DNA of 64,000 bases from Marsupella aquatica. Taxonomy: Eukaryota; Plantae; Marchantiophyta. The notes under the pieces were generated by a model that had not been told where the DNA came from, ran no database searches, and was given only the letters and a program-made list of their open reading frames with translations. The position numbers were made by a program, and so were the translations under genes. Each line of letters begins with the position of its first letter. The stretch's first letter is position 1. Positions 1 to 64,000 of this stretch are shown here, in pieces. The stretch spans positions 4,888,977-4,952,976 of the forward strand of contig OZ316893.1 in assembly GCA_973895155.1 (NCBI GenBank). The letters are read 5' to 3'.

Positions 1-59
1 GTCTGGTGTGACCAAGCATTCAGACGACTTAATCTGAATAGAGCAAATTTGTATCTCGT

Positions 60-720
60 TTTTTCACCGAGTCCAAGAAGAGTCTCCAAAACCTGCAGAT
101 GCACCCACTCCAAGTATCTCATCTGGCATTCAAACTATCCAGTCCGTTGTTAAAACAGTAAAATGTGTGGGCCCTTTTCTAGGTGGAAGACGATAGTCGT
201 GTGCAAAGATGTAAGCCTGTCTTGGCAGTTTCTAGGCAAAGATTCTGGCACAAGAAGACTTCGAAAGAATGGAACTAAATTGCATACCCTTGTGGGAGGC
301 TGCTTAGTTAGTGAATAGTTAGTGACTGATTCAATAGCAATTACATATGATCTTGCACCACAAAGCTGAACCTTAGACTGAGCCTGAAAGAATTTATGGA
401 CAGATAAAAAGACCAATTGCTAAAACAAAGTTTGTTTGTTTCATGGGGTCTAAATGTAGTCAGCTGTCAATGAATGATCTAACCCAGAGATAATTATTTT
501 GCTTTGATAAGTTGTTGGAGATAGAATATACATTCTATCTGACGGGACCTAACCAGAAGTCAATGTATGGGATTACCACAACGCACTGCTTGGAAATATA
601 AACATTACATATATTCTGATGAATCATTGACGGGATGGATCAATTTTAAATATTGTAGCCAGAATATATATTGAAGAGATACTCACTGTCCAAGTTGTTA
701 ACCGGTCAGAACTGTCCTAA
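60..720 (-). mobile_element. Highly degenerate non-LTR retrotransposon reverse-transcriptase remnant
   Basis: Frameshifted minus-strand peptides occur in RT motif order: SISSIYILATIF, FYLQQLIK, LTADY, SLPQGYAI, IFAHD (FADD-like), MRYL. Many stops and frameshifts. Confidence 0.45.
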
Positions 721-878
721 TTATCAGAACTACGTACTATGGTCTGGAACAATCTAGATGAGGTGCCATCCTTATTCATTGGTACTACACTCCCAATCTT
801 TCTCCAGACTACTTCAAAGTGTTCTACACCAACTATATACAATTTAAAGACACATGGTCTGAGCACAACAGGTATTTT

Positions 879-1002
879 AAACTTGTTGACCTTTATTCTA
901 TATCTGAATGATTTATTTTCCTAGTTTTCTATGCTAACCTAAACTTGTTGACCTTTATTCTATATCTGAATGATTTATTTTCCTAGTTTTCTATGCTAAC
1001 CT
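879..1002. repeat. Perfect 62-bp tandem duplication
   Basis: AAACTTGTTGACC...ATGCTAACCT at 879-940 and again at 941-1002. Confidence 0.95.
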
Positions 1003-1133
1003 ACAGTTAATACATGTCCCCATCATGTACTAGCTGCCAGTGAAGGTAGCAAAAACATGTAAAGTGGATCAACTTTGTACATCTATTGATTCACCCTAAG
1101 GATGAGGGCTGAAAGATAACCAGGGGGCATAAT

Positions 1134-1477
1134 TGTTGAGCAATAACCGCTCACAAAAGCATGGACTTGTGAGCATGTGATGAACAAGTAGTCGACGTAA
1201 GAGATACATGGTTCAATTACTAGAACTATGTCCACCAAAACACACAAGAGAGCTATACTATATTCTAGGCCTGTTAGCCACACCAAGTCTCACATCATGA
1301 GTTCTCTCTATCTCTCAAATGGCTTTGTACTTGAGCCTTACTTCCAGGCCACACAATTAGCTAACTCTTGCTTGTGCATATAGGAGGAAGCATGGCTAAC
1401 CTAACCAAGTATCTAAATAGTATTACCCTAACTATGGTTATAATAGGTTCCCTAGACCTAAGAATGAATACCTAAGA
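1134..1477 (-). mobile_element. Solo LTR related to the copia LTR family in this window
   Basis: Reverse complement aligns with the LTRs at 11289-11631 and 9923-10275 (e.g. AACACACAAGAGAGCT, AAGAGATACATGGTTCA). Flanked by an imperfect 5-bp TSD, ATAAT/GTAAT. Confidence 0.75.
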
Positions 1478-1604
1478 GTAATGCAGGCCATGTCACCTAC
1501 ATTTTAGCTCTCGTCTCGGCCCTCGTAGATGGTCCATTGCATGTTGTTTGACAAACAGTCCTGTTGCATCACATAGGATTGGATACCAACCTTGAACTCT
1601 TGAG

Positions 1605-2055
1605 GGCTTGGGGGTCTCACTATATGTATGTCTCCCCATCACCTGTGATGTTTTTAGGCCTTGGACCCCCTAAAATGTTAAAAAAATTCTTAAATCTTCC
1701 TTTCAAACCAATAAAATGACCCTATACTTTGTCGCACATGATGTGTCATTTTTGTGGAATTGAAGCCCCCGAGCTTGAGGGTCTCATTATATAGAGCCCC
1801 CCCCCCAAATATATCGCCTCCAAAGTGTAAGACGAAAATGAATGTTTAGCCCTGTAAAGTTGGAATATTCTTAGAATATTCCAAAATCTTCATTAAAAGG
1901 CCCTAATGTATTACAAGACTCCAAATTGAATTATAAAGACCCTACCATTTGTTCTTCCAATAAGATTGGTAATTCTTCCCTTAGAACCAATAAAATGACC
2001 CTCTATTTTGTTGCACGTGATGTCCCAATTTTGTGGCAGTAGAGCCACTCGGACT
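1605..2055 (+). repeat. Two tandem copies of a short dispersed (MITE-like) repeat
   Basis: Each copy starts GGGTCTCA(C/T)TATAT and shares AACCAATAAAATGACCCT...TTTTGTGG. Inverted relatives lie at ~15720-15995 and 33933-34222. Confidence 0.6.
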
Positions 2056-4060
2056 AAATTTTAAATTTGATCATGGTCTCCTACAAATGCTCTTGCAGAC
2101 TTTTTGTTTGTGTCTTGGTGACCCCACTAGTGACCGACCACTTGTGACCGGGGTGAGCACAAAAGTGCCAACTTCTAACACCAATCTTATTTCTGAGACG
2201 CCATAAGACCAACTAGTCATCACTAGTCGTGAGTAGGACAATTTAAGACCATTGAACAGCTTAAAAAGCATGATGTATTATATTAGTCATACAAGTATGA
2301 CTACATAGTCATAGTTAGTCTGTTGAGCATAGACCACGTGTCTCTCTGTGATGACTCTTGTGCGTTGGATGGTTCATGGGCTTGCCGTTGCGAATGTTGT
2401 CTATGCTCAACAAGTGGTATCAAAGCATGTCTGGGAGGTGACGAGGTTTTTTTCGTGACAGGTTTTTCCAGTGTTCATTGTCGATGGTACATTCGGAGTT
2501 TCATTGCATGAAACTTGAATGTGTGTGGCTGAGCGGATAGGTTAGTGAGAGGGCTTTCTAACGGTGGTTAGAACTCGCTGATCGGTATCCGTGGTGCGGA
2601 GGAATCAAAGTTTGCATCGTTCAGGTTTTATTCATGTTCGACGGTATTTTGGGGGAGAGACCAGAGTTTGGTTTTTTCAACGGTGTGAGCTGTGCGGTGC
2701 GGGAGGGATCGCACATTATAGCTCAAGTTGAAGGTTGAAGCGAGCTGGTCATTTTGGTAGCTGGATTGTTGCCGAGTTGTTACCGAGTGTGTCATGACAA
2801 GTGAAGGAGGCGTTCAGGTTTTTTCACAAGCTATGGAGCTTGTTCTCATCTCAACCAGGTTTCTCTTCGTGACGTCCGACTCGGTGGAAGAGACGCAAAG
2901 TGCTACGGCTCAACGGTTTGATTGCGGCGAGGGGGTCATTTTGAGCTCGGGATTGGTACTTGACGCGGAGTGAAGGCGATGCGGCGGAATTAATTCACTC
3001 TGCTGGAGCAGCAGACTGTGCCTGTGAAATTCGGCCACTTTTACCGTCGGCGGCATTCACTTTCCTTGTCTCAAACGGCGGCAAGATGTGTAACCAGCAT
3101 TTTTTCCCTTAAAACGGCATTTTTCTGGGTTACTTTAGGGCTATATTTTCCCATGTGTATACACACCTGATTTTTCTCAATTTTTTCTTCCTGAGCCTGC
3201 CTCGCGACGACAGGCTATTGCCGCCGGTCACCCTTTTTTCTACTTGCGCCCTTGCGCTCCAGGTCCTGACGCCCGTATACCCCCTGGGCGTACCCCCTTT
3301 CCTCCCGTATCCGCTTGTACGCGGCCCCATACGGGGTCTTTTTGGTTAAAGGGGCTTAGACCCCCCTTTTAAGCGCAATTTTTGTTTTTTTCCTGGCTCT
3401 CCTTTCATTGGTCATCCCAGGCCCGGTGACCCTCCATTTTAACCGCTTGGATAGGGGGAAAGGCCCCCTGTGAGACCTGTTGGACTGTGTGGGAATATTC
3501 CTGAAAAACATAGAGCTATTTTTTGGCCGTCCGACAAAGATTCTGTCTGCCGAACATTAAGTTTTTTGGTTCTTTTTTGGTGAGGATGTTGCCACTGGAG
3601 TTAGCAACGTAGCGCACCAATCACATCGCGATTTTGACGACGGGTTGTACTAGGTATTTTGGTTATTCTCCAGGGTGGTCAAAATGGGGGAGTTTCCCAA
3701 GGTTTTACCCACCCCGACCAAAATTTGAATAACTTTTCCGTCGAATTTTGATTTTGATTTTGGATTTCAGTATTGGACTCCTAGCTTCGTGGGCTACGCG
3801 GCAGTGTTGAGTTTTGAGTTTTGTGAGAAGTTTCAAAAAAAGATGTTTTTTCGTGATTGTTTCATATGAGTGACTCAGTGGATACTGGAAGAATTGGCAT
3901 CGATGAAGCTTCAGGATCACGACGGTCAGACGGAGAGTCTGAGGAGGAGCTCCTACCGTTTGAGGAGAAACTTGTAACACCGTTACGATCACCGATGCGG
4001 CGTGTAATAGAGGAAGTTGTACTACTACCAGAGCTATCGGTAATAGGGAAGAAGAGGGAG

Positions 4061-7000
4061 ATGGCTAGATTTGGAGGAGTGAAGTTTGAGGTGGAGAAGT
4101 ACAATGGTCGTATTGATTACTTGCTCTGGGAGAAGCAAGTGAAGGGTGTTCTACGGGCCATGGGCTTAGCTCATCTGCTTTCATCGCGAGAGCAATATGA
4201 TGGAGAGGAAGAGATTTATGTGAGATAGTGGAGACAGGAGCAGGTGATTGCTATCAATGCAGTGATGCTATATCTCAAGCCGCACATCATCAAGGAGTTG
4301 GATGATTATGCGGATTGCACATCACTATTCAAGGCTCTAAGAGAGAAGTACTACCGGGAAGATGCGTCAGACCAGCTGTACAAGAAGTCTTTCTTGATGA
4401 GCCTCAGGCTCAAGGAAGGGAGCAAGATGCAAGATCACCTGGATGAGTTTGACAGTCTAGCGGTGGATCTATCAAACCTGGTAAAGGAGTTGAAGATGAG
4501 GATAAGGCCTTGCTTCTACTAAGCTCCTTACCGCCATCATATCAGGGCTTGAAACAGGTGCTCTTGTATAGAGATCTGAAATCCATTTTGTATAATGAGG
4601 TGGTGAGCTCTTTACTGTCTGATGATGCTTAGAAGAAGTTGGGTCAATCACAAACAGCATCTTCTTCTGGCACTGCGCTGAACGTGAACTATGGAAAAGT
4701 AGCGCATTGCACGAATGGGCAGAATAGGTTTAGATCTACATCATGGGGGAGATCTAAATCCAGAGGGAAATCACAAGAGAGGAAGCCTCTTGCATGTTGG
4801 AATTGTGGCAAGCCTGGCCACATGAAAAGGGATTGTCGAGTAAAGGTCCCTACTGCATCTGCTAATGCGGCATTGAGTTTGCATGAGGTATATTTACTCG
4901 ATGATGATGACATATTGTGATGTCAAGGTTATGCTCTCAACGTAGTGTCAAATCCAGGTAGTGATGACTGGATTCTAGATAGTGCATGTACTTTTCACAT
5001 TTGCTCTAGGAGAGATTTTTTCAGTTCTTACACGGTTTCCAACGGGTCAGTGTTGATGGGAAATGGAATCCCATGTCAAGTTGTTATACTTGGATCTGTA
5101 AGATTTCAGATGTCTGATGATGCTGTGAGAACGTTGAGGAATGTGAGACATATTCCCAGCATGATGAAAAATCTCATTTCACTTGGGTTTTAGAAGCAAA
5201 TGACCATCAGTGGAGTTCTGCTAATGGTGTCCTTCAGGTTTCAACTAGTTCTAAAGTTGTATTGAAGGGAAAGAGACATTGCAATCTATACGTTTTGGAG
5301 GGCAGTGTAGTTTGTGATGAAGCCAATGTAACCTTATCTCATGAGGAGACGGTCCGGCTGTGGCACTTCCATTTGTGCCACAAACAAGGAGCCAAAAAGG
5401 ATGGGTAATAAGCCCAAACTAAAAGAACTTTTGCTCCAAAAGCGCAAAAAGCTCAAAAATGCCCAAAAATGAACCTAAAAACTATCCCTTTCTTTGCAAA
5501 ATCTTCATGGATGGAAAAAATGCCCAAAATATGTTATCATTTTGAGCCATTCAAAACATAAAATGGACCATAATAAATTTTTAATCTTCGTATGATCTAT
5601 TTTCAATCTTAACAATTTGCACTTGCACATGTTCAAGTGATCATTTGTCTAGTTTATCCTTAAAATACCATCTTAAAGTTGATTGGAATCAGAAATATCT
5701 AAAACACTTTCAAATATATACTAGAAATTTCAAATGACTCTTGTAATGAATTGTTTGTCTTTATCTATCTCACACAAACCAATTACAATATTATTATTTT
5801 CAAAGTGTAACCCTCCCTTAGAAATGATTCATGAATTCATGAGTTAGTCATTTTAATATTTTTGAATCTCAACAAATTTAAGTAGCAATAGTTACTCCAA
5901 CTCTCTGATTCCCAAATCTCTAATGTTCACATAAGTTTTAGTGGATTGGAATATTTATTTGCATTCACTTAGAAAGAAACTTCATTCTTAATTTTTAATT
6001 AGAACTTTGCATAGTAAAATACCAAAGTTTTCCTAGCATTTATAATACTCTTTGTCTTTATTGGAGTTGATGTTTTCTTGTACTTTATTCCAAAGTAATC
6101 ATTCATTACTCTCTTTGTCTTTACTTGAGTTTGTGTTCCTTGTCAAATTCTTCATCCATAACTCCTTTTGTCTTAATTGAATCATTTTTTGTTCCTTTTT
6201 TTGTCATTTTCTTTGTCTTGAGTAACCTTTCTTTTAATTATTTTCTTTATGTTGTATGCAATTTTTCTCTCTTTTTAAGATTCCCAAACTTGATGCCAGA
6301 TTCCCTTCATGAATTCATGACAAAGAATCTTGGATCAAGATTAAAGAATCTTGAAAACAGGGTTCATGAATTCATGAAGCTTTTGGATACACAAGCTTCA
6401 TGAATACACTAAGCTTAGCTTTTTAAAAGGCAAAGGGCAAAGTTGGGTAACAACAATCCATGATGGAAGATGAGTGAGCTCAGGAGTGAGCTATGATAGG
6501 CACATTGCAATGGGCGAGTTGCGACCAGCTGCGATGGACAAAATGACAACATGTAACCCGTAAAGGGTATAGGACCATGGGCAATTAGCGATTAAACATA
6601 GGTTGCCAAGGGCAATTGAGTGTTGATTTGTGATGGGTGAAGGCTTCTGATCTCTGATGTTGTTAGTGACTTTGTTCAGAGGATATTTTCTTGTAACATT
6701 TAATTTGTTGGTGATCTTTGAGCCCAAAATCCAATGTTGAGACTTATATTGAGGAGTTAAATTGGAAATATTAATTATGAAAAAACTTGTGTCTAAAGCA
6801 TTGTGTTAATTATGGTGTGAAAATCCAAGGTCAGGAAATATTAAATATATGATGATTTTTTGTGTTGTTTTTTTATGACATTTTGGAAAATAAGAAAATT
6901 TTGAAAAAGAGAATTAAGGCCTTGGACCCATCCTTTAAGGCTTCTTGTTCACATGAGTGAAAAAGGTTTGGCTATTCTTCAGAAGAAATGATTACTTTCT

Positions 7001-9713
7001 AATTTGCAATCTTGTAAGTTGGAATTTTGTGAGCACTATGTACTAGGGAAGCAGCACAGGAAACCCTTCGAAGTTGGAACTCACACCAGCATGGAGGTAC
7101 TTGAGTATGTACATAGTGATGTGTGGGGTCCAGCCCCTACTCCCTCACATTTTGGATGGTTATACTATGTCATGTTCATTGACGATTACTCAAGGTATGT
7201 GTGGATATACTTTCTACACAATAAGTCTGATATTTTTGCCACTTTTAAGGAGTGGAAAGCCCAAGTTGAGAATCAGACTGGTAATAAGGTGAGATATCTT
7301 TGATCGGATAACGGCGATGAATACAGTTCCGGGGAATTTGGAATGTATTGTAAGGAGCAGAGGATTACCCGCCATCTTACAACAAGTTATACTCCTCAGC
7401 AGAATGGTGTCTCTGAGAAACTCAACCGAACACTATTGTATCGCTCGAGGAGTATGTTGAGTCAATCATGCTTACCACATGAGTTTTGGGCTGAAGCTGT
7501 CAACACTGCAGCTTATTTGGTAAATTTTTCTCCATCCAGTTCTATTGGATTCAAGACGCCATTTGAAATGAGGTACGAGCGTTCAGCAGATTACTCACAT
7601 CCAAGGATTTTTGGATGTGATGCTTATGTGCTTACACCTTCCCAGCTTTGATCCAAGCTGGAGTCCAAGTCAAAGAAGTCCATTTTCCTTGGCTATCAGA
7701 AAGGTGTGAAGGGTTATAGGTTATGGGATCCAGTAACCTGTAAACTAATTGTCAATAGAGATGTGTCCTTTAATGAATCCAGATCATCAAAGGAGGGAGA
7801 GAGTTCTCAGGACTCCCATACTGACAAGGGGAAATCTCCCATCCCGGACCGGGTTGAGGGGGAGATTAGACATGATGATGTTCATGACAGGAGAGATGGA
7901 GAAGCTCTAGGCTTGGAGCTGGTTCCTGTGATGGAACAAGAGGAGCAGATTGTTGCTGGGGTACCTCAAATTTAGCCAGCAACAGCAATAGATCAGCCTA
8001 AGTCATCTACTAGAAGAACTTTCAGTCGTTCTACTAGAGCTCCTACCAGGTATGGTCAATGGGCAGACTCATCTAAGCTAGATGACATTGACATTGCACC
8101 TGATGATGATGATATGGCTTTGATCTTGGAAGAAGGAGAGCCTTCTTCGTACAGCGAGGCTTGTGCTTTAGAGCAGAAGCATGAGTGCAATGCAACAATG
8201 CAGAGGGAGTTGCAATCTTTGAGTGACAACAAGACATGGGAGCTGGTGGAGCTTCCAAGAGGTCAGCAAGTGATGGACAACAAGTGGATTTACAAGTTGA
8301 AGAACAGTCCTTCAGAGGGTGGAGATAAGATCTACAAGGCAAGGCTTGTTGCCAAGGGGTTCACTCAGGAGAAAGGAGTGGACTACAATGAGGTCTTTTC
8401 ACCAATGACTAAGTATTCCACAATTCGGATCTTGTGTCAACTTGTTGTGTTTTTTGGTGTGGTGATGGATCAGATGGATGTTGAACATTACTGCTTTTCT
8501 CTATGGCAACTTGGAAGAGTTGATCTTCATGAGACAGCCACTAGGCTTTATGAAGAAGGGCCAAGAGAACTTAGTTTGCAGATTGCTCAAGTCCTTGTAT
8601 GGATTGAAGCAGTCTCCTAGATAGTGGAACAAGCGATTTGATGATTTCATGTTTGCTCAAGGTTTTACAAGGATGGTGTATGATCCTTGTGTGTATACGA
8701 AATCAGTCAAGAATGATGTGTTTGGTTTCATCATTCTGGTTATTTATGTGGATGACATGCTGATTGTGGCTAAAGATCAATCTGAGGTTGACAATCTCAA
8801 GGCAAAATTGAGTGCTGAATTCAGGATGAAGGATCTTGGTAAGGCCAACAGGATCTTAGGGATGGAGAGTTTTAGGAACTCTGAGACTGGACAGTTGCGC
8901 TTGAGTCAAGGCCAGTATGCGAGGAAAGTACTTGCACGATTCAACATGGAGAATTGTAAGCCAATGAGTATTCCTTTAGCTTCACATTTCAAGTTATCAT
9001 CGGCTTTCTCTCCTACGGATGCTGTGGAGAAAGGTTCGATGGCTAAGATTCCTTATGAGAAGGCAGTAGGCAGTCTGATGTATTTGATGACTTGTACTAG
9101 GCCTGACTTGGCCCTAGCGATGGGCAAGGTTAGCAGATTCATGTCAAATCCAGGGAAGGTACATTGGGAAGCTGTGAAGTGGATTCTCAGGTATCTGAAG
9201 GGAACACAAGACTATGGATTATTATTTGATGCCAGATCAGATAGAACGTTGGTTGGCTATGTAGATTCTAACTATGGAGGCTGTCTGGATACAAGGAGGT
9301 CTACAACTGGGTTTGTATTTACTCTTGGAGGAGGATGTATCAGTTGGAAATCTACCTTGTAGAAGTGTATATCTCAGTCTACTACAGAAGCAGAGTATGT
9401 TGCAGCAGCAAAAGCAGCCAAGGAAGCAATTTGGTTGGACAAGTTGATCGCGGAGATGGGTTTAGAGCATGGCAAAATGACTCTAAACTGTGATAGTCAG
9501 AGTGCTCTTCACTTGGCTGCTAACCAGGTGATGGATAGCAGGGTGAAGCACATTGATATCAGGTACCATTTTATCAGGCAAGCAGTGTCTGATAAAACTT
9601 TTGAGCTAGTCAAGATTGATGGAAAGCTCAATCCCGTTGATGCCTTTACCAAAGTGATTCCTTTGGAGAGTTTCTCAAGACACCGTGCTACTTTGCAGGT
9701 TTTGCAGTTGTAG
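4061..9713 (+). pseudogene. Copia gag-pol polyprotein, broken by stops, frameshifts and a 1.57-kb insertion
   Basis: Gag KFEVEKYNG; Zn knuckle CWNCGKPGHMKRDC; protease WILDSACTFH; integrase HSDVWGP, FIDDYSRY and TPQQNGVSE; RT YKARLVAKGFTQ and YVDDML; RNase H CDSQSALHLA...KHIDIRYHFIR. Confidence 0.95.
5383..6949. mobile_element. Non-autonomous AT-rich TIR element inserted in the copia GAG-pre-integrase region
   Basis: Splits the LWH..L.H|MSEKGL motif. Imperfect ~24-bp TIRs (left AACAAGGAGCCAAAAAGGATGGGT; right, reverse-complemented, AACAAGAAGCCTTAAAGGATGGGT). 4-bp TSD CACA (5379-5382 and 6950-6953). Confidence 0.85.
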
Positions 9714-9922
9714 CACAAGTAGAGTTATTTAGCAATGTGTGACTATTTGTCTATGGATTACTCATTCCTGTTAGGCTACGGCTTAGTTCTAGTTAACCCT
9801 TAGTTAACCCTTGTGGGTTTTAGGGAGAGACCTGGTTTGGTGATTGTCTAGAACTTCCCGCTGAGGATTCCATATATGGTAGCATTTAGTCCAGTCCCCA
9901 AGACAAGAGTCAAGGGGGAGTT

Positions 9923-10275
9923 TGTTAGATATTGCTCTAGTCTTGTGACTCATGAGCTAACCACAGTTAGTCTAACTCGGGTTAGGACTTAGCTAATGTT
10001 AGCGGTAGTGCTGTTGTGCATATAGCCAGGGCTGATGCCAGACCCTGGTGGAACTTAGGCTCATTGTTACGGAGCTAGTTGAGAGATAGAGAGAGCTTGT
10101 GTTGTGGATGCTTGGTATGGCCGGTCGGCCTAGAGTGTAGTAAAGCTCTTGTGTGTTCCTGTGAACGTAGCCTGGCCTCATGTGGAGGTGAACCACGTAT
10201 CTCTCTGTGTTGACTCTTGTGCGTTGGATGGTTCATGGGCTTGTCATTGCGAATGTTGTCTATATATGCTCAACA
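9923..10275 (+). repeat. 3' LTR of the copia element (353 bp)
   Basis: Follows the PPT and runs TGTTAG...CTCAACA. Its last ~80 bp match 2335-2412. Confidence 0.9.
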
Positions 10276-11288
10276 TAGTCTACCTAAGAACATGGCCAGT
10301 AGTAACCTAGGTCCAATTTAGTTAGAAAATTGACTACATCATTCATTTTCATTGTGTTCATTGAACACTACGACCAAATAATATGAAGTGCCATATCCGT
10401 GGGTAAAGGAAATTTAGGGTACCCCGTACACATTTGGAGCTATGGGGTCCCTTTACACAACCATCTCCCGTTGCAACATCAGCAATGGTTGGCATTGGTC
10501 AGGGCATCTCAACGGGCCTTGTACCTCTTTTAATTGCACAAGACCCTTTGGTGTTTGGCTATTTGGAGTGGAACGACACTTCAACCCTAATCCTGCCAAT
10601 GGAATACAGTCCTACACACTGCATGGCGTGAGTTTCCCTCATTTTATCGTGTATCATTGGTGGGAAGTGTGTGTGTCTAAGGTGCTCTGTCTGCTTGCAA
10701 GGTTGTTTGTTTCCTGTCGGGCTTGGCTTTAGGGTCTTTGCAGTAGGAGTTGGCCGGACCATCACCACAGCACGCACTCTGTTATTCAGGTATGGGAGGT
10801 TCTCCGTTCCAGCAAAACATAGTGGTTCTAGAGCGCTGCTATTGTTTGGTTTCACCTTTCCTGGACAGAACTGCACTGTGTTTGCAAGCGAACCTTGTTT
10901 TTGGTGCTCCTGTTTGTGAGTGGAGCCAGCGATCAAGGGAGTCCTCTACAAATTGGAGTTGCCTGACTGAGCGAAGCGCAAGGCAGAAGTGGAGCAAAAC
11001 TAGAGTGTGTGTGCAAGGCAGAAGTATCGATAAACTCAGGACATTGAGAAGGTTGTTATCGGGTGAGTTTTTAGCTTGTGAAGTCTGGAGACCTAGGACC
11101 GGGAAGCTGCGGCTTGGCACCAAGGAGCTGTAGTTGGAGACTGGTCCTTGTAGCTGCATTCTTTGAACCAGCACATAGGTGAGTGAAAGCCCATTTTCAA
11201 CTCTCATTCTTTTGCTCCGACTTGTGCTTTCATCCAATGTTTATATTGTTGCAATGTCACTCTATCGAGAGAGACTGGACATTGTAGT

Positions 11289-11631
11289 TGTTAGGTATTT
11301 ACTCAAGGTCTAGGGTTACGACATGTAACCGTAGTTAGACTAACCATAGTCGGAGATGTGGTTAGGTTAACTAGGATGTACACTATATGCCAAGCGATGT
11401 TTGCTTGGATAAGTGGAACTTAGGCTCATTGTTATGGAGCCACTTGAGAGATGAGGAGAGCTTACACTGTAAAGACTTGGTATGGCCGATGGGCTTAGAG
11501 TTCAGTAAAGCTCTCTTGTGTGTTCCCATGGACGTAGCCTCGAGGAGGTGAACCACGTATCTCTTGTGTCGATTACTTGCGCATTGGATGTGTCATGTGC
11601 TTACCGTTACAAGTGTCGTCTATGCTCAATA
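11289..11631 (+). mobile_element. Solo LTR of the same copia family
   Basis: Runs TGTTAGGTAT...TATGCTCAATA. Shares GTGGAACTTAGGCTCATTGTTA and GGAGGTGAACCACGTATCTCT with 9923-10275. Imperfect TSD GTAGT/GTAGC. Confidence 0.85.
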
Positions 11632-14600
11632 GTAGCTACTCATTTCCTTTAAATGACATTTAACTGCAACGGGATTCATCCACGTTCTGTGGGGATCGAT
11701 AGGGCTTTGGAGGCCCAAATGACTGCTGTTTCTTGCAACATCAGTCATATTGTGAAGGAAAGGCCCGAGTTCCCGGCCGAGTTCACTGCATTAATTGCAG
11801 ACGTTCGATTGGCTCTATGCTTTTCTTTTATCAACCTACAACCGATCAACTGGGCTCTGTCTCTTATTCTATAGCTCTGTCTTGTGCTTCATCAAATGCC
11901 CTTGCAATCGGATGTTGAATGTGAAGACAGGACTGAATGTTGACACTGGAATGAATGTTGAGCCTCATCGGAATCAATGCTTAGATGGGACTAAATGCTG
12001 AGGTTGATGTTAGGTTTGTGGTGGTCGGTGGGTCTACTTACGTATTTGATGTTGTATCTGCTTGGGAAAGTGAAGTTTTGAGTCAAGGGGGTTGCAAGCT
12101 CTACATTGAGAGCGTCGATTACTCCTTGGTCAACGTAGCAAACCTCATAAGAGTGATATGACATGGAATAGACAATTTGCTGCTCAAGGATGTTGCTTCT
12201 TTCACTGGCTTACAATTTGATCTTATGTTATGATCCTGAGGAGTTGGGATATCCCACCATAGACAACTATTGCAGATGTTTTGAACTCTTTGGTGTTGTG
12301 GCCAACAGATTACATAGGGACAGCTGAAATTAGTGATCTGTAGTTTCTGATACTTAAAAACAGATGCATGATTGGTGTCAATGTCACCAAGATATTTCAT
12401 AATTCAGAATTCAATTAAGATTCCCTAATGTTTCCACTGATCATGTTGTGACAACTTCATTGTACATGAAAGCATGCATGTGTGTTCAATAGTCAATATG
12501 AGTTCTAAGATTCTAATAGAATTATCTTGTCTCTCCTATTTTCATGTAAGACTTGTATGCTCGTGCTTTGATTTTTGGGATGTAATGAGTTAAGTTTCAC
12601 AAGTCTCAATTTGTCGCTTATAGTCATGGTTCTAGTCCTATCTGCAAACCGCATTCGACTCAGGTCAAGTCAAAATTTTGACCACTTGGTCAAAGAATAC
12701 TTCAGTATGCGGTTATGAAGTAGACTAATGAGTCATTTTGGGTCATTAAGTTATGACCGTTATACATTACATCATGGTCCCCAATAAGACTGACCAGTCT
12801 AGTCCAATCTTAAGATTTCTAATAGTCATCAACTATCTATAGTCATCATTGGTCACAAATGTGACCATATGTACTCTAAACTTTTAAGACCAACTAGTCG
12901 TAATCAGTCGTCCCTGTTCCGATATTGAACCATAGCACTAGTCATATATGCAAAAGGCTACTCTTCCTCACTGACTGTTTGTGACTAATTCATACCTCGA
13001 CTTGAGTCCAGAAAATGACTACCTTGTAGTCATTTCTAAGACTGTAGCATGTTCTCATCCAAAAATGCCCAAGTACGGATTGGGTCATTATTAGTCACAA
13101 AATGTGTCTTAAAGCCTATTCACAGAGTTGACTACTCAATTTCAGTCACTTTAAATAAGGCGCTATGTCAAAATTAGGATGGGCTTGATACCCCCAAACT
13201 TTAGTCACAAGGAGTCATGGGCAATTGTAAAACCTAGTCATATAACACCCCGGGTTCTACTAGTGCCCACAGAGGAACATTGTAAGTAATCTTAATGGGT
13301 TGTTTGTCTGTTTACAAAGCGATTGTACTTGCATCTCATTTGAGCACTACTATAATCTCCTATCTACAATTCCGATCTTGAGTAGCTTGTCTTGTCACTT
13401 ACATTGTTCAACTAGACTGAGCTCCTCATACCCATATGTGGACTTGTATAAATTATCTTGATCTACCAAAATCATGCATCCACTATGAGAATGCCTAGAA
13501 AGAGAGTGTGAACTAGTGTACATTTGGTCATAGTTAGAATTTTTTTATATGTAAAGATTACCATATATAGAAAGTTATTGTGATGAGCTTTCTTGGGGTT
13601 GTAAGCTTGTTTATCTTGATGAAGCACCAAAATTTCTTTTGGAATCAAGCCATTTGGTTCAGAGTAAAAAACATTAAATGTCATTTTGAAGATTTGGTTT
13701 ATGTTAGAATAGAACCACATTTTTTAGTTGAATATTTATTGTTATTGTTTTTTAAGGGTTCTCTAGTTGAAATTTACCCAAGGAATAGAAAATTATTTAG
13801 AGCAAGACAGTCAAGGAAAATGTTTTAGGAAAGATGTAATTAAATTGTCTAAGAACTATGATGTCATAGTCGCAAGCGAGTCTCAAAAGCTTGCAATCCG
13901 ACATTCAAATAGGTCCGACATTTTGATTTGTAACTCATGATCAAGATGGAGCTTGACTCAATCAAAACTTTGAGGGATGCTAGGATAGTGAGTGCTTAAT
14001 TTATATCCTAGAAGTTGATAAGTTGGAAGATTTGTCTATGTTTTGGTCATCCATAGTGTGAGTCTAAATGAGGTGATGGATCCTAATGAAATTCCTAGAC
14101 CTGGTTTTATTGGCATTCTCAACATTGCCTGCAAACTTCATGACACCACTCGTTCCCTCCTCCTCCAAGTGTATTCTCATGTGGTCTACTATGTAGCCAC
14201 CATCTTTGGGATAGGCTTTGGGACTCCATATTTCTTACTTAGGGCCCTCTAACTACAATAGTCACCAGCCGAGAGAGGCATGGTTGTGTGATAGCTCACT
14301 TGAGTAGTGACTTGACATAGGTCTTGGGTTCAAATGTTATGAGTGACTCTTCCCTTTCTGTGGGGTTTCACCCCCTGGCCAGTTTCCCCTTTACAAGTTT
14401 ATAGAAAAAACTACAATAGTCTCCTTCAGAACACCTTTCCTTTTGCTGTAATCCCTCAATCCCGCAGCCCCTCCAATTACCTTCCTAGTATTGTCACCCT
14501 TGGCTGTCACCTTCCTGGTAACCTCTCCCGCTTGTCAACTATGCATCCTTGACCAGCAGCGCTCCTTTGCAAGGCCAGACCTCCTTTGCAAGGCCTCTAG

Positions 14601-14855
14601 TTACCCGCTTGCATCTCCATTGATTTTGTACTTCTGCAAGCATGACATCTCCATTGGAGTCCCTCTACTTGAGTTCTCTTGCTGTTTGGATCCTCCCCTT
14701 GCTGCCCAAATTTTATTTTCCTACCCGTACCCTCATTAAATCTGAGAAAGCCTACTATTCAATTACATTCTAATTTGCTAATAATTAATGTGATTATTTA
14801 CCAAAAACAATAAAATGTTAACAAGAAATTACAAAATTGGGAATGGTGACCCTCT

Positions 14856-15167
14856 TCACAGGTACATTATTTTCCTCACAATGACATGAGTCCACTTTAC
14901 ATGAGCACGTGACTTTTGTTTTAAATTGAAATAAAGAACAACATGAGAGTCACTTTTGGACTGGAATGCATGAGTGCGACATGGCTCTTCAATTGTGGGG
15001 CCCCAAATAAAACATGGCCATTGGGTGCATTTTCCTACCACCTTAGGGTGGGTTTTCAAATGGCCTTCAAGGCCATTCACCTTTTTGCTGGCCCCACTCT
15101 GAACTGCAAATTCTTTAAAGGCTGATTCGTCTATGAAAGGTCTATTAGGTATGATGTGAAAGTCCAA
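14856..15167 (-). mobile_element. Possible MuDR-type transposase N-terminal fragment
   Basis: PFIDESAFKEFAV...GKCTQWPCFIWG...F..K..H loosely fits the MuDR/FAR1 DNA-binding domain pattern. No catalytic domain seen. Confidence 0.3.
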
Positions 15168-16049
15168 AAAGAAATGACGTGCGGGATTGTAAAGCCCCTA
15201 TTTCACATACTTCGATGTCACTACCTTGACACATTACAAAGTCCTGTAAGAAGGCATCTGCCCGATATTTGGCATTAAAAGGAACTTCCACCAAAAACCA
15301 AAAGAACATAGCCGAGGGGCCAAACACAAAGCTGAGTGGGAACTGCAGCGCCATCTGGCACCAACAAAATAACCCCAAGAATAAATCTAGGGCGAAGGGA
15401 AATCATTCAAGAATAGACATAAAATTGAACCTTGTACCTAGTATCACGGACCCCTAGGAAGTTTTTTCCAAAATTCCTGGTTTTGCAGTCACATTAGCAT
15501 GATTTGTCACAAACAAGAATTGTTAGTTATGCAAGAAGAACCAAATTTAACTATTCTTGTTTGAGACAAGGCGAAGAAAAATAGTTAGACCTTGTAACTA
15601 TAAAAACAATGGAAAACTGAAAAATAACATTTCATGTAAACAAAGAAAAGGGTAATTCTATGACCAAGTGAACGTCAAAATTATCATAAACAATTTTTCT
15701 TTTGTTTCTAACTTGCCCGCTCAACTTGGGGTCTCACATGTGTCAAAATGACCCATGGCATTTAATGCAAGATTGAAAAATAATTTTGGAAGGACATTAG
15801 GGTCTTTTACATCCAATTTTAAGCATTATAAACAAGGATAGGGAATTTATAGCAAAAATTGGAATATTCCAAAAATGTTTGAGAAATAGAGGTGAAAATT
15901 AGTAAAATTAAACCTTCCTCTTGAGTTTACCTAAGTATTAGATACGAAATAATGCCACAGGTGATGGGGCTCCATATAATACTCAGACCCCTGGGTTTCT
16001 AAAGCTTCAGGAGGAAATAGTTTTCATAATCTACAAAAAGGGACCAACA

Positions 16050-16990
16050 AAGTACAATGTAGTAAAAGGTCAAAAGCTAACAAACACCAAACTCCAAAGT
16101 AAGGTGTCTGAGGGCAACTGCAAACTTCAACATCCTCGACACAGGAAAAAAGAATAAATGGGAAAGATATACCACTACAATAAGGCGATGAGCCAAGGTC
16201 CACGTCTAGTGCATAGTGTGACTTGTGAATAGTCCACATCTAGTGTTGTAACTAAGTCTGCATAATTATATGACATGGATGTACTCTAAGGAGGCAAAGC
16301 CCTTTATTGAGGCAAACTAGTACCCATAGCTAGAGGCCTATGATAGATTGCTCAAACTGAAATTGTCACATCACTGAAATGGCTGACAAAAGTGCATCAT
16401 TAAAATGGATAGTGGTGGTCCTACTCAACTCGCCAACTGGTCCATGAATGTCTTGATTGAGCTACCTGTTGAATGAGCCCATCGAAATGATGATTGATTA
16501 GCCCAAGCACCTTGCAAGGGGGAGGAGGTTATCTGATGACACTCATGCTACATATTTTTGCCTCCTGCTAGTGCCCTACTATCCTGATGATGTCCTAACG
16601 CAAAGGGTTGGCAATCACAACATCAGCCAAGGTACTTTTTCCTAGTGAGATCAACGCTTATTCTCTATGGTGAAGGACCAGAAAAATGGAGCACCACCTG
16701 GACCCGCCAAACATGTACCAAAGTCCCGAAAAGAACCTGAGCAACATCCCTCACAATATCTTGAACAACTTGTCGTGGAAGCAGATGGCCCCCTGTGTCA
16801 TCACAAGGTTTCTCACAGATGCATGAAACAGGTAAGCCCACAAAAAGTGGATATGATAACCCCAGACGAGGACATATGGCCATCTAGAGCTCATATGAAA
16901 ACATTCTCAAATGAAAGATGGTAGGATATTTTATTGACCATTAAAAGGCAAACAGCTCAATTGTAAGCTCACTTTTCACTGCCCAACATG
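16050..16990 (-). mobile_element. CRE-like (restriction-like endonuclease) non-LTR retrotransposon, 3' fragment
   Basis: RLGLSYP...CICEKPCDDTGGHLL...DIVRDVA (Zn knuckle region), then TLADVVIANP (RLE core) and a decayed C-terminal helix. Confidence 0.65.
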
Positions 16991-17699
16991 AGTCTGTAGC
17001 AATCTATCTTACCACCAACCATTAACCTTTTAGAAACCCATGTGGAGATCAGATCTGGCCAAACTTGCAACCAATAGCAACCCTTACTCATTGGTTCTCC
17101 TCTTCGTTTGATTTTGTTGAATTTAATCAATAGTTGGACCCCACCCTCCTCTTCGTTCCTATGTCATCCAATCAGATTCTGTCGGGGATTCTGTTATAAG
17201 GGGCGACAGCATTTGAGCAAGGTGTGCAACTGGGAGGTAAAAACCTGTTTTGAATTTGTATTTTTTAATATATAATTTGTACAACAAACTAGTACTTCTG
17301 TACAGCACCTACAGAGCATAACACACAAAATCAAGGTAGTTTTGAAAAATGCCACGGTGGCAAATGTCTCGCCCCGTCACATTGAAGCCCATTGTCTGAT
17401 CTAGTAAATATTTGAGCTCAATAGATTATTGGCAAGTGTTGATGTCCTTAAATAATTGTCGTCTACCTTTGTATGACTGGCCAGACTGGTTTTCTGCAAG
17501 ATTCTGGATTAAATTTTCTCATAGTGCCTCTTTTAAGGGGGAGGTTTGTACTCCTCCCTTTTGATTCATTTGGCTCCTTGCTACTTTTACCTATAAATTA
17601 AATAAATAAACTCTCCCATAGAAAAAGAAGGTTGGTAGCATAGAAGAATCCATGCACTGACATTAGACTCTTAAATAGGACACTGACTGATCTCACTAA

Positions 17700-18620
17700 C
17701 ATGATTGACAGATCTGAGACAAGAAATTAAACCCCTAATGTAGCTTAGATGATGTGTGATTTTAGCTTTAGGCAATGCCAGCAATGCCCTCACCTCTTTG
17801 AAAAACTGTTTCAACGTAGTTATGTGCTGGTTGAACGTAAGCGTATGGACAAACCTTAGAACAAAAGAGAGCATACTGTCACTTCTGTTACTCATTGATT
17901 GGCTTGTTGACCATCAACCTGATTTTGGTCATCCCAGACTCAATGGGGCCAGGCTCCTCCACATTTGAGAAACTAGAATTGAGGGTTTGTTGATAGGATT
18001 AGTCATTGGATTCACTATCTGTCTGTTCATAGCTGGTTAATCTAAGTCCACTCCCTGATCAAGATCAGTAAGATTTTGCCTAGGTGGCTGTTGCTGTTCA
18101 GCCACTGCCGCATGTGCTCTGACTGGCCCTCTGGGCTTGTTTTTTCTGGTTTTCCCCACTGGTTTTTGCCGCAGTGGTCTTTGAATTTCACTTGCAGTTG
18201 GTTGCCTTCCTTAAAGTAAGAAAAAGAAGAATCCATGCACCTCTAAATTAAAATTTTAAATTTAAAAAAAAAACATGCACACCCCCTTCTCAACTCATCA
18301 ACCTTTGTGTGAAGTGGGAGTTTTACAATTCCATACAAAAGCCAATGAAACCTTTTCTCAGGACTTTCCCAAACCCCAAACTTATTGGTTCCGTCCAAGC
18401 TCATGAGGCTTTTAATGTTGTTTCTTGCAAGTCACAAATAGCTTGCAAGATCCTGGCTAGACGTGCCTATTTATCAACACTTGCTGAACCAACCTCCTTG
18501 CTTGTAGTCTCTTAGATGTCATGATGGAACCTCCCACCTCAAATGGATTGATCCAATTTTATAACCAACATTTCAACTTCCCTGCAGTGTCTTACAAGAG
18601 TGGTCTGAGAATGAGTCCAC
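17700..18620 (-). mobile_element. Very degenerate copia gag-protease remnant
   Basis: W.IESGMT resembles the protease motif W.lDSGAT; VLRFVHTLTFN resembles VL.VP.L..N; a CGK-containing knuckle-like remnant lies near 18170. Confidence 0.35.
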
Positions 18621-19429
18621 ACAACCTGTTCCAATGAACCCATTTTGCCCACAGGAGAGGTATTTGCTTGATAGATCCCCAAAATGAAACTTGTTACTTG
18701 ATCGACCCCCTGAGGTCTATCAACGGTCTAAATCTAAGATCGAAAGGTCCATCAACAGTCCAGATTGGGGAAAAGTATAGAGGGGATTGATTAAACAAAC
18801 TTTTTCCAGAAGTTTTTCTACTAAACATATCTCTCCCCACAGGAACAATACTTCAGAGGCTGTACATGATGCTCCAACCAGGCAGTATCCTGCTCTACAG
18901 TATCATTTGAACGTCTTCTGAGAAAGGTCCTTGCGAATTCCAGAAAAGGGTGTCCAATGAGAATCCACTGGTAAAGTCTCGCGAAGAAATCAACCAGCTG
19001 CTAAGATTCAATCGTACAAGTCTAATGGCTGATATTTGACACCAGGTACACAGAGAACGTGTGTTTGTCTGTGTGGCGGTGTCTGCCGCACTCTGTTGTA
19101 GTATGATTGTGACGATGAGAGATAAGAATCAGCCACCCTTTTACTGGCATGGCAGACTAGGTGAAAGCCTGGGTCAGTACTCAGCAGCTAACGTTTCCAA
19201 AGCTGAATGAGGGATCCTGAGAACGACGGCATTGCCCGGCTGGCATGTCATGAAGAGGAAGCCCCTCACAGGTTGTCTGAGATTCGCTCTGACATAGAAG
19301 TTCGAATCCAAGCGATGATGGAAAAATCGTGTAGCCCATTTTGTACGCGATGATTTTCGATGTCGTTTTTGGTATGAAGCGGATCGTGTCCAAGTCAGAC
19401 CATTTCTTTCCGACTAACTTTAGGCCTTA

Positions 19430-19830
19430 CTGTATCCATAGGACAAAGAACAAAAAGTGACAAGCCTGGAGACAGGGTCCCAAGGCAGGTAACCAATAAA
19501 CGAGAGAATACAAGGGAAAGACACTGGAAGACTAAAGACCCAAACCCAAATAAGCATTTAAATTCCTAACACTTGTGGAAAACAAGAGGAAAACCCTAAG
19601 AGAGGCTTGACAGCAAAATAAGCCTGAGAGTTGGTACCAATTGTGAAGAAGAAAAAAGAGAACAAGGCCAAAAACCAGTGAACACTAATGAGCCACATAA
19701 GCCTGAGAGTTGCCAACAATTGAGTGAACAACTACAGGCCACAATGTTCAAGGGATCACAAGCCAACTGGTCCAGCAGTATACAAAATGCGCACTGAGAA
19801 AAAGGCTTCAAGGCACTGGACTAGTGGAAG
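19430..19830 (-). mobile_element. 3' tail of the CRE-like non-LTR family
   Basis: Reverse complement contains GCCTTGGGACCCTGTCTCCAGGCTTG, matching GCCCTTGGGACCCTGGCTCCTGGTTTG at ~33175-33200. Confidence 0.5.
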
Positions 19831-20448
19831 GAACTGAAGTATCATGCCCTCTTCTTTCTCAGGTTTGCGTTGCATTACATTAGGTAACTAACCCTTGGCT
19901 GCCTCTCCTGTATTGGGTCTTTTATATGCTGGTTAGGAGCCTCGTTTTTCTTTCTGAGACTCCTGGTTGGGAGCCTTTTGTTCTTCTGGCACATTGTAAT
20001 ATATATATACACGTCACCTAAGTAAATGGTACTGATGCGCTTGTACTAGAGGGGGTAGTACTGACATCAGTGTCGCGCTAGAAAGGAAGACAGGGGAGCA
20101 TGTGCTTCGTGACAATGTCGGTCATGAAAGGGAATGCCACGCCCTGTGAAGGACTGTGGAAAATCTAAAATAGTGGTCACTTCTTGTAGACTTTCTGCTG
20201 AAGGACGATGCAAGTTTGTTTTCAGTCTGTAGATGTGCTTCTTGGGAATTCCCCTCTCTTTATCAGGTCTGCCATAGCGTACCTAACACATTGTGAACTT
20301 AAGTTGATCTACTGAGTCCTGACATCACAGAGTGTTGCGCCCCCAGGCACTCGCATTTCCAGGAATTGTACCCAATTATCACGTAGAAAACCTGTAATTT
20401 CTGCGGCTTCAGACATCGAGAAGAGCTCCAAGCCTAGGTGTTCACTGC

Positions 20449-20790
20449 ATAGGTTTCACGCTGTTCGATCAAGTCTGGTTCGCTAACTCGATGATCCCAC
20501 TGGTTCGAACTGCCCTGTGCGAGGGAGCCCTTACATCATTGCACTGAACTCGTGTGGAGAATCCACGAGTAGGTTTCACGCCGTCCGATCCAGTCTGGTT
20601 TGCCAAACTCGACGACTCCTCTGGTTCGAACTGCCCTGCGGGAGGGAGCCAATCATTATGGCAGACCTTTGTTGAGAATATAAAGGTTCACAGCGTAGAT
20701 TTCACGCCGTTCGATCCAAGTTGGTTTGCATCCCTGATTCAGCTGGTTCGAACTGCCCTGCGCGAGGGCGCTTTCATCATGGCACTGAGG
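20449..20790. repeat. Three ~120-bp degenerate tandem repeats
   Basis: Units start TAG(G/A)TTTCACGC at ~20450, ~20570 and ~20696. Each contains CTGGTTCGAACTGCCCTG. Confidence 0.9.
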
Positions 20791-21953
20791 ACTCGTGTAA
20801 TCGTGTTGATATACATGGCAACGGGAATAGGAATGAACGTAAATGTTCGTGTCCGAGGAACGTGTGGGAGGCGAGCCCTACTGAGCATGCAATCATCGAA
20901 TACAATCTAATGGTGAAGTAGCCGTCCATTAGAGCAACGTGGTCAAGAGATAAGAAAGCGAATTTCGATGACAATAGAGACAGAAATTCGCAGGGCTTGT
21001 TGTTATGGCTTATTCGTGTAGATCTAGTGATCGATTCGCCCGTCCAGTAAGAGACCACAATATCAACTCCCACAAACCAACTGGTGAGTGCTGAGTTGTT
21101 GATAATCTGCACCCAGCTCACACCTGCAGTCGTTCAAGAAACTTCTACAGTACAGAATCATGTGGGTGTCTTGTTTCATCAAAAAGTCGTTCATCTCCGG
21201 ATGAACCGGGCGGGACTGAGTGGAATGATGAACATGCCAACTGGCTGGGCGATTGAGAGAAAGTAGAAATATCTCAGTAATTTCGGTCACATTCGAAAGG
21301 GCGGTCAGTCTCAGAAATTCGCTCCACCTGCTAGGAATTTGAGTTCTCATGTCTGGTATTAACAAGTATCACTGATGCGAGGGGAACAGTACCTAATCTT
21401 CTGTCAGCCTCCCATAATAAGTCTTGTTGTCATCTCACGATAACCAGAGACTTTACCTACAGATTTTGCTGAGACAGCGGAGTACTCCACCAGCTTTGCT
21501 CACAGACTTAACTTGCCTGAAGAGTTTGCTGTTCCTTGGAAAGGGGGAGACGGCAGAGTACTTCACGAGCAACTCTTTGAGCCACGTCGATCAGTGTATT
21601 ATTGTTGGAGAGGACTTTCCAGTCCGCTCGAAAGAATCCGTTATTGTCGTTTTACTACTTTAGTTTGTTGGAAACTCGATTGAAAGCATCACTCCCGCGA
21701 GCTATCTAAGACTGCAATTGACGTGCAGGATCGAAACCGCTAGAGAAGAATATCATCAGTAGAACGGTTCTCTTGAATTAAGTTGTAGCACAGCAGCCTT
21801 CACGTTAGCAGCATCAGCCGACGATGAGTAGCGAGGCAGGATGAACTGGAGGAGCGATGAAGTCGAATTAATCTTAACTGATTTGCTCCTCAATCTTCCT
21901 TGGACATATCTCCGTAGTCGATAATCATCACTTTCAGATAGTCGACCACAGGC

Positions 21954-23820
21954 TTATTGGCCAAACGTTAAGCAGGCGGAACATGAACGCATGGTTGCGT
22001 CGGTCCTCTTCGAAATGTTCGAAACGTCAGCCAGCACATCCTCCTGCGTTCGACTTCGACAATTCTTTGTGTTCTTCGATCGAGCTGACCAGCTCCTCTT
22101 AAGAATCCTGTTAGAGGCTCTAAGATCTTCAGTGTGTAACGGATCGGCCATCCTGATGTATTGTCTGGGCTCGCAAAGATCCTGTAGATTACCAAACAAA
22201 TCTCATCAGAACTCGCCAAAGCTACTCCTCTATCCACAAGATCCAAGCGTCCCATGGCTTCCAGAGTTCACAATCTGAAATGGGAGAAGCGGAATTGGAA
22301 GACCCGTGATCACGTGAGAGATAACAGGATTGTAACCAAAGAATTGCCCTTACCGAATGAAGATCAAAGAAAGCTTTGTAGCCTCCGTGCAGTATGTACA
22401 TGTGGGGAAAGGCTAGTGCAGGATAGACTTCAATGTGTCGCTGTCTGTCCAAATTCCTCATATGCCGAAATCTGCGCATTGCAGTTGTACTGAGTTACAT
22501 TTCACCACGAACAAAAACAAGAAGAGTTGCGTGATCTCAAAGACGCAATGTAGTAACCAAATTTCAGGAAGTAAGAAGTTACTCGCAACGACAACTGAAC
22601 TGAGAACTGTGGTAGCCAGTTCATTGCCTAATGCGAGATTAAACTCACAGTTTCGGGGCTCTTGCGGATGAAAACTCGCAGTGGAGAATTATGACCATGT
22701 CTTTTCCCTTCTCCAAGTTTCTGGCGTAGAACTCCTCTATGCAATTGGGTCCATTAAGATTTACAGCACCCTGGGGCAACATCAACAGGGACAGAACACT
22801 GTCATCAGTCTAATTCATGCATGCAATAAGCGTGCTTAGCGAGAAATGAGAAACCGGTCCAGCAAAGTTCTCTTCGTTACACAAGCAAACTTGAAGCAGA
22901 AAGCATCTGGGATAATCAGTAGAGACCACTAGGCTAGTGGACGTGCATTTGGGGGCAGAATACTAGCCAAGGAGGGCGACAGGAACTCTCAATGCATACG
23001 AACCAACCTGGAACAGGACACCTGAAGGATATTCGTTCCCTTTCAAATATGTAGCTTAAGACACAATCGCAGGTGTCTGACGGATGGAAATTACACTACA
23101 GAGACTTAAATCAGATAAGAGCCTCATGATAAACGATTTGGATCTTATTCCGTGCTTCTAGGCGAAGTGCAAGAAGGACTCGGTTGTGCTTCCGGTATAA
23201 TAGAATTCACGATATTGCAGAACAGAGGCCGAGAATGGAACTGACATTTATGTGTCCACCGCAATATTCGAACTTATGCCGAGTGTCGATGATGACAATA
23301 CTCTCCTTGGGAATGTCACGCTCCCCTGTCAAGATGGACTTCAGCTGCAATGCGGGAAGAACTGTCAGAAGGAAGCGACAATTGAAGGAATCTGTATGAG
23401 ACAAGAGTGTAATTCCTTGCTACGTTTGTCAAGCTTCGCAATTACGGGTGAAGAGAAACTCACAAGATCGGGGGAGACACTAGGAAGTTCGCAATGCTCC
23501 ACTAGTGGGAACAGGCCCTTCGCGACGTCTTCGAGCAACTTGAATGGCGATGGCTGCTCTTCCACGCACAAGGCAGGGGACCTCTGCAATGCTTTGGGAG
23601 TCTTGTTGACGGCTGGACTGGAGATCGTTGCCTGGTAATGGAACGAAGATAGTTCCGAAATGGACGATGGTGATGGATGGTCTTCCACGCGTGGAGCAGA
23701 GGACCTCTGCACTGCTTTGGGAGTCTTGTTCACACCTGGACTACATATCATCGGCTGATAGTGGAATGAAGAAAATTCTGGAATGGAAGAACCAGAGGTC
23801 TTTGGCCTTGCGACCTGCAT
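21954..23820 (-). CDS. CDC25: Canonical Cdc25 / M-phase inducer dual-specificity phosphatase (~307 aa, 5 coding exons; start codon uncertain)
   Basis: Exons 23820-23464, 23344-23246, 22770-22649, 22471-22354 and 22181-21954 join in frame through GT-AG introns. Product: SVSPDLLKSILTG...IIDTRHKFEYCGGHINGAVNL...VIILHCEFSSARAPKLFRHMRNLDR...YPALAFPHMYILHGGYKAFF...LCEPRQYIRM. SP/TP-rich N-terminus. Confidence 0.9.
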
Positions 23821-26800
23821 TGTGTAGCGTCGACACCTCAGTCACTTATCGGTGGTCGAAGATGGGGTACCACCACCAAGAACTGATTCGCGTCAAGAAG
23901 CCATGCCCTGTAGTCAGTGACGATGCCCTATCGACTGCACCAAAGGAATCCCTTCCTGCATCCGTCTAAGACCAGCATTGCAAAGGCTGCAGATCATATC
24001 ACGCTCGAGAGATCCATCTTGCTCAAAACCTGCATTCGGGTAAGGAGGGCTGTGAGCTAGAGGCAGAAATCTCCAATAGACCAGCTAGGATAGCGTACAT
24101 TCATTGGTGTGAGCGAACTCAATTGAGGTGCAATGAGACAATGCAACACAGTGCTAAATTACATCAACAACATAGGGCGTCCCAACAATGCACGCAACGA
24201 GTCTCTCAATTCGGTGCTTTACAGGTAGCACTTCGGCATTGGTCACGGGCGACGCCTCCACTTTCGACGAACGTTCACTCGCTTGGCATACATCAGAGCA
24301 GAGCCGCGGATAGATGTTGTTCTTGAATCTTCTAGTTCTTGACCTTCTAAGCCACTACCTCAGTAATAATTGACTGCGACCGCAACACGGACATGAGAGA
24401 ATTTGAAGCACAATCGCGTGGGATTGCCTTCGTTTCCACGTCGAACATACCACATTGGCAACCTCCAAAGGGTATCACCAGCGCTATTCGCACACAGTTC
24501 CCCTTCCGAACACTGATAAGCTTCTCCCAGCAGCCAAGATCCAAATCAACGTGTCGCAACAAAAGCTTTCTCTAGGATCCCACTACCCGGCCCATGTATG
24601 ACACAAACGCATTGTCCAACCCATCTATCGGTAACGGAGTGCTTCACCGCTCTGCCCCAACAAAATGCCTGTCAAAGAGGCCTCCGGATCGGCTGGGCCC
24701 AGGCCAGAGCAACCAAATGCTCCGAAACAAAAGCGAACATTCATCCACACCACAATTATAAAATCTACTTCAATCCGTACCTGCTCAAAGTGCAACGGGG
24801 TTCGCACCCGGAAAACATCCGTCCAATCCAATCCAAAGATGTGCTCGCAAAGAGAAAGAAACGCTTTCTCGATCATACTTACATTTCCGTAACCTTGCTT
24901 GCCGATCGATCGTAGCTGCAATGCGTCCGAGCAACCGAAACGAAGACACATCAGCTGACGAAGCCAACCCCAGCGGCAGGCAATGAGGAATCTAAAGCCT
25001 GGTGCATACGCAGCAAGTCCTCCTCTACGTGAGAATCTAAAGCCTCGTACGAAACGAGTCCAAGCCAAGCGAAGGCGGAGAGCCTTGTGGACTCTTCTCT
25101 TTCACACAAATGGGAGAATTCTTCCAGCATCGAAAGCGCCTCCGAACAAAAGCCAATCCAAGAAGGCAAGAATGGCAAATCCAAGGAAAGCCGAAGCTGT
25201 GGGAGACAAGACAGCCTTATGCGCTTCGCAGCTGCTTGCTTTCTGTTCTTACATCAATGGGAGAATCCGAGATGAGGGCACAACGCCTACCGAAAGCCCA
25301 TTCTGCCCGTAGCAGTAGTAGTAGTAGTCGTAGAAGTAGTAGTAGAGTAGTTCCTTCTTTAGTTCTCTGGCTTCTCTGCTCTCATGACCAGACGGATTTC
25401 TAGTCGATTATAAGTTCTGCACCGACAGGAGCGGAACGGCAGCGGAGGAAGGGCGTTTGCAGGGGAGGAGGAGGCAGCGCCCGACGCCCCGACAGTACCG
25501 GAGCGCCCGGTTGACGGGATCGATGGCTCGCGAAAGGCTCGCCGGAGAGTAACAGAGACCAGTAGAATGATGAGAAAGAGAGCAGTTCCCGGTTGGCACA
25601 CTTTCTGGGAGCGGGGTGGTGGGAGCGTATAGGATTTTTGAATTTCAAGTACGGATGTGGATACTCCGTCAATCTCGCATTTTTCTTACAATACGGAACA
25701 GTACCGTATTATTAGTTCACCCCGGAATTAATTAATGGGATATACGGACGCGTCCTGTCGCCGACTGACCCGCGGGTTTAGACGTTGAGACTTGAGAGGC
25801 GATCTTGGTGACTAGCCAAACAGACAAACTGTGAGTCAATGGGGGGATTTGGAAGATTAAATTAAGTAAACTGTCTTTGTGTCTGATATGAGAGATCATG
25901 TCATAAGCAGGCTTTTATGAGCTGAATCCTCATAAATTTGCCTGGACGGAGCAAATATTCTTGCTTATTGGTTTATTACGAACTTAGCTTTAATTAAATA
26001 ACATTCTCCGCCCTTGGTTTGAGTCTACCTGGATGACCCATTGAAGGTGATTCGACTTTCTTGGATCTGCCTGTCCGCTTCCAAATACACTGCCCTTGGG
26101 ACCATCAGGTTAGCGCATGCACTAAGCCAAAAGCTAATATTTGTTTCTTTCTTTTCATGCTGGAGAATGCCATAAACAATTTCTTTGAAATTTGCTTGGT
26201 TATCTGCAAAGTATACTTTAATAAATTAGGGTTTCACATGAAAATAGTTGAAATACTCCTAAAATATGAAAAAAACCAAAAACAACAACCAAGGGTGCAC
26301 TACAAAACATACTCAAGTTCTTGCACGATAGACTGGTATTGTAGGGAAGAGGCCACCTAACAAGCCCAGGCTCCAGTATTCCCGGAACCAGTGTATTTTA
26401 TAAGGATTTTACTTTTTGGCCAGAGGCTAATGTAAAGTGTGCAAAAGAGATCCTCAAAAGATTTTATTCAATTATTTTCCTTACAGTCAGATTTCTCTAG
26501 ATTTAAGGTTGATTGTTAGATACTGGCTAATGGGGCATGTGATTAGATGGAACACTGACTAGTCATACAAAAAAATAGCAGCAAATTTTTTCCAAAAGTG
26601 GCAAAATGGGAGGTGGAATTTGGCATTTTACCCAAAAAAAAAAATTGCTGCCTCGATCCAATTTTATGTCCTAGGAGTGGTTACTTCATTGTGGCACTGA
26701 GCCCACTACACCTAAACTCTACATGTTGCTTTGCTTTGGCCTTCTTTGGCCTAGTGGTCCAACCCATCGGTGAGTTTACTTTAAAATAATTAAAAATTGT

Positions 26801-28807
26801 TAAATACCCTCAAACAAACAAAAACAATTTACTTGACCTCCAACATCCATCTGAAGCTCCCGTTACAGTAAATGTGACACATAATAGACTCTTTGTGTTG
26901 CATCCAAGGGTTTCGACAGCTAGGTCACAATGGGTAGTAGACAGAGGGGACCAACATTTTATCCCCTCCATTTTCATGTGGAGGCTGTTTCAACTGCAAA
27001 CCCCTAATGTACATGTCGCCATTTTTAGATCATTCTATACAAAAGCTAAACTACAGAAATGAAGGAAGGGTTTGAAAATCAAAATAATACATCTACTGTA
27101 GTGTTATCCAACCAAAATGCATTCAACATCGTTATTTATAGTGAAAGAGGCCTGCATGAAAATGAAAATGAGCTCTCGTTTGCAAGCCTACATAATAATA
27201 ATGACCATAAAAAGCTCCTGAATTGGGTGTGAGAAGTTACCGTGCACAAGACCTCACTTCTCACCCAGGTATGGAATGTTCGCCCAACTTGCAGATCTTT
27301 CGATGTCAGTAATTGTTCCCTTGCTTTACCTGTTGTTGTCCAGCAATTTCGGTGTGGGTGGCATGTGGCAAGTTGTGGCTGTCACCTGTAATGCTCGCTG
27401 AGTAAAATATCCCGTCCAAGCCACACACAGATACACACACAAAGAACATGATTTCTTGAGGATTTATGAACACCAACTGACCCTCCACATAGAAAATATC
27501 TGGCAATTTTAATTCAAGCAGTAACGGAAAAGTATGCGGAGTGGATCTTGACAGTGTTCAGTTTTGCCACATCATCCCCCGTCCTCGTTCTAACAGCGTA
27601 CGACTAGAGTGCCTTAGCCCTGGTTAGATTAGCGATTACCCCAATCCACCCACCCGCTATCTTGAGCCGTATGAAAGTGCCGCTGTCCTCTAGAATATTT
27701 AACCTTACAATCGTGTGAATCCCACCAGCATCCAAACATCTATATCGTTTACTCTCTCTAAGTGCACACTTGTGCGAAGAAGCATCTAACTAATTGGCGG
27801 TGTGATAAGTGCAAACCCAAAACATTGTGCAGGATAAGAGTGCACCCTCCATCAGTGAGCTGTCCCATGACTTGCAGCCCAAGTTCCCAAGTTATACGTC
27901 CGTGCTCTAATGCAGTGTTCTTCCCAGTAAGTGCAATTTTGACTCTGCTAGAACAGGACATGCACAGTAAATGCAATTTAAAGGGGCTGTGTGCTTCAAG
28001 CGTTTGCACTTCTAAAATTGTGGGTTAGCGAAAATATCTCAGGCCTCTTTGCACTTTTAAAAAAGAGTGCAAATTTCGTGTAATATAAAAGTGAAGAACA
28101 GGACGCCAGTTTTGCAGTAATGGAGTTTGCACTTATAGAGAGCTAACTGTACATCGGTAAGAAAGTCTTTGACCGTAACCAATAACGGCATCCTGCATTC
28201 CTGCCGTTTGCCTTCTTCCCATAATTTAGTAGGCAGCTGCACATAACATGATTACCAGTATCCGATCCAACGGCTGGAAGTGTCCCTCCTGCCACATGTC
28301 TCCACGAAATTGGATCTTGTAGCACGGAGGGCCAATTAAATACGCCGTGGCTTCGGTGGTCCGGACGTGCTTCGTGAGTGTGCAAAATGGCCGTTGGATT
28401 GATGAATATCGGGTCCTCGCGGGGCGACACCCGTATCTAACGGGCCGGTACTGTGCAGACTGAAACGTTTGTCCTACTGCCACTTTGTCGTTCACTCGAT
28501 CGCTCAATCACTTTCGCTTGTATTATGTTTTGTACACTTTCACTTGTGTTATATTTTGTATCGATCGATTATTAGCTATTTTTACCTTCATTTTTAGTAC
28601 GGTCAACAGACACTAGTACTGTGTTTGGATTCGTTATCCTGGGTTTTCCATTTCATGTCATGATGGACTATCTTTTTGTTCTTTTTGTTGAACGGAATCT
28701 TGTCAGATTTTCGTGACAAGACAAGTAAATTCCAAATCCAGACCCAACGGTAGAAAAAGGGGAGAATGACTTTATTATTATCAATTAGTTCAATAATTGT
28801 TACTCTA

Positions 28808-29220
28808 TAAAAGATGTCGTTTAGTAAAATGATATAGTGATGCCAAAAATGTTGTCAATAAGATGTGGTTAGGTCAAAGGTGTTATTATTTCGAAGATGT
28901 AGGGAAATAAAAAAGATGATGTTAAGTAAAAAAGCGTAGTTATGTCAAAGATGTCAAGTGAAAAGATGTCATGGCGGCAAAAATGTTGTTAAGAAAAAAG
29001 ATATCAATAAGTAAAGGGATGTTGTTAATAACAGATGTTGTGAAATAACAAAAGTTATTAAATAGAACATGTTTATTAGTAGAAGATGTTGTTGATGTAA
29101 CATCTGTCGTTAACCAAAAGATGCCCCAAAGAAAAGACGTTGTTAGCAAAAAATGTTGTTGAGGTGAAAGGAGTTGTCAAGTAAAGGGTGTTATTGTGCA
29201 AATGGTGATGTTGTTGCACA
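28808..29220. repeat. Degenerate array of AAAGATGT(C/T)GT-like motifs at ~24-bp spacing
   Basis: Repeated AAGATGTCGT / AAATGTTGT / AAGATGTTGT motifs in AT-rich DNA. Resembles a DNA-transposon subterminal array. Confidence 0.6.
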
Positions 29221-30199
29221 CCCCCAACCCATGTGTCTCTTTAAGTGCATAACTGAGTGGCAAGACATAACAACAACCAAGGGCTCGGCAGGGAGTTTGA
29301 ACCAAGGCAAGGGGCTGAGTTAGGGCCAGGGATGGCTCACTTGACACTATCCAAGTTGGGAGCACCTGGACCCGAGGTGGTCCCTCCCTGCTAGTCGTGA
29401 GGGCACTCAGAGAATAGTTTTGTGTGAGGGAGGGAGGTGGCGCGAGGGGCAAGGGTGAGTTGGGAGGGAAGTTGAGGAGTTGCCTCGCTTCGCCTTGAGG
29501 CAGCGCGCTAGGGAGGAGGGAGGAGAGTTGCAAGGGGAGTCGGGAGGAGTGAAGGGGTGGGGTTGTCACAGTGCAAGGAGGCGGATGTCGAAGGCAATTG
29601 GAGTGGAGGCAGTCCAGGTTTGGTCACCGCAGCCTACATCCAAGGGACGACATGTTTTTTGGTTGCAAAGCCTTGATTTTTTTTGCGGTTTTTAATTTCG
29701 TTCAGCCAGAACTGCCCGCCAATTTTGAATGACAACCACACCATAAATTGGTGCAAGAGTGTATTATAGTTTTCATAATGTAATGTTGTGCTAGTTAAGT
29801 AAAGCTTGGGATTGAAGACAAATCCTGAGACGCAATGGGAGGACCAACATGCCAAATGGGAGACTGAGCATCAAAGATACCTCACCCTTCCTTGTTTTCC
29901 ATGCATGCAGAGGATGAATTTAAATTCCTTTAATTAGATTATCATATTCTCTCTATCATCTAACCTATTGTGTTTAATTATTCTATTTCAATTAAATTAG
30001 TACCATTCTTACATTATGCAATATGGTAGTACCTGCCATACTCTAATTATTAATATAGAGTATCATATTCATTATATATTTTTATACACCTTGTGTAGCT
30101 CTTTTCTACCCATTTGCCGTTGAAATTTTTGGTGCTTTCCAATTTACCTTTGACCAGTTTTTATGGGTCTTTGCAGTTTTTTGTATTGAGCGGAGGCCT

Positions 30200-30590
30200 T
30201 TCCCCACTGTTTCTGTCCTCACCATCATTTTTTCGGCAGCGGGTGTATGTGGCTCTTCAGCGGGCCCAGGCTTTCACCCTCCTTCGTAGAGCTGAGGCAG
30301 TTGGTTTTAGGGCTTCCCGGCAGATTCCGCTTTGTGACCCTCCTATGCGGTTTACTCCAGAGCTCTACCAGGCTTTTCAGTTCTCCGCTCAATAGGGTGT
30401 TAGCTTTCATGGCTCCTTTGTTGGTTCCTTTTTTGGCCCTTGTTTCTTCGTTGGCTTTTGGTTGGGGTCCCCTTGGCTTGTTTTTCTTGGGGCCCTTTCC
30501 CCTCTTCTCCTTCTCTTATTGGGTTGCTTTGCCTTTGGGATCATGTCTCCTGGTTAGGCGTGTTTTGCCCTTGGGCACCGTGATATATAT
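30200..30590 (+). mobile_element. 5'-truncated CRE-like non-LTR copy (ORF C-terminus plus 3' UTR)
   Basis: Encodes FFRQRVYVALQRAQAFTLLRRA, the typical C-terminal helix after RLE domains. Ends GGCACCGTGATATATAT. Homologous to 32780-33240. Confidence 0.7.
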
Positions 30591-32779
30591 TGTGTGTGTA
30601 TCAGAAACCTCCTTAATCCTTGTGCATGAGCACCTCCCTTTTTTGTGTCCTATTGGATTCTTGTTTGGAAAACACTTGATTTACTTTTTGGTGCACACTG
30701 AATTTAATTAATATAGCCATTAACTTTTTTTGCACACTGCAAATTTGAGTGATGATCACTGTAAAAAGTGGCAAAAGATGTTATTTAGTCTTTAATGGTA
30801 GTTGACAAGGGTAGTAATATAAGGAATGCTTACATTCCAGAGAATTAGGAAGGATGTTTTTGTAAGTTTACTTTCTTCAGGGTATTGAATAAATTTTCCA
30901 AGAAAAAGATGTGATAGGGAGAAAGCTTAGCCAGGAGCACAATCAAATGTCAAGTTTATTTCCCTTCACAAAGTCACCAAACTGTCTACATACAAATATG
31001 CACTACAAGGGTGTACAAGCAGTGAGCAGCAAACTCATCATCTGACTAGAGAAAGAGCTACAAATTGCCTTGTAAGCACATTGGAATCCCACAACGCTCC
31101 TAAAGGCCATGCCCAATCTTTCTAGAATGAAGTCTCAGACTGGAATTCCTTCCAGACGGTTATCCATGAAACAAAAGGCTTCCAATATTAATAAGGGGTT
31201 GTTCAAATAGCAGATTAGTAAATCTTTGTGATGGGGCACATGATCAATGAAGAGCCCATTCTTAGACACTAAACCCGGTTATCAAACCCTGCATCATTCG
31301 CTTTGCAGATGGTGGGGAAACAGATTGAAAACACCGGAAATATGGATCACTCAGTTAACAGCATAAATATATTTTAAAGGAGGATGAGTGTTCTTAAGTA
31401 GGAAGGCACTCTACACCCCACAGAGACACGTGTACATTGCTCATCAAAGATCGAGCAAAGATACAACCAGAATAAAAATACCAATGAGGAGTTTACATGG
31501 GGAAGCTCCTTTCTAATGTATATTCTTCTTAAAAGCAGCCTCACGAGCTACATGCCGTTTAGGGTTTTTAGGGACCACATTCGCCACATTCCTTCGTATG
31601 GGACCCTAGTCATCAGATCCTACGGTTCTACTTGAACCCAGAACATCTGACAGGTTAAATGTGCTGGAAGCACCTTATCTTGAGACCCTCCTGACACACC
31701 ACCCACACCAACTTGGTCCTATGGGAGCCAAAACAATGCATTCCTGCATGCAAGGCTTTTCATTAAAACAAAAACAAATTGATTTCCAAAGTATGGACAA
31801 TTTCGCAAAGTGACTGTAGTAGTAAGTTGCAGCAATAAGAAGTGTCCCATGATAATTATTCAGTCGTTCGCAATTGGCATTGTGCCATTTCTTCTCAGGT
31901 CCCATGATAATTATTCAATCCTTCATCCTTGTTCACAACGAGCCCAATGCCCGTACTTTGCACAGTTAGCAAGGTGAGGCACGGATGGCAAGGCGAGGAG
32001 CAGAGGGCTTGTGGGGAGGTGTTTCGCCCAATCAACTGGTGCGACAGGCCTTCATTTCTTCTTGCCCTGATGACACTTTGTAAAACAGACAGTTGCCCAG
32101 AGTCGGCTAGATCTGGTATTATGGGGTTTGATTGCCCAGAGGATTGAGAATTTCTCAAAGTGACAATAGTAGTAAGGTGCAGCAATACTGAGTGTCATTT
32201 CTTCTCATCCAATCCTCCCTCTTCATGCACTATTGCTCGGGAGATGGTCCGCTCCCCAATCCACTCACAAACGGCTGCTCGTCTCCCCCCCCACTACAAG
32301 CAAAATAATATTATCCTGAGCGGTTGAGCATCATGTTTTTAAAACTCGTTCACAGACAAAGGTTATGGAGACGTTATGTCTCACACCCAGAAGACAAACG
32401 TTAGTAATAAATTTATGCCTACAGTATCTACAGAACTCTATGTAGTTTCCATAAACTGATGACGGATCGCAATCAGTGTGCATGCATTTGATGTCCCATA
32501 CAAAGAATCCAAACGCACAGTAAACGGATCGTGGTAAGTGAGATCCCATGCTAACTTTAGTGACGTTACTGGTCTCTATATACTTATTCAATTCTCTAAA
32601 AGTTTAAAATACCGTTTCTCCAGCTCCCCTTTTTAATTGTCCCCACGTAGGCTCCCATCATGTGCTTGCTTTATTTATTTTTGTCTCGACAGCAATTTAT
32701 ATCATAATCATCTACTTTCCGCTGCAATGGCAGGTATCACTTTCCGCTGCAATGCCAGGATATCATGATAAGGATTTTT

Positions 32780-33240
32780 TTTGAAAATGATACCAAGTGG
32801 GATTTGTTTTGTTTGTTTTACTGGCTTGTTTTGGAGGTAAAATGACACTCTTACAGCCTTCTTTAAACAGAGGGTGTATGTGGCTTTGCAGAGGACCTAG
32901 GCTTTCACTCTTCTTTGTAGGGCCCGGGTGATTGGTATTAGAGTCTCTAGACAGATTCCACTTTGTGACTCTCCCATGGGATTCACTTGGGAACTCTACC
33001 AAGCCTTTCAGTTTTTGGCCTAGTAGAGTGTTAGTCTTCTCTATTACTTTGCTTGTTCCTTGTTTCTGTCTTCGTTCCTTTGTCTTTGTGGGGGGACACC
33101 TTGACTGGTTTGACCTCATGATTGGTCTTCTGGTGGCCTCTTCCCCTTCTTTCAAACTTTTATTGGGCTGCTTTGCCCTTGGGACCCTGGCTCCTGGTTT
33201 GGCATTTTTGGCTCTTGGCACTATGATATATATTTTAGGG
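32780..33240 (+). mobile_element. 5'-truncated CRE-like non-LTR copy
   Basis: Encodes AFFKQRVYVALQR; colinear with 30200-30590; ends GGCACTATGATATATAT. Confidence 0.7.
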
Positions 33241-33932
33241 GCTCATTTGCCTATATATGGTGGGCATGTGCAGTCTTTTATTCAAGGCGGCTACCTTATT
33301 CCCTAGTTTCTGTTCTCAATGCCTTCTTTAGACAGCACTTGTTTGTTGTAATACGAGGGCTCAAAGTTCACTCTTCTTTGGATCGGAGGGCCAAGGCTGT
33401 TAATTTTAGGTTCTCTAGACAATTACTCTGACTTAGTTTGTAATCCTCCTTTGCTCTTTAGTCTAGGACTTCAGTATATTATTCATTACGGCTTAAGTTC
33501 CTTTGTAGTAGCAAGGGACTCAAGCTTTTTCACTCTATGGTCTTCTTGAGGGTTTCCCCTAGGTTTCTTCCATTTATTGGGTCTCCTGCCTACTCTGATT
33601 CTCCCCTTGAATTGGTCTATGCTTTACTTTTCCCTTAGTTAGATGGTAGAACAAATCACTGCAAGATAATACAATTGATGAGAACACCTTGCTAGCTTAT
33701 TCCAGGAAAATACACTCAAGCACATGAGGTCCTGCAGGCTGGTTTGAATACAGCACTAGCCTGGTGCTTACCTTTGACTTGATTGCTTCTATTGATGAGC
33801 ATGGGAAGGTGGTGCAGTCTAGATGACTACCTCATCTGTTTAATGTTGTGTGGAGGCCTGTCTTCCCACCCTTTGTTCCCTTTATGGTCCAGTCTGGCCT
33901 TTAATAAAAAATCACTGTTAATAATGATTTGG

Positions 33933-34222
33933 AAACTCGGGGTTTTCATTTTCACAAAAATAACATATCACATGCGACAAACGATGAGGTCATTTTATTG
34001 GTTCTAAGAGAAGACTTAAAAAATTTCTCAAAAAAATTAAGATATTTCAAATCCAATTCTAAAACTTATAAGTATATTATAGTTTTTAATGTTTGGGGGA
34101 ATACTCCAGAAATATTCCAATTTTATAGGGGTTAACATATATATATTACATTTTAAGGGGTCTGAGGCCTAAAACTGTTGCAGGTGATGGGGAGGCCTCC
34201 ATATAGTGAGACCCCCGAGTTT
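33933..34222 (-). mobile_element. MITE-like element, same family as 1605-2055
   Basis: 10-bp terminal inverted repeats AAACTCGGGG / CCCCGAGTTT. Body matches the reverse complement of 1608-1775. Confidence 0.65.
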
Positions 34223-34269
34223 GGAGTAACCAACAGCTTTTGAAGGGGGCACTTGTGTATTTTAAATAT

Positions 34270-34860
34270 TTTTAATTTATTTTAAAGATGTATTCCAAGG
34301 GAACAAGCAAAATACCTCGCAAAAAACAATGCCATCTGTCTGAGAGGAGAAGACAGGAAAGACCAAAAGAAATTAAGGGGGTAAAAGAAGGAGCCCACAC
34401 GGGAGCCCACCGAGAGAAGAGAAACAGGAAGAGAACTAAGCAGCCTCAAATGATAAGCAACCAGGGAAATGGACGCTGAAGGATCTGGTTCCAATTATTG
34501 CCAAATACAAAACAAGAAGTCCAAAGCGGATTGGAGTCAGAAGGGGATTAAAATGCAATCCAGAAGGGCTATGAATAGGTAGTCAAAGTAGATTAATAAA
34601 GAGTTGGATTGCCAAATTCAACTGGTATACAGATTGAAGGCAGCATCATTAGAGTGCTAACACATCATAAGATAGAAGGATATCCAGAGAAACCCAACTT
34701 GCGCCGTGCTCACCACCATATCATAGTCACTACCAACGAATGGCCAGCCCAGTGGAGAATGGAGAGAGCACATGACAACTGAGACGCACCAAGGAGAGCA
34801 ATCATGCCATGAATACAGCCAACTGAGAATCTCTGTTAAGATAGGAAAGAAGATTCAATA
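34270..34860 (-). mobile_element. Decayed CRE-like non-LTR fragment
   Basis: Minus strand gives YGGEHGAS (GGE..A.H knuckle remnant), followed by a pyrimidine-rich 3' UTR like the other copies. Confidence 0.4.
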
Positions 34861-37800
34861 CGTATCATTACTATCCAAAATTAAAAAAATGCAAGGGAAG
34901 CCAAAATCGGGACAAATTCATTTGATTGAAAGGCCAAACCAGACTTCAGGACGAGGGATTTGTGCATACTGAAGTTGCAAGTTTTGATAACTTCAATTTC
35001 TCCAATTGTCACAATCTGAGTCATCTTTAATGAATAGCTATTATCAAATGATCACTGTGAAACCCAGACGGACCACCAGGTTGGACACATAGCTCCCGTG
35101 GACCAAATTCATGGCAAGGCAACTAGACCCTAAACCACAAACCCTAATATTTCATATTAACACAATGAAAATTAATCTAATAGAACTATCCCTACATTCA
35201 TGATGAAGAACTCTACCAAAAATGCCTAAAATACACTGTCATTTGGATGGAAGTGTAGCTTACCTACTCCTCTAGCACATCCTCAAACTAGAAAAGATAA
35301 TTTTATGAAGATCAAGTTATTACAATTAAACTCAAATATTGGAAAATATGGTCATGGGGGTTGCGAAAGACCAAGTTGTGGTCTATCGGAGAATACAAAA
35401 TCACATACCCTGATAACATCAAATTTACAAATAAAATAAAAGTTACAAATGAGACAGATTTGAGTATAATTATGTATTTAAGTGACTTGTCTCTCAATGG
35501 CTTGGCCTTGCACTCATGAAGAGCATATGTACATTTGTGTGTAGTTGGCATGGGCTCCAGGAAGCCATTAAGAATAGATACTCCTCTAACAAATGGGTGC
35601 TGTTTCAGATATCGTGCAGGTTTTCCTCTCCTCGTTATTAATGGCTTTGAGATTGACAGTTAAAGTGGGACCATTCCCTACATAATTCACTGTCCTCACC
35701 TTCGATGTTGAACAGCCACTATTTAGGCTCCAGGAGGAGTACTGTAGTTCAGCTGGCTGCCCTGATCAGACGGTGAACAGTCTTTTGAAACGATTTTTTT
35801 AGACAATGGAGTTGGCAGTGTAGCCTCCCATGGGAACAACATGCTTAGGTTGCAACTCATTTTGGGAGCAATAAAGCCCAACTACTTTGCTAACAAGCAT
35901 TCAAGCGGCACTTGTATGCTGGGATTCATTTATTTTCTGGAACGGCTGTCTTAAATAATTGTATGCTGAATTTACGTATTCGAGATAAAAGTTACTTTTC
36001 CATGAAGAGCGAAAGTTGTCGGCTCTGTGACTGGTGAAATTCTCAGGATTCTTCTTGGGTATTTTTCATCCATCCTTGTACAGTAAGATGGTTTCTTGAG
36101 ATTACTGTTAACGGAGGATTTGTACATACAAGCGATGATATACCGTCAAAAAAATCTCATCTTGGTGATTCTTCATGACCAAAACAAAATCACACAGAAA
36201 ATTGGTTGGAGTGGTGCAGTCGTGTAATCTATTAACTCTTTCGATGAGGATAGATTACTTAATGAGAAAATCTAACTCTCGAAGTTCACATTGACGAGCA
36301 TACTATATCGCACTACTTGACTCTATTCTCATTCCAATTGTTATGAGAGAGTAGATCAGCAGAGTGGAGCGTTGTCAAAGCATTTGCAAAAGACAAACTC
36401 AACCTTTGTCAATTGGGCATCAAATTCACCATATTTCGAGCTTGATCTCAGTTTTTCTTTTTGGATGGTTTGATGCTCACAAGCTTAAACGGGATTTCAG
36501 TGTTGTGCATTAACTAACAAGTTCATGCCGTCTTCAAGGAGGCAGGAACAGATAAACAGGACAATGGTAATTTGATCTTCTTGGAACCTCTCAACTGCTC
36601 ATCTCCGAGAAAAGGAAAGAATGGAGAGTACAAAGGTGATTTAGGCTTTACACAAATTCGTAACTACTTGTTAATGAACTAGATTGGAATGCTTGAAAGT
36701 AAATGGTGATTTCCGCTCCGTGCTAAAATTTGATTATAATTTCTCCATGGACGTATGTGGACTAAAAGATAGGAAGTGTAACATGCCTGATGGGGAGCGA
36801 CCGTTCTCCAATGCAATGAAGCCATCTTTATCATTCTGAAGCATAGAAGAATACAGTTCTTGGGCAATGGGATCCCTATCAAAATTCTCAATAGTCTCTC
36901 CCAATTTTTGTCTACAGGCTGATGATGCCAACTTTCTCGGAGCCACATGCCTGTTAGTGACTACTTGACTGATCCACGAACCCCTTTGACTAATTGATAC
37001 TTTTGGAAACAAGTCCGAGTAGTATTTGGGCGATTTCAAGAGTTCACAGATGAGAATTAGTAGAGGGCTGACTGTTTCCTAAAGCATCGGTTCATTCAGA
37101 AACCACTGTAAGTAGTCGGTGTTCTGCAGGGAGCACAGTAATACGTCTTGTCGTTGATGGTGATTTTCACGAACATTCAAACCAGGTCAGATGTTTTCTC
37201 AACAATGCCTATGATCACCGTTCTGTGGAGGACTCACACTGCTTCGTGTATATTGAAGGTTGATTACTGCTTTCGCAGAAAAAATTATTTAGAATGCAGA
37301 TTGTTTCTGGAGGTCGGGAAAAAATGCTGTAGGGTTCGCTAGGAGCTTCGAAATGACTGCTATCGTACAGCTTCAGGTGCTGTCCGGTTCTCATTGGAAT
37401 TGTGTTTAAGACTCTTCAGGGTACAGACATATCCACTGATTCAAGTCCAGTTTTCCCGGTAAATGACCATGTCCGAGATGTTATTCACAAGGTAGTCAGT
37501 ACACTGCCATGGCTAAGCTCGCAATGAACCCTTTTATGTCTTGATTCTCACATTGCGTAGAGGAGAAAGAAATTTGGCTCGTGACAATTCTCATATCCCT
37601 GACGACTGTTCTCACATACAGGGAATCCAACATGCCTTATATATAGGTGGCTTCAAGGTTTCAATCCCAACTGCAGAAATTCCAGGGGTTATGGCAAAGT
37701 GGCTTCTTTCCCACAGTTAAAAAACGAATTAGCTTACCGGGTTTCCCTGCTCACATCTCAGAATTTGCAATCAAATTTGGGCTGCAATGAAGAAACTACC

Positions 37801-38049
37801 CTTGGCTTTGGCCTTTGGCCCATACCTCAGTGTCTCCAGAAGTGTGGAAAATTGGAGAAAGCAGGATCCAGACTCTCCTGCAGAAATGTAACGTGGGTTT
37901 CCCAAAAAGGTGGAGAATGGGAGTCCCCAAGTTTAGAATGCCACTATTTTCTCTTGCGCTAAAGCCATTGCACCTCAGAATGCGACTGGAAGCTAATTCA
38001 TCAATGGCAATGCAGTAAGGAACTCAGACAGCCAAGAGATATCTCGTCG

Positions 38050-39450
38050 GGTTGGATAAACCATATCAGAAACTCTCCCCCGAAACTCTAGCTATTGTCA
38101 TCCTCCATAACATGAAAAGCCCTCAGCACTTCGGTGAAAATTTCAAAATAGCAACAGACCTAATGCAGACATCGCCAACTAGGAAGCAAGGTGGACAACA
38201 ATGGCACGCACGACATAGTCTTGCTACTTCGGGGCCACGTACTACATCTGCATTCAATGCTAACCTAAACCCTCAGACAACGCTGCATGATAGCCTAGAG
38301 CTGCCTAAGTGTCATATGGCACTTCCTATCTAGGTTATTTGTCATCGAAGGGCTGAAAAAGATCAGACCAAGATAATGTAAAAAGAAGCGATCCAGAAAA
38401 ATCTTCAACGCATGGATTTAAGCGTGAATCCACTTTGAACCCATCCCTGAATCGAAGGAGTTTGACGATTCAAATGTGTGTGGGTACCTGCTGGGGGCCA
38501 ACTTTAGTAAGATACGAACTAACTCTCCTTCCTGCCAAGCAAAACAGAGTCTACGGGTTCCTTTGACGAGAGCACCACGTTCTAGAATCTCCAGATTCAA
38601 AGAGCAACAAAGCACACGGGTGTGACAATCGACAATCGCATCAGTTCTCCAAGGTGAAGCCTAAAGATAATCACAGCAGTCAATTGCAAATTACCCATAA
38701 TATACACTTCTTATCATTTGCCTTCACCATCAAAGCACTCCAAGTGAGTAGGAGGTGTTTTCAATCAAAGGCAGGCTCAAAAGCACATGTCATTATCCTC
38801 AACGTCCTCAGTCTACGGTTCACAAAACACGTTGACCAGAATGGAGGCATCAAAGAGAAACGGATACAATGCACACTAATACTCGGTAACATATACTAGG
38901 TACGACACCCTTGCATACCGTGATAATCCTAGTTTTTTCCTTTCAATCAATGAATGCAGCCACATTTTGATGTGTGATTACCAGCAGGGCTAATACAACA
39001 GGGGCCTGGCATATCTAACAGGGCTAATACAACAGGGGCCTGGCATATCTAAGGATCACTACACCGTACATTTCGTTGCCAGAACATGCTAGTTCATACT
39101 CGCGATGACAATGAACCTCATATCTAACTACTGACACTAACATACAGTACAGAGTCTGCTACTACATCATCTCATGCTTCCAGGACACCAAATCCCTGGA
39201 CGGTCGGAGGGCATGAACGGCAGTCCCAATCGGCAGAACATCACCACGTGCGGAGAGCACGAACAAGCTTCTCACAGGCGTGGTGAAGGGAACTTGGGAG
39301 GGTCATCCTAGGGGAGAAAGGTCACCGTCATACTTGGCCTTAGTGACGAGGTTCAGCAGAGGAGAGGACCAAGGATAGACAAAGACAGACTTTGCATATC
39401 CATGACCAAAAGAGCACGAGCTTCCTTCCCCACACACACTTGCTCGACGG
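38050..39450 (+). pseudogene. Decayed superfamily-1 (Upf1/Sen1/Dna2-like) helicase C-terminal half
   Basis: Frameshifted motifs in the expected order: DIVLATS / TTLHD...LPI (motif II-III region), DLSV...THP.I (QYRMHP-like), ITTPY, GT.EG..G.KVTVIL (TVDGFQGRE-like), RLCISMTKRAR (NVALTRAR-like). Confidence 0.5.
38985..39052. repeat. Perfect 34-bp tandem duplication
   Basis: CAGGGCTAATACAACAGGGGCCTGGCATATCTAA occurs twice in tandem. Confidence 0.95.
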
Positions 39451-41474
39451 GAATTGCGAGGATATGTCACATTTGCACACCGTCGGCAATCTACCTGCCT
39501 ATTTATTGTACAGACTACAGAGCGGCAGAACCGAGGAGACCTCAAACGGCCATCACTCGTCGCACACAACGATTGTCTGGAAGAGGATACGTGGCAATGC
39601 ACGAACAACAATGACCTTGTCTCCTATTTGGAGAAAAGGAGGAGTATTCCTGGTGTCTACAAAGCAAATGCAGACTGCTCGTGCAAAACACGATGCTTCT
39701 CGATTCCTCCCCATGGCCTACTGACGGAGTCACGGACCCAAGGATTGCAATCTGCACAATTGCGTCCAAGTTCTTTTGGATACTGTTTTATTTTGTTTTA
39801 AATATTTTTAATTAATGAATAAGTAAATATCTGAGTTTTTATATATCCGTTTTTAAGTAATTTTCCACTAAATATGTTTTAATTCCTTGGAATCTAAATA
39901 TGTTTTAATTGAAGATAATGTTATCTTTTTTTTTGGTATTTATATAAATGACATATTTTTTATATGACAAGTTTACCAAGGTAACTAGAGAAACTATATA
40001 TGGAAATCATTTTTGTAGATACAAAAATAATCATGACAATATTGTAAATTCAAAGATCTCATAGTGGCAATGTATGTAAAAGCTGATTTATAAAAATATT
40101 AGATTTTAATAATTTTCCATTTTCCATTTTATGAATTGAATTGAATTAAGTCCAGAAACTCCATGGATAAACCAAACCTGTAGCATTCCTATTTACCATT
40201 TGTTAAAAAAATACAATGTCAATAATGAATCATCACTTGTATCCAAATACTTCACTAACTCTGTAAGCACTTTTGTATACTTTGTAGGTGGCCAGAGGCT
40301 TTTGATTGAGAGCTTGGCTCAATTCTCCCACTACTCTTTCCCCTCCACATAGTTACTTTAACTATTTTTTAGAGTTTAATAAAAAAGATAAATTTGGGGG
40401 TGCCTTTGGTCCTTGCGGTTTGCAAGGGCTATTTCACCCACTTGCCAATTTTACCTAAACAATAATGAAACCACGTTTAGTTTCTCACGGGAGTTTGTAG
40501 TTGGGAGACATGTAGAATACACATGGGTGTTGAGGTCCACGTGCATTTTTCCCTTAGACTCTCGGTTGAGTTAGAGTTGTGGGCATGATTGCTAGAGTCG
40601 GGGCCAAACTGCTCTTGACGTTTGGGACAAGCTTTGGGACAAACTAGCTATTTGGGCCATGGACATGTTTTCGAGGCAGAGCGGTCAACCATTGATGGAT
40701 AGAAAGTGGGGAAGCTTGCCTGGGCAGTACTCTCTAGAGGGCTTGTTTTGGACAAACAGTGGGTGCCGGTCTGGGAGGTTATATCCATTGACCTACTTAC
40801 TAACGGTTGTTGAGCTTAAGGCAATACAATGGTCATGAGATTCAAGATGGGTTACTTATCAATAGAGTTGGTTACTTGTGTAGACAGTAGGGCCATTGAG
40901 CAACAGTCGTGTTGAGGAGCGAGTGCGGCTTTGTATGGGAGGTACCGTTGGTGGTGATATATAGAGGCACCGAGTTGCTCGCCCGTGGAGTTCCGTGGAG
41001 GCATTCAAGCACCAAGGGTACTTAGGCACAAGTTGTTGGGTTTGGAGAGGGCACTCGGTGACTAGGTCCACCACTAGAGCCCTAACTAAAGGACTATGTG
41101 CCTTTTAGGTGCAATGGGTCCCCAACTTTTGGAGCTATAAAATGATTCCAAATTCTCCTTTAGCCACACTCAAGATCTTTAGTTAATTGGATGATAGATT
41201 AGTTTTGGTAAGAACAATCAAACTTCCCATGCAAGGTCATGTAAAACCACTTGAGACACTATCTTTAGGATGGTTAAATGTTTGATAGATTAGCTTTGAA
41301 TAAAAACTACTCAAACTGGCCCCAAGGTCATGTAAAGTCACCTAAGACACTTTCAGTTTAATGGCAAAGACCTTAATGAAGCTAAGAAGTTAATTGCAAT
41401 GTCGCTCATAATAAATATCATGTAGAAAAACTCCCCAGTCCATAGGCCTACTAGAAACAAGTTTTACATGGATT

Positions 41475-41700
41475 CTTCAGTTGGCCGGGGACTAGCATAG
41501 AAGTGAGAGGTCCAGGTTCAATCCCCATCCACATGCAAGGGCAGTGGTGTGTGTGTGTGTGGTGAACTTCCTGGTTTTTCCTCAGCCCCTGGCTTGACGT
41601 TGGGGCTCTGGTTCAAACCTCTCTCCCTCCTGGTCTGGGTCTCTCCCCCTTCTGGGTTACCCTAGAGTGGTGCATGCTCCTAGTTGATCTTCTATCCTTC
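41475..41700 (+). mobile_element. Possible decayed tRNA-derived SINE
   Basis: B-box-like GGTTCAATCCC at 41515 with an upstream AGTTGG, followed by (GT)n. No cloverleaf. Confidence 0.3.
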
Positions 41701-42203
41701 TTTTGGATGGGTCAGTTTTGGGTTTCAATGCAAAAACATTAGATGGGTAAGTCATGGGTTTCAAGGCAAAGAAAAGTTTTAGAGGGATATAATGCAAATC
41801 CTTTCGGTGAACGGACCTCTAAAGTCAGCTCGTGGAACAAGCTTTGGGAGGGTTTAGTGAGGGTTGAGGGTTTAGTACAGGAATCTATTATTATAGGAAA
41901 GGGTTCAATGGCGAAGAAGTGATGACAGTTTAGAACATTCATTGAAGGAAACGGGAACGCTGTGGGTTTAGACTGATTCACCAACATTAGTCCTTCCCTC
42001 TCTCGATCTTTCCTCGAGTTTCTCTGAAGCGAGAACAGGCCTGCTGAAATTTTGAGTTGTCTGGGCGGTGCTACTGTACTGGAACAGGAATAAAGTCTGA
42101 CACTGCGAAACTCTATGCTCACAGAATCTGGTAGCTGCTGGAGTTTCCGACAGATATTTGATCTCGTCGAAGGACATTTAGAAGGGCAGGAGGAGGGGGC
42201 ATC

Positions 42204-43123
42204 ATGTTTGCGACAGCCGTGCGGCTTCTGGCAAAGAAAGGCAAGGGGAAGAAATCCTACAAGCCCGCCGATATGAATATCGGCATGGAAGGGCAGCAAT
42301 GGTCCGGAACTCTACGAGAAATTGTGAAGGAAAAGGGCCCTCTTACGGTGGCATCGTTTTGGGAACACGCAGCGGTGCGTGTACACCCTGGTTGCAATAA
42401 AACAATCTCTCTGAAGAAGTAGAAGATCTTATTGTCAGGGGTTTTTTGTTTTCCTTTCTTAGAGTAGCTGGTTTTCAAGCCATCTGTCTCGTAAGAAGCA
42501 TAATTCTTTCTCCTATGTAAGTGCTCATCATAGGTGAGGGCCGCATGCCAACCTGAAAGTGCCGTCATGTTTCTATAAGCAGTGATTGTGTAGACGATAT
42601 GGTATTTAGGGTTCCAAATGAGCATAAACTTTTCCGCGTTCCCTTCCCTCGTCTCCTTCCCTGGTTCCCTTCTTGTTCCTCTCTGCTTCAATTGAATTCT
42701 CTCTTGGTAGTATATCGAATCCATTTGCGCTCTCATCACGCCTTTCAGCTCTTGCATAATGTTAGGGTTCTTCATGATACATCTGTGAATCGTTTAAGTC
42801 GCTTCGGAAATGCTGACAGGTGTGGTGAATGACTCATTCAGAGTACAGGGCTTAGAAGCAAGAGGCACATGAAAATCATATTGAAGTGGATGAGGGGACA
42901 GAATCACGTCAAGCTAGTCTGCAACCACATAGGGGACCGGCGGACTGCGTCAGAGAAGGAGTTTCTTTATAGCTATGTTGTCCCCAGGAGTGAGAGACTT
43001 GCTGCCAATGAAGGAGAAGATACTATCTCTGCCGAGGGAGAGCGTGTCCCCTCTTCTTTCGATACTCCTCCCACTCCTGCTAGTGCTACTCCTGATGTCG
43101 AAGATCAAGCCCGTCGTCTTTGA
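42204..43123 (+). CDS. Plant-specific mitochondrial ribosomal protein mL80-like (150 aa, 2 exons)
   Basis: Exons 42204-42374 and 42842-43123 (GT-AG, phase 0). Product MFATAVRLLAKK...IVKEKGPLTV..FWE...GLRSKRHMKIILKWMR...KLVCNHIG...KEFLY matches, from memory, the AT1G73940/mL80 family. Basic N-terminal presequence-like start. Confidence 0.8.
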
Positions 43124-44959
43124 ACAGCACGCAACTGCATTGAAGAAGATCCGCCTAAGCGTCTCATCGTCCGGGTACTTATGCTGACCTATGGAAGTTC
43201 ATTCACATCAGCAAGTCCTTGATTGAAACTCATTCAACTTACAGCACTGAGAGAACTGGGCCTGTAAGTTGACTAGTGAATTACAAGAATAGTTCACTTC
43301 TTACTTGAGCACCATGACACGGGCAAATTTCCTCTTCTGCCCATCTCCCAAGGTTTATAGGATTTCATATAGCTGAGAATGCCACTGCTTCGGTTGCCAG
43401 CTCACAAGGAAACGAATTCGACATTCTGAATATCTGAGTCAGAATTGGAAAATTTGAGACAGCAGATAAGTCTGTAAATGCATTACTTTGGGCACTGCTT
43501 CTATTGAATACGAATGAAGGTGTGCGTATTTTTGGGCATCATGATCTGATGTATGAATGAGATTGAAATGAGAATCGATACGCTGTGCGATGCTCTGCTT
43601 CTTTTCAGTGAATTTCGCATCAGTAGGTCTCTCAGTGGTTTTATGCTTCCCGTAGAGTCCAAATGGCTCCCCGTTAATGATCGCATGTCTCACGTGGATA
43701 AAGAATTCTGCTCTTTTGCCCGACGGGCTGCATTCCGTTGGGGTGGATGTACAATGGGACAATATCTCCGCGTTCTCATCCTCGCCATCCAGTTGTCTGT
43801 GGCGAAAAACTTAATAAAGAAATGTGGTGGACCTGAGTTTGAAAGTTGGATAAGTTTGGTGCCCTTCATCATATCGAGTAGAAGCCCTAACTTGCCGACC
43901 CAAAGACGACTTTCAAGCACTACATTAAATATGCTTCGAACTCTGGTTTGGGAGGCTATGAAATATGACTGTGAAGTTCTCCATTTCTGCAGAGCTGCAT
44001 TGTCATTTGGGTTAGTGTTCTACAGTTTTATCGACTGCTTTTGGTAAGTTGCTGATGTAGGTTTTGCCACAGAGTTTGCGAACGAGTCAAATTCGAGCTT
44101 CATGGTCTGAAGAACAAGTTTGGAGCTGGTGCAAAGAAAACCCTGTGTGATTCACCGGTCGCTTGAACCCTTTCTTACCGCCCAAAAGTCGTTCAATTGA
44201 ACAATGCACCCCTTGAGATCTTCTTACTCCCTTGTTTTATTTGTATTCAGCTGCGGTTGTAAGATCCGCTGTGTTGGTCACTGCAACGTAATTCTAACAT
44301 ACTCGCCAGTGGTCTGTGTTGCTGAATATACTCATGAAAGGCGTGGACATTGATAGCAGCCACGGAGTGGTCACTAGTAAAATAAGGTTGATATACTAAT
44401 TCATTTTGATACCAACAGACATTACTTCGGCTTTTAAAACGCCGTGTATATCACACGGGCAACTGCATTGGATTGGAGTGGTCTTCAGAAAAATCTGATT
44501 GATATAAGAACCAGTCTCTATCAGGTAAGATCTGAAGTAGGACTCCTAGCTGCTCCTAAGTCATAGCTGGTGAACTGCCCCATTGCCAGTTTCGTTATGG
44601 GCTGTCGTATATAGCTTCACCTTGTTGACCGTGTTTACGCAGCACGGTCACAGCAAAACTGATGAATATTTCGATCTCTTGTTACCGTATCAGGGTTGCC
44701 AGTTACTTACACAAATCAACCAACTCATTAGGATTCCTGTACAAGCATTCAAGCTACAACTTAGAAGACAGACACCATGTTTTCTTAAGAGAAAAAGAAG
44801 CTCCTGATCATTTCGGAGCGACCCTGAGGCTCTCAATGTAATGTAGACCCCATTTGCTAAACTGAAAGTAATAAAGTTCAACTACAAGCGGTGTGAGAAT
44901 ACCCGGAAATTTTTACGCTTTCTACAAATGGAAACTGTCGATAAATTAACAAGATCTTG

Positions 44960-45690
44960 CAAGCGCCTGACGGGTTTGCAGAAAGGGAGGTTGATTTACA
45001 CGGACCAGTGTTCTCTCCCTCCATCAACCGAATCAGCCCATCAACCTTGTCTGAAACATAGCAGAAGCTGCAAGTTTGAGTTCCGGGAGCTTGTACTGTC
45101 AAGTCTTGTTCCGCAGAGCTTGGGCAAGGAATTTACTGCCAACACGTCCGTCGTCGATATTCATCCGTGGGCCATAAGTATTAAAGATCCAAGCAATTCG
45201 GATTTCAATGCCATGGTGAAGGTGTTAGTCAAACACGAGGGTCTCCGCCACTCGCTCGCCTTCATCATAGCAGCTTCGATTGGATTCACATATCCCCAGT
45301 AGTACTGTCTGGGAGTGCTCCAGAGGATCACCGTACACCTCCGAAGTTGATGTCCATAAAATCCTCGGCCCCACTCATTCAACCCAAGCATATTCAACAT
45401 GCCCATGACATTGGTCTTGATGGTCTTGACAGGATTGTGCTTGTAGAAAATGGGGGAAGCGGGGCACTCCAAATGGAATATCCGGTCAACCTCAACGAGT
45501 AGGGCTTGAGTGACATGATGCCAAATGAGCTCAATTTGGGTGCCCAATCCAGCGTTTCAGATTCCCCTTGGATCCGGTGAAGAAACTGTCCGCCACAAAC
45601 ACCTCAATTGACCCAGCTTCCATCAGGCGATCCACCAGGTGCGAGCCGATAAACCAGCTCCCCCTGTAACGAAAATTCGCAGCTTGGCCG
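44960..45690 (-). pseudogene. UXS: Processed (intronless) pseudogene of UDP-glucuronate decarboxylase / UDP-xylose synthase
   Basis: [67 protein letters not shown] and TQTCSFCYVSD.VDGLIRLM are contiguous, with frameshifts and no introns. 3'-truncated. Confidence 0.9.
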
Positions 45691-46935
45691 TCGTGCATTG
45701 GGAGGACCGGAGTGGAGGTGGGGTCGGAGGAGCCTTGTTGTAGTAGAGCTATGTCCATCGGCACTTCCACTCATCATGGTGCTTTGTGTCGAAGGGAATC
45801 ACAGGATCTGAAACAGAGCCTGCGGATTGTTGCAACATCTTTCCTCCCACAAAACGGATACAGATTGCAGCAACCCAGTATAGGTCATCTACTCTCTGCT
45901 CTGCTTCACTCTCGAGAGGCAGACACCAAATACTTGGTAAATCAGAACCCCCTTTCACGCCATCCCTGTCAAACTTACATCTAAAGCTTGAATTTTAGAT
46001 TCCTAAAGAACGTTCTTCTGGAGGAGACGAAGGATTCTAAACTTCCTTCGTAGCGGTTCTGCAGGAGGTTACGGCAAGCGTCACAAGCCGAACTTGGTCT
46101 GTTGGAGATGAAGTTGAGTACATGTCGTGCCCGCAAATTGTACAAGGCTTCAGGTGCCTTTCCCTCTTGAGTTGTCTGGCAGTGCTCAATTCAGCGAAAC
46201 ATGAAAACAGAAGACATTGAACGAGAATTGCGTGAGGAGTAAAGTGAAGCAGCACACTTGGCGCAGCTTCACAGAAAAGCACCCACAGGTGCTTAAACTG
46301 TAACCTGAATTCACGTTTCGTGTGGGCAAGAAGGTACTGATCCAGCACAGCACAATTGTCATGTCCCCACATCATAGACGCACCGAGACTGGGAGCACAT
46401 GATTCATCACGACCTTCAATGGAGACTTCTTGGTCGTCCTAGATTTCGAGGTCTTCGTCATCACCCTTTCTAAAACTCTGGACCCTTAATTAACCCCTCA
46501 AACTATATCTAAAGGGGATCTGATGGTCAGAAATTAGTCTATGAAAATTAGATAAGGAGCATTCCTAGCATCTTCTCCTTCACACAAGACATTGGCACAA
46601 TGGGAAAAAAAGAAAAAACCTTAAAAATTATGCCGACACTGGGTAGTAAAACGATCAAATCCTCAACCCTTAGTAAGGAAGAAATCGCATGTGGCAGCAC
46701 TCTTTATTTATGGTGGCGTTACAAGACTTCGTATGTTGCACTTGTGAGTTTTTCTCCACCAAAGCCTACAGTCATTGCAAGGTTGCTCTTACCTCAAACT
46801 AACTGAGTACTCGTTCCTTGATCAAAACTACGGGTGAGTACATTCAAGCCTGCCATGCCATGCTGTGTCGATTCCTTGAACAAAAATATAGTTGAGTACA
46901 TTCAAGCCTGCTGCGCCATGCTGTGTGGGTTCGTT

Positions 46936-47264
46936 CTCCTGTACAAATGAGGAGAACCGAACTGAAGTGAGGTGAAGAATATGGTGAAGAATCTGTGCAT
47001 CATTCTGATTACTCAATCTCCTGTACAAATTAGGAGAACCGAACCGAAGTGAGGTGAAGAATATGGTGAAGAATCTATGCATCACTCTGACTACTCAATC
47101 TCCTGTACAAATTAGAAGAACCGAGGAAGTGAGGTAACCGAAGTGAGGTGAAGGTATGGTGAAGAATCTATGCATCACTCTGACTACAATCTCCTGTACA
47201 ACTTAGGAGAACCGACGAAGTGAGGTGAAGAATCTGTGCGCGCATCACTCTGACTACTCAATCT
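46936..47264. repeat. Four ~82-bp tandem repeats just downstream of KNOX2
   Basis: Units start CTCCTGTACAA at 46936, 47018, 47100 and 47191. Confidence 0.92.
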
Positions 47265-47551
47265 TCGTCCAAGGACAGTGTCGTTTAACTTTATAACCGA
47301 AGAGTTTGTGGACAGCTGCAAAGAGAGCCCGAGCGAAGCTGTAGAGATATATGTACTCAGTAACTATTAGTTTGTGAAGTCTAGCACGTGGGCGTGGACC
47401 GACAGCTTACTAGGATGACATAGCTTTTTTATACACACGTTGATCGAAGCTTAGAATGTTGCTGAATCGAATTGTACTGTAGCTCTTTCACCTGAAGTGC
47501 ACGTCTCAGAATCTCGTGATCGATCATTTGATATGGATAATCACCTGATAC

Positions 47552-50500
47552 TCAGTTTTTCCGTTTATTCTTAAGCTCATTTGATGAAGGCAAGGGGTTG
47601 CTGTGCCAGTTGCGCTTGCGTTGGTTAATGAACCAGTTGTTTACCTGCTTCAATTCGAGTCCTGTTTCTTGGATCAGACGTTCCTTCTCATCTTCCTGCA
47701 ACCATCCCCAGCATTTCAGCAAAAGTAACCGCCACCAACAAGGTGAAACGAAAACTTCAAGCCCCTATCCCTGAAACGGACTGGAACCTCAGGTAAGTTT
47801 CCACAGTTCGGGCAGTTCCATTAGCTGGGATGATAGAACAAGTTGCACAATAGCATTGAGGTCGACGACAGAATCTCAGATTGATCTACACGGACAAAAA
47901 TTAACAACCCTTGGTGCTAAAGGAGGTATCATACGACGTTGTATATGAACATTTAACTAGCGGACTCAAATTGACAGGACTATACAAATACTGTGCAGGT
48001 CTAGCATGCAGTCATTATACAGTATTGGCAAGATAGTTCGGAAGAGAAAGTAGGACAATTTATGATAATTAATTAACAATAATAACGAGGTATATCATAC
48101 AGAAGAATTATGCAAACACCAACGGGTATAATACTCTATATTTCAAGCTCAAAAGTACTGCGTTCAACATCCACATCAATCAGTGGAACGACGAATAAAA
48201 ACGACAATTGATCGGAACTTAGCAAAGTCTCATCTCATATAAGAAATTCAAGAGCCGGGACACTGTACGTTGTCATCAAAATCGCTCTGTATACAGTGAC
48301 CCAAATCCCTTGGCACCACGAGCTCAAAATAAAGATGTGAGCATTATTGGATTGAAATATCGATCCACTCTGACACCAATCTATGACTTTTGGTGATAAG
48401 ATATCCACAGAACCATCCATCCAAATTATTTATTGCCTGAGGATTTTCTCTTCTATTGGACATCAGAATGGAAGATCTAGCATTCCAGTGTCCTACATGA
48501 CGCAACGGGGTTGACCAACACAGTCGGCATTACTCGAAAACAACTCCAAGCACGGAAAAGGTGTTCTGTTTCGTGCTTCTTTTGGGCGTGGGGTATTTGG
48601 GTGGCATGATGAACACTGTATGGATAATTAATTATGCTCAACTCGCAGCAAGTAGGCTCTAAGCAACCCACCAAGCCGAGCCCTCAGCTCGGCCCTCAGA
48701 TATAACGGCTCACACGGCTTGGCTATGAAAGAATAAATGGAAGAAAATCCCATTCAAGTCAAGAAAGCTTGCAGGAATGACGTTCAGGTGATGCGAGTCA
48801 CTAGCTCGTTTCATGGAAATGTTAGAGCTGGAATTTAGCTCTGACACCGCAAGGCCGTTTGTAGATACACGATCCCTGACACTAAGTTAACTAGGAGGTC
48901 CACGTTTGATGTCACTAGAGCTGAGACTATAGTTTAATTTCCAGTATATCTCTAGCTTTGTACCGCTGCCCCATTTTTGAATTGCTCTTCAATCAAGGAA
49001 ACGTTTGACAGTGGTCCAATGGTCCATCTCTATGGGATAGTCTGTGCCAATCATTCATTCAGTCAAGCATAGATTCGTTCAGCTTCAAGGCGGTTTCAGC
49101 AAGTCAATGCAAAGAATATTTCTCCTAACGGATGATAAACTGTAAGCGCGATGCGGGATTTCAAGAGTTCTGACAATTCACCCCAAAATCTGACTCGATC
49201 TTCTGGAGGATCAGACAATGTTTTTAAAGACTAGCAATTCTGACCTTTGACAGAATTGGAGCTTGACTGCAGAAGTCAGGACCTGTTGCATCAGTGATCA
49301 TGCCCTTCCACACATCTTTCCCCGTCAAAAATGGCAGCTATAAGCGAAATTACGAGATCAATACCCGGATCAATATCTCCCAAATAGCTGTCCGTTGACA
49401 ATCCTAATACTTAAGGGGGGGAAATGGCTCAAACTTGGGAGGACCATTTGGCTACCAACCCAGCGCGCCTGTAAAAGGGTTTAAGAACTCAGATAGATTC
49501 TCTCTCACGAAGGATTTCGTGAGGATCCTGCCAGGTAGAAAGAACAGTCTCTACTTACGTGAAATGCTTCACGTACTATTATAGTTTTGGACACTGGAGG
49601 CATGACGATTTCTGCAGCGTTCTTGGGCAAAGGTGAGAAGAAATCACTAGATGATAATCGTCAAAATGTGGCACTTCCTGACCTGACAGTGGTATGGTAC
49701 CGCCAGATAGTCAGGGATTCCTTCGATACAGCGACTGGCGAACTATTCTATCGGGGTATAATTCTGTCTTGGTACGTTCCTCGCAGTAATTTCCATGTTG
49801 TAATATATAACAGTGCGTTTCCCCTGAAAAGCATAAATTCGATAACTCAATGGACTGTATTTGAAAGTAATGAAAGTCTGGATATACATACCGTGGGATA
49901 AGGCCACTTTGAGTGAGCATTCCACCAGGTTTTCAGCACAGTAGTTGTTCCTTCAGGTAATTTACCTGCCCTTCGTTTTCGAAGAATCTCGTCCCTCACG
50001 TCTACGATCTTCTCCCTATACCCTTGCTGAGTCAAACCAGTAAAGATGGATCCGAATCAGACTGGTACTCCGCCCGTGATTATGAGATAACAGAGAACAG
50101 CTTTACAATAATCTCATGAACGAAAAAATAAACACCGCTGTGGATTTCTGAAATCAAAGACAGCTGAAATGAAATACCAGATCCAACGAACATCATGAAG
50201 AATTTGAGTACTCCGCGAAGGATTGGTGGAGACTTATCATCAACTTTGGTTTCACATCGTGTTTATATCATGCTGAAAGGTTGAGAGATTGGTCTTTAGG
50301 GCTTTGGAATTCATCGAGGCTAGCTGCCACGGCTCGGGATTGAAACATGCCGGATATTGTTTTTGTTCTTAAAGATCTTGAAAGCTTGAACGCATTCTAA
50401 ATCTAATTTTGAAGAATTACGTGAGTGAGTCGAGCTGTAATCTCTAGAGTCCTGATAGATCTTTGGCAGCTTGACTTAAATCTGTTCCAACACTGAGTCG

Positions 50501-53024
50501 ACTTGGACCTTGCACTGTTGAGCCAGTTTCTGAAGTAAGTTCTGATTTGAACATCAAGTTTACTCGAAGAAGTTGTCAGTGACAAGTTTGAAAGATTCAA
50601 TTGAGATTCCGAAGTGATGTCGAAAAGGAAATTTCACTTTGAAGACAACTAGACCCTTGCCGTACGTCGTCAATCCATATTGGAAACTGTAGAACTTGGC
50701 GAACATTGCAAGAGGCATTGTAAGTCCTTTCCAGAGAGCCGCTCACGCAGTGGAAAAGATTCAGAAGATATTTGAAGGGGGATTGTGCGGTTTGAGCATA
50801 GCACAAACAACAAACGTCCCACTGCGGGACAATTCATCTCGAATGCGACCTTGATATTCACATCGTCATGTCTAGCCTGGACCTCTCTTCCAGAAGAACA
50901 CACATATCTGTAGCCTCAGTGTGGGAAGAAGTTTAGTGTCCAAACTTGCCTCATTCAGCTCAAGCTTCAGGTCCTGACGAACGCGTTCCATTAGAGAGCG
51001 CTCGGTTTCAGTGGGGACAAGCGGCCCGAAGCCGCCCGTACTGTCTATCACGTCCAGCCCAGTTTCATATCCCTTTCCATCACTTTCTGCGGCCTGTTCG
51101 TCGTCGTCATCAGACATTGTAGCGCCGTTTCCTGACCCCGGAGAAACTCCTATTCCAAGTGAGACCAAGACACTGAATTGCTGAGCGATTTTCATTGTCA
51201 TTAGTGCCCCTGTAGCTCCGAAGAGAATTCAAGAATAGAACTACGACGAAGCAAGATGCAAGCAAGATGCAAGCAAGATGCGTCATAACGTCTTTTCCAC
51301 ATTGTCAAATCAATGTTTATACTGTGCTATATTATAATCATTGGTACCACAAAGCCATGTCGCTTCTCACCAGTTAGGGTGTAGAATTGCTGCTCCAGTT
51401 CCCAGCAACCGACCATAGCTTCAGTCGCGTGCACTCTTACATGGTTCTGCAGCTGCTCCTGCATATTCAAGAGAATCGTGGCGTAGTTTCTCTACAGACA
51501 TGGAGACAAACGACTTAGTTAGCTAAATGCAAATCCCATACATTTCCATGCTAAATGGAAGCGCCAGGCGCGACCACTTGTCAAACTGTAGATCCAGCAC
51601 AGAATGTTCATTCGGGTGTTCAAGTCGGATTTCTGAATTTTAAAGCTCTCCGAACTATCCTTCCGACGATCTTGGCCTTAAATCGCTTACAGTTCATATT
51701 TTTTACTTTTTTAAAAACAGGAAACTTAGGCCATGTATCCGGCCGACGACATCTCAGTAAATATCTGATGCCACAACCCCAGGAATTATTACAATAACAT
51801 ATGAACTTCAGTCGTAATAATACCATGAAGTCATCGAGCTCATCTTTATCGTCAACATCTTCTCCCTCCTCAGGAACGAAGACGGAGTATTTGTCTATCA
51901 CAAGCTGAGATTGATCCAGCTGTTCTTCGATGTTCGGTAGTTGGTCAACTGGGGTGGCTGTTTTGAGGCATCCAACGTGTGCTTGGACCATCTGAGCAAA
52001 CAGAGGGTGTGTGAGCAGCTTTGCCTTCAGTCTCGCTTCGTGCCACTTCTTTATTCTGTCCACTGGAGGCAAGGACATGCTCTCGTCTCGCTCCTGTGGA
52101 TGCTCGCCTCCTGCATTCGAAGCATTTTGGGAGCGTGCCTCGTTGCCTGTACCGCTCTCCATGTGAAGGCCTAGAATCACTCTCTGATGTTCGCTACCTA
52201 CGAAACGACAGCGCATCAACTACCAAATCTTATTTCGCATTAGTAGACTCCCGGATGTTCGGGAGAGAAACAACAATCCTATTTGAAGCACGCCTCTCGG
52301 GAAGTTTTTAAATTCATTTTTTTACGCCTCGATTGGACGATGTCAATTTACCGATACAAATCTCAGCTCAAGGTTGGAAAACCTCTCGAGTTTGATGATT
52401 GAAAGTTTTTTCACGAATTGGGTGGATCGATGCCCCTGATGAATTTCGTTGCCCACCTGGAATCTCCACGCTAGTGTCGTCTGGATGAGTTGAGCCCATC
52501 GGAACAGCAGATAACCAATCAATGTAAGGGTGGTTTGATAGAGAAGGTGAAGTCGTCTGCATGTTTCTACACATGCAATGCGCACCACTGACTCCACAAG
52601 ACGAACACCATTTTCCAGACACCCGTTTCTGACCTTCGGAGACGGAAACCTGTGTCTGCTGCCTCATTAAAGCATTGCTTAGCCACGAAGGTGTGCCGAC
52701 CTTGGGAAGCAGGTCATGTTTCTCTTCGTCGTCTTCGCGGAGCTGCTTGGAACTTTTGGCAGCATTCCTAGTACTATCATCAGCGATGCAGTCAGTCGCC
52801 TCGACGTCGAGACGTCGTATCCCTCTATGGTCGTCCATATCTCTCCTTCGACTCGGAGGCATCTCACAAAGGGCGAGGTCAGGCAACTGGTGCTCAGGTG
52901 TCTTCTCCAGCATGTGCCCCAGGTTGTCTGGGTCTGCTGCCATTCTTTGCGAGTATCTTGAGCTCTCCCACAGCTCTGAAAACTGCTGCAAGGAGCCGTC
53001 GTTTGCTAGATTATTGTATGCCAT
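47552..53024 (-). CDS. KNOX2: Class II KNOX TALE homeodomain transcription factor (~504 aa, 6 exons)
   Basis: Exons 53024-52457, 52170-51824, 51491-51371, 51149-50950, 50026-49892 and 47695-47552. KNOX1 domain [25 protein letters not shown]; KNOX2 domain [18 protein letters not shown]; ELK region [13 protein letters not shown]; homeodomain RKRRAGKLP...WPYPTEDEK...[14 protein letters not shown]. Confidence 0.95.
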
Positions 53025-53399
53025 CGAAGTTCTTGCAACACACCTCAGAACATGGGTTTCAGCTTGCTTTCTGGGTACTTAGGAACAACTTCAAGCCCCA
53101 GATCTAGGTCATCCCTTCGGTAGGAACGTCCTGCGCACACAGACGAAGCTGGTTTGTCAGAAGAAGAATTCCTGTCCATACACCCTACGTCACGAATTTT
53201 GCAGACAATAAAACTGCAAGTCCGAAAGAGGGCCTTCTTGTCTGGGGTAGGTTGCAGGCAATGGACACCAACTTCTCATTGCACTCTGTTCAGCCTGCGC
53301 GCACATTTCTACTGGGTTGGGATTGACTGTTCCAAAATCCGAGAGAATTCCGGATCATGATTTACGTTGCTCATCCTGCACATTCTCGGGATGATTGTT

Positions 53400-54740
53400 C
53401 GAGAAGCCGAAAGAGGGTCGGGGTCGTGATTGAGAGAGACACATTGATAAGCAATATCTCCGACGGTCCTACAAAGTCACTGCTTCCGGTATACTCTCTC
53501 GATCACCTTCGGCATTCAGGTAACGTGAATGAATGCTTCATACTTCTCAGGAGGCGGAAAGAGTTCTGGACCGTGACTGACAGCAACATATTGATAAGCA
53601 TCTCTCATGGAGTCGTTCATCACTCATTATACCGTCCGAATTAATCAAGTACTGTATAATGTACTGTAAATCGATGTTTCGGGTATGCTCTCTCGATCGC
53701 CTTCGGCATTCAGGCAAAGTGAAGGAAGGTTTTATACTTGAGCCTCCGGTGTGAAGTGTTCATCCACTATTTGAAGTGTGACACGAAAGATGAATGATTG
53801 CGACGATATCTGAGGAGGCGGAAAGAGTTCTGGACCTTGATTGACAGTGACAAATTGATAAGAATCTCTAATGGTACGTGTTCGTCACCACTCATTCCAC
53901 AATTAATTAAAATGAAGAGCTGCACATATACTGTAAATCACTGTTTCGGGTATACTCTCTCGATCGCCTTCGGCATTCAGGGAACGTGAAGGAAGGTTGT
54001 ATACTTCAGTCTACGGTGTAAAGGGCTCATTTATGGACCTTTGACTGACAGTTACAAATTGATAAGCATATCTAAGGCTGTTCGTTACTCATTCTACCAG
54101 AAAAAAGAGTGAAATTCCGTAAATATACTATAAATCACTGTTTTGGGTATACTCTCTCGATCAGCTTCGGCATTCAGGAACGGGAATGAAATTCATGTTT
54201 CTACTTCAGACTGTGGTGTAAAGTGTTCGTCCACTACTTGAAGTGTAACACTTCGGAGGCGCAAAGAGTTCTGGACCTTCATTGACTGTGGCAAATTAAT
54301 AAGCACTTCTAATGGTGGTCATCACTCATTCTACAAAAAAGTCAAGCCAAAAACTGTAATTACTCTGTAAAGCACTGTTTCTGGTGTATTCTCACGATCA
54401 CCTTCGGCATTCAGTCACTCATTCCACAAACAAATCAAGTCAGGTACTGTAAATAGACTGCAAATCACTGACCTTCGGCATTCAGTAGAGGATAAAGGAG
54501 GTCTGCAAACAAATCAAGTCAAGTAGTGTAAATAGACTGTAAATCACTGTCTCGGGTATGCTCTCTCGACACCTTCGGCATTCAGGAAACGTGAAGGAAG
54601 TCTTACACTTGTAATTGGTCATCCACTTACTAATTGCAGTGTAACGCGCAAGATGAATGACTGCCAGGACATCGTAAGAAGCGGAAAGAGTTCTGGACAG
54701 TGATTGACAGTGACACATTGATACGCATCTGTAATGGTGT
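53400..54740. promoter_or_regulatory. Degenerate ~200-260-bp repeat array in the KNOX2 upstream region
   Basis: Core CTTCGGCATTCAG occurs 7 times. A GAGTTCTGGAC...TGAYTGACAG...ATTGATAAG module is repeated, starting ~0.4 kb upstream of the KNOX2 ATG. The repeat is seen directly; a regulatory role is inferred. Confidence 0.75.
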
Positions 54741-54949
54741 CATTGTACCGGTCATAAAAGTAAAGCGGGAGATGAATGACCGCGAGGATGACTGCCGTCG
54801 CTTTCAGCTGAGTTGGCCCCGCTGGCGGGTTCAGTTAAACGTCCCGGCAACGGAGCGTGACGTTGACACCTGTCCGGACAACAGTGATTGCAACCAGGGT
54901 AACTTTTAAAAGGTACTGGTTTGTACCTTTTAGCCGGTGATGAACGTCA

Positions 54950-55130
54950 TGTCGTGTGTGACCGAGAGAAGATGCGAAGAATCTTTTTATCAATTTTGTG
55001 TGGATTGATTTGTGACCAATTTATATTTAAGAATAACCAATGTCTTGTGTGAACGAGAGAAGATGCGAAGAATCTTTTTATCAATTTGTTGTGGATTGAT
55101 TTGTGACCAATTTATATTTAAGGATAACCA
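54950..55130. repeat. ~91-bp tandem duplication
   Basis: CGAGAGAAGATGCGAAGAATCTTTTTATCAATTT...TTTATATTTAAG.ATAACCA occurs twice in tandem. Confidence 0.92.
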
Positions 55131-58100
55131 TCAGATTCCTCTGGCTGAAGTGGGCAAGACAAAGATGTGGCACATGTTATTCTTTGAGGGGTAATTTGAC
55201 AAAATTTTGCAATGTTCATTGCAATAAAAGATGTTTGAATTTATAATAGTGTCACTGTTTTTGTTGTATTTATAAAAATGACACACTTTCCTTATATAGC
55301 TCCCCTGTTAACTTCAGGGAACTTGTCATCCATATACAAAATAGTGACATTTTATATAAATACAAAAACATTTATCAATATAAAAAACAACCATGGTAAT
55401 ATTGTCATTAGAACATCTTTATGACAAAGTAATTAAAAGCATCTTTAGTAACAAAGTAATTACGGACCCCACTAGAGGTCCCTTCCAAAATTCCTGACTC
55501 CACAGCATGCCACATCATCATGGCGCGCTGCAAATAGGAACGGATTGGTTTCTACAATGAAATTATGCCAACATTCGTGTTTGCGGCAAGATTTTGGTAA
55601 AATTGAGGACACCATGCCGTAAACCTTGATGTAAAAATTTATCAAAAATAACTGTTTTATTTACCGTGAGTAGGCTTTCAACTCAGTTTTATTTACCCCG
55701 CTTAACCAACTGTCCACCCTTTTTTTTGAATTGTAATTCAATTGTAATTAAAGTAATGAAGCAACACTTTAATTACAATGGCAGTTAAGAATCCTGAGCA
55801 TGGCAGTTAAGAATCCATGGTAGTTAAGAATCCTGTTTCTGCAGCGCCAGAAGGTCATTTCTGTCTAGCACTCCTTCTCTAGCAATCTGTATTCCGGCAT
55901 TGTCGTTTCCTTGTGTCGTGCTCATGGACAGAAGAATTATATGACGAACAAATTCAGCTTGTGAAGTAGGCAATTACTGAGAAGGAAATACCAAACATTG
56001 CTCCACAACTTGATGCAGCTTAGTGAGCGTTGCCCTACTTTTCTTGGAGTGGAGATCCGAATCGGTAACAAACGAAAGAACATAACAATTTCATAAGGAC
56101 AAAACGAGCACACTAACTGCACCATCGCTCTTGTGGGTTCTTATAGATCCAATCTATTACACAGGCTCGTATTTCAGGAGTTCATAAAGGAGGCAACTTG
56201 AAATCAAAGACCAGTCTGCATGTAGGACTTCAAATTGTATCTTCATATCTGGTTTTTGAAAGGGAAGAGCTGACCAAGTGCTCCATTGCACCAAACAGAG
56301 CTCGGCTTGATTTGGCAGTAAAAAATACTATCTAGCAATTGATAGACCAGGGCTCTACAAGTTTCTACGAGCACAGTCGATGCCTTTTCATGATCAAATT
56401 GAAAATATTAGAAGTGAAGCTGACTTGAGAGATCACTTGATAAGGACGCGGATCATTATTGGAGCGAACAGAAGTAGCGACTCTGTCAAATGCATCGACC
56501 CTCAAGAGGCGCGTTTGCAAGAGGCTGTGATAAAAAGGATTGTGTTTAAAGAGACATTCAGATATGGATAAAGGATTTTGATGAAATCATCTGGGAGTTC
56601 CAGGGTGAGAGGTCAATGTGGTTATTGTGAGGAAGAAGGAACGGAAATTAAGAGATGAGGAACTCGGGGCGGAGGAGTAGGTTTGGCTACTGAAAGGCGA
56701 AAAAGATTGAAAGATTTAGGTGACGATTAGAGCTGTTTGGGAGACAGTAGCGGGAATGCATTTGTTAAAGTTCAGGAGAGAAACGGTCTAATGTGACTTC
56801 TGTGATGAGAAGAATTGGATTGAAAACTGATAGATAATGTGAATGGGTCGTAAGGAATCGGGAAGTGTAATGGAGAAGATAGGGGTCCACAAACTAATTA
56901 AAAGCTTAAATGAAACGAACATGCTGAAATGAAAACATTTTGAGTGATGAGATGATTCCTACTGTCTTGAGGCCTGATTGGCCAGACGTCCAGGTAAGTT
57001 TCTGACTGATGGCAGGTGGTGCCACTCCTGTCATTCAATCCAACAAACAGCATTCCTGGCCTGAATGACGTGATACCTTTATGTGAAGCTTTATTTTGGT
57101 GGATCATCTTCAAGGCCATTGCAAACTAAAGCCCTCCCCAAATCAAACATGAAGCATTGTTTTGCAGCAGGGTAATTATCAAATGTAGCCAAAGTAGAGG
57201 TCCTAGCTCTCACATCCTCATCCGTCCTTTGCAAAATGGTTATCACATCCCACCCGTCCTGGATGGATTCAAGTGGCTCTCAAAATCGATCTCCATCAAT
57301 CCTCGAGTTTGAATGGTGGCCCTCATGTCTCCATCGATCAGTCATTGCTTCATTGGAAGAAAGCTCTGACTCTCATCTTCTCATGATCAGTCCTCCAAAT
57401 CCACATCTAAACTATTCCATCAGAAGTTCCAACGAAGATTTCGAAATCCGTTTGTTGGGCATGGCCCTAGAACCTCGATCCAGGTGCACATCACCTGTAG
57501 TACGAATGGTGCATCATGTCAAAAGTTTAATTTGACGTCACAGGCCCTGATTCTTTGAGTTATTTGTTAGGCGCACTCGTATGATACAGATTCATTAGAC
57601 AGTACTACGCCTTCCAGGTGCACATCTCAATCATATCTTCAAACAGAGTAGAGAATGGCCGTAAATTGAACTAAGTTGACAACAAATAGCAGAAACCATT
57701 TATCCAGCCTACTGGTAGGGTGGTGCATTTTTTAACCCGGTCTGGGGTCTTCATGTTAATGAGTGCAAAAACGGAATTGGACCAAGAACTTTCTGGCCTG
57801 TGCATGTGATTCAACTGTGTCCTTGGCTTCCTTTCAGTGGGTTTCGTTTATTGTTGTTTCTATTCAAACATCGTGCTTCAATTTCGTTTATAGCAGACTG
57901 AATAGAACTTGCACATAAAATAGAGAAGCAAATTGTATTCTCTCGGGACTATCGGTCGGAACGAAGCTTGAAAAGATAATTATGCAAGAGCATTCGATCC
58001 TTTAGTTGCATTAGAATTGAGTGCCTTGTGGTGAGGACTGTAAACCGAGGAAGCATTTCAACCAAACTATAAATGAGGACTGACTGTCAGCCGAGGACGC

Positions 58101-61100
58101 ATTTCACAGAAACCATAAACGAGGGCTGAGGACTGAGAAACTACTAAAAAAACAGATGCATTTTAGAATCTAGACTGAAAAATTGATCTGTGTGCCATAT
58201 CCTCCCATTTGGCGCAGAAGTTTACTCCCACCTAGTGCTTAGCTTGGTCGCAAGTTTAGGGTCCCACGAGACTTGATCAACCCTTCCGCTTCCGTATGGT
58301 GCCGAGATCCGCCGTCAAGTGAATCCTGTGTCTTCCATCGTGAAAGTGCAAGATGGCAGATTTGAATTCGACGTGCTCTGTAAATGCATAAGCTCGCAGA
58401 GAAGCATCTCAAGCATAGTAAAGGTATAACCATGCGGAGATTAGAAGGAGATCAAGACTAGGTAGGCACAGCAATGCAATGCGTTTTAGTAACGAAAGAA
58501 ATTGAATCTGAGAGGGCCAATTTCTTGCGCTACAAAATCTCCTGTAACAAAGTCATACTTGAATCAATCTAGCTACGTCCTTGCTCCTTCCGAACGCCAA
58601 TGACACCTTCTCCCATTTGCCAGCTGCGGCATAGGTGTTTGGAAAGACGCACATTTGTAGGCATTACTGGGTTTCGAACTCGATACACATTACCGTAAGT
58701 TCTCCGAACCCCAAGCAAGGCTACTACATTTGGTTTAATTAATTAGCGCTCGTTTGATTCTTCTATTCGTTCTCACCCACAGTAGGTTGGAGCTGTGTGA
58801 AGCAGTCTTAAAAGAGCAAACGTCCTGGTGGACTTTCCCAGTGGCAACAACCGGGATCGGAGTTTAGAAGCATTTTTTTTTAAGGGGAAATCTGTGAAAC
58901 CCCACAGAAAGGAGCTTAGAAACATTGATTCTAAGAGATCAGGGCACATTTTCGCATTATTCTAGACGAAGATGAGAAGAGTCCATTTGCAGTTATTCAA
59001 GCCGTGCACTGGGAAAGGACCCGTGAAGCCGTGGAGAATTATTTGTGTGGATTTCGCGATTGTCAAATCTTCCAATGCGTTTGAGGGTTTTAGCATATCA
59101 GCATTGTGTCATGCTTTCATTGATTCATGACTGGACCGTGTTAGTCCCTCTGCTCTTGGCTTGCCCACATTGAGCTACACTTAGCCGAGCGCGTTTCATC
59201 TAGTCTCTCGCAAGCATTAGTGTACAACCTTTCAGTACAGATTCGTTCGACTGTTTCTTTTCTGTCCCTGAAATATTCAGGCATGTTCTACATCTTTGAA
59301 GGACGGTCTTTACAGTGTCTTTCGTTTTACCTTTTCACCTGAAGTTTTAATTTTGCTTCAGGGAGTCAATTCCACTGCTACTTAATCCTTCCTATAGATC
59401 CGATTGAACGGTGACTTCATGCCTTTGTAGAGCAATGAATCGCTACTCACTTTAGTCGTCTTCTTGCCACTGAACTGCCAAGCTTGCAGCAGGGAATCGG
59501 AAAAATCCCTGCAGATGGGATTGCATCATACCATATCTCTCTCAAAAGAAGTGTCGTTACCTGTCGTGTATCTCTTGTCAAAGTCTCCAACATGATGTAT
59601 CAATCTTTGAACTTAAATCATGCCCTTCTTTGGTGGGAACGGACCTGTGTCCCTGCACACTGCTGCCCAGCAAAAACCAATCGTTATTTGGTCTAGATGT
59701 AGACTTTGTGCTCACTAGGAACTGTCTTGTCAAAGAAGTAATCAAAATTGAAATCCCACTATTTTCCGAGCAAAAGTTTCGAAGTTGTTGAAGTTGCCCT
59801 CAAAATCTTTATTTTGGAAATCTCTCTGGAAAGTTCGAGTGTGTCTTGAAATTTTTCACTGTCAAGCAATTCCAACAATAATCGCATGAAGTCGTGTTCA
59901 CAATAACTGCTAGAAATTGCCAAGGAACCCTATACATGCTGGCATGTTGATATTTGTACAGTACGTATTTCAGCCAATTCACTTTCCAACAAAAGCCATC
60001 TACGTGGGTGAGGATATTCTCATCAGAAGCAATATTCACATCAAATGTTCACTATTGGTCTTCCTGGATTTTCCCCTGGTTTTCTCCCTTTATTAGATTT
60101 ATTAGAGGATTCAATAAAGTCTACAAAGCTGTCTTTTGGATGGAATTGAGAATGATTTTTCAAGGCAAAAATAAGGTCTACAAAGGGTTCAGTACTGCAA
60201 ACGAAATCACTTTCTCGGCCAAAAGGTGAGTTACCAAAGTGAATAAAAAGAGGGATCTGAAAGCTCATGTTGAGATGTGGCTACACCCACCATATCTGCA
60301 CCCAACAAGCAACTGAATTGTACAACAGTCATCCGTATGCGCATTGAGATTTAATGGGATTGAGGTGTGCTTATTGATAAGTGTTCAAGTACACTTATTG
60401 AGAGTTTGCACATATAAAGTTGTCAGTTAGCAACATTCAAAAAAGGTGCAAAATGTGAATGTTTTTGCTAAATAAGTCCGAAAATAACTTTTATCATTAA
60501 GCTCACAATCCGGTTGAATTTCACTTACTGATAAGTGCATGGGGTTTTTAAGTAGAGGTGACTGAATTTAGTGCTGGGATCCTCACCTGGGCCGGATCTA
60601 TCCTTGATCTAGGATCAGTCTGTTCATTGCACTAAGGTTGGGACAGACCTAGCATTTCTCTAAGGGGAAAATGCATATCATAATTTGTGTTAGAGAAAGC
60701 TAGCTTCCTCGTGGTGCCCACCTTTCAAAAAACCCTGGGTTAAATCAACACCGCGTTAATGCGCTCCAAGTTTAGCGGCACCCCATACGCTGCCCGTCAC
60801 GAAATCCAATGCCGCCTGCCCGTTCCCCGACGCGGCCTAGGTTTATGTTCTACCATTTCTCCTTCGACTGCCTAAACTGCGTTTCTGTCCGTCGTCCGTC
60901 CGTTTTGAAATCGGGCGGGAGCGCGAACCGACTCCCCGACCCTGCCAACGCTACCCTCCCCTGCCCCGTCTCGACAGTCGACTGCTATCGAACCCTACGA
61001 TCCCACTCAAGCACGCTGCGCCTGCACACGACCATTGTTTAGGTTCTATCACATTTCGCCTTCGACCAATTTCGAAACTCCAGCCCAACAACTCACTCGG

Positions 61101-61996
61101 ACATCCTGCTCAAGTAAGCAACTCATTCAGATGATCGCTGCTGCATGTCAGACGAGTACTTTGTCTCTGGTGTTACCAATTAAATGGATTGTTTCAATGT
61201 CGCTCCCAACTCTTGCTTCAGATTCACAGTTTATGTACTACTCAGCGTTGCTTTGGTACTGTCATGCAGGGAATGGCACCATCTCGGCAATGTGCCGTAG
61301 GGCCTAGGAAGGGGAAGCCTCCTGTTCCACCAGAGTCAGAATGGGAGAAGTTCCCAATAGCCAAGATGAACGAACATTGGATGCGAGCTAAAAATCCATC
61401 CCACAAAAGAACATTAGGGTCAGGTTTTCTTTGCAAAATCATGACGGATGACTCATGTCAACACTTCGTGAAGAAGCAGGCTTTTCTGGATCACATGCGA
61501 TCAGTACATCGCATGAATCCAGAACCGTGTCCGGTTGGTCGTCCCAAAATGGCAGCATGGCAGAGGTTCGACCATTTTGCGTTCATTCCACACACGAGTA
61601 CTAGTTCATGTTCTGGTATGGATTGATTTCATTACTCCTGGTTTATGTTTTGCTATTTAGAGAATTCTTTGGTTTGTGTGTGCCTAAAGGAATCCACTGA
61701 GTACGGCAGCCATGATTCACAACAAAGAGTCGACTTCGGGTTCCTACCCTACACGAGTGTGGAAACTCAAGCGATAGCGAATGTCGTGGTTGCTACGATG
61801 GGCGAATAACCTCAAGTTAGCTCATGAAGGGGATGAGGATGAGACAACATGGGTTTTGAGTAAGGCCACAGAGTGGTACAATGCGTGGAGAAAATCTAAG
61901 CGCTTCACCAGCTTGCTCAACGCTGTGAAATCAAACGTTGAAGATTTCTGGAAAAAGCATAGACACCAAATTGATCCAGAGGAGATGCGAACTAGG

Positions 61997-62200
61997 GTAT
62001 GTGCAATGTAGTTGATGTTTTGTCGGTATGAGGTAAGTTCATTGTAGTTTATGTTCTGTCGGTGCCAGGTATGTGCAATGTAGTTGATGTTCTGTCGGTA
62101 TGAGGTAAATTCATTGAGTTTATGTTCAGTCGGTACCGGGAATGTGAAATGTAGTTATGTTTTGTCGAGAAGGGTATGTGAATTTTACTTTATGTTGTAT
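61997..62200. repeat. ~71-bp tandem repeats inside an intron-like segment
   Basis: GTATGTGCAATGTAGTTGATGTT(T/C)TGTCGGTATGAGGTAA repeated about 3 times. Confidence 0.85.
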
Positions 62201-62824
62201 TGCTATATTAATGCGGTAGTGATGTTTGACATATGAAATGCATCATTGTCATAGGCAATGCTTCCAGAAGATGTGGCCGAATGGAGCAGTGACGATGGGA
62301 TGCCCCAACTGGATCTTTCCCGCTCTGATTTGGACGCTAACAACATTGTATATAAGAAGCGTGTCCTTGTTGAGAAGGACCCACCTCCGAACACTAGAGC
62401 AAAGGGTAAGGGTAAGGGTAAGGCCCCATGTAAGAAGCCTGCTAAGAATTCTGAAACACAAGGATAGAGACAGGGCTTGAGGTCTAGGGCCAAGGCCACA
62501 CCGGGAAGGAACACCTCCATCGACAGCCAGGTTAGGCACATTCATATGCTATCTATTCAATGTTCCAAGCAAATTCATGTTCTTTCCTTTGTATTATGGA
62601 ATGCGACTCTTTGTACTTGTGTGCAGGAAAAAACTGTAGGTCCTAACAGATCGTCTACACGGAAGAGAAGGCCAAGAACAGCCAAGAACCAACTCAAAAG
62701 AAGCTAAAAAACATCAACAACACTCTCCATGTACATCACATTGTCTTTGCCTTTATTCCAAGACCTCCTATCCTATCGCAATTTTGTATGATGTGTTTCC
62801 CTATGCCATTCATACTAGGCATGT

Positions 62825-62975
62825 CTCTTGGTTTATGTTCTGCTTCTGGTATATGTTTCGCTTCTGGTTCATGTTCTGCGCCTGGTTTATGTTCCGCTCT
62901 GGTTCATGTTCTGCTTCTGGTTTATGTTCCGCTCTGGTTCATGTTCTACTTGTGGCTTTTGGTTTATGTTCTACT
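62825..62975. repeat. ~18-20-bp minisatellite
   Basis: About 8 copies of GGTT(T/C)ATGTTC(T/C)GC(T)TCT. Confidence 0.85.
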
Positions 62976-64000
62976 GAAGATGTTTGTCACGGGTTCCAGA
63001 CAGATGACAACACAGATGATGAAGCTGAAAAAGAAAGGGGTGGAGACAGGAAAGACATTGATGGGGCCACAAAAGATGGGGCAGAGGACGCCACTAGTGA
63101 GCATGCTTCACAAGAACAGGGCGGAGAGGATGATGATGATGGGGCCACAGAAGATGGGGCAGAGGATGCCACTGCTGAGCATGCTTCACAAGAACAGGCT
63201 GGAGAGGATGATGATGATGGGGCCACAGAAGACAAGGAAAATTCTGATGGGGAGACAGAAGATGGGGAGACAGAAGATGGGGCCCAAGATGACAAGGCAG
63301 AGTATGATCCTGCCACACAAGATGGGGAGACAGAAGATGGGGCCCAACATGATGGGGAGATAGAAGATGGGGCTGAAGATGATGGGGCCACAGAAGACAG
63401 GCCCGAGGATGATGGTGTCCCAGGAGATGGGCCCTAGAAGATGGGGCCCAACAAGAAGCTTCACAACAAGATAGCCAAGAAGCGACGGAAGAGAGTAAAT
63501 TTGCAGAGGAATAGGAAGGAGATGGAGGAGAACCTACAGATGAAACTCATCTGAAGGCATATGAGAAACTTGTCGGAAATTAAGGTGAGGCTACAGTCTG
63601 TGTTCTTTCCTGTTCTATGCCATTTGTTGTTGTTATATTCCCTAATTCATTGAATGTCATGCCTGATGTTCTTGCAGGGAAGGGAAAGCAACAGCACATT
63701 AGCAGGAAAAAGGTGCCTGGTCACAAAAAACAGGCAAAGAAGACAAAGAAGGTGTCTTTCCTCAATGAAGGACACACCAGTGCACCCCTACCTGGTCTAG
63801 AATCATGGACTAAGATGAGATGGACCCAAGAATTGGGCAACATCATAACACATCACGTTGAAAACCTGACCAAAATTCGGGCCAAAATTATTCCTCCCTA
63901 TTCAGACTTAGTTGTGGATGGGGTTAGTATTCCATTCATCGACACCTATAATGTTGGAGGCAAATACAATAGGAACACCTGGTTGCCTTTACATGCTGCG

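What the first reader, a model, noticed from the sequence alone, without database searches (positions are those of the whole stretch)
21954..23820. Intact canonical Cdc25 phosphatase in an apparent land-plant (bryophyte-like) genome
Seen: five exons splice in frame to give the full animal/fungal-type Cdc25 catalytic signature (IID.R..FEY.GGHI.GAVN, HCEFSSAR, LDR, YP.L..P.+Y+L.GGY..FF, CEP..Y..M) plus an SP/TP-rich N-terminal region. Established: angiosperms are thought to lack canonical Cdc25 and have only a short rhodanese/arsenate-reductase ACR2-type protein with a different active loop (HCALSQxR), while Ostreococcus and some streptophyte algae keep a canonical one. Inference: this lineage retains the Wee1/Cdc25 G2/M switch, so its loss happened later within land plants. 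The same CRE-like repeat family flanks the gene on both sides, which argues against fungal contamination. I cannot tell whether bryophyte orthologues have already been catalogued.
Basis: partly seen in the sequence, partly recalled or inferred. Interest (0 to 1): 0.85.

Follow-up and report, generated by a model that had tools for sequence, protein, structure and literature searches.

The report
Liverwort canonical Cdc25 cell-cycle phosphatase
This is an intact five-exon gene for an animal/yeast-type Cdc25 phosphatase, in what is likely a leafy liverwort, that likely switches on the mitotic kinase; such genes were reported in bryophytes in 2026, but two relatives annotated in Ginkgo suggest that the reported loss in all vascular plants is likely too sweeping.

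Summary
Five minus-strand exons (23820-21954, all GT-AG) give an open 307-aa frame with the catalytic loop HCEFSSAR and all three CDK-docking hotspot residues of human CDC25B. RNA-like contigs of a relative skip all four introns. Its catalytic domain is 89% identical to Calypogeia fissa proteins and 73% to Marchantia MpCDC25_1. It groups with bryophytes, and grouping with fungi is rejected (AU p=2e-6). The novelty claim fails: Romani et al. (Plant Cell 2026, PMC13237563) already report canonical CDC25 in bryophytes (MpCDC25;1, G2/M-specific), and this scan noted the same gene type in Sphagnum earlier. Activity on CDK is inferred, not shown. One by-product is not in that paper, which says the gene was lost in vascular plants but names no gymnosperm. 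I found two consecutive Ginkgo biloba gene models (Gb_10572, Gb_10573) and two unnamed sister clusters with the full canonical signature inside the streptophyte clade. If genuine, canonical Cdc25 reached seed plants. The window gene is a new member of a known kind; the Ginkgo lead is the part worth following.

The parts
23464..23820 (-). Coding exon 1 (aa 1-119): ATG at 23820, low-confidence S/P-rich N-terminal region, start of catalytic domain
   Evidence: in-frame stop 7 codons upstream of the ATG; low pLDDT for this region in the close homologue P0002
23544..23789 (-). 123-bp tandem duplication (2 copies, 78% alike) giving a 41-aa repeat in the N-terminal region; also in Calypogeia fissa and P0002, not in Marchantia or Riccia
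23539..23550 (-). SPFK (S91), the only full CDK consensus site; kept in the 4 other liverwort-clade proteins checked, absent from the Sphagnum-cluster protein
23345..23463 (-). Intron 1, 119 nt, GT-AG
   Evidence: skipped in X1 contig
23246..23344 (-). Coding exon 2 (aa 120-152) with the IIDTR...FEY.GGHI motif (Thr where most canonical Cdc25 have Cys)
22771..23245 (-). Intron 2, 475 nt, GT-AG
   Evidence: skipped in X1 contig
22649..22770 (-). Coding exon 3 (aa 153-193) carrying the catalytic loop
22660..22683 (-). Catalytic loop HCEFSSAR (HCX5R; C183, R189)
22472..22648 (-). Intron 3, 177 nt, GT-AG, phase 2
   Evidence: skipped in X1 contig
22354..22471 (-). Coding exon 4 (aa 193-232) with R198, R202, Y209 (equivalents of CDC25B docking hotspots R488, R492, Y497) and the GGY motif
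22182..22353 (-). Intron 4, 172 nt, GT-AG
   Evidence: skipped in 2 X1 contigs
21954..22181 (-). Coding exon 5 (aa 233-307 and TAA): CEP..Y..M motif, C-terminal helix, basic tail
23821..24027 (-). 5' leader part of the first coding exon, with 5 upstream ATGs opening frames of 3-27 codons
   Evidence: X1 record 3 covers 23460-24027; uATG list
24883..24918 (-). Small upstream exon, likely untranslated (approximate ends); a further exon lies from about 25088 upward, boundary not resolved
   Evidence: X1 joints 24027/24882 and 24918/25088; GTAAGT donor and CAG acceptors

Best explanation
This is an intact canonical-clade Cdc25 gene, nearest to Calypogeia proteins and likely the leafy-liverwort orthologue of Marchantia MpCDC25;1, whose product likely removes the inhibitory phosphates that WEE kinase puts on CDK-cyclin complexes and so likely promotes entry into mitosis. 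Shown: open spliced frame, HCX5R loop, docking residues, placement among bryophyte proteins, closest solved relatives human CDC25A/B/C. Inferred from human CDC25: R198, R202 and Y209 dock the CDK-cyclin away from the active site; R189 holds the phosphate; the C183 thiolate attacks it and the phospho-cysteine is hydrolysed. Inferred: the substrate is CDKA and/or CDKB; the short S/P-rich N-terminus with its liverwort-conserved SPFK site receives CDK feedback phosphorylation; expression peaks at G2/M as reported for the Marchantia gene. The role is likely modulating (timing, checkpoint recovery) rather than essential.
For: Gene model and intron skipping in a relative's RNA-like contigs. BLASTP of the model: 84% to C. 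fissa P0001, 65% to MpCDC25_1, about 40% to the animal and fungal proteins; catalytic domain 89%, 73%, 63% (Sphagnum cluster), 41% (frog), 40% (Arthroderma). IQ-TREE, 28 rows: window with C. fissa and P0002 at 100/99, with liverworts and the Sphagnum cluster at 92/94; window plus fungi rejected, p-AU 2.3e-6. PDB by sequence: P0002 hits human CDC25 at E 1e-29 to 4e-26 and Leishmania ACR2 at 8e-8; MpCDC25_1 hits CDC25B at 9e-34, Arabidopsis 1t3k at 0.0018, yeast Ygr203w at 0.045. The model of P0002 ranks 14 human CDC25 entries first (E 2e-14 to 3e-12), then ACR2 (3e-7). Hotspots R488/R492/Y497 named in PMC6270710 (passages) align to R, R, Y in 12 of 12 streptophyte-clade proteins checked (Tyr is 2 residues further out than in CDC25B). 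MpCDC25;1 is G2/M-specific and MpWEE overexpression arrests growth (PMC13237563, passages).
Against: No enzyme or genetic test exists for this protein, and I saw none for MpCDC25;1 in the paper's main-text CDC25 passages (supplement unreadable). No RNA run of the window's own organism was listed; splicing is shown only in a relative. The N-terminal region is short (about 100 aa) and close homologues match no M-inducer_phosp domain. The Cys of the DCR motif, present in 242 of 313 distinct proteins held (30 did not parse; the set is redundant), is Thr here. The folded protein was P0002, not the window's own. No ACR2 sequence was in my trees. [quoted passage not shown]
Confidence: 0.75

Rival explanations
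1. The enzyme is an active Cdc25 but is used in a special programme (spermatid-forming divisions, spore germination, recovery from DNA damage) rather than in the general G2/M switch. That would explain repeated loss in plant lineages.
For: Reported absent in the vascular plants sampled by PMC13237563 and in Chlamydomonas; transcripts also accumulate in dormant spores; Sphagnum-cluster and Ginkgo proteins have almost no N-terminal region (234 and 190 aa).
Against: MpCDC25;1 is G2/M-specific in the single-cell data and follows canonical cell-cycle genes.
Confidence: 0.17
2. The protein has drifted to another activity, such as ACR2-like arsenate reduction or a non-CDK substrate.
For: Same rhodanese fold as ACR2; DCR Cys replaced; about 40% identity to tested CDC25s.
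Against: All three remote CDK-docking residues kept; 20 or more orders of magnitude closer to CDC25 than to ACR2 by E-value; Marchantia has a separate Arabidopsis-type copy, MpCDC25;2.
Confidence: 0.05
3. The window's copy is a decaying duplicate that is not expressed.
For: A second similar stretch exists in the DNA runs (X2 record 5 on 23431-23520, 12 differences in 90; same loose ends in X2, X4, X5). No RNA of this organism was laid.
Against: Open frame, canonical splice sites, short end branch (0.03), indels between related runs listed only outside coding exons among the rows shown (31 rows not shown).
Confidence: 0.02
4. Fungal or animal contamination, or recent transfer, on a chimeric contig.
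For: None specific.
Against: Orthologues on chromosome-scale contigs of C. fissa, Marchantia and Riccia; tree and AU test; runs X4 and X5 from another study hold the intron-containing gene; KNOX1, KNOX2 and Homeobox_KN exons in the same window.
Confidence: 0.01

Closest known systems
MpCDC25;1 of Marchantia polymorpha (NCBI 'protein MpCDC25_1', P0003; PMC13237563; Mp4g01900 in PMC11799827)
   Same: Same clade, 73% identical catalytic domain, identical HCEFSSARAP loop and docking residues, same SPFK site, similar length (301 aa).
   Different: 41-aa tandem repeat in the N-terminus (also in Calypogeia and P0002); Thr instead of Ser at the DCR position.
Calypogeia fissa unnamed proteins CAM6085758.1 and CAM6091881.1 (P0001, P0018)
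   Same: Nearest named relatives, 84% and 83% over 302 aa; already in NCBI.
   Different: Loop reads HCEFSFAR; longer N-terminus (327 aa).
Human CDC25A/B/C (PDB 1qb0, 1c25, 3op3, 8roz)
   Same: Rhodanese fold, HCX5R loop, hotspots equivalent to R488/R492/Y497, C-terminal helix.
   Different: No large M-inducer_phosp regulatory region; Ala at the residue before the loop Arg (Glu in CDC25B; this position varies widely); DCR Cys replaced.
Arabidopsis 'CDC25'/ACR2 (PDB 1t3k), Leishmania ACR2 (2j6p), yeast Ygr203w (3fs5)
   Same: Same rhodanese superfamily with a cysteine loop.
   Different: Far weaker match (E 0.0018 to 1e-7 against 1e-30); a separate clade in PMC13237563.
Ostreococcus tauri CDC25 (Khadaroo et al. 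2004; seen only as cited in PMC13237563 and PMC4143559)
   Same: Green-lineage canonical CDC25 reported as functional.
   Different: Sequence not retrieved under that name here, so not compared.

Membership tests
Canonical Cdc25 (M-phase inducer phosphatase) | Rhodanese-fold catalytic domain most like CDC25A/B/C | tested here: met
   on the close homologues P0002 (90% identical domain) and P0003
Canonical Cdc25 (M-phase inducer phosphatase) | HCX5R catalytic loop of the HCE(F/Y)S..R(A/G)P type | tested here: met
   HCEFSSARAP, C183/R189
Canonical Cdc25 (M-phase inducer phosphatase) | Remote CDK-docking hotspots (CDC25B R488, R492, Y497) | tested here: met
   R198, R202, Y209
Canonical Cdc25 (M-phase inducer phosphatase) | Groups with the bryophyte canonical clade that includes MpCDC25;1 | tested here: met
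   92/94 support; no ACR2 outgroup in the tree
Canonical Cdc25 (M-phase inducer phosphatase) | N-terminal regulatory region with CDK phosphosites | tested here: inconclusive
   Short, SP/TP-enriched (p=0.005), one full site; no PF06617 in close homologues
Canonical Cdc25 (M-phase inducer phosphatase) | Dephosphorylates CDK pThr14/pTyr15; rescues yeast cdc25 | not testable with these tools
   needs bench assay
ACR2/Ych1-type rhodanese (Arabidopsis 'CDC25') | Closer in sequence and fold to ACR2 than to CDC25 | tested here: not met
ACR2/Ych1-type rhodanese (Arabidopsis 'CDC25') | Nests in the ACR2 clade of a joint tree | not tested
   no ACR2 sequence was returned as a stored protein
CRE-clade non-LTR retrotransposon (flanking repeat) | RT or restriction-like endonuclease remnants | tested here: inconclusive
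   no Pfam hit in flanking ORFs, no recalled motif found; only a 70% DNA repeat of about 100 bp

The most novel reading that the evidence does not exclude
Canonical Cdc25 was not lost at the base of vascular plants: it survived into seed plants. Ginkgo biloba has two consecutive gene models (Gb_10572, Gb_10573) and an unnamed sister group (P0180, P0181 clusters, 20 sequences, one of them on 71 contigs) keeps the full catalytic and docking signature. The loss would then be specific to flowering plants, with separate losses in the lycophyte and fern sampled, and the gymnosperm enzymes, which have almost no regulatory N-terminus, would mark the last stage before the plant cell cycle was rewired.
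Probability: 0.75. Interest if true: 0.6.

Novelty: new member of a known kind. Interest (0 to 1): 0.33.

Why it matters
For the window gene: it adds a Calypogeia-like leafy liverwort to a bryophyte distribution published in 2026, which is a small gain. The long-standing question of how plants enter mitosis without Cdc25 becomes testable in liverworts, but that opening belongs to the Marchantia paper. If the Ginkgo lead holds, it moves the loss from the origin of vascular plants to within seed plants and implies several independent losses. That would give natural comparisons (with and without the enzyme) for asking what replaced the Wee1/Cdc25 switch.

Tried and rejected
No whole genome is held for the window, so the second copy, WEE and CDK genes could not be sought. 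No RNA holder was listed for the window's own organism. Single exons are too short for a significant Pfam hit (Rhodanese E 0.048). An upstream extension of the frame like that of P0002 was rejected: the window has an in-frame stop 7 codons before the ATG. A DRxxHxxxYP motif looked plant-specific but occurs in 119 of 304 parsed proteins (313 distinct, 9 unparsed), including molluscs and a coral, so it is not diagnostic. The 54-row careful tree did not finish; the quick tree was shown and a 28-row subset was run carefully (rows dropped were mostly unnamed or near-redundant, chosen by me). The Atlas search for the Ginkgo protein gave only animal-dominated rhodanese/M-phase-inducer clusters and nothing on plant range. 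tblastx self-comparison gave mostly spurious summed hits. Paper searches for CDC25 with Ginkgo, gymnosperm+WEE1, conifer, and the phrase 'M-phase inducer phosphatase' with gymnosperm genera listed nothing on a gymnosperm canonical CDC25, but I saw listings only (20 of 114, 5 of 5, 15 of 25, 25 of 11,819) and the last was swamped by genus names. The Cycas genome supplement has one 'CDC25' row (Arabidopsis 1, rice 2, Ginkgo 1), which I read as the Arabidopsis-type group; 2 scanned files were not searchable. No complex prediction was run: no CDK of this organism was in hand.

Full report
Observation. Translation of the minus strand and a splice-site listing gave a five-exon model: 23820-23464, 23344-23246, 22770-22649, 22471-22354, 22181-21954. 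It has 924 nt, 307 aa, no internal stop, and four GT-AG introns of 119, 475, 177 and 172 nt. Contigs of run X1, listed as RNA by guess and from a relative, skip all four introns and two further introns upstream (24027/24882 and 24918/25088), and have no depth in intron 2. The same run joins three KNOX exons on one record, so it behaves as RNA. Run X2 holds 21700-25800 in one contig with no difference and may be the source of this DNA, so it is not independent. X4 and X5, from another study, hold the intron-containing gene with few differences. The N-terminal 117 aa carry 8 SP/TP against 3.3 expected (p=0.005), partly through a 123-bp duplication. The 'CRE-like' flanking repeat reduces to a 70% match of about 100 bp on both sides with no protein evidence.

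What it is. Exon 3 alone found a Calypogeia fissa protein at 93%. A search with that protein's catalytic region found 17 proteins among 92 candidates, led by MpCDC25_1 and two Riccia proteins, then animals and fungi at about 40% (names). The window's domain is 89% identical to C. fissa, 73% to Marchantia, 63% to the Sphagnum cluster, 47% to Klebsormidium and Ginkgo, 41% to frog and 40% to Arthroderma. In a 28-row IQ-TREE tree it sits with C. fissa and P0002 (100/99) inside a liverwort-plus-Sphagnum group (92/94); forcing it with fungi is rejected (p-AU 2.3e-6). The 177-row FastTree and 54-row quick tree agree. Against solved structures, close homologues match human CDC25A/B/C at E about 1e-30 and ACR2-type proteins at 1e-7 to 0.05, and a model of P0002 ranks 14 human CDC25 entries first (whole-chain pLDDT 59, domain blocks 72-97). 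The window also holds a KNOX gene (KNOX1, KNOX2, Homeobox_KN; class II by my recall of the motifs) and a decayed copia element. The host is most likely a leafy liverwort near Calypogeia (inferred from the gene itself).

How it likely works. The loop HCEFSSAR gives C183 and R189. The remote hotspots that PMC6270710 names for CDC25B (R488, R492, Y497; passages read) correspond to R198, R202 and Y209, kept in 12 of 12 streptophyte-clade proteins checked. By analogy with human CDC25 the enzyme would dock on CDK-cyclin, take the phosphate from Tyr15/Thr14 onto the cysteine and hydrolyse it, reversing WEE. The single full CDK site SPFK is shared by all 5 liverwort-clade proteins examined and could carry positive feedback (inference). 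Two departures: the regulatory N-terminus is short, and the Cys of the DCR motif (242 of 313 distinct proteins held) is Thr here, Ser in Marchantia and Sphagnum, Thr in Klebsormidium. That this Cys protects the active site from oxidation in human CDC25 is my recall; the review I searched did not mention it. No step of catalysis was tested.

What is known. PMC13237563 (I read sections 6 and 15 and passages; supplement not readable) states that streptophytes have two CDC25 clades, one homologous to the canonical enzyme, 'lost in vascular plants', and that MpCDC25;1 is G2/M-specific. PMC11799827 already uses the name MpCDC25_1 for Mp4g01900 (one passage).

The by-product. A profile of 8 sequences (7 liverwort-clade plus P0006) run over 1.84 billion representatives ranked, after the query's own members, Mesotaenium, Sphagnum and then Ginkgo biloba Gb_10573 (E 1.9e-64), ahead of all animal and fungal hits (best 150 of 3,699 seen). 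A further search added Gb_10572 (90% identical domain, consecutive identifier), Klebsormidium, and two unnamed clusters P0180 and P0181 of 15 and 5 sequences on contigs of about 1-1.5 kb, 62-63% identical to Ginkgo (best 120 of 875 seen). All four keep the loop, the three hotspots and the DCR Cys; Gb_10573 matches human CDC25A at 2e-34 and Arabidopsis 1t3k at 0.32. They form a clade (97/95) within a 14-row streptophyte group (88/85, not starred), but outside bryophytes plus algae (81/83) rather than beside bryophytes. Land-plant monophyly is not rejected (p-AU 0.39; group named after seeing the tree); joining them to fungi is rejected (0.006) and to animals only marginally (0.046). The methods of PMC13237563 name Ceratopteris, Selaginella, Amborella and Spirodela but no gymnosperm, and the words gymnosperm, Ginkgo, Cycas and Picea do not occur in its main text; the methods passage does not name all 27 species and Fig. 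1c was not visible. Against the lead: I saw no DNA, introns or neighbours for the Ginkgo models; the sister clusters are unnamed, so calling them gymnosperm is a guess from the tree; no named cycad, conifer, fern, lycophyte or hornwort protein appeared among the rows I could name; the literature check was shallow (listings; zero hits in the main texts of the Cycas and Ginkgo genome papers).

Verdict. Real, intact, canonical-clade Cdc25 of a liverwort; a new member of a kind reported in 2026. Probability that it acts as a general CDK-activating phosphatase at G2/M about 0.75. Interest 0.33, most of it from the Ginkgo lead (probability 0.75, interest 0.6 if true).

Noticed in passing
proteins P0026, P0179 (Ginkgo Gb_10573, Gb_10572), P0180, P0181: Canonical Cdc25 gene models in a seed plant, plus two unnamed sister clusters, against the published 'lost in vascular plants'.
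   Followed up: partly
window 47552-52219 (-): KNOX homeobox gene (KNOX1, KNOX2, ELK weak, Homeobox_KN exons); last three exons joined in run X1. A long ORF at 52368-53078 upstream may be its N-terminal exon.
   Followed up: partly
window 23431-23520 and 47305-52163: DNA runs hold a second, roughly 87-90% identical copy of part of CDC25 exon 1 and of the KNOX locus at similar depth; may be a duplicated or hybrid genome. C. fissa also has two CDC25 proteins on different contigs.
   Followed up: no
window 23821-24027 (-): Five upstream ATGs in the 5' leader, all closing before the main start (3-27 codons); could limit translation. Not compared with chance or with relatives.
   Followed up: no
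window 3857-9710 (+), flanked by related repeats near 2333-2404 and 10192-10263: Decayed Ty1/copia LTR retrotransposon (gag, zinc knuckle, protease-like, integrase, RVT_2 pieces in several frames).
   Followed up: partly
window about 44900-45750 (-): Broken fragment resembling an NAD-dependent sugar-nucleotide epimerase/decarboxylase (weak GDP_Man_Dehyd hit, E 0.015); RNA-like contigs of related, deeper-covered copies map here at under 95%. Likely a pseudogene; UXS identity is my recall.
   Followed up: no
window 20440-20798: Three tandem copies of about 121 bp (75-87% alike) 1.2 kb downstream of the CDC25 stop; no other copy in the window.
   Followed up: no
window 53465-54738; 46935-47233; 62640-63457: Dispersed short repeats upstream of KNOX, an 82/91-bp tandem array downstream of it, and an acidic low-complexity repeat ORF near the window end.
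   Followed up: no
protein P0006 (unnamed): Canonical CDC25 sister to Mesotaenium (97/96), likely another conjugating alga.
   Followed up: no
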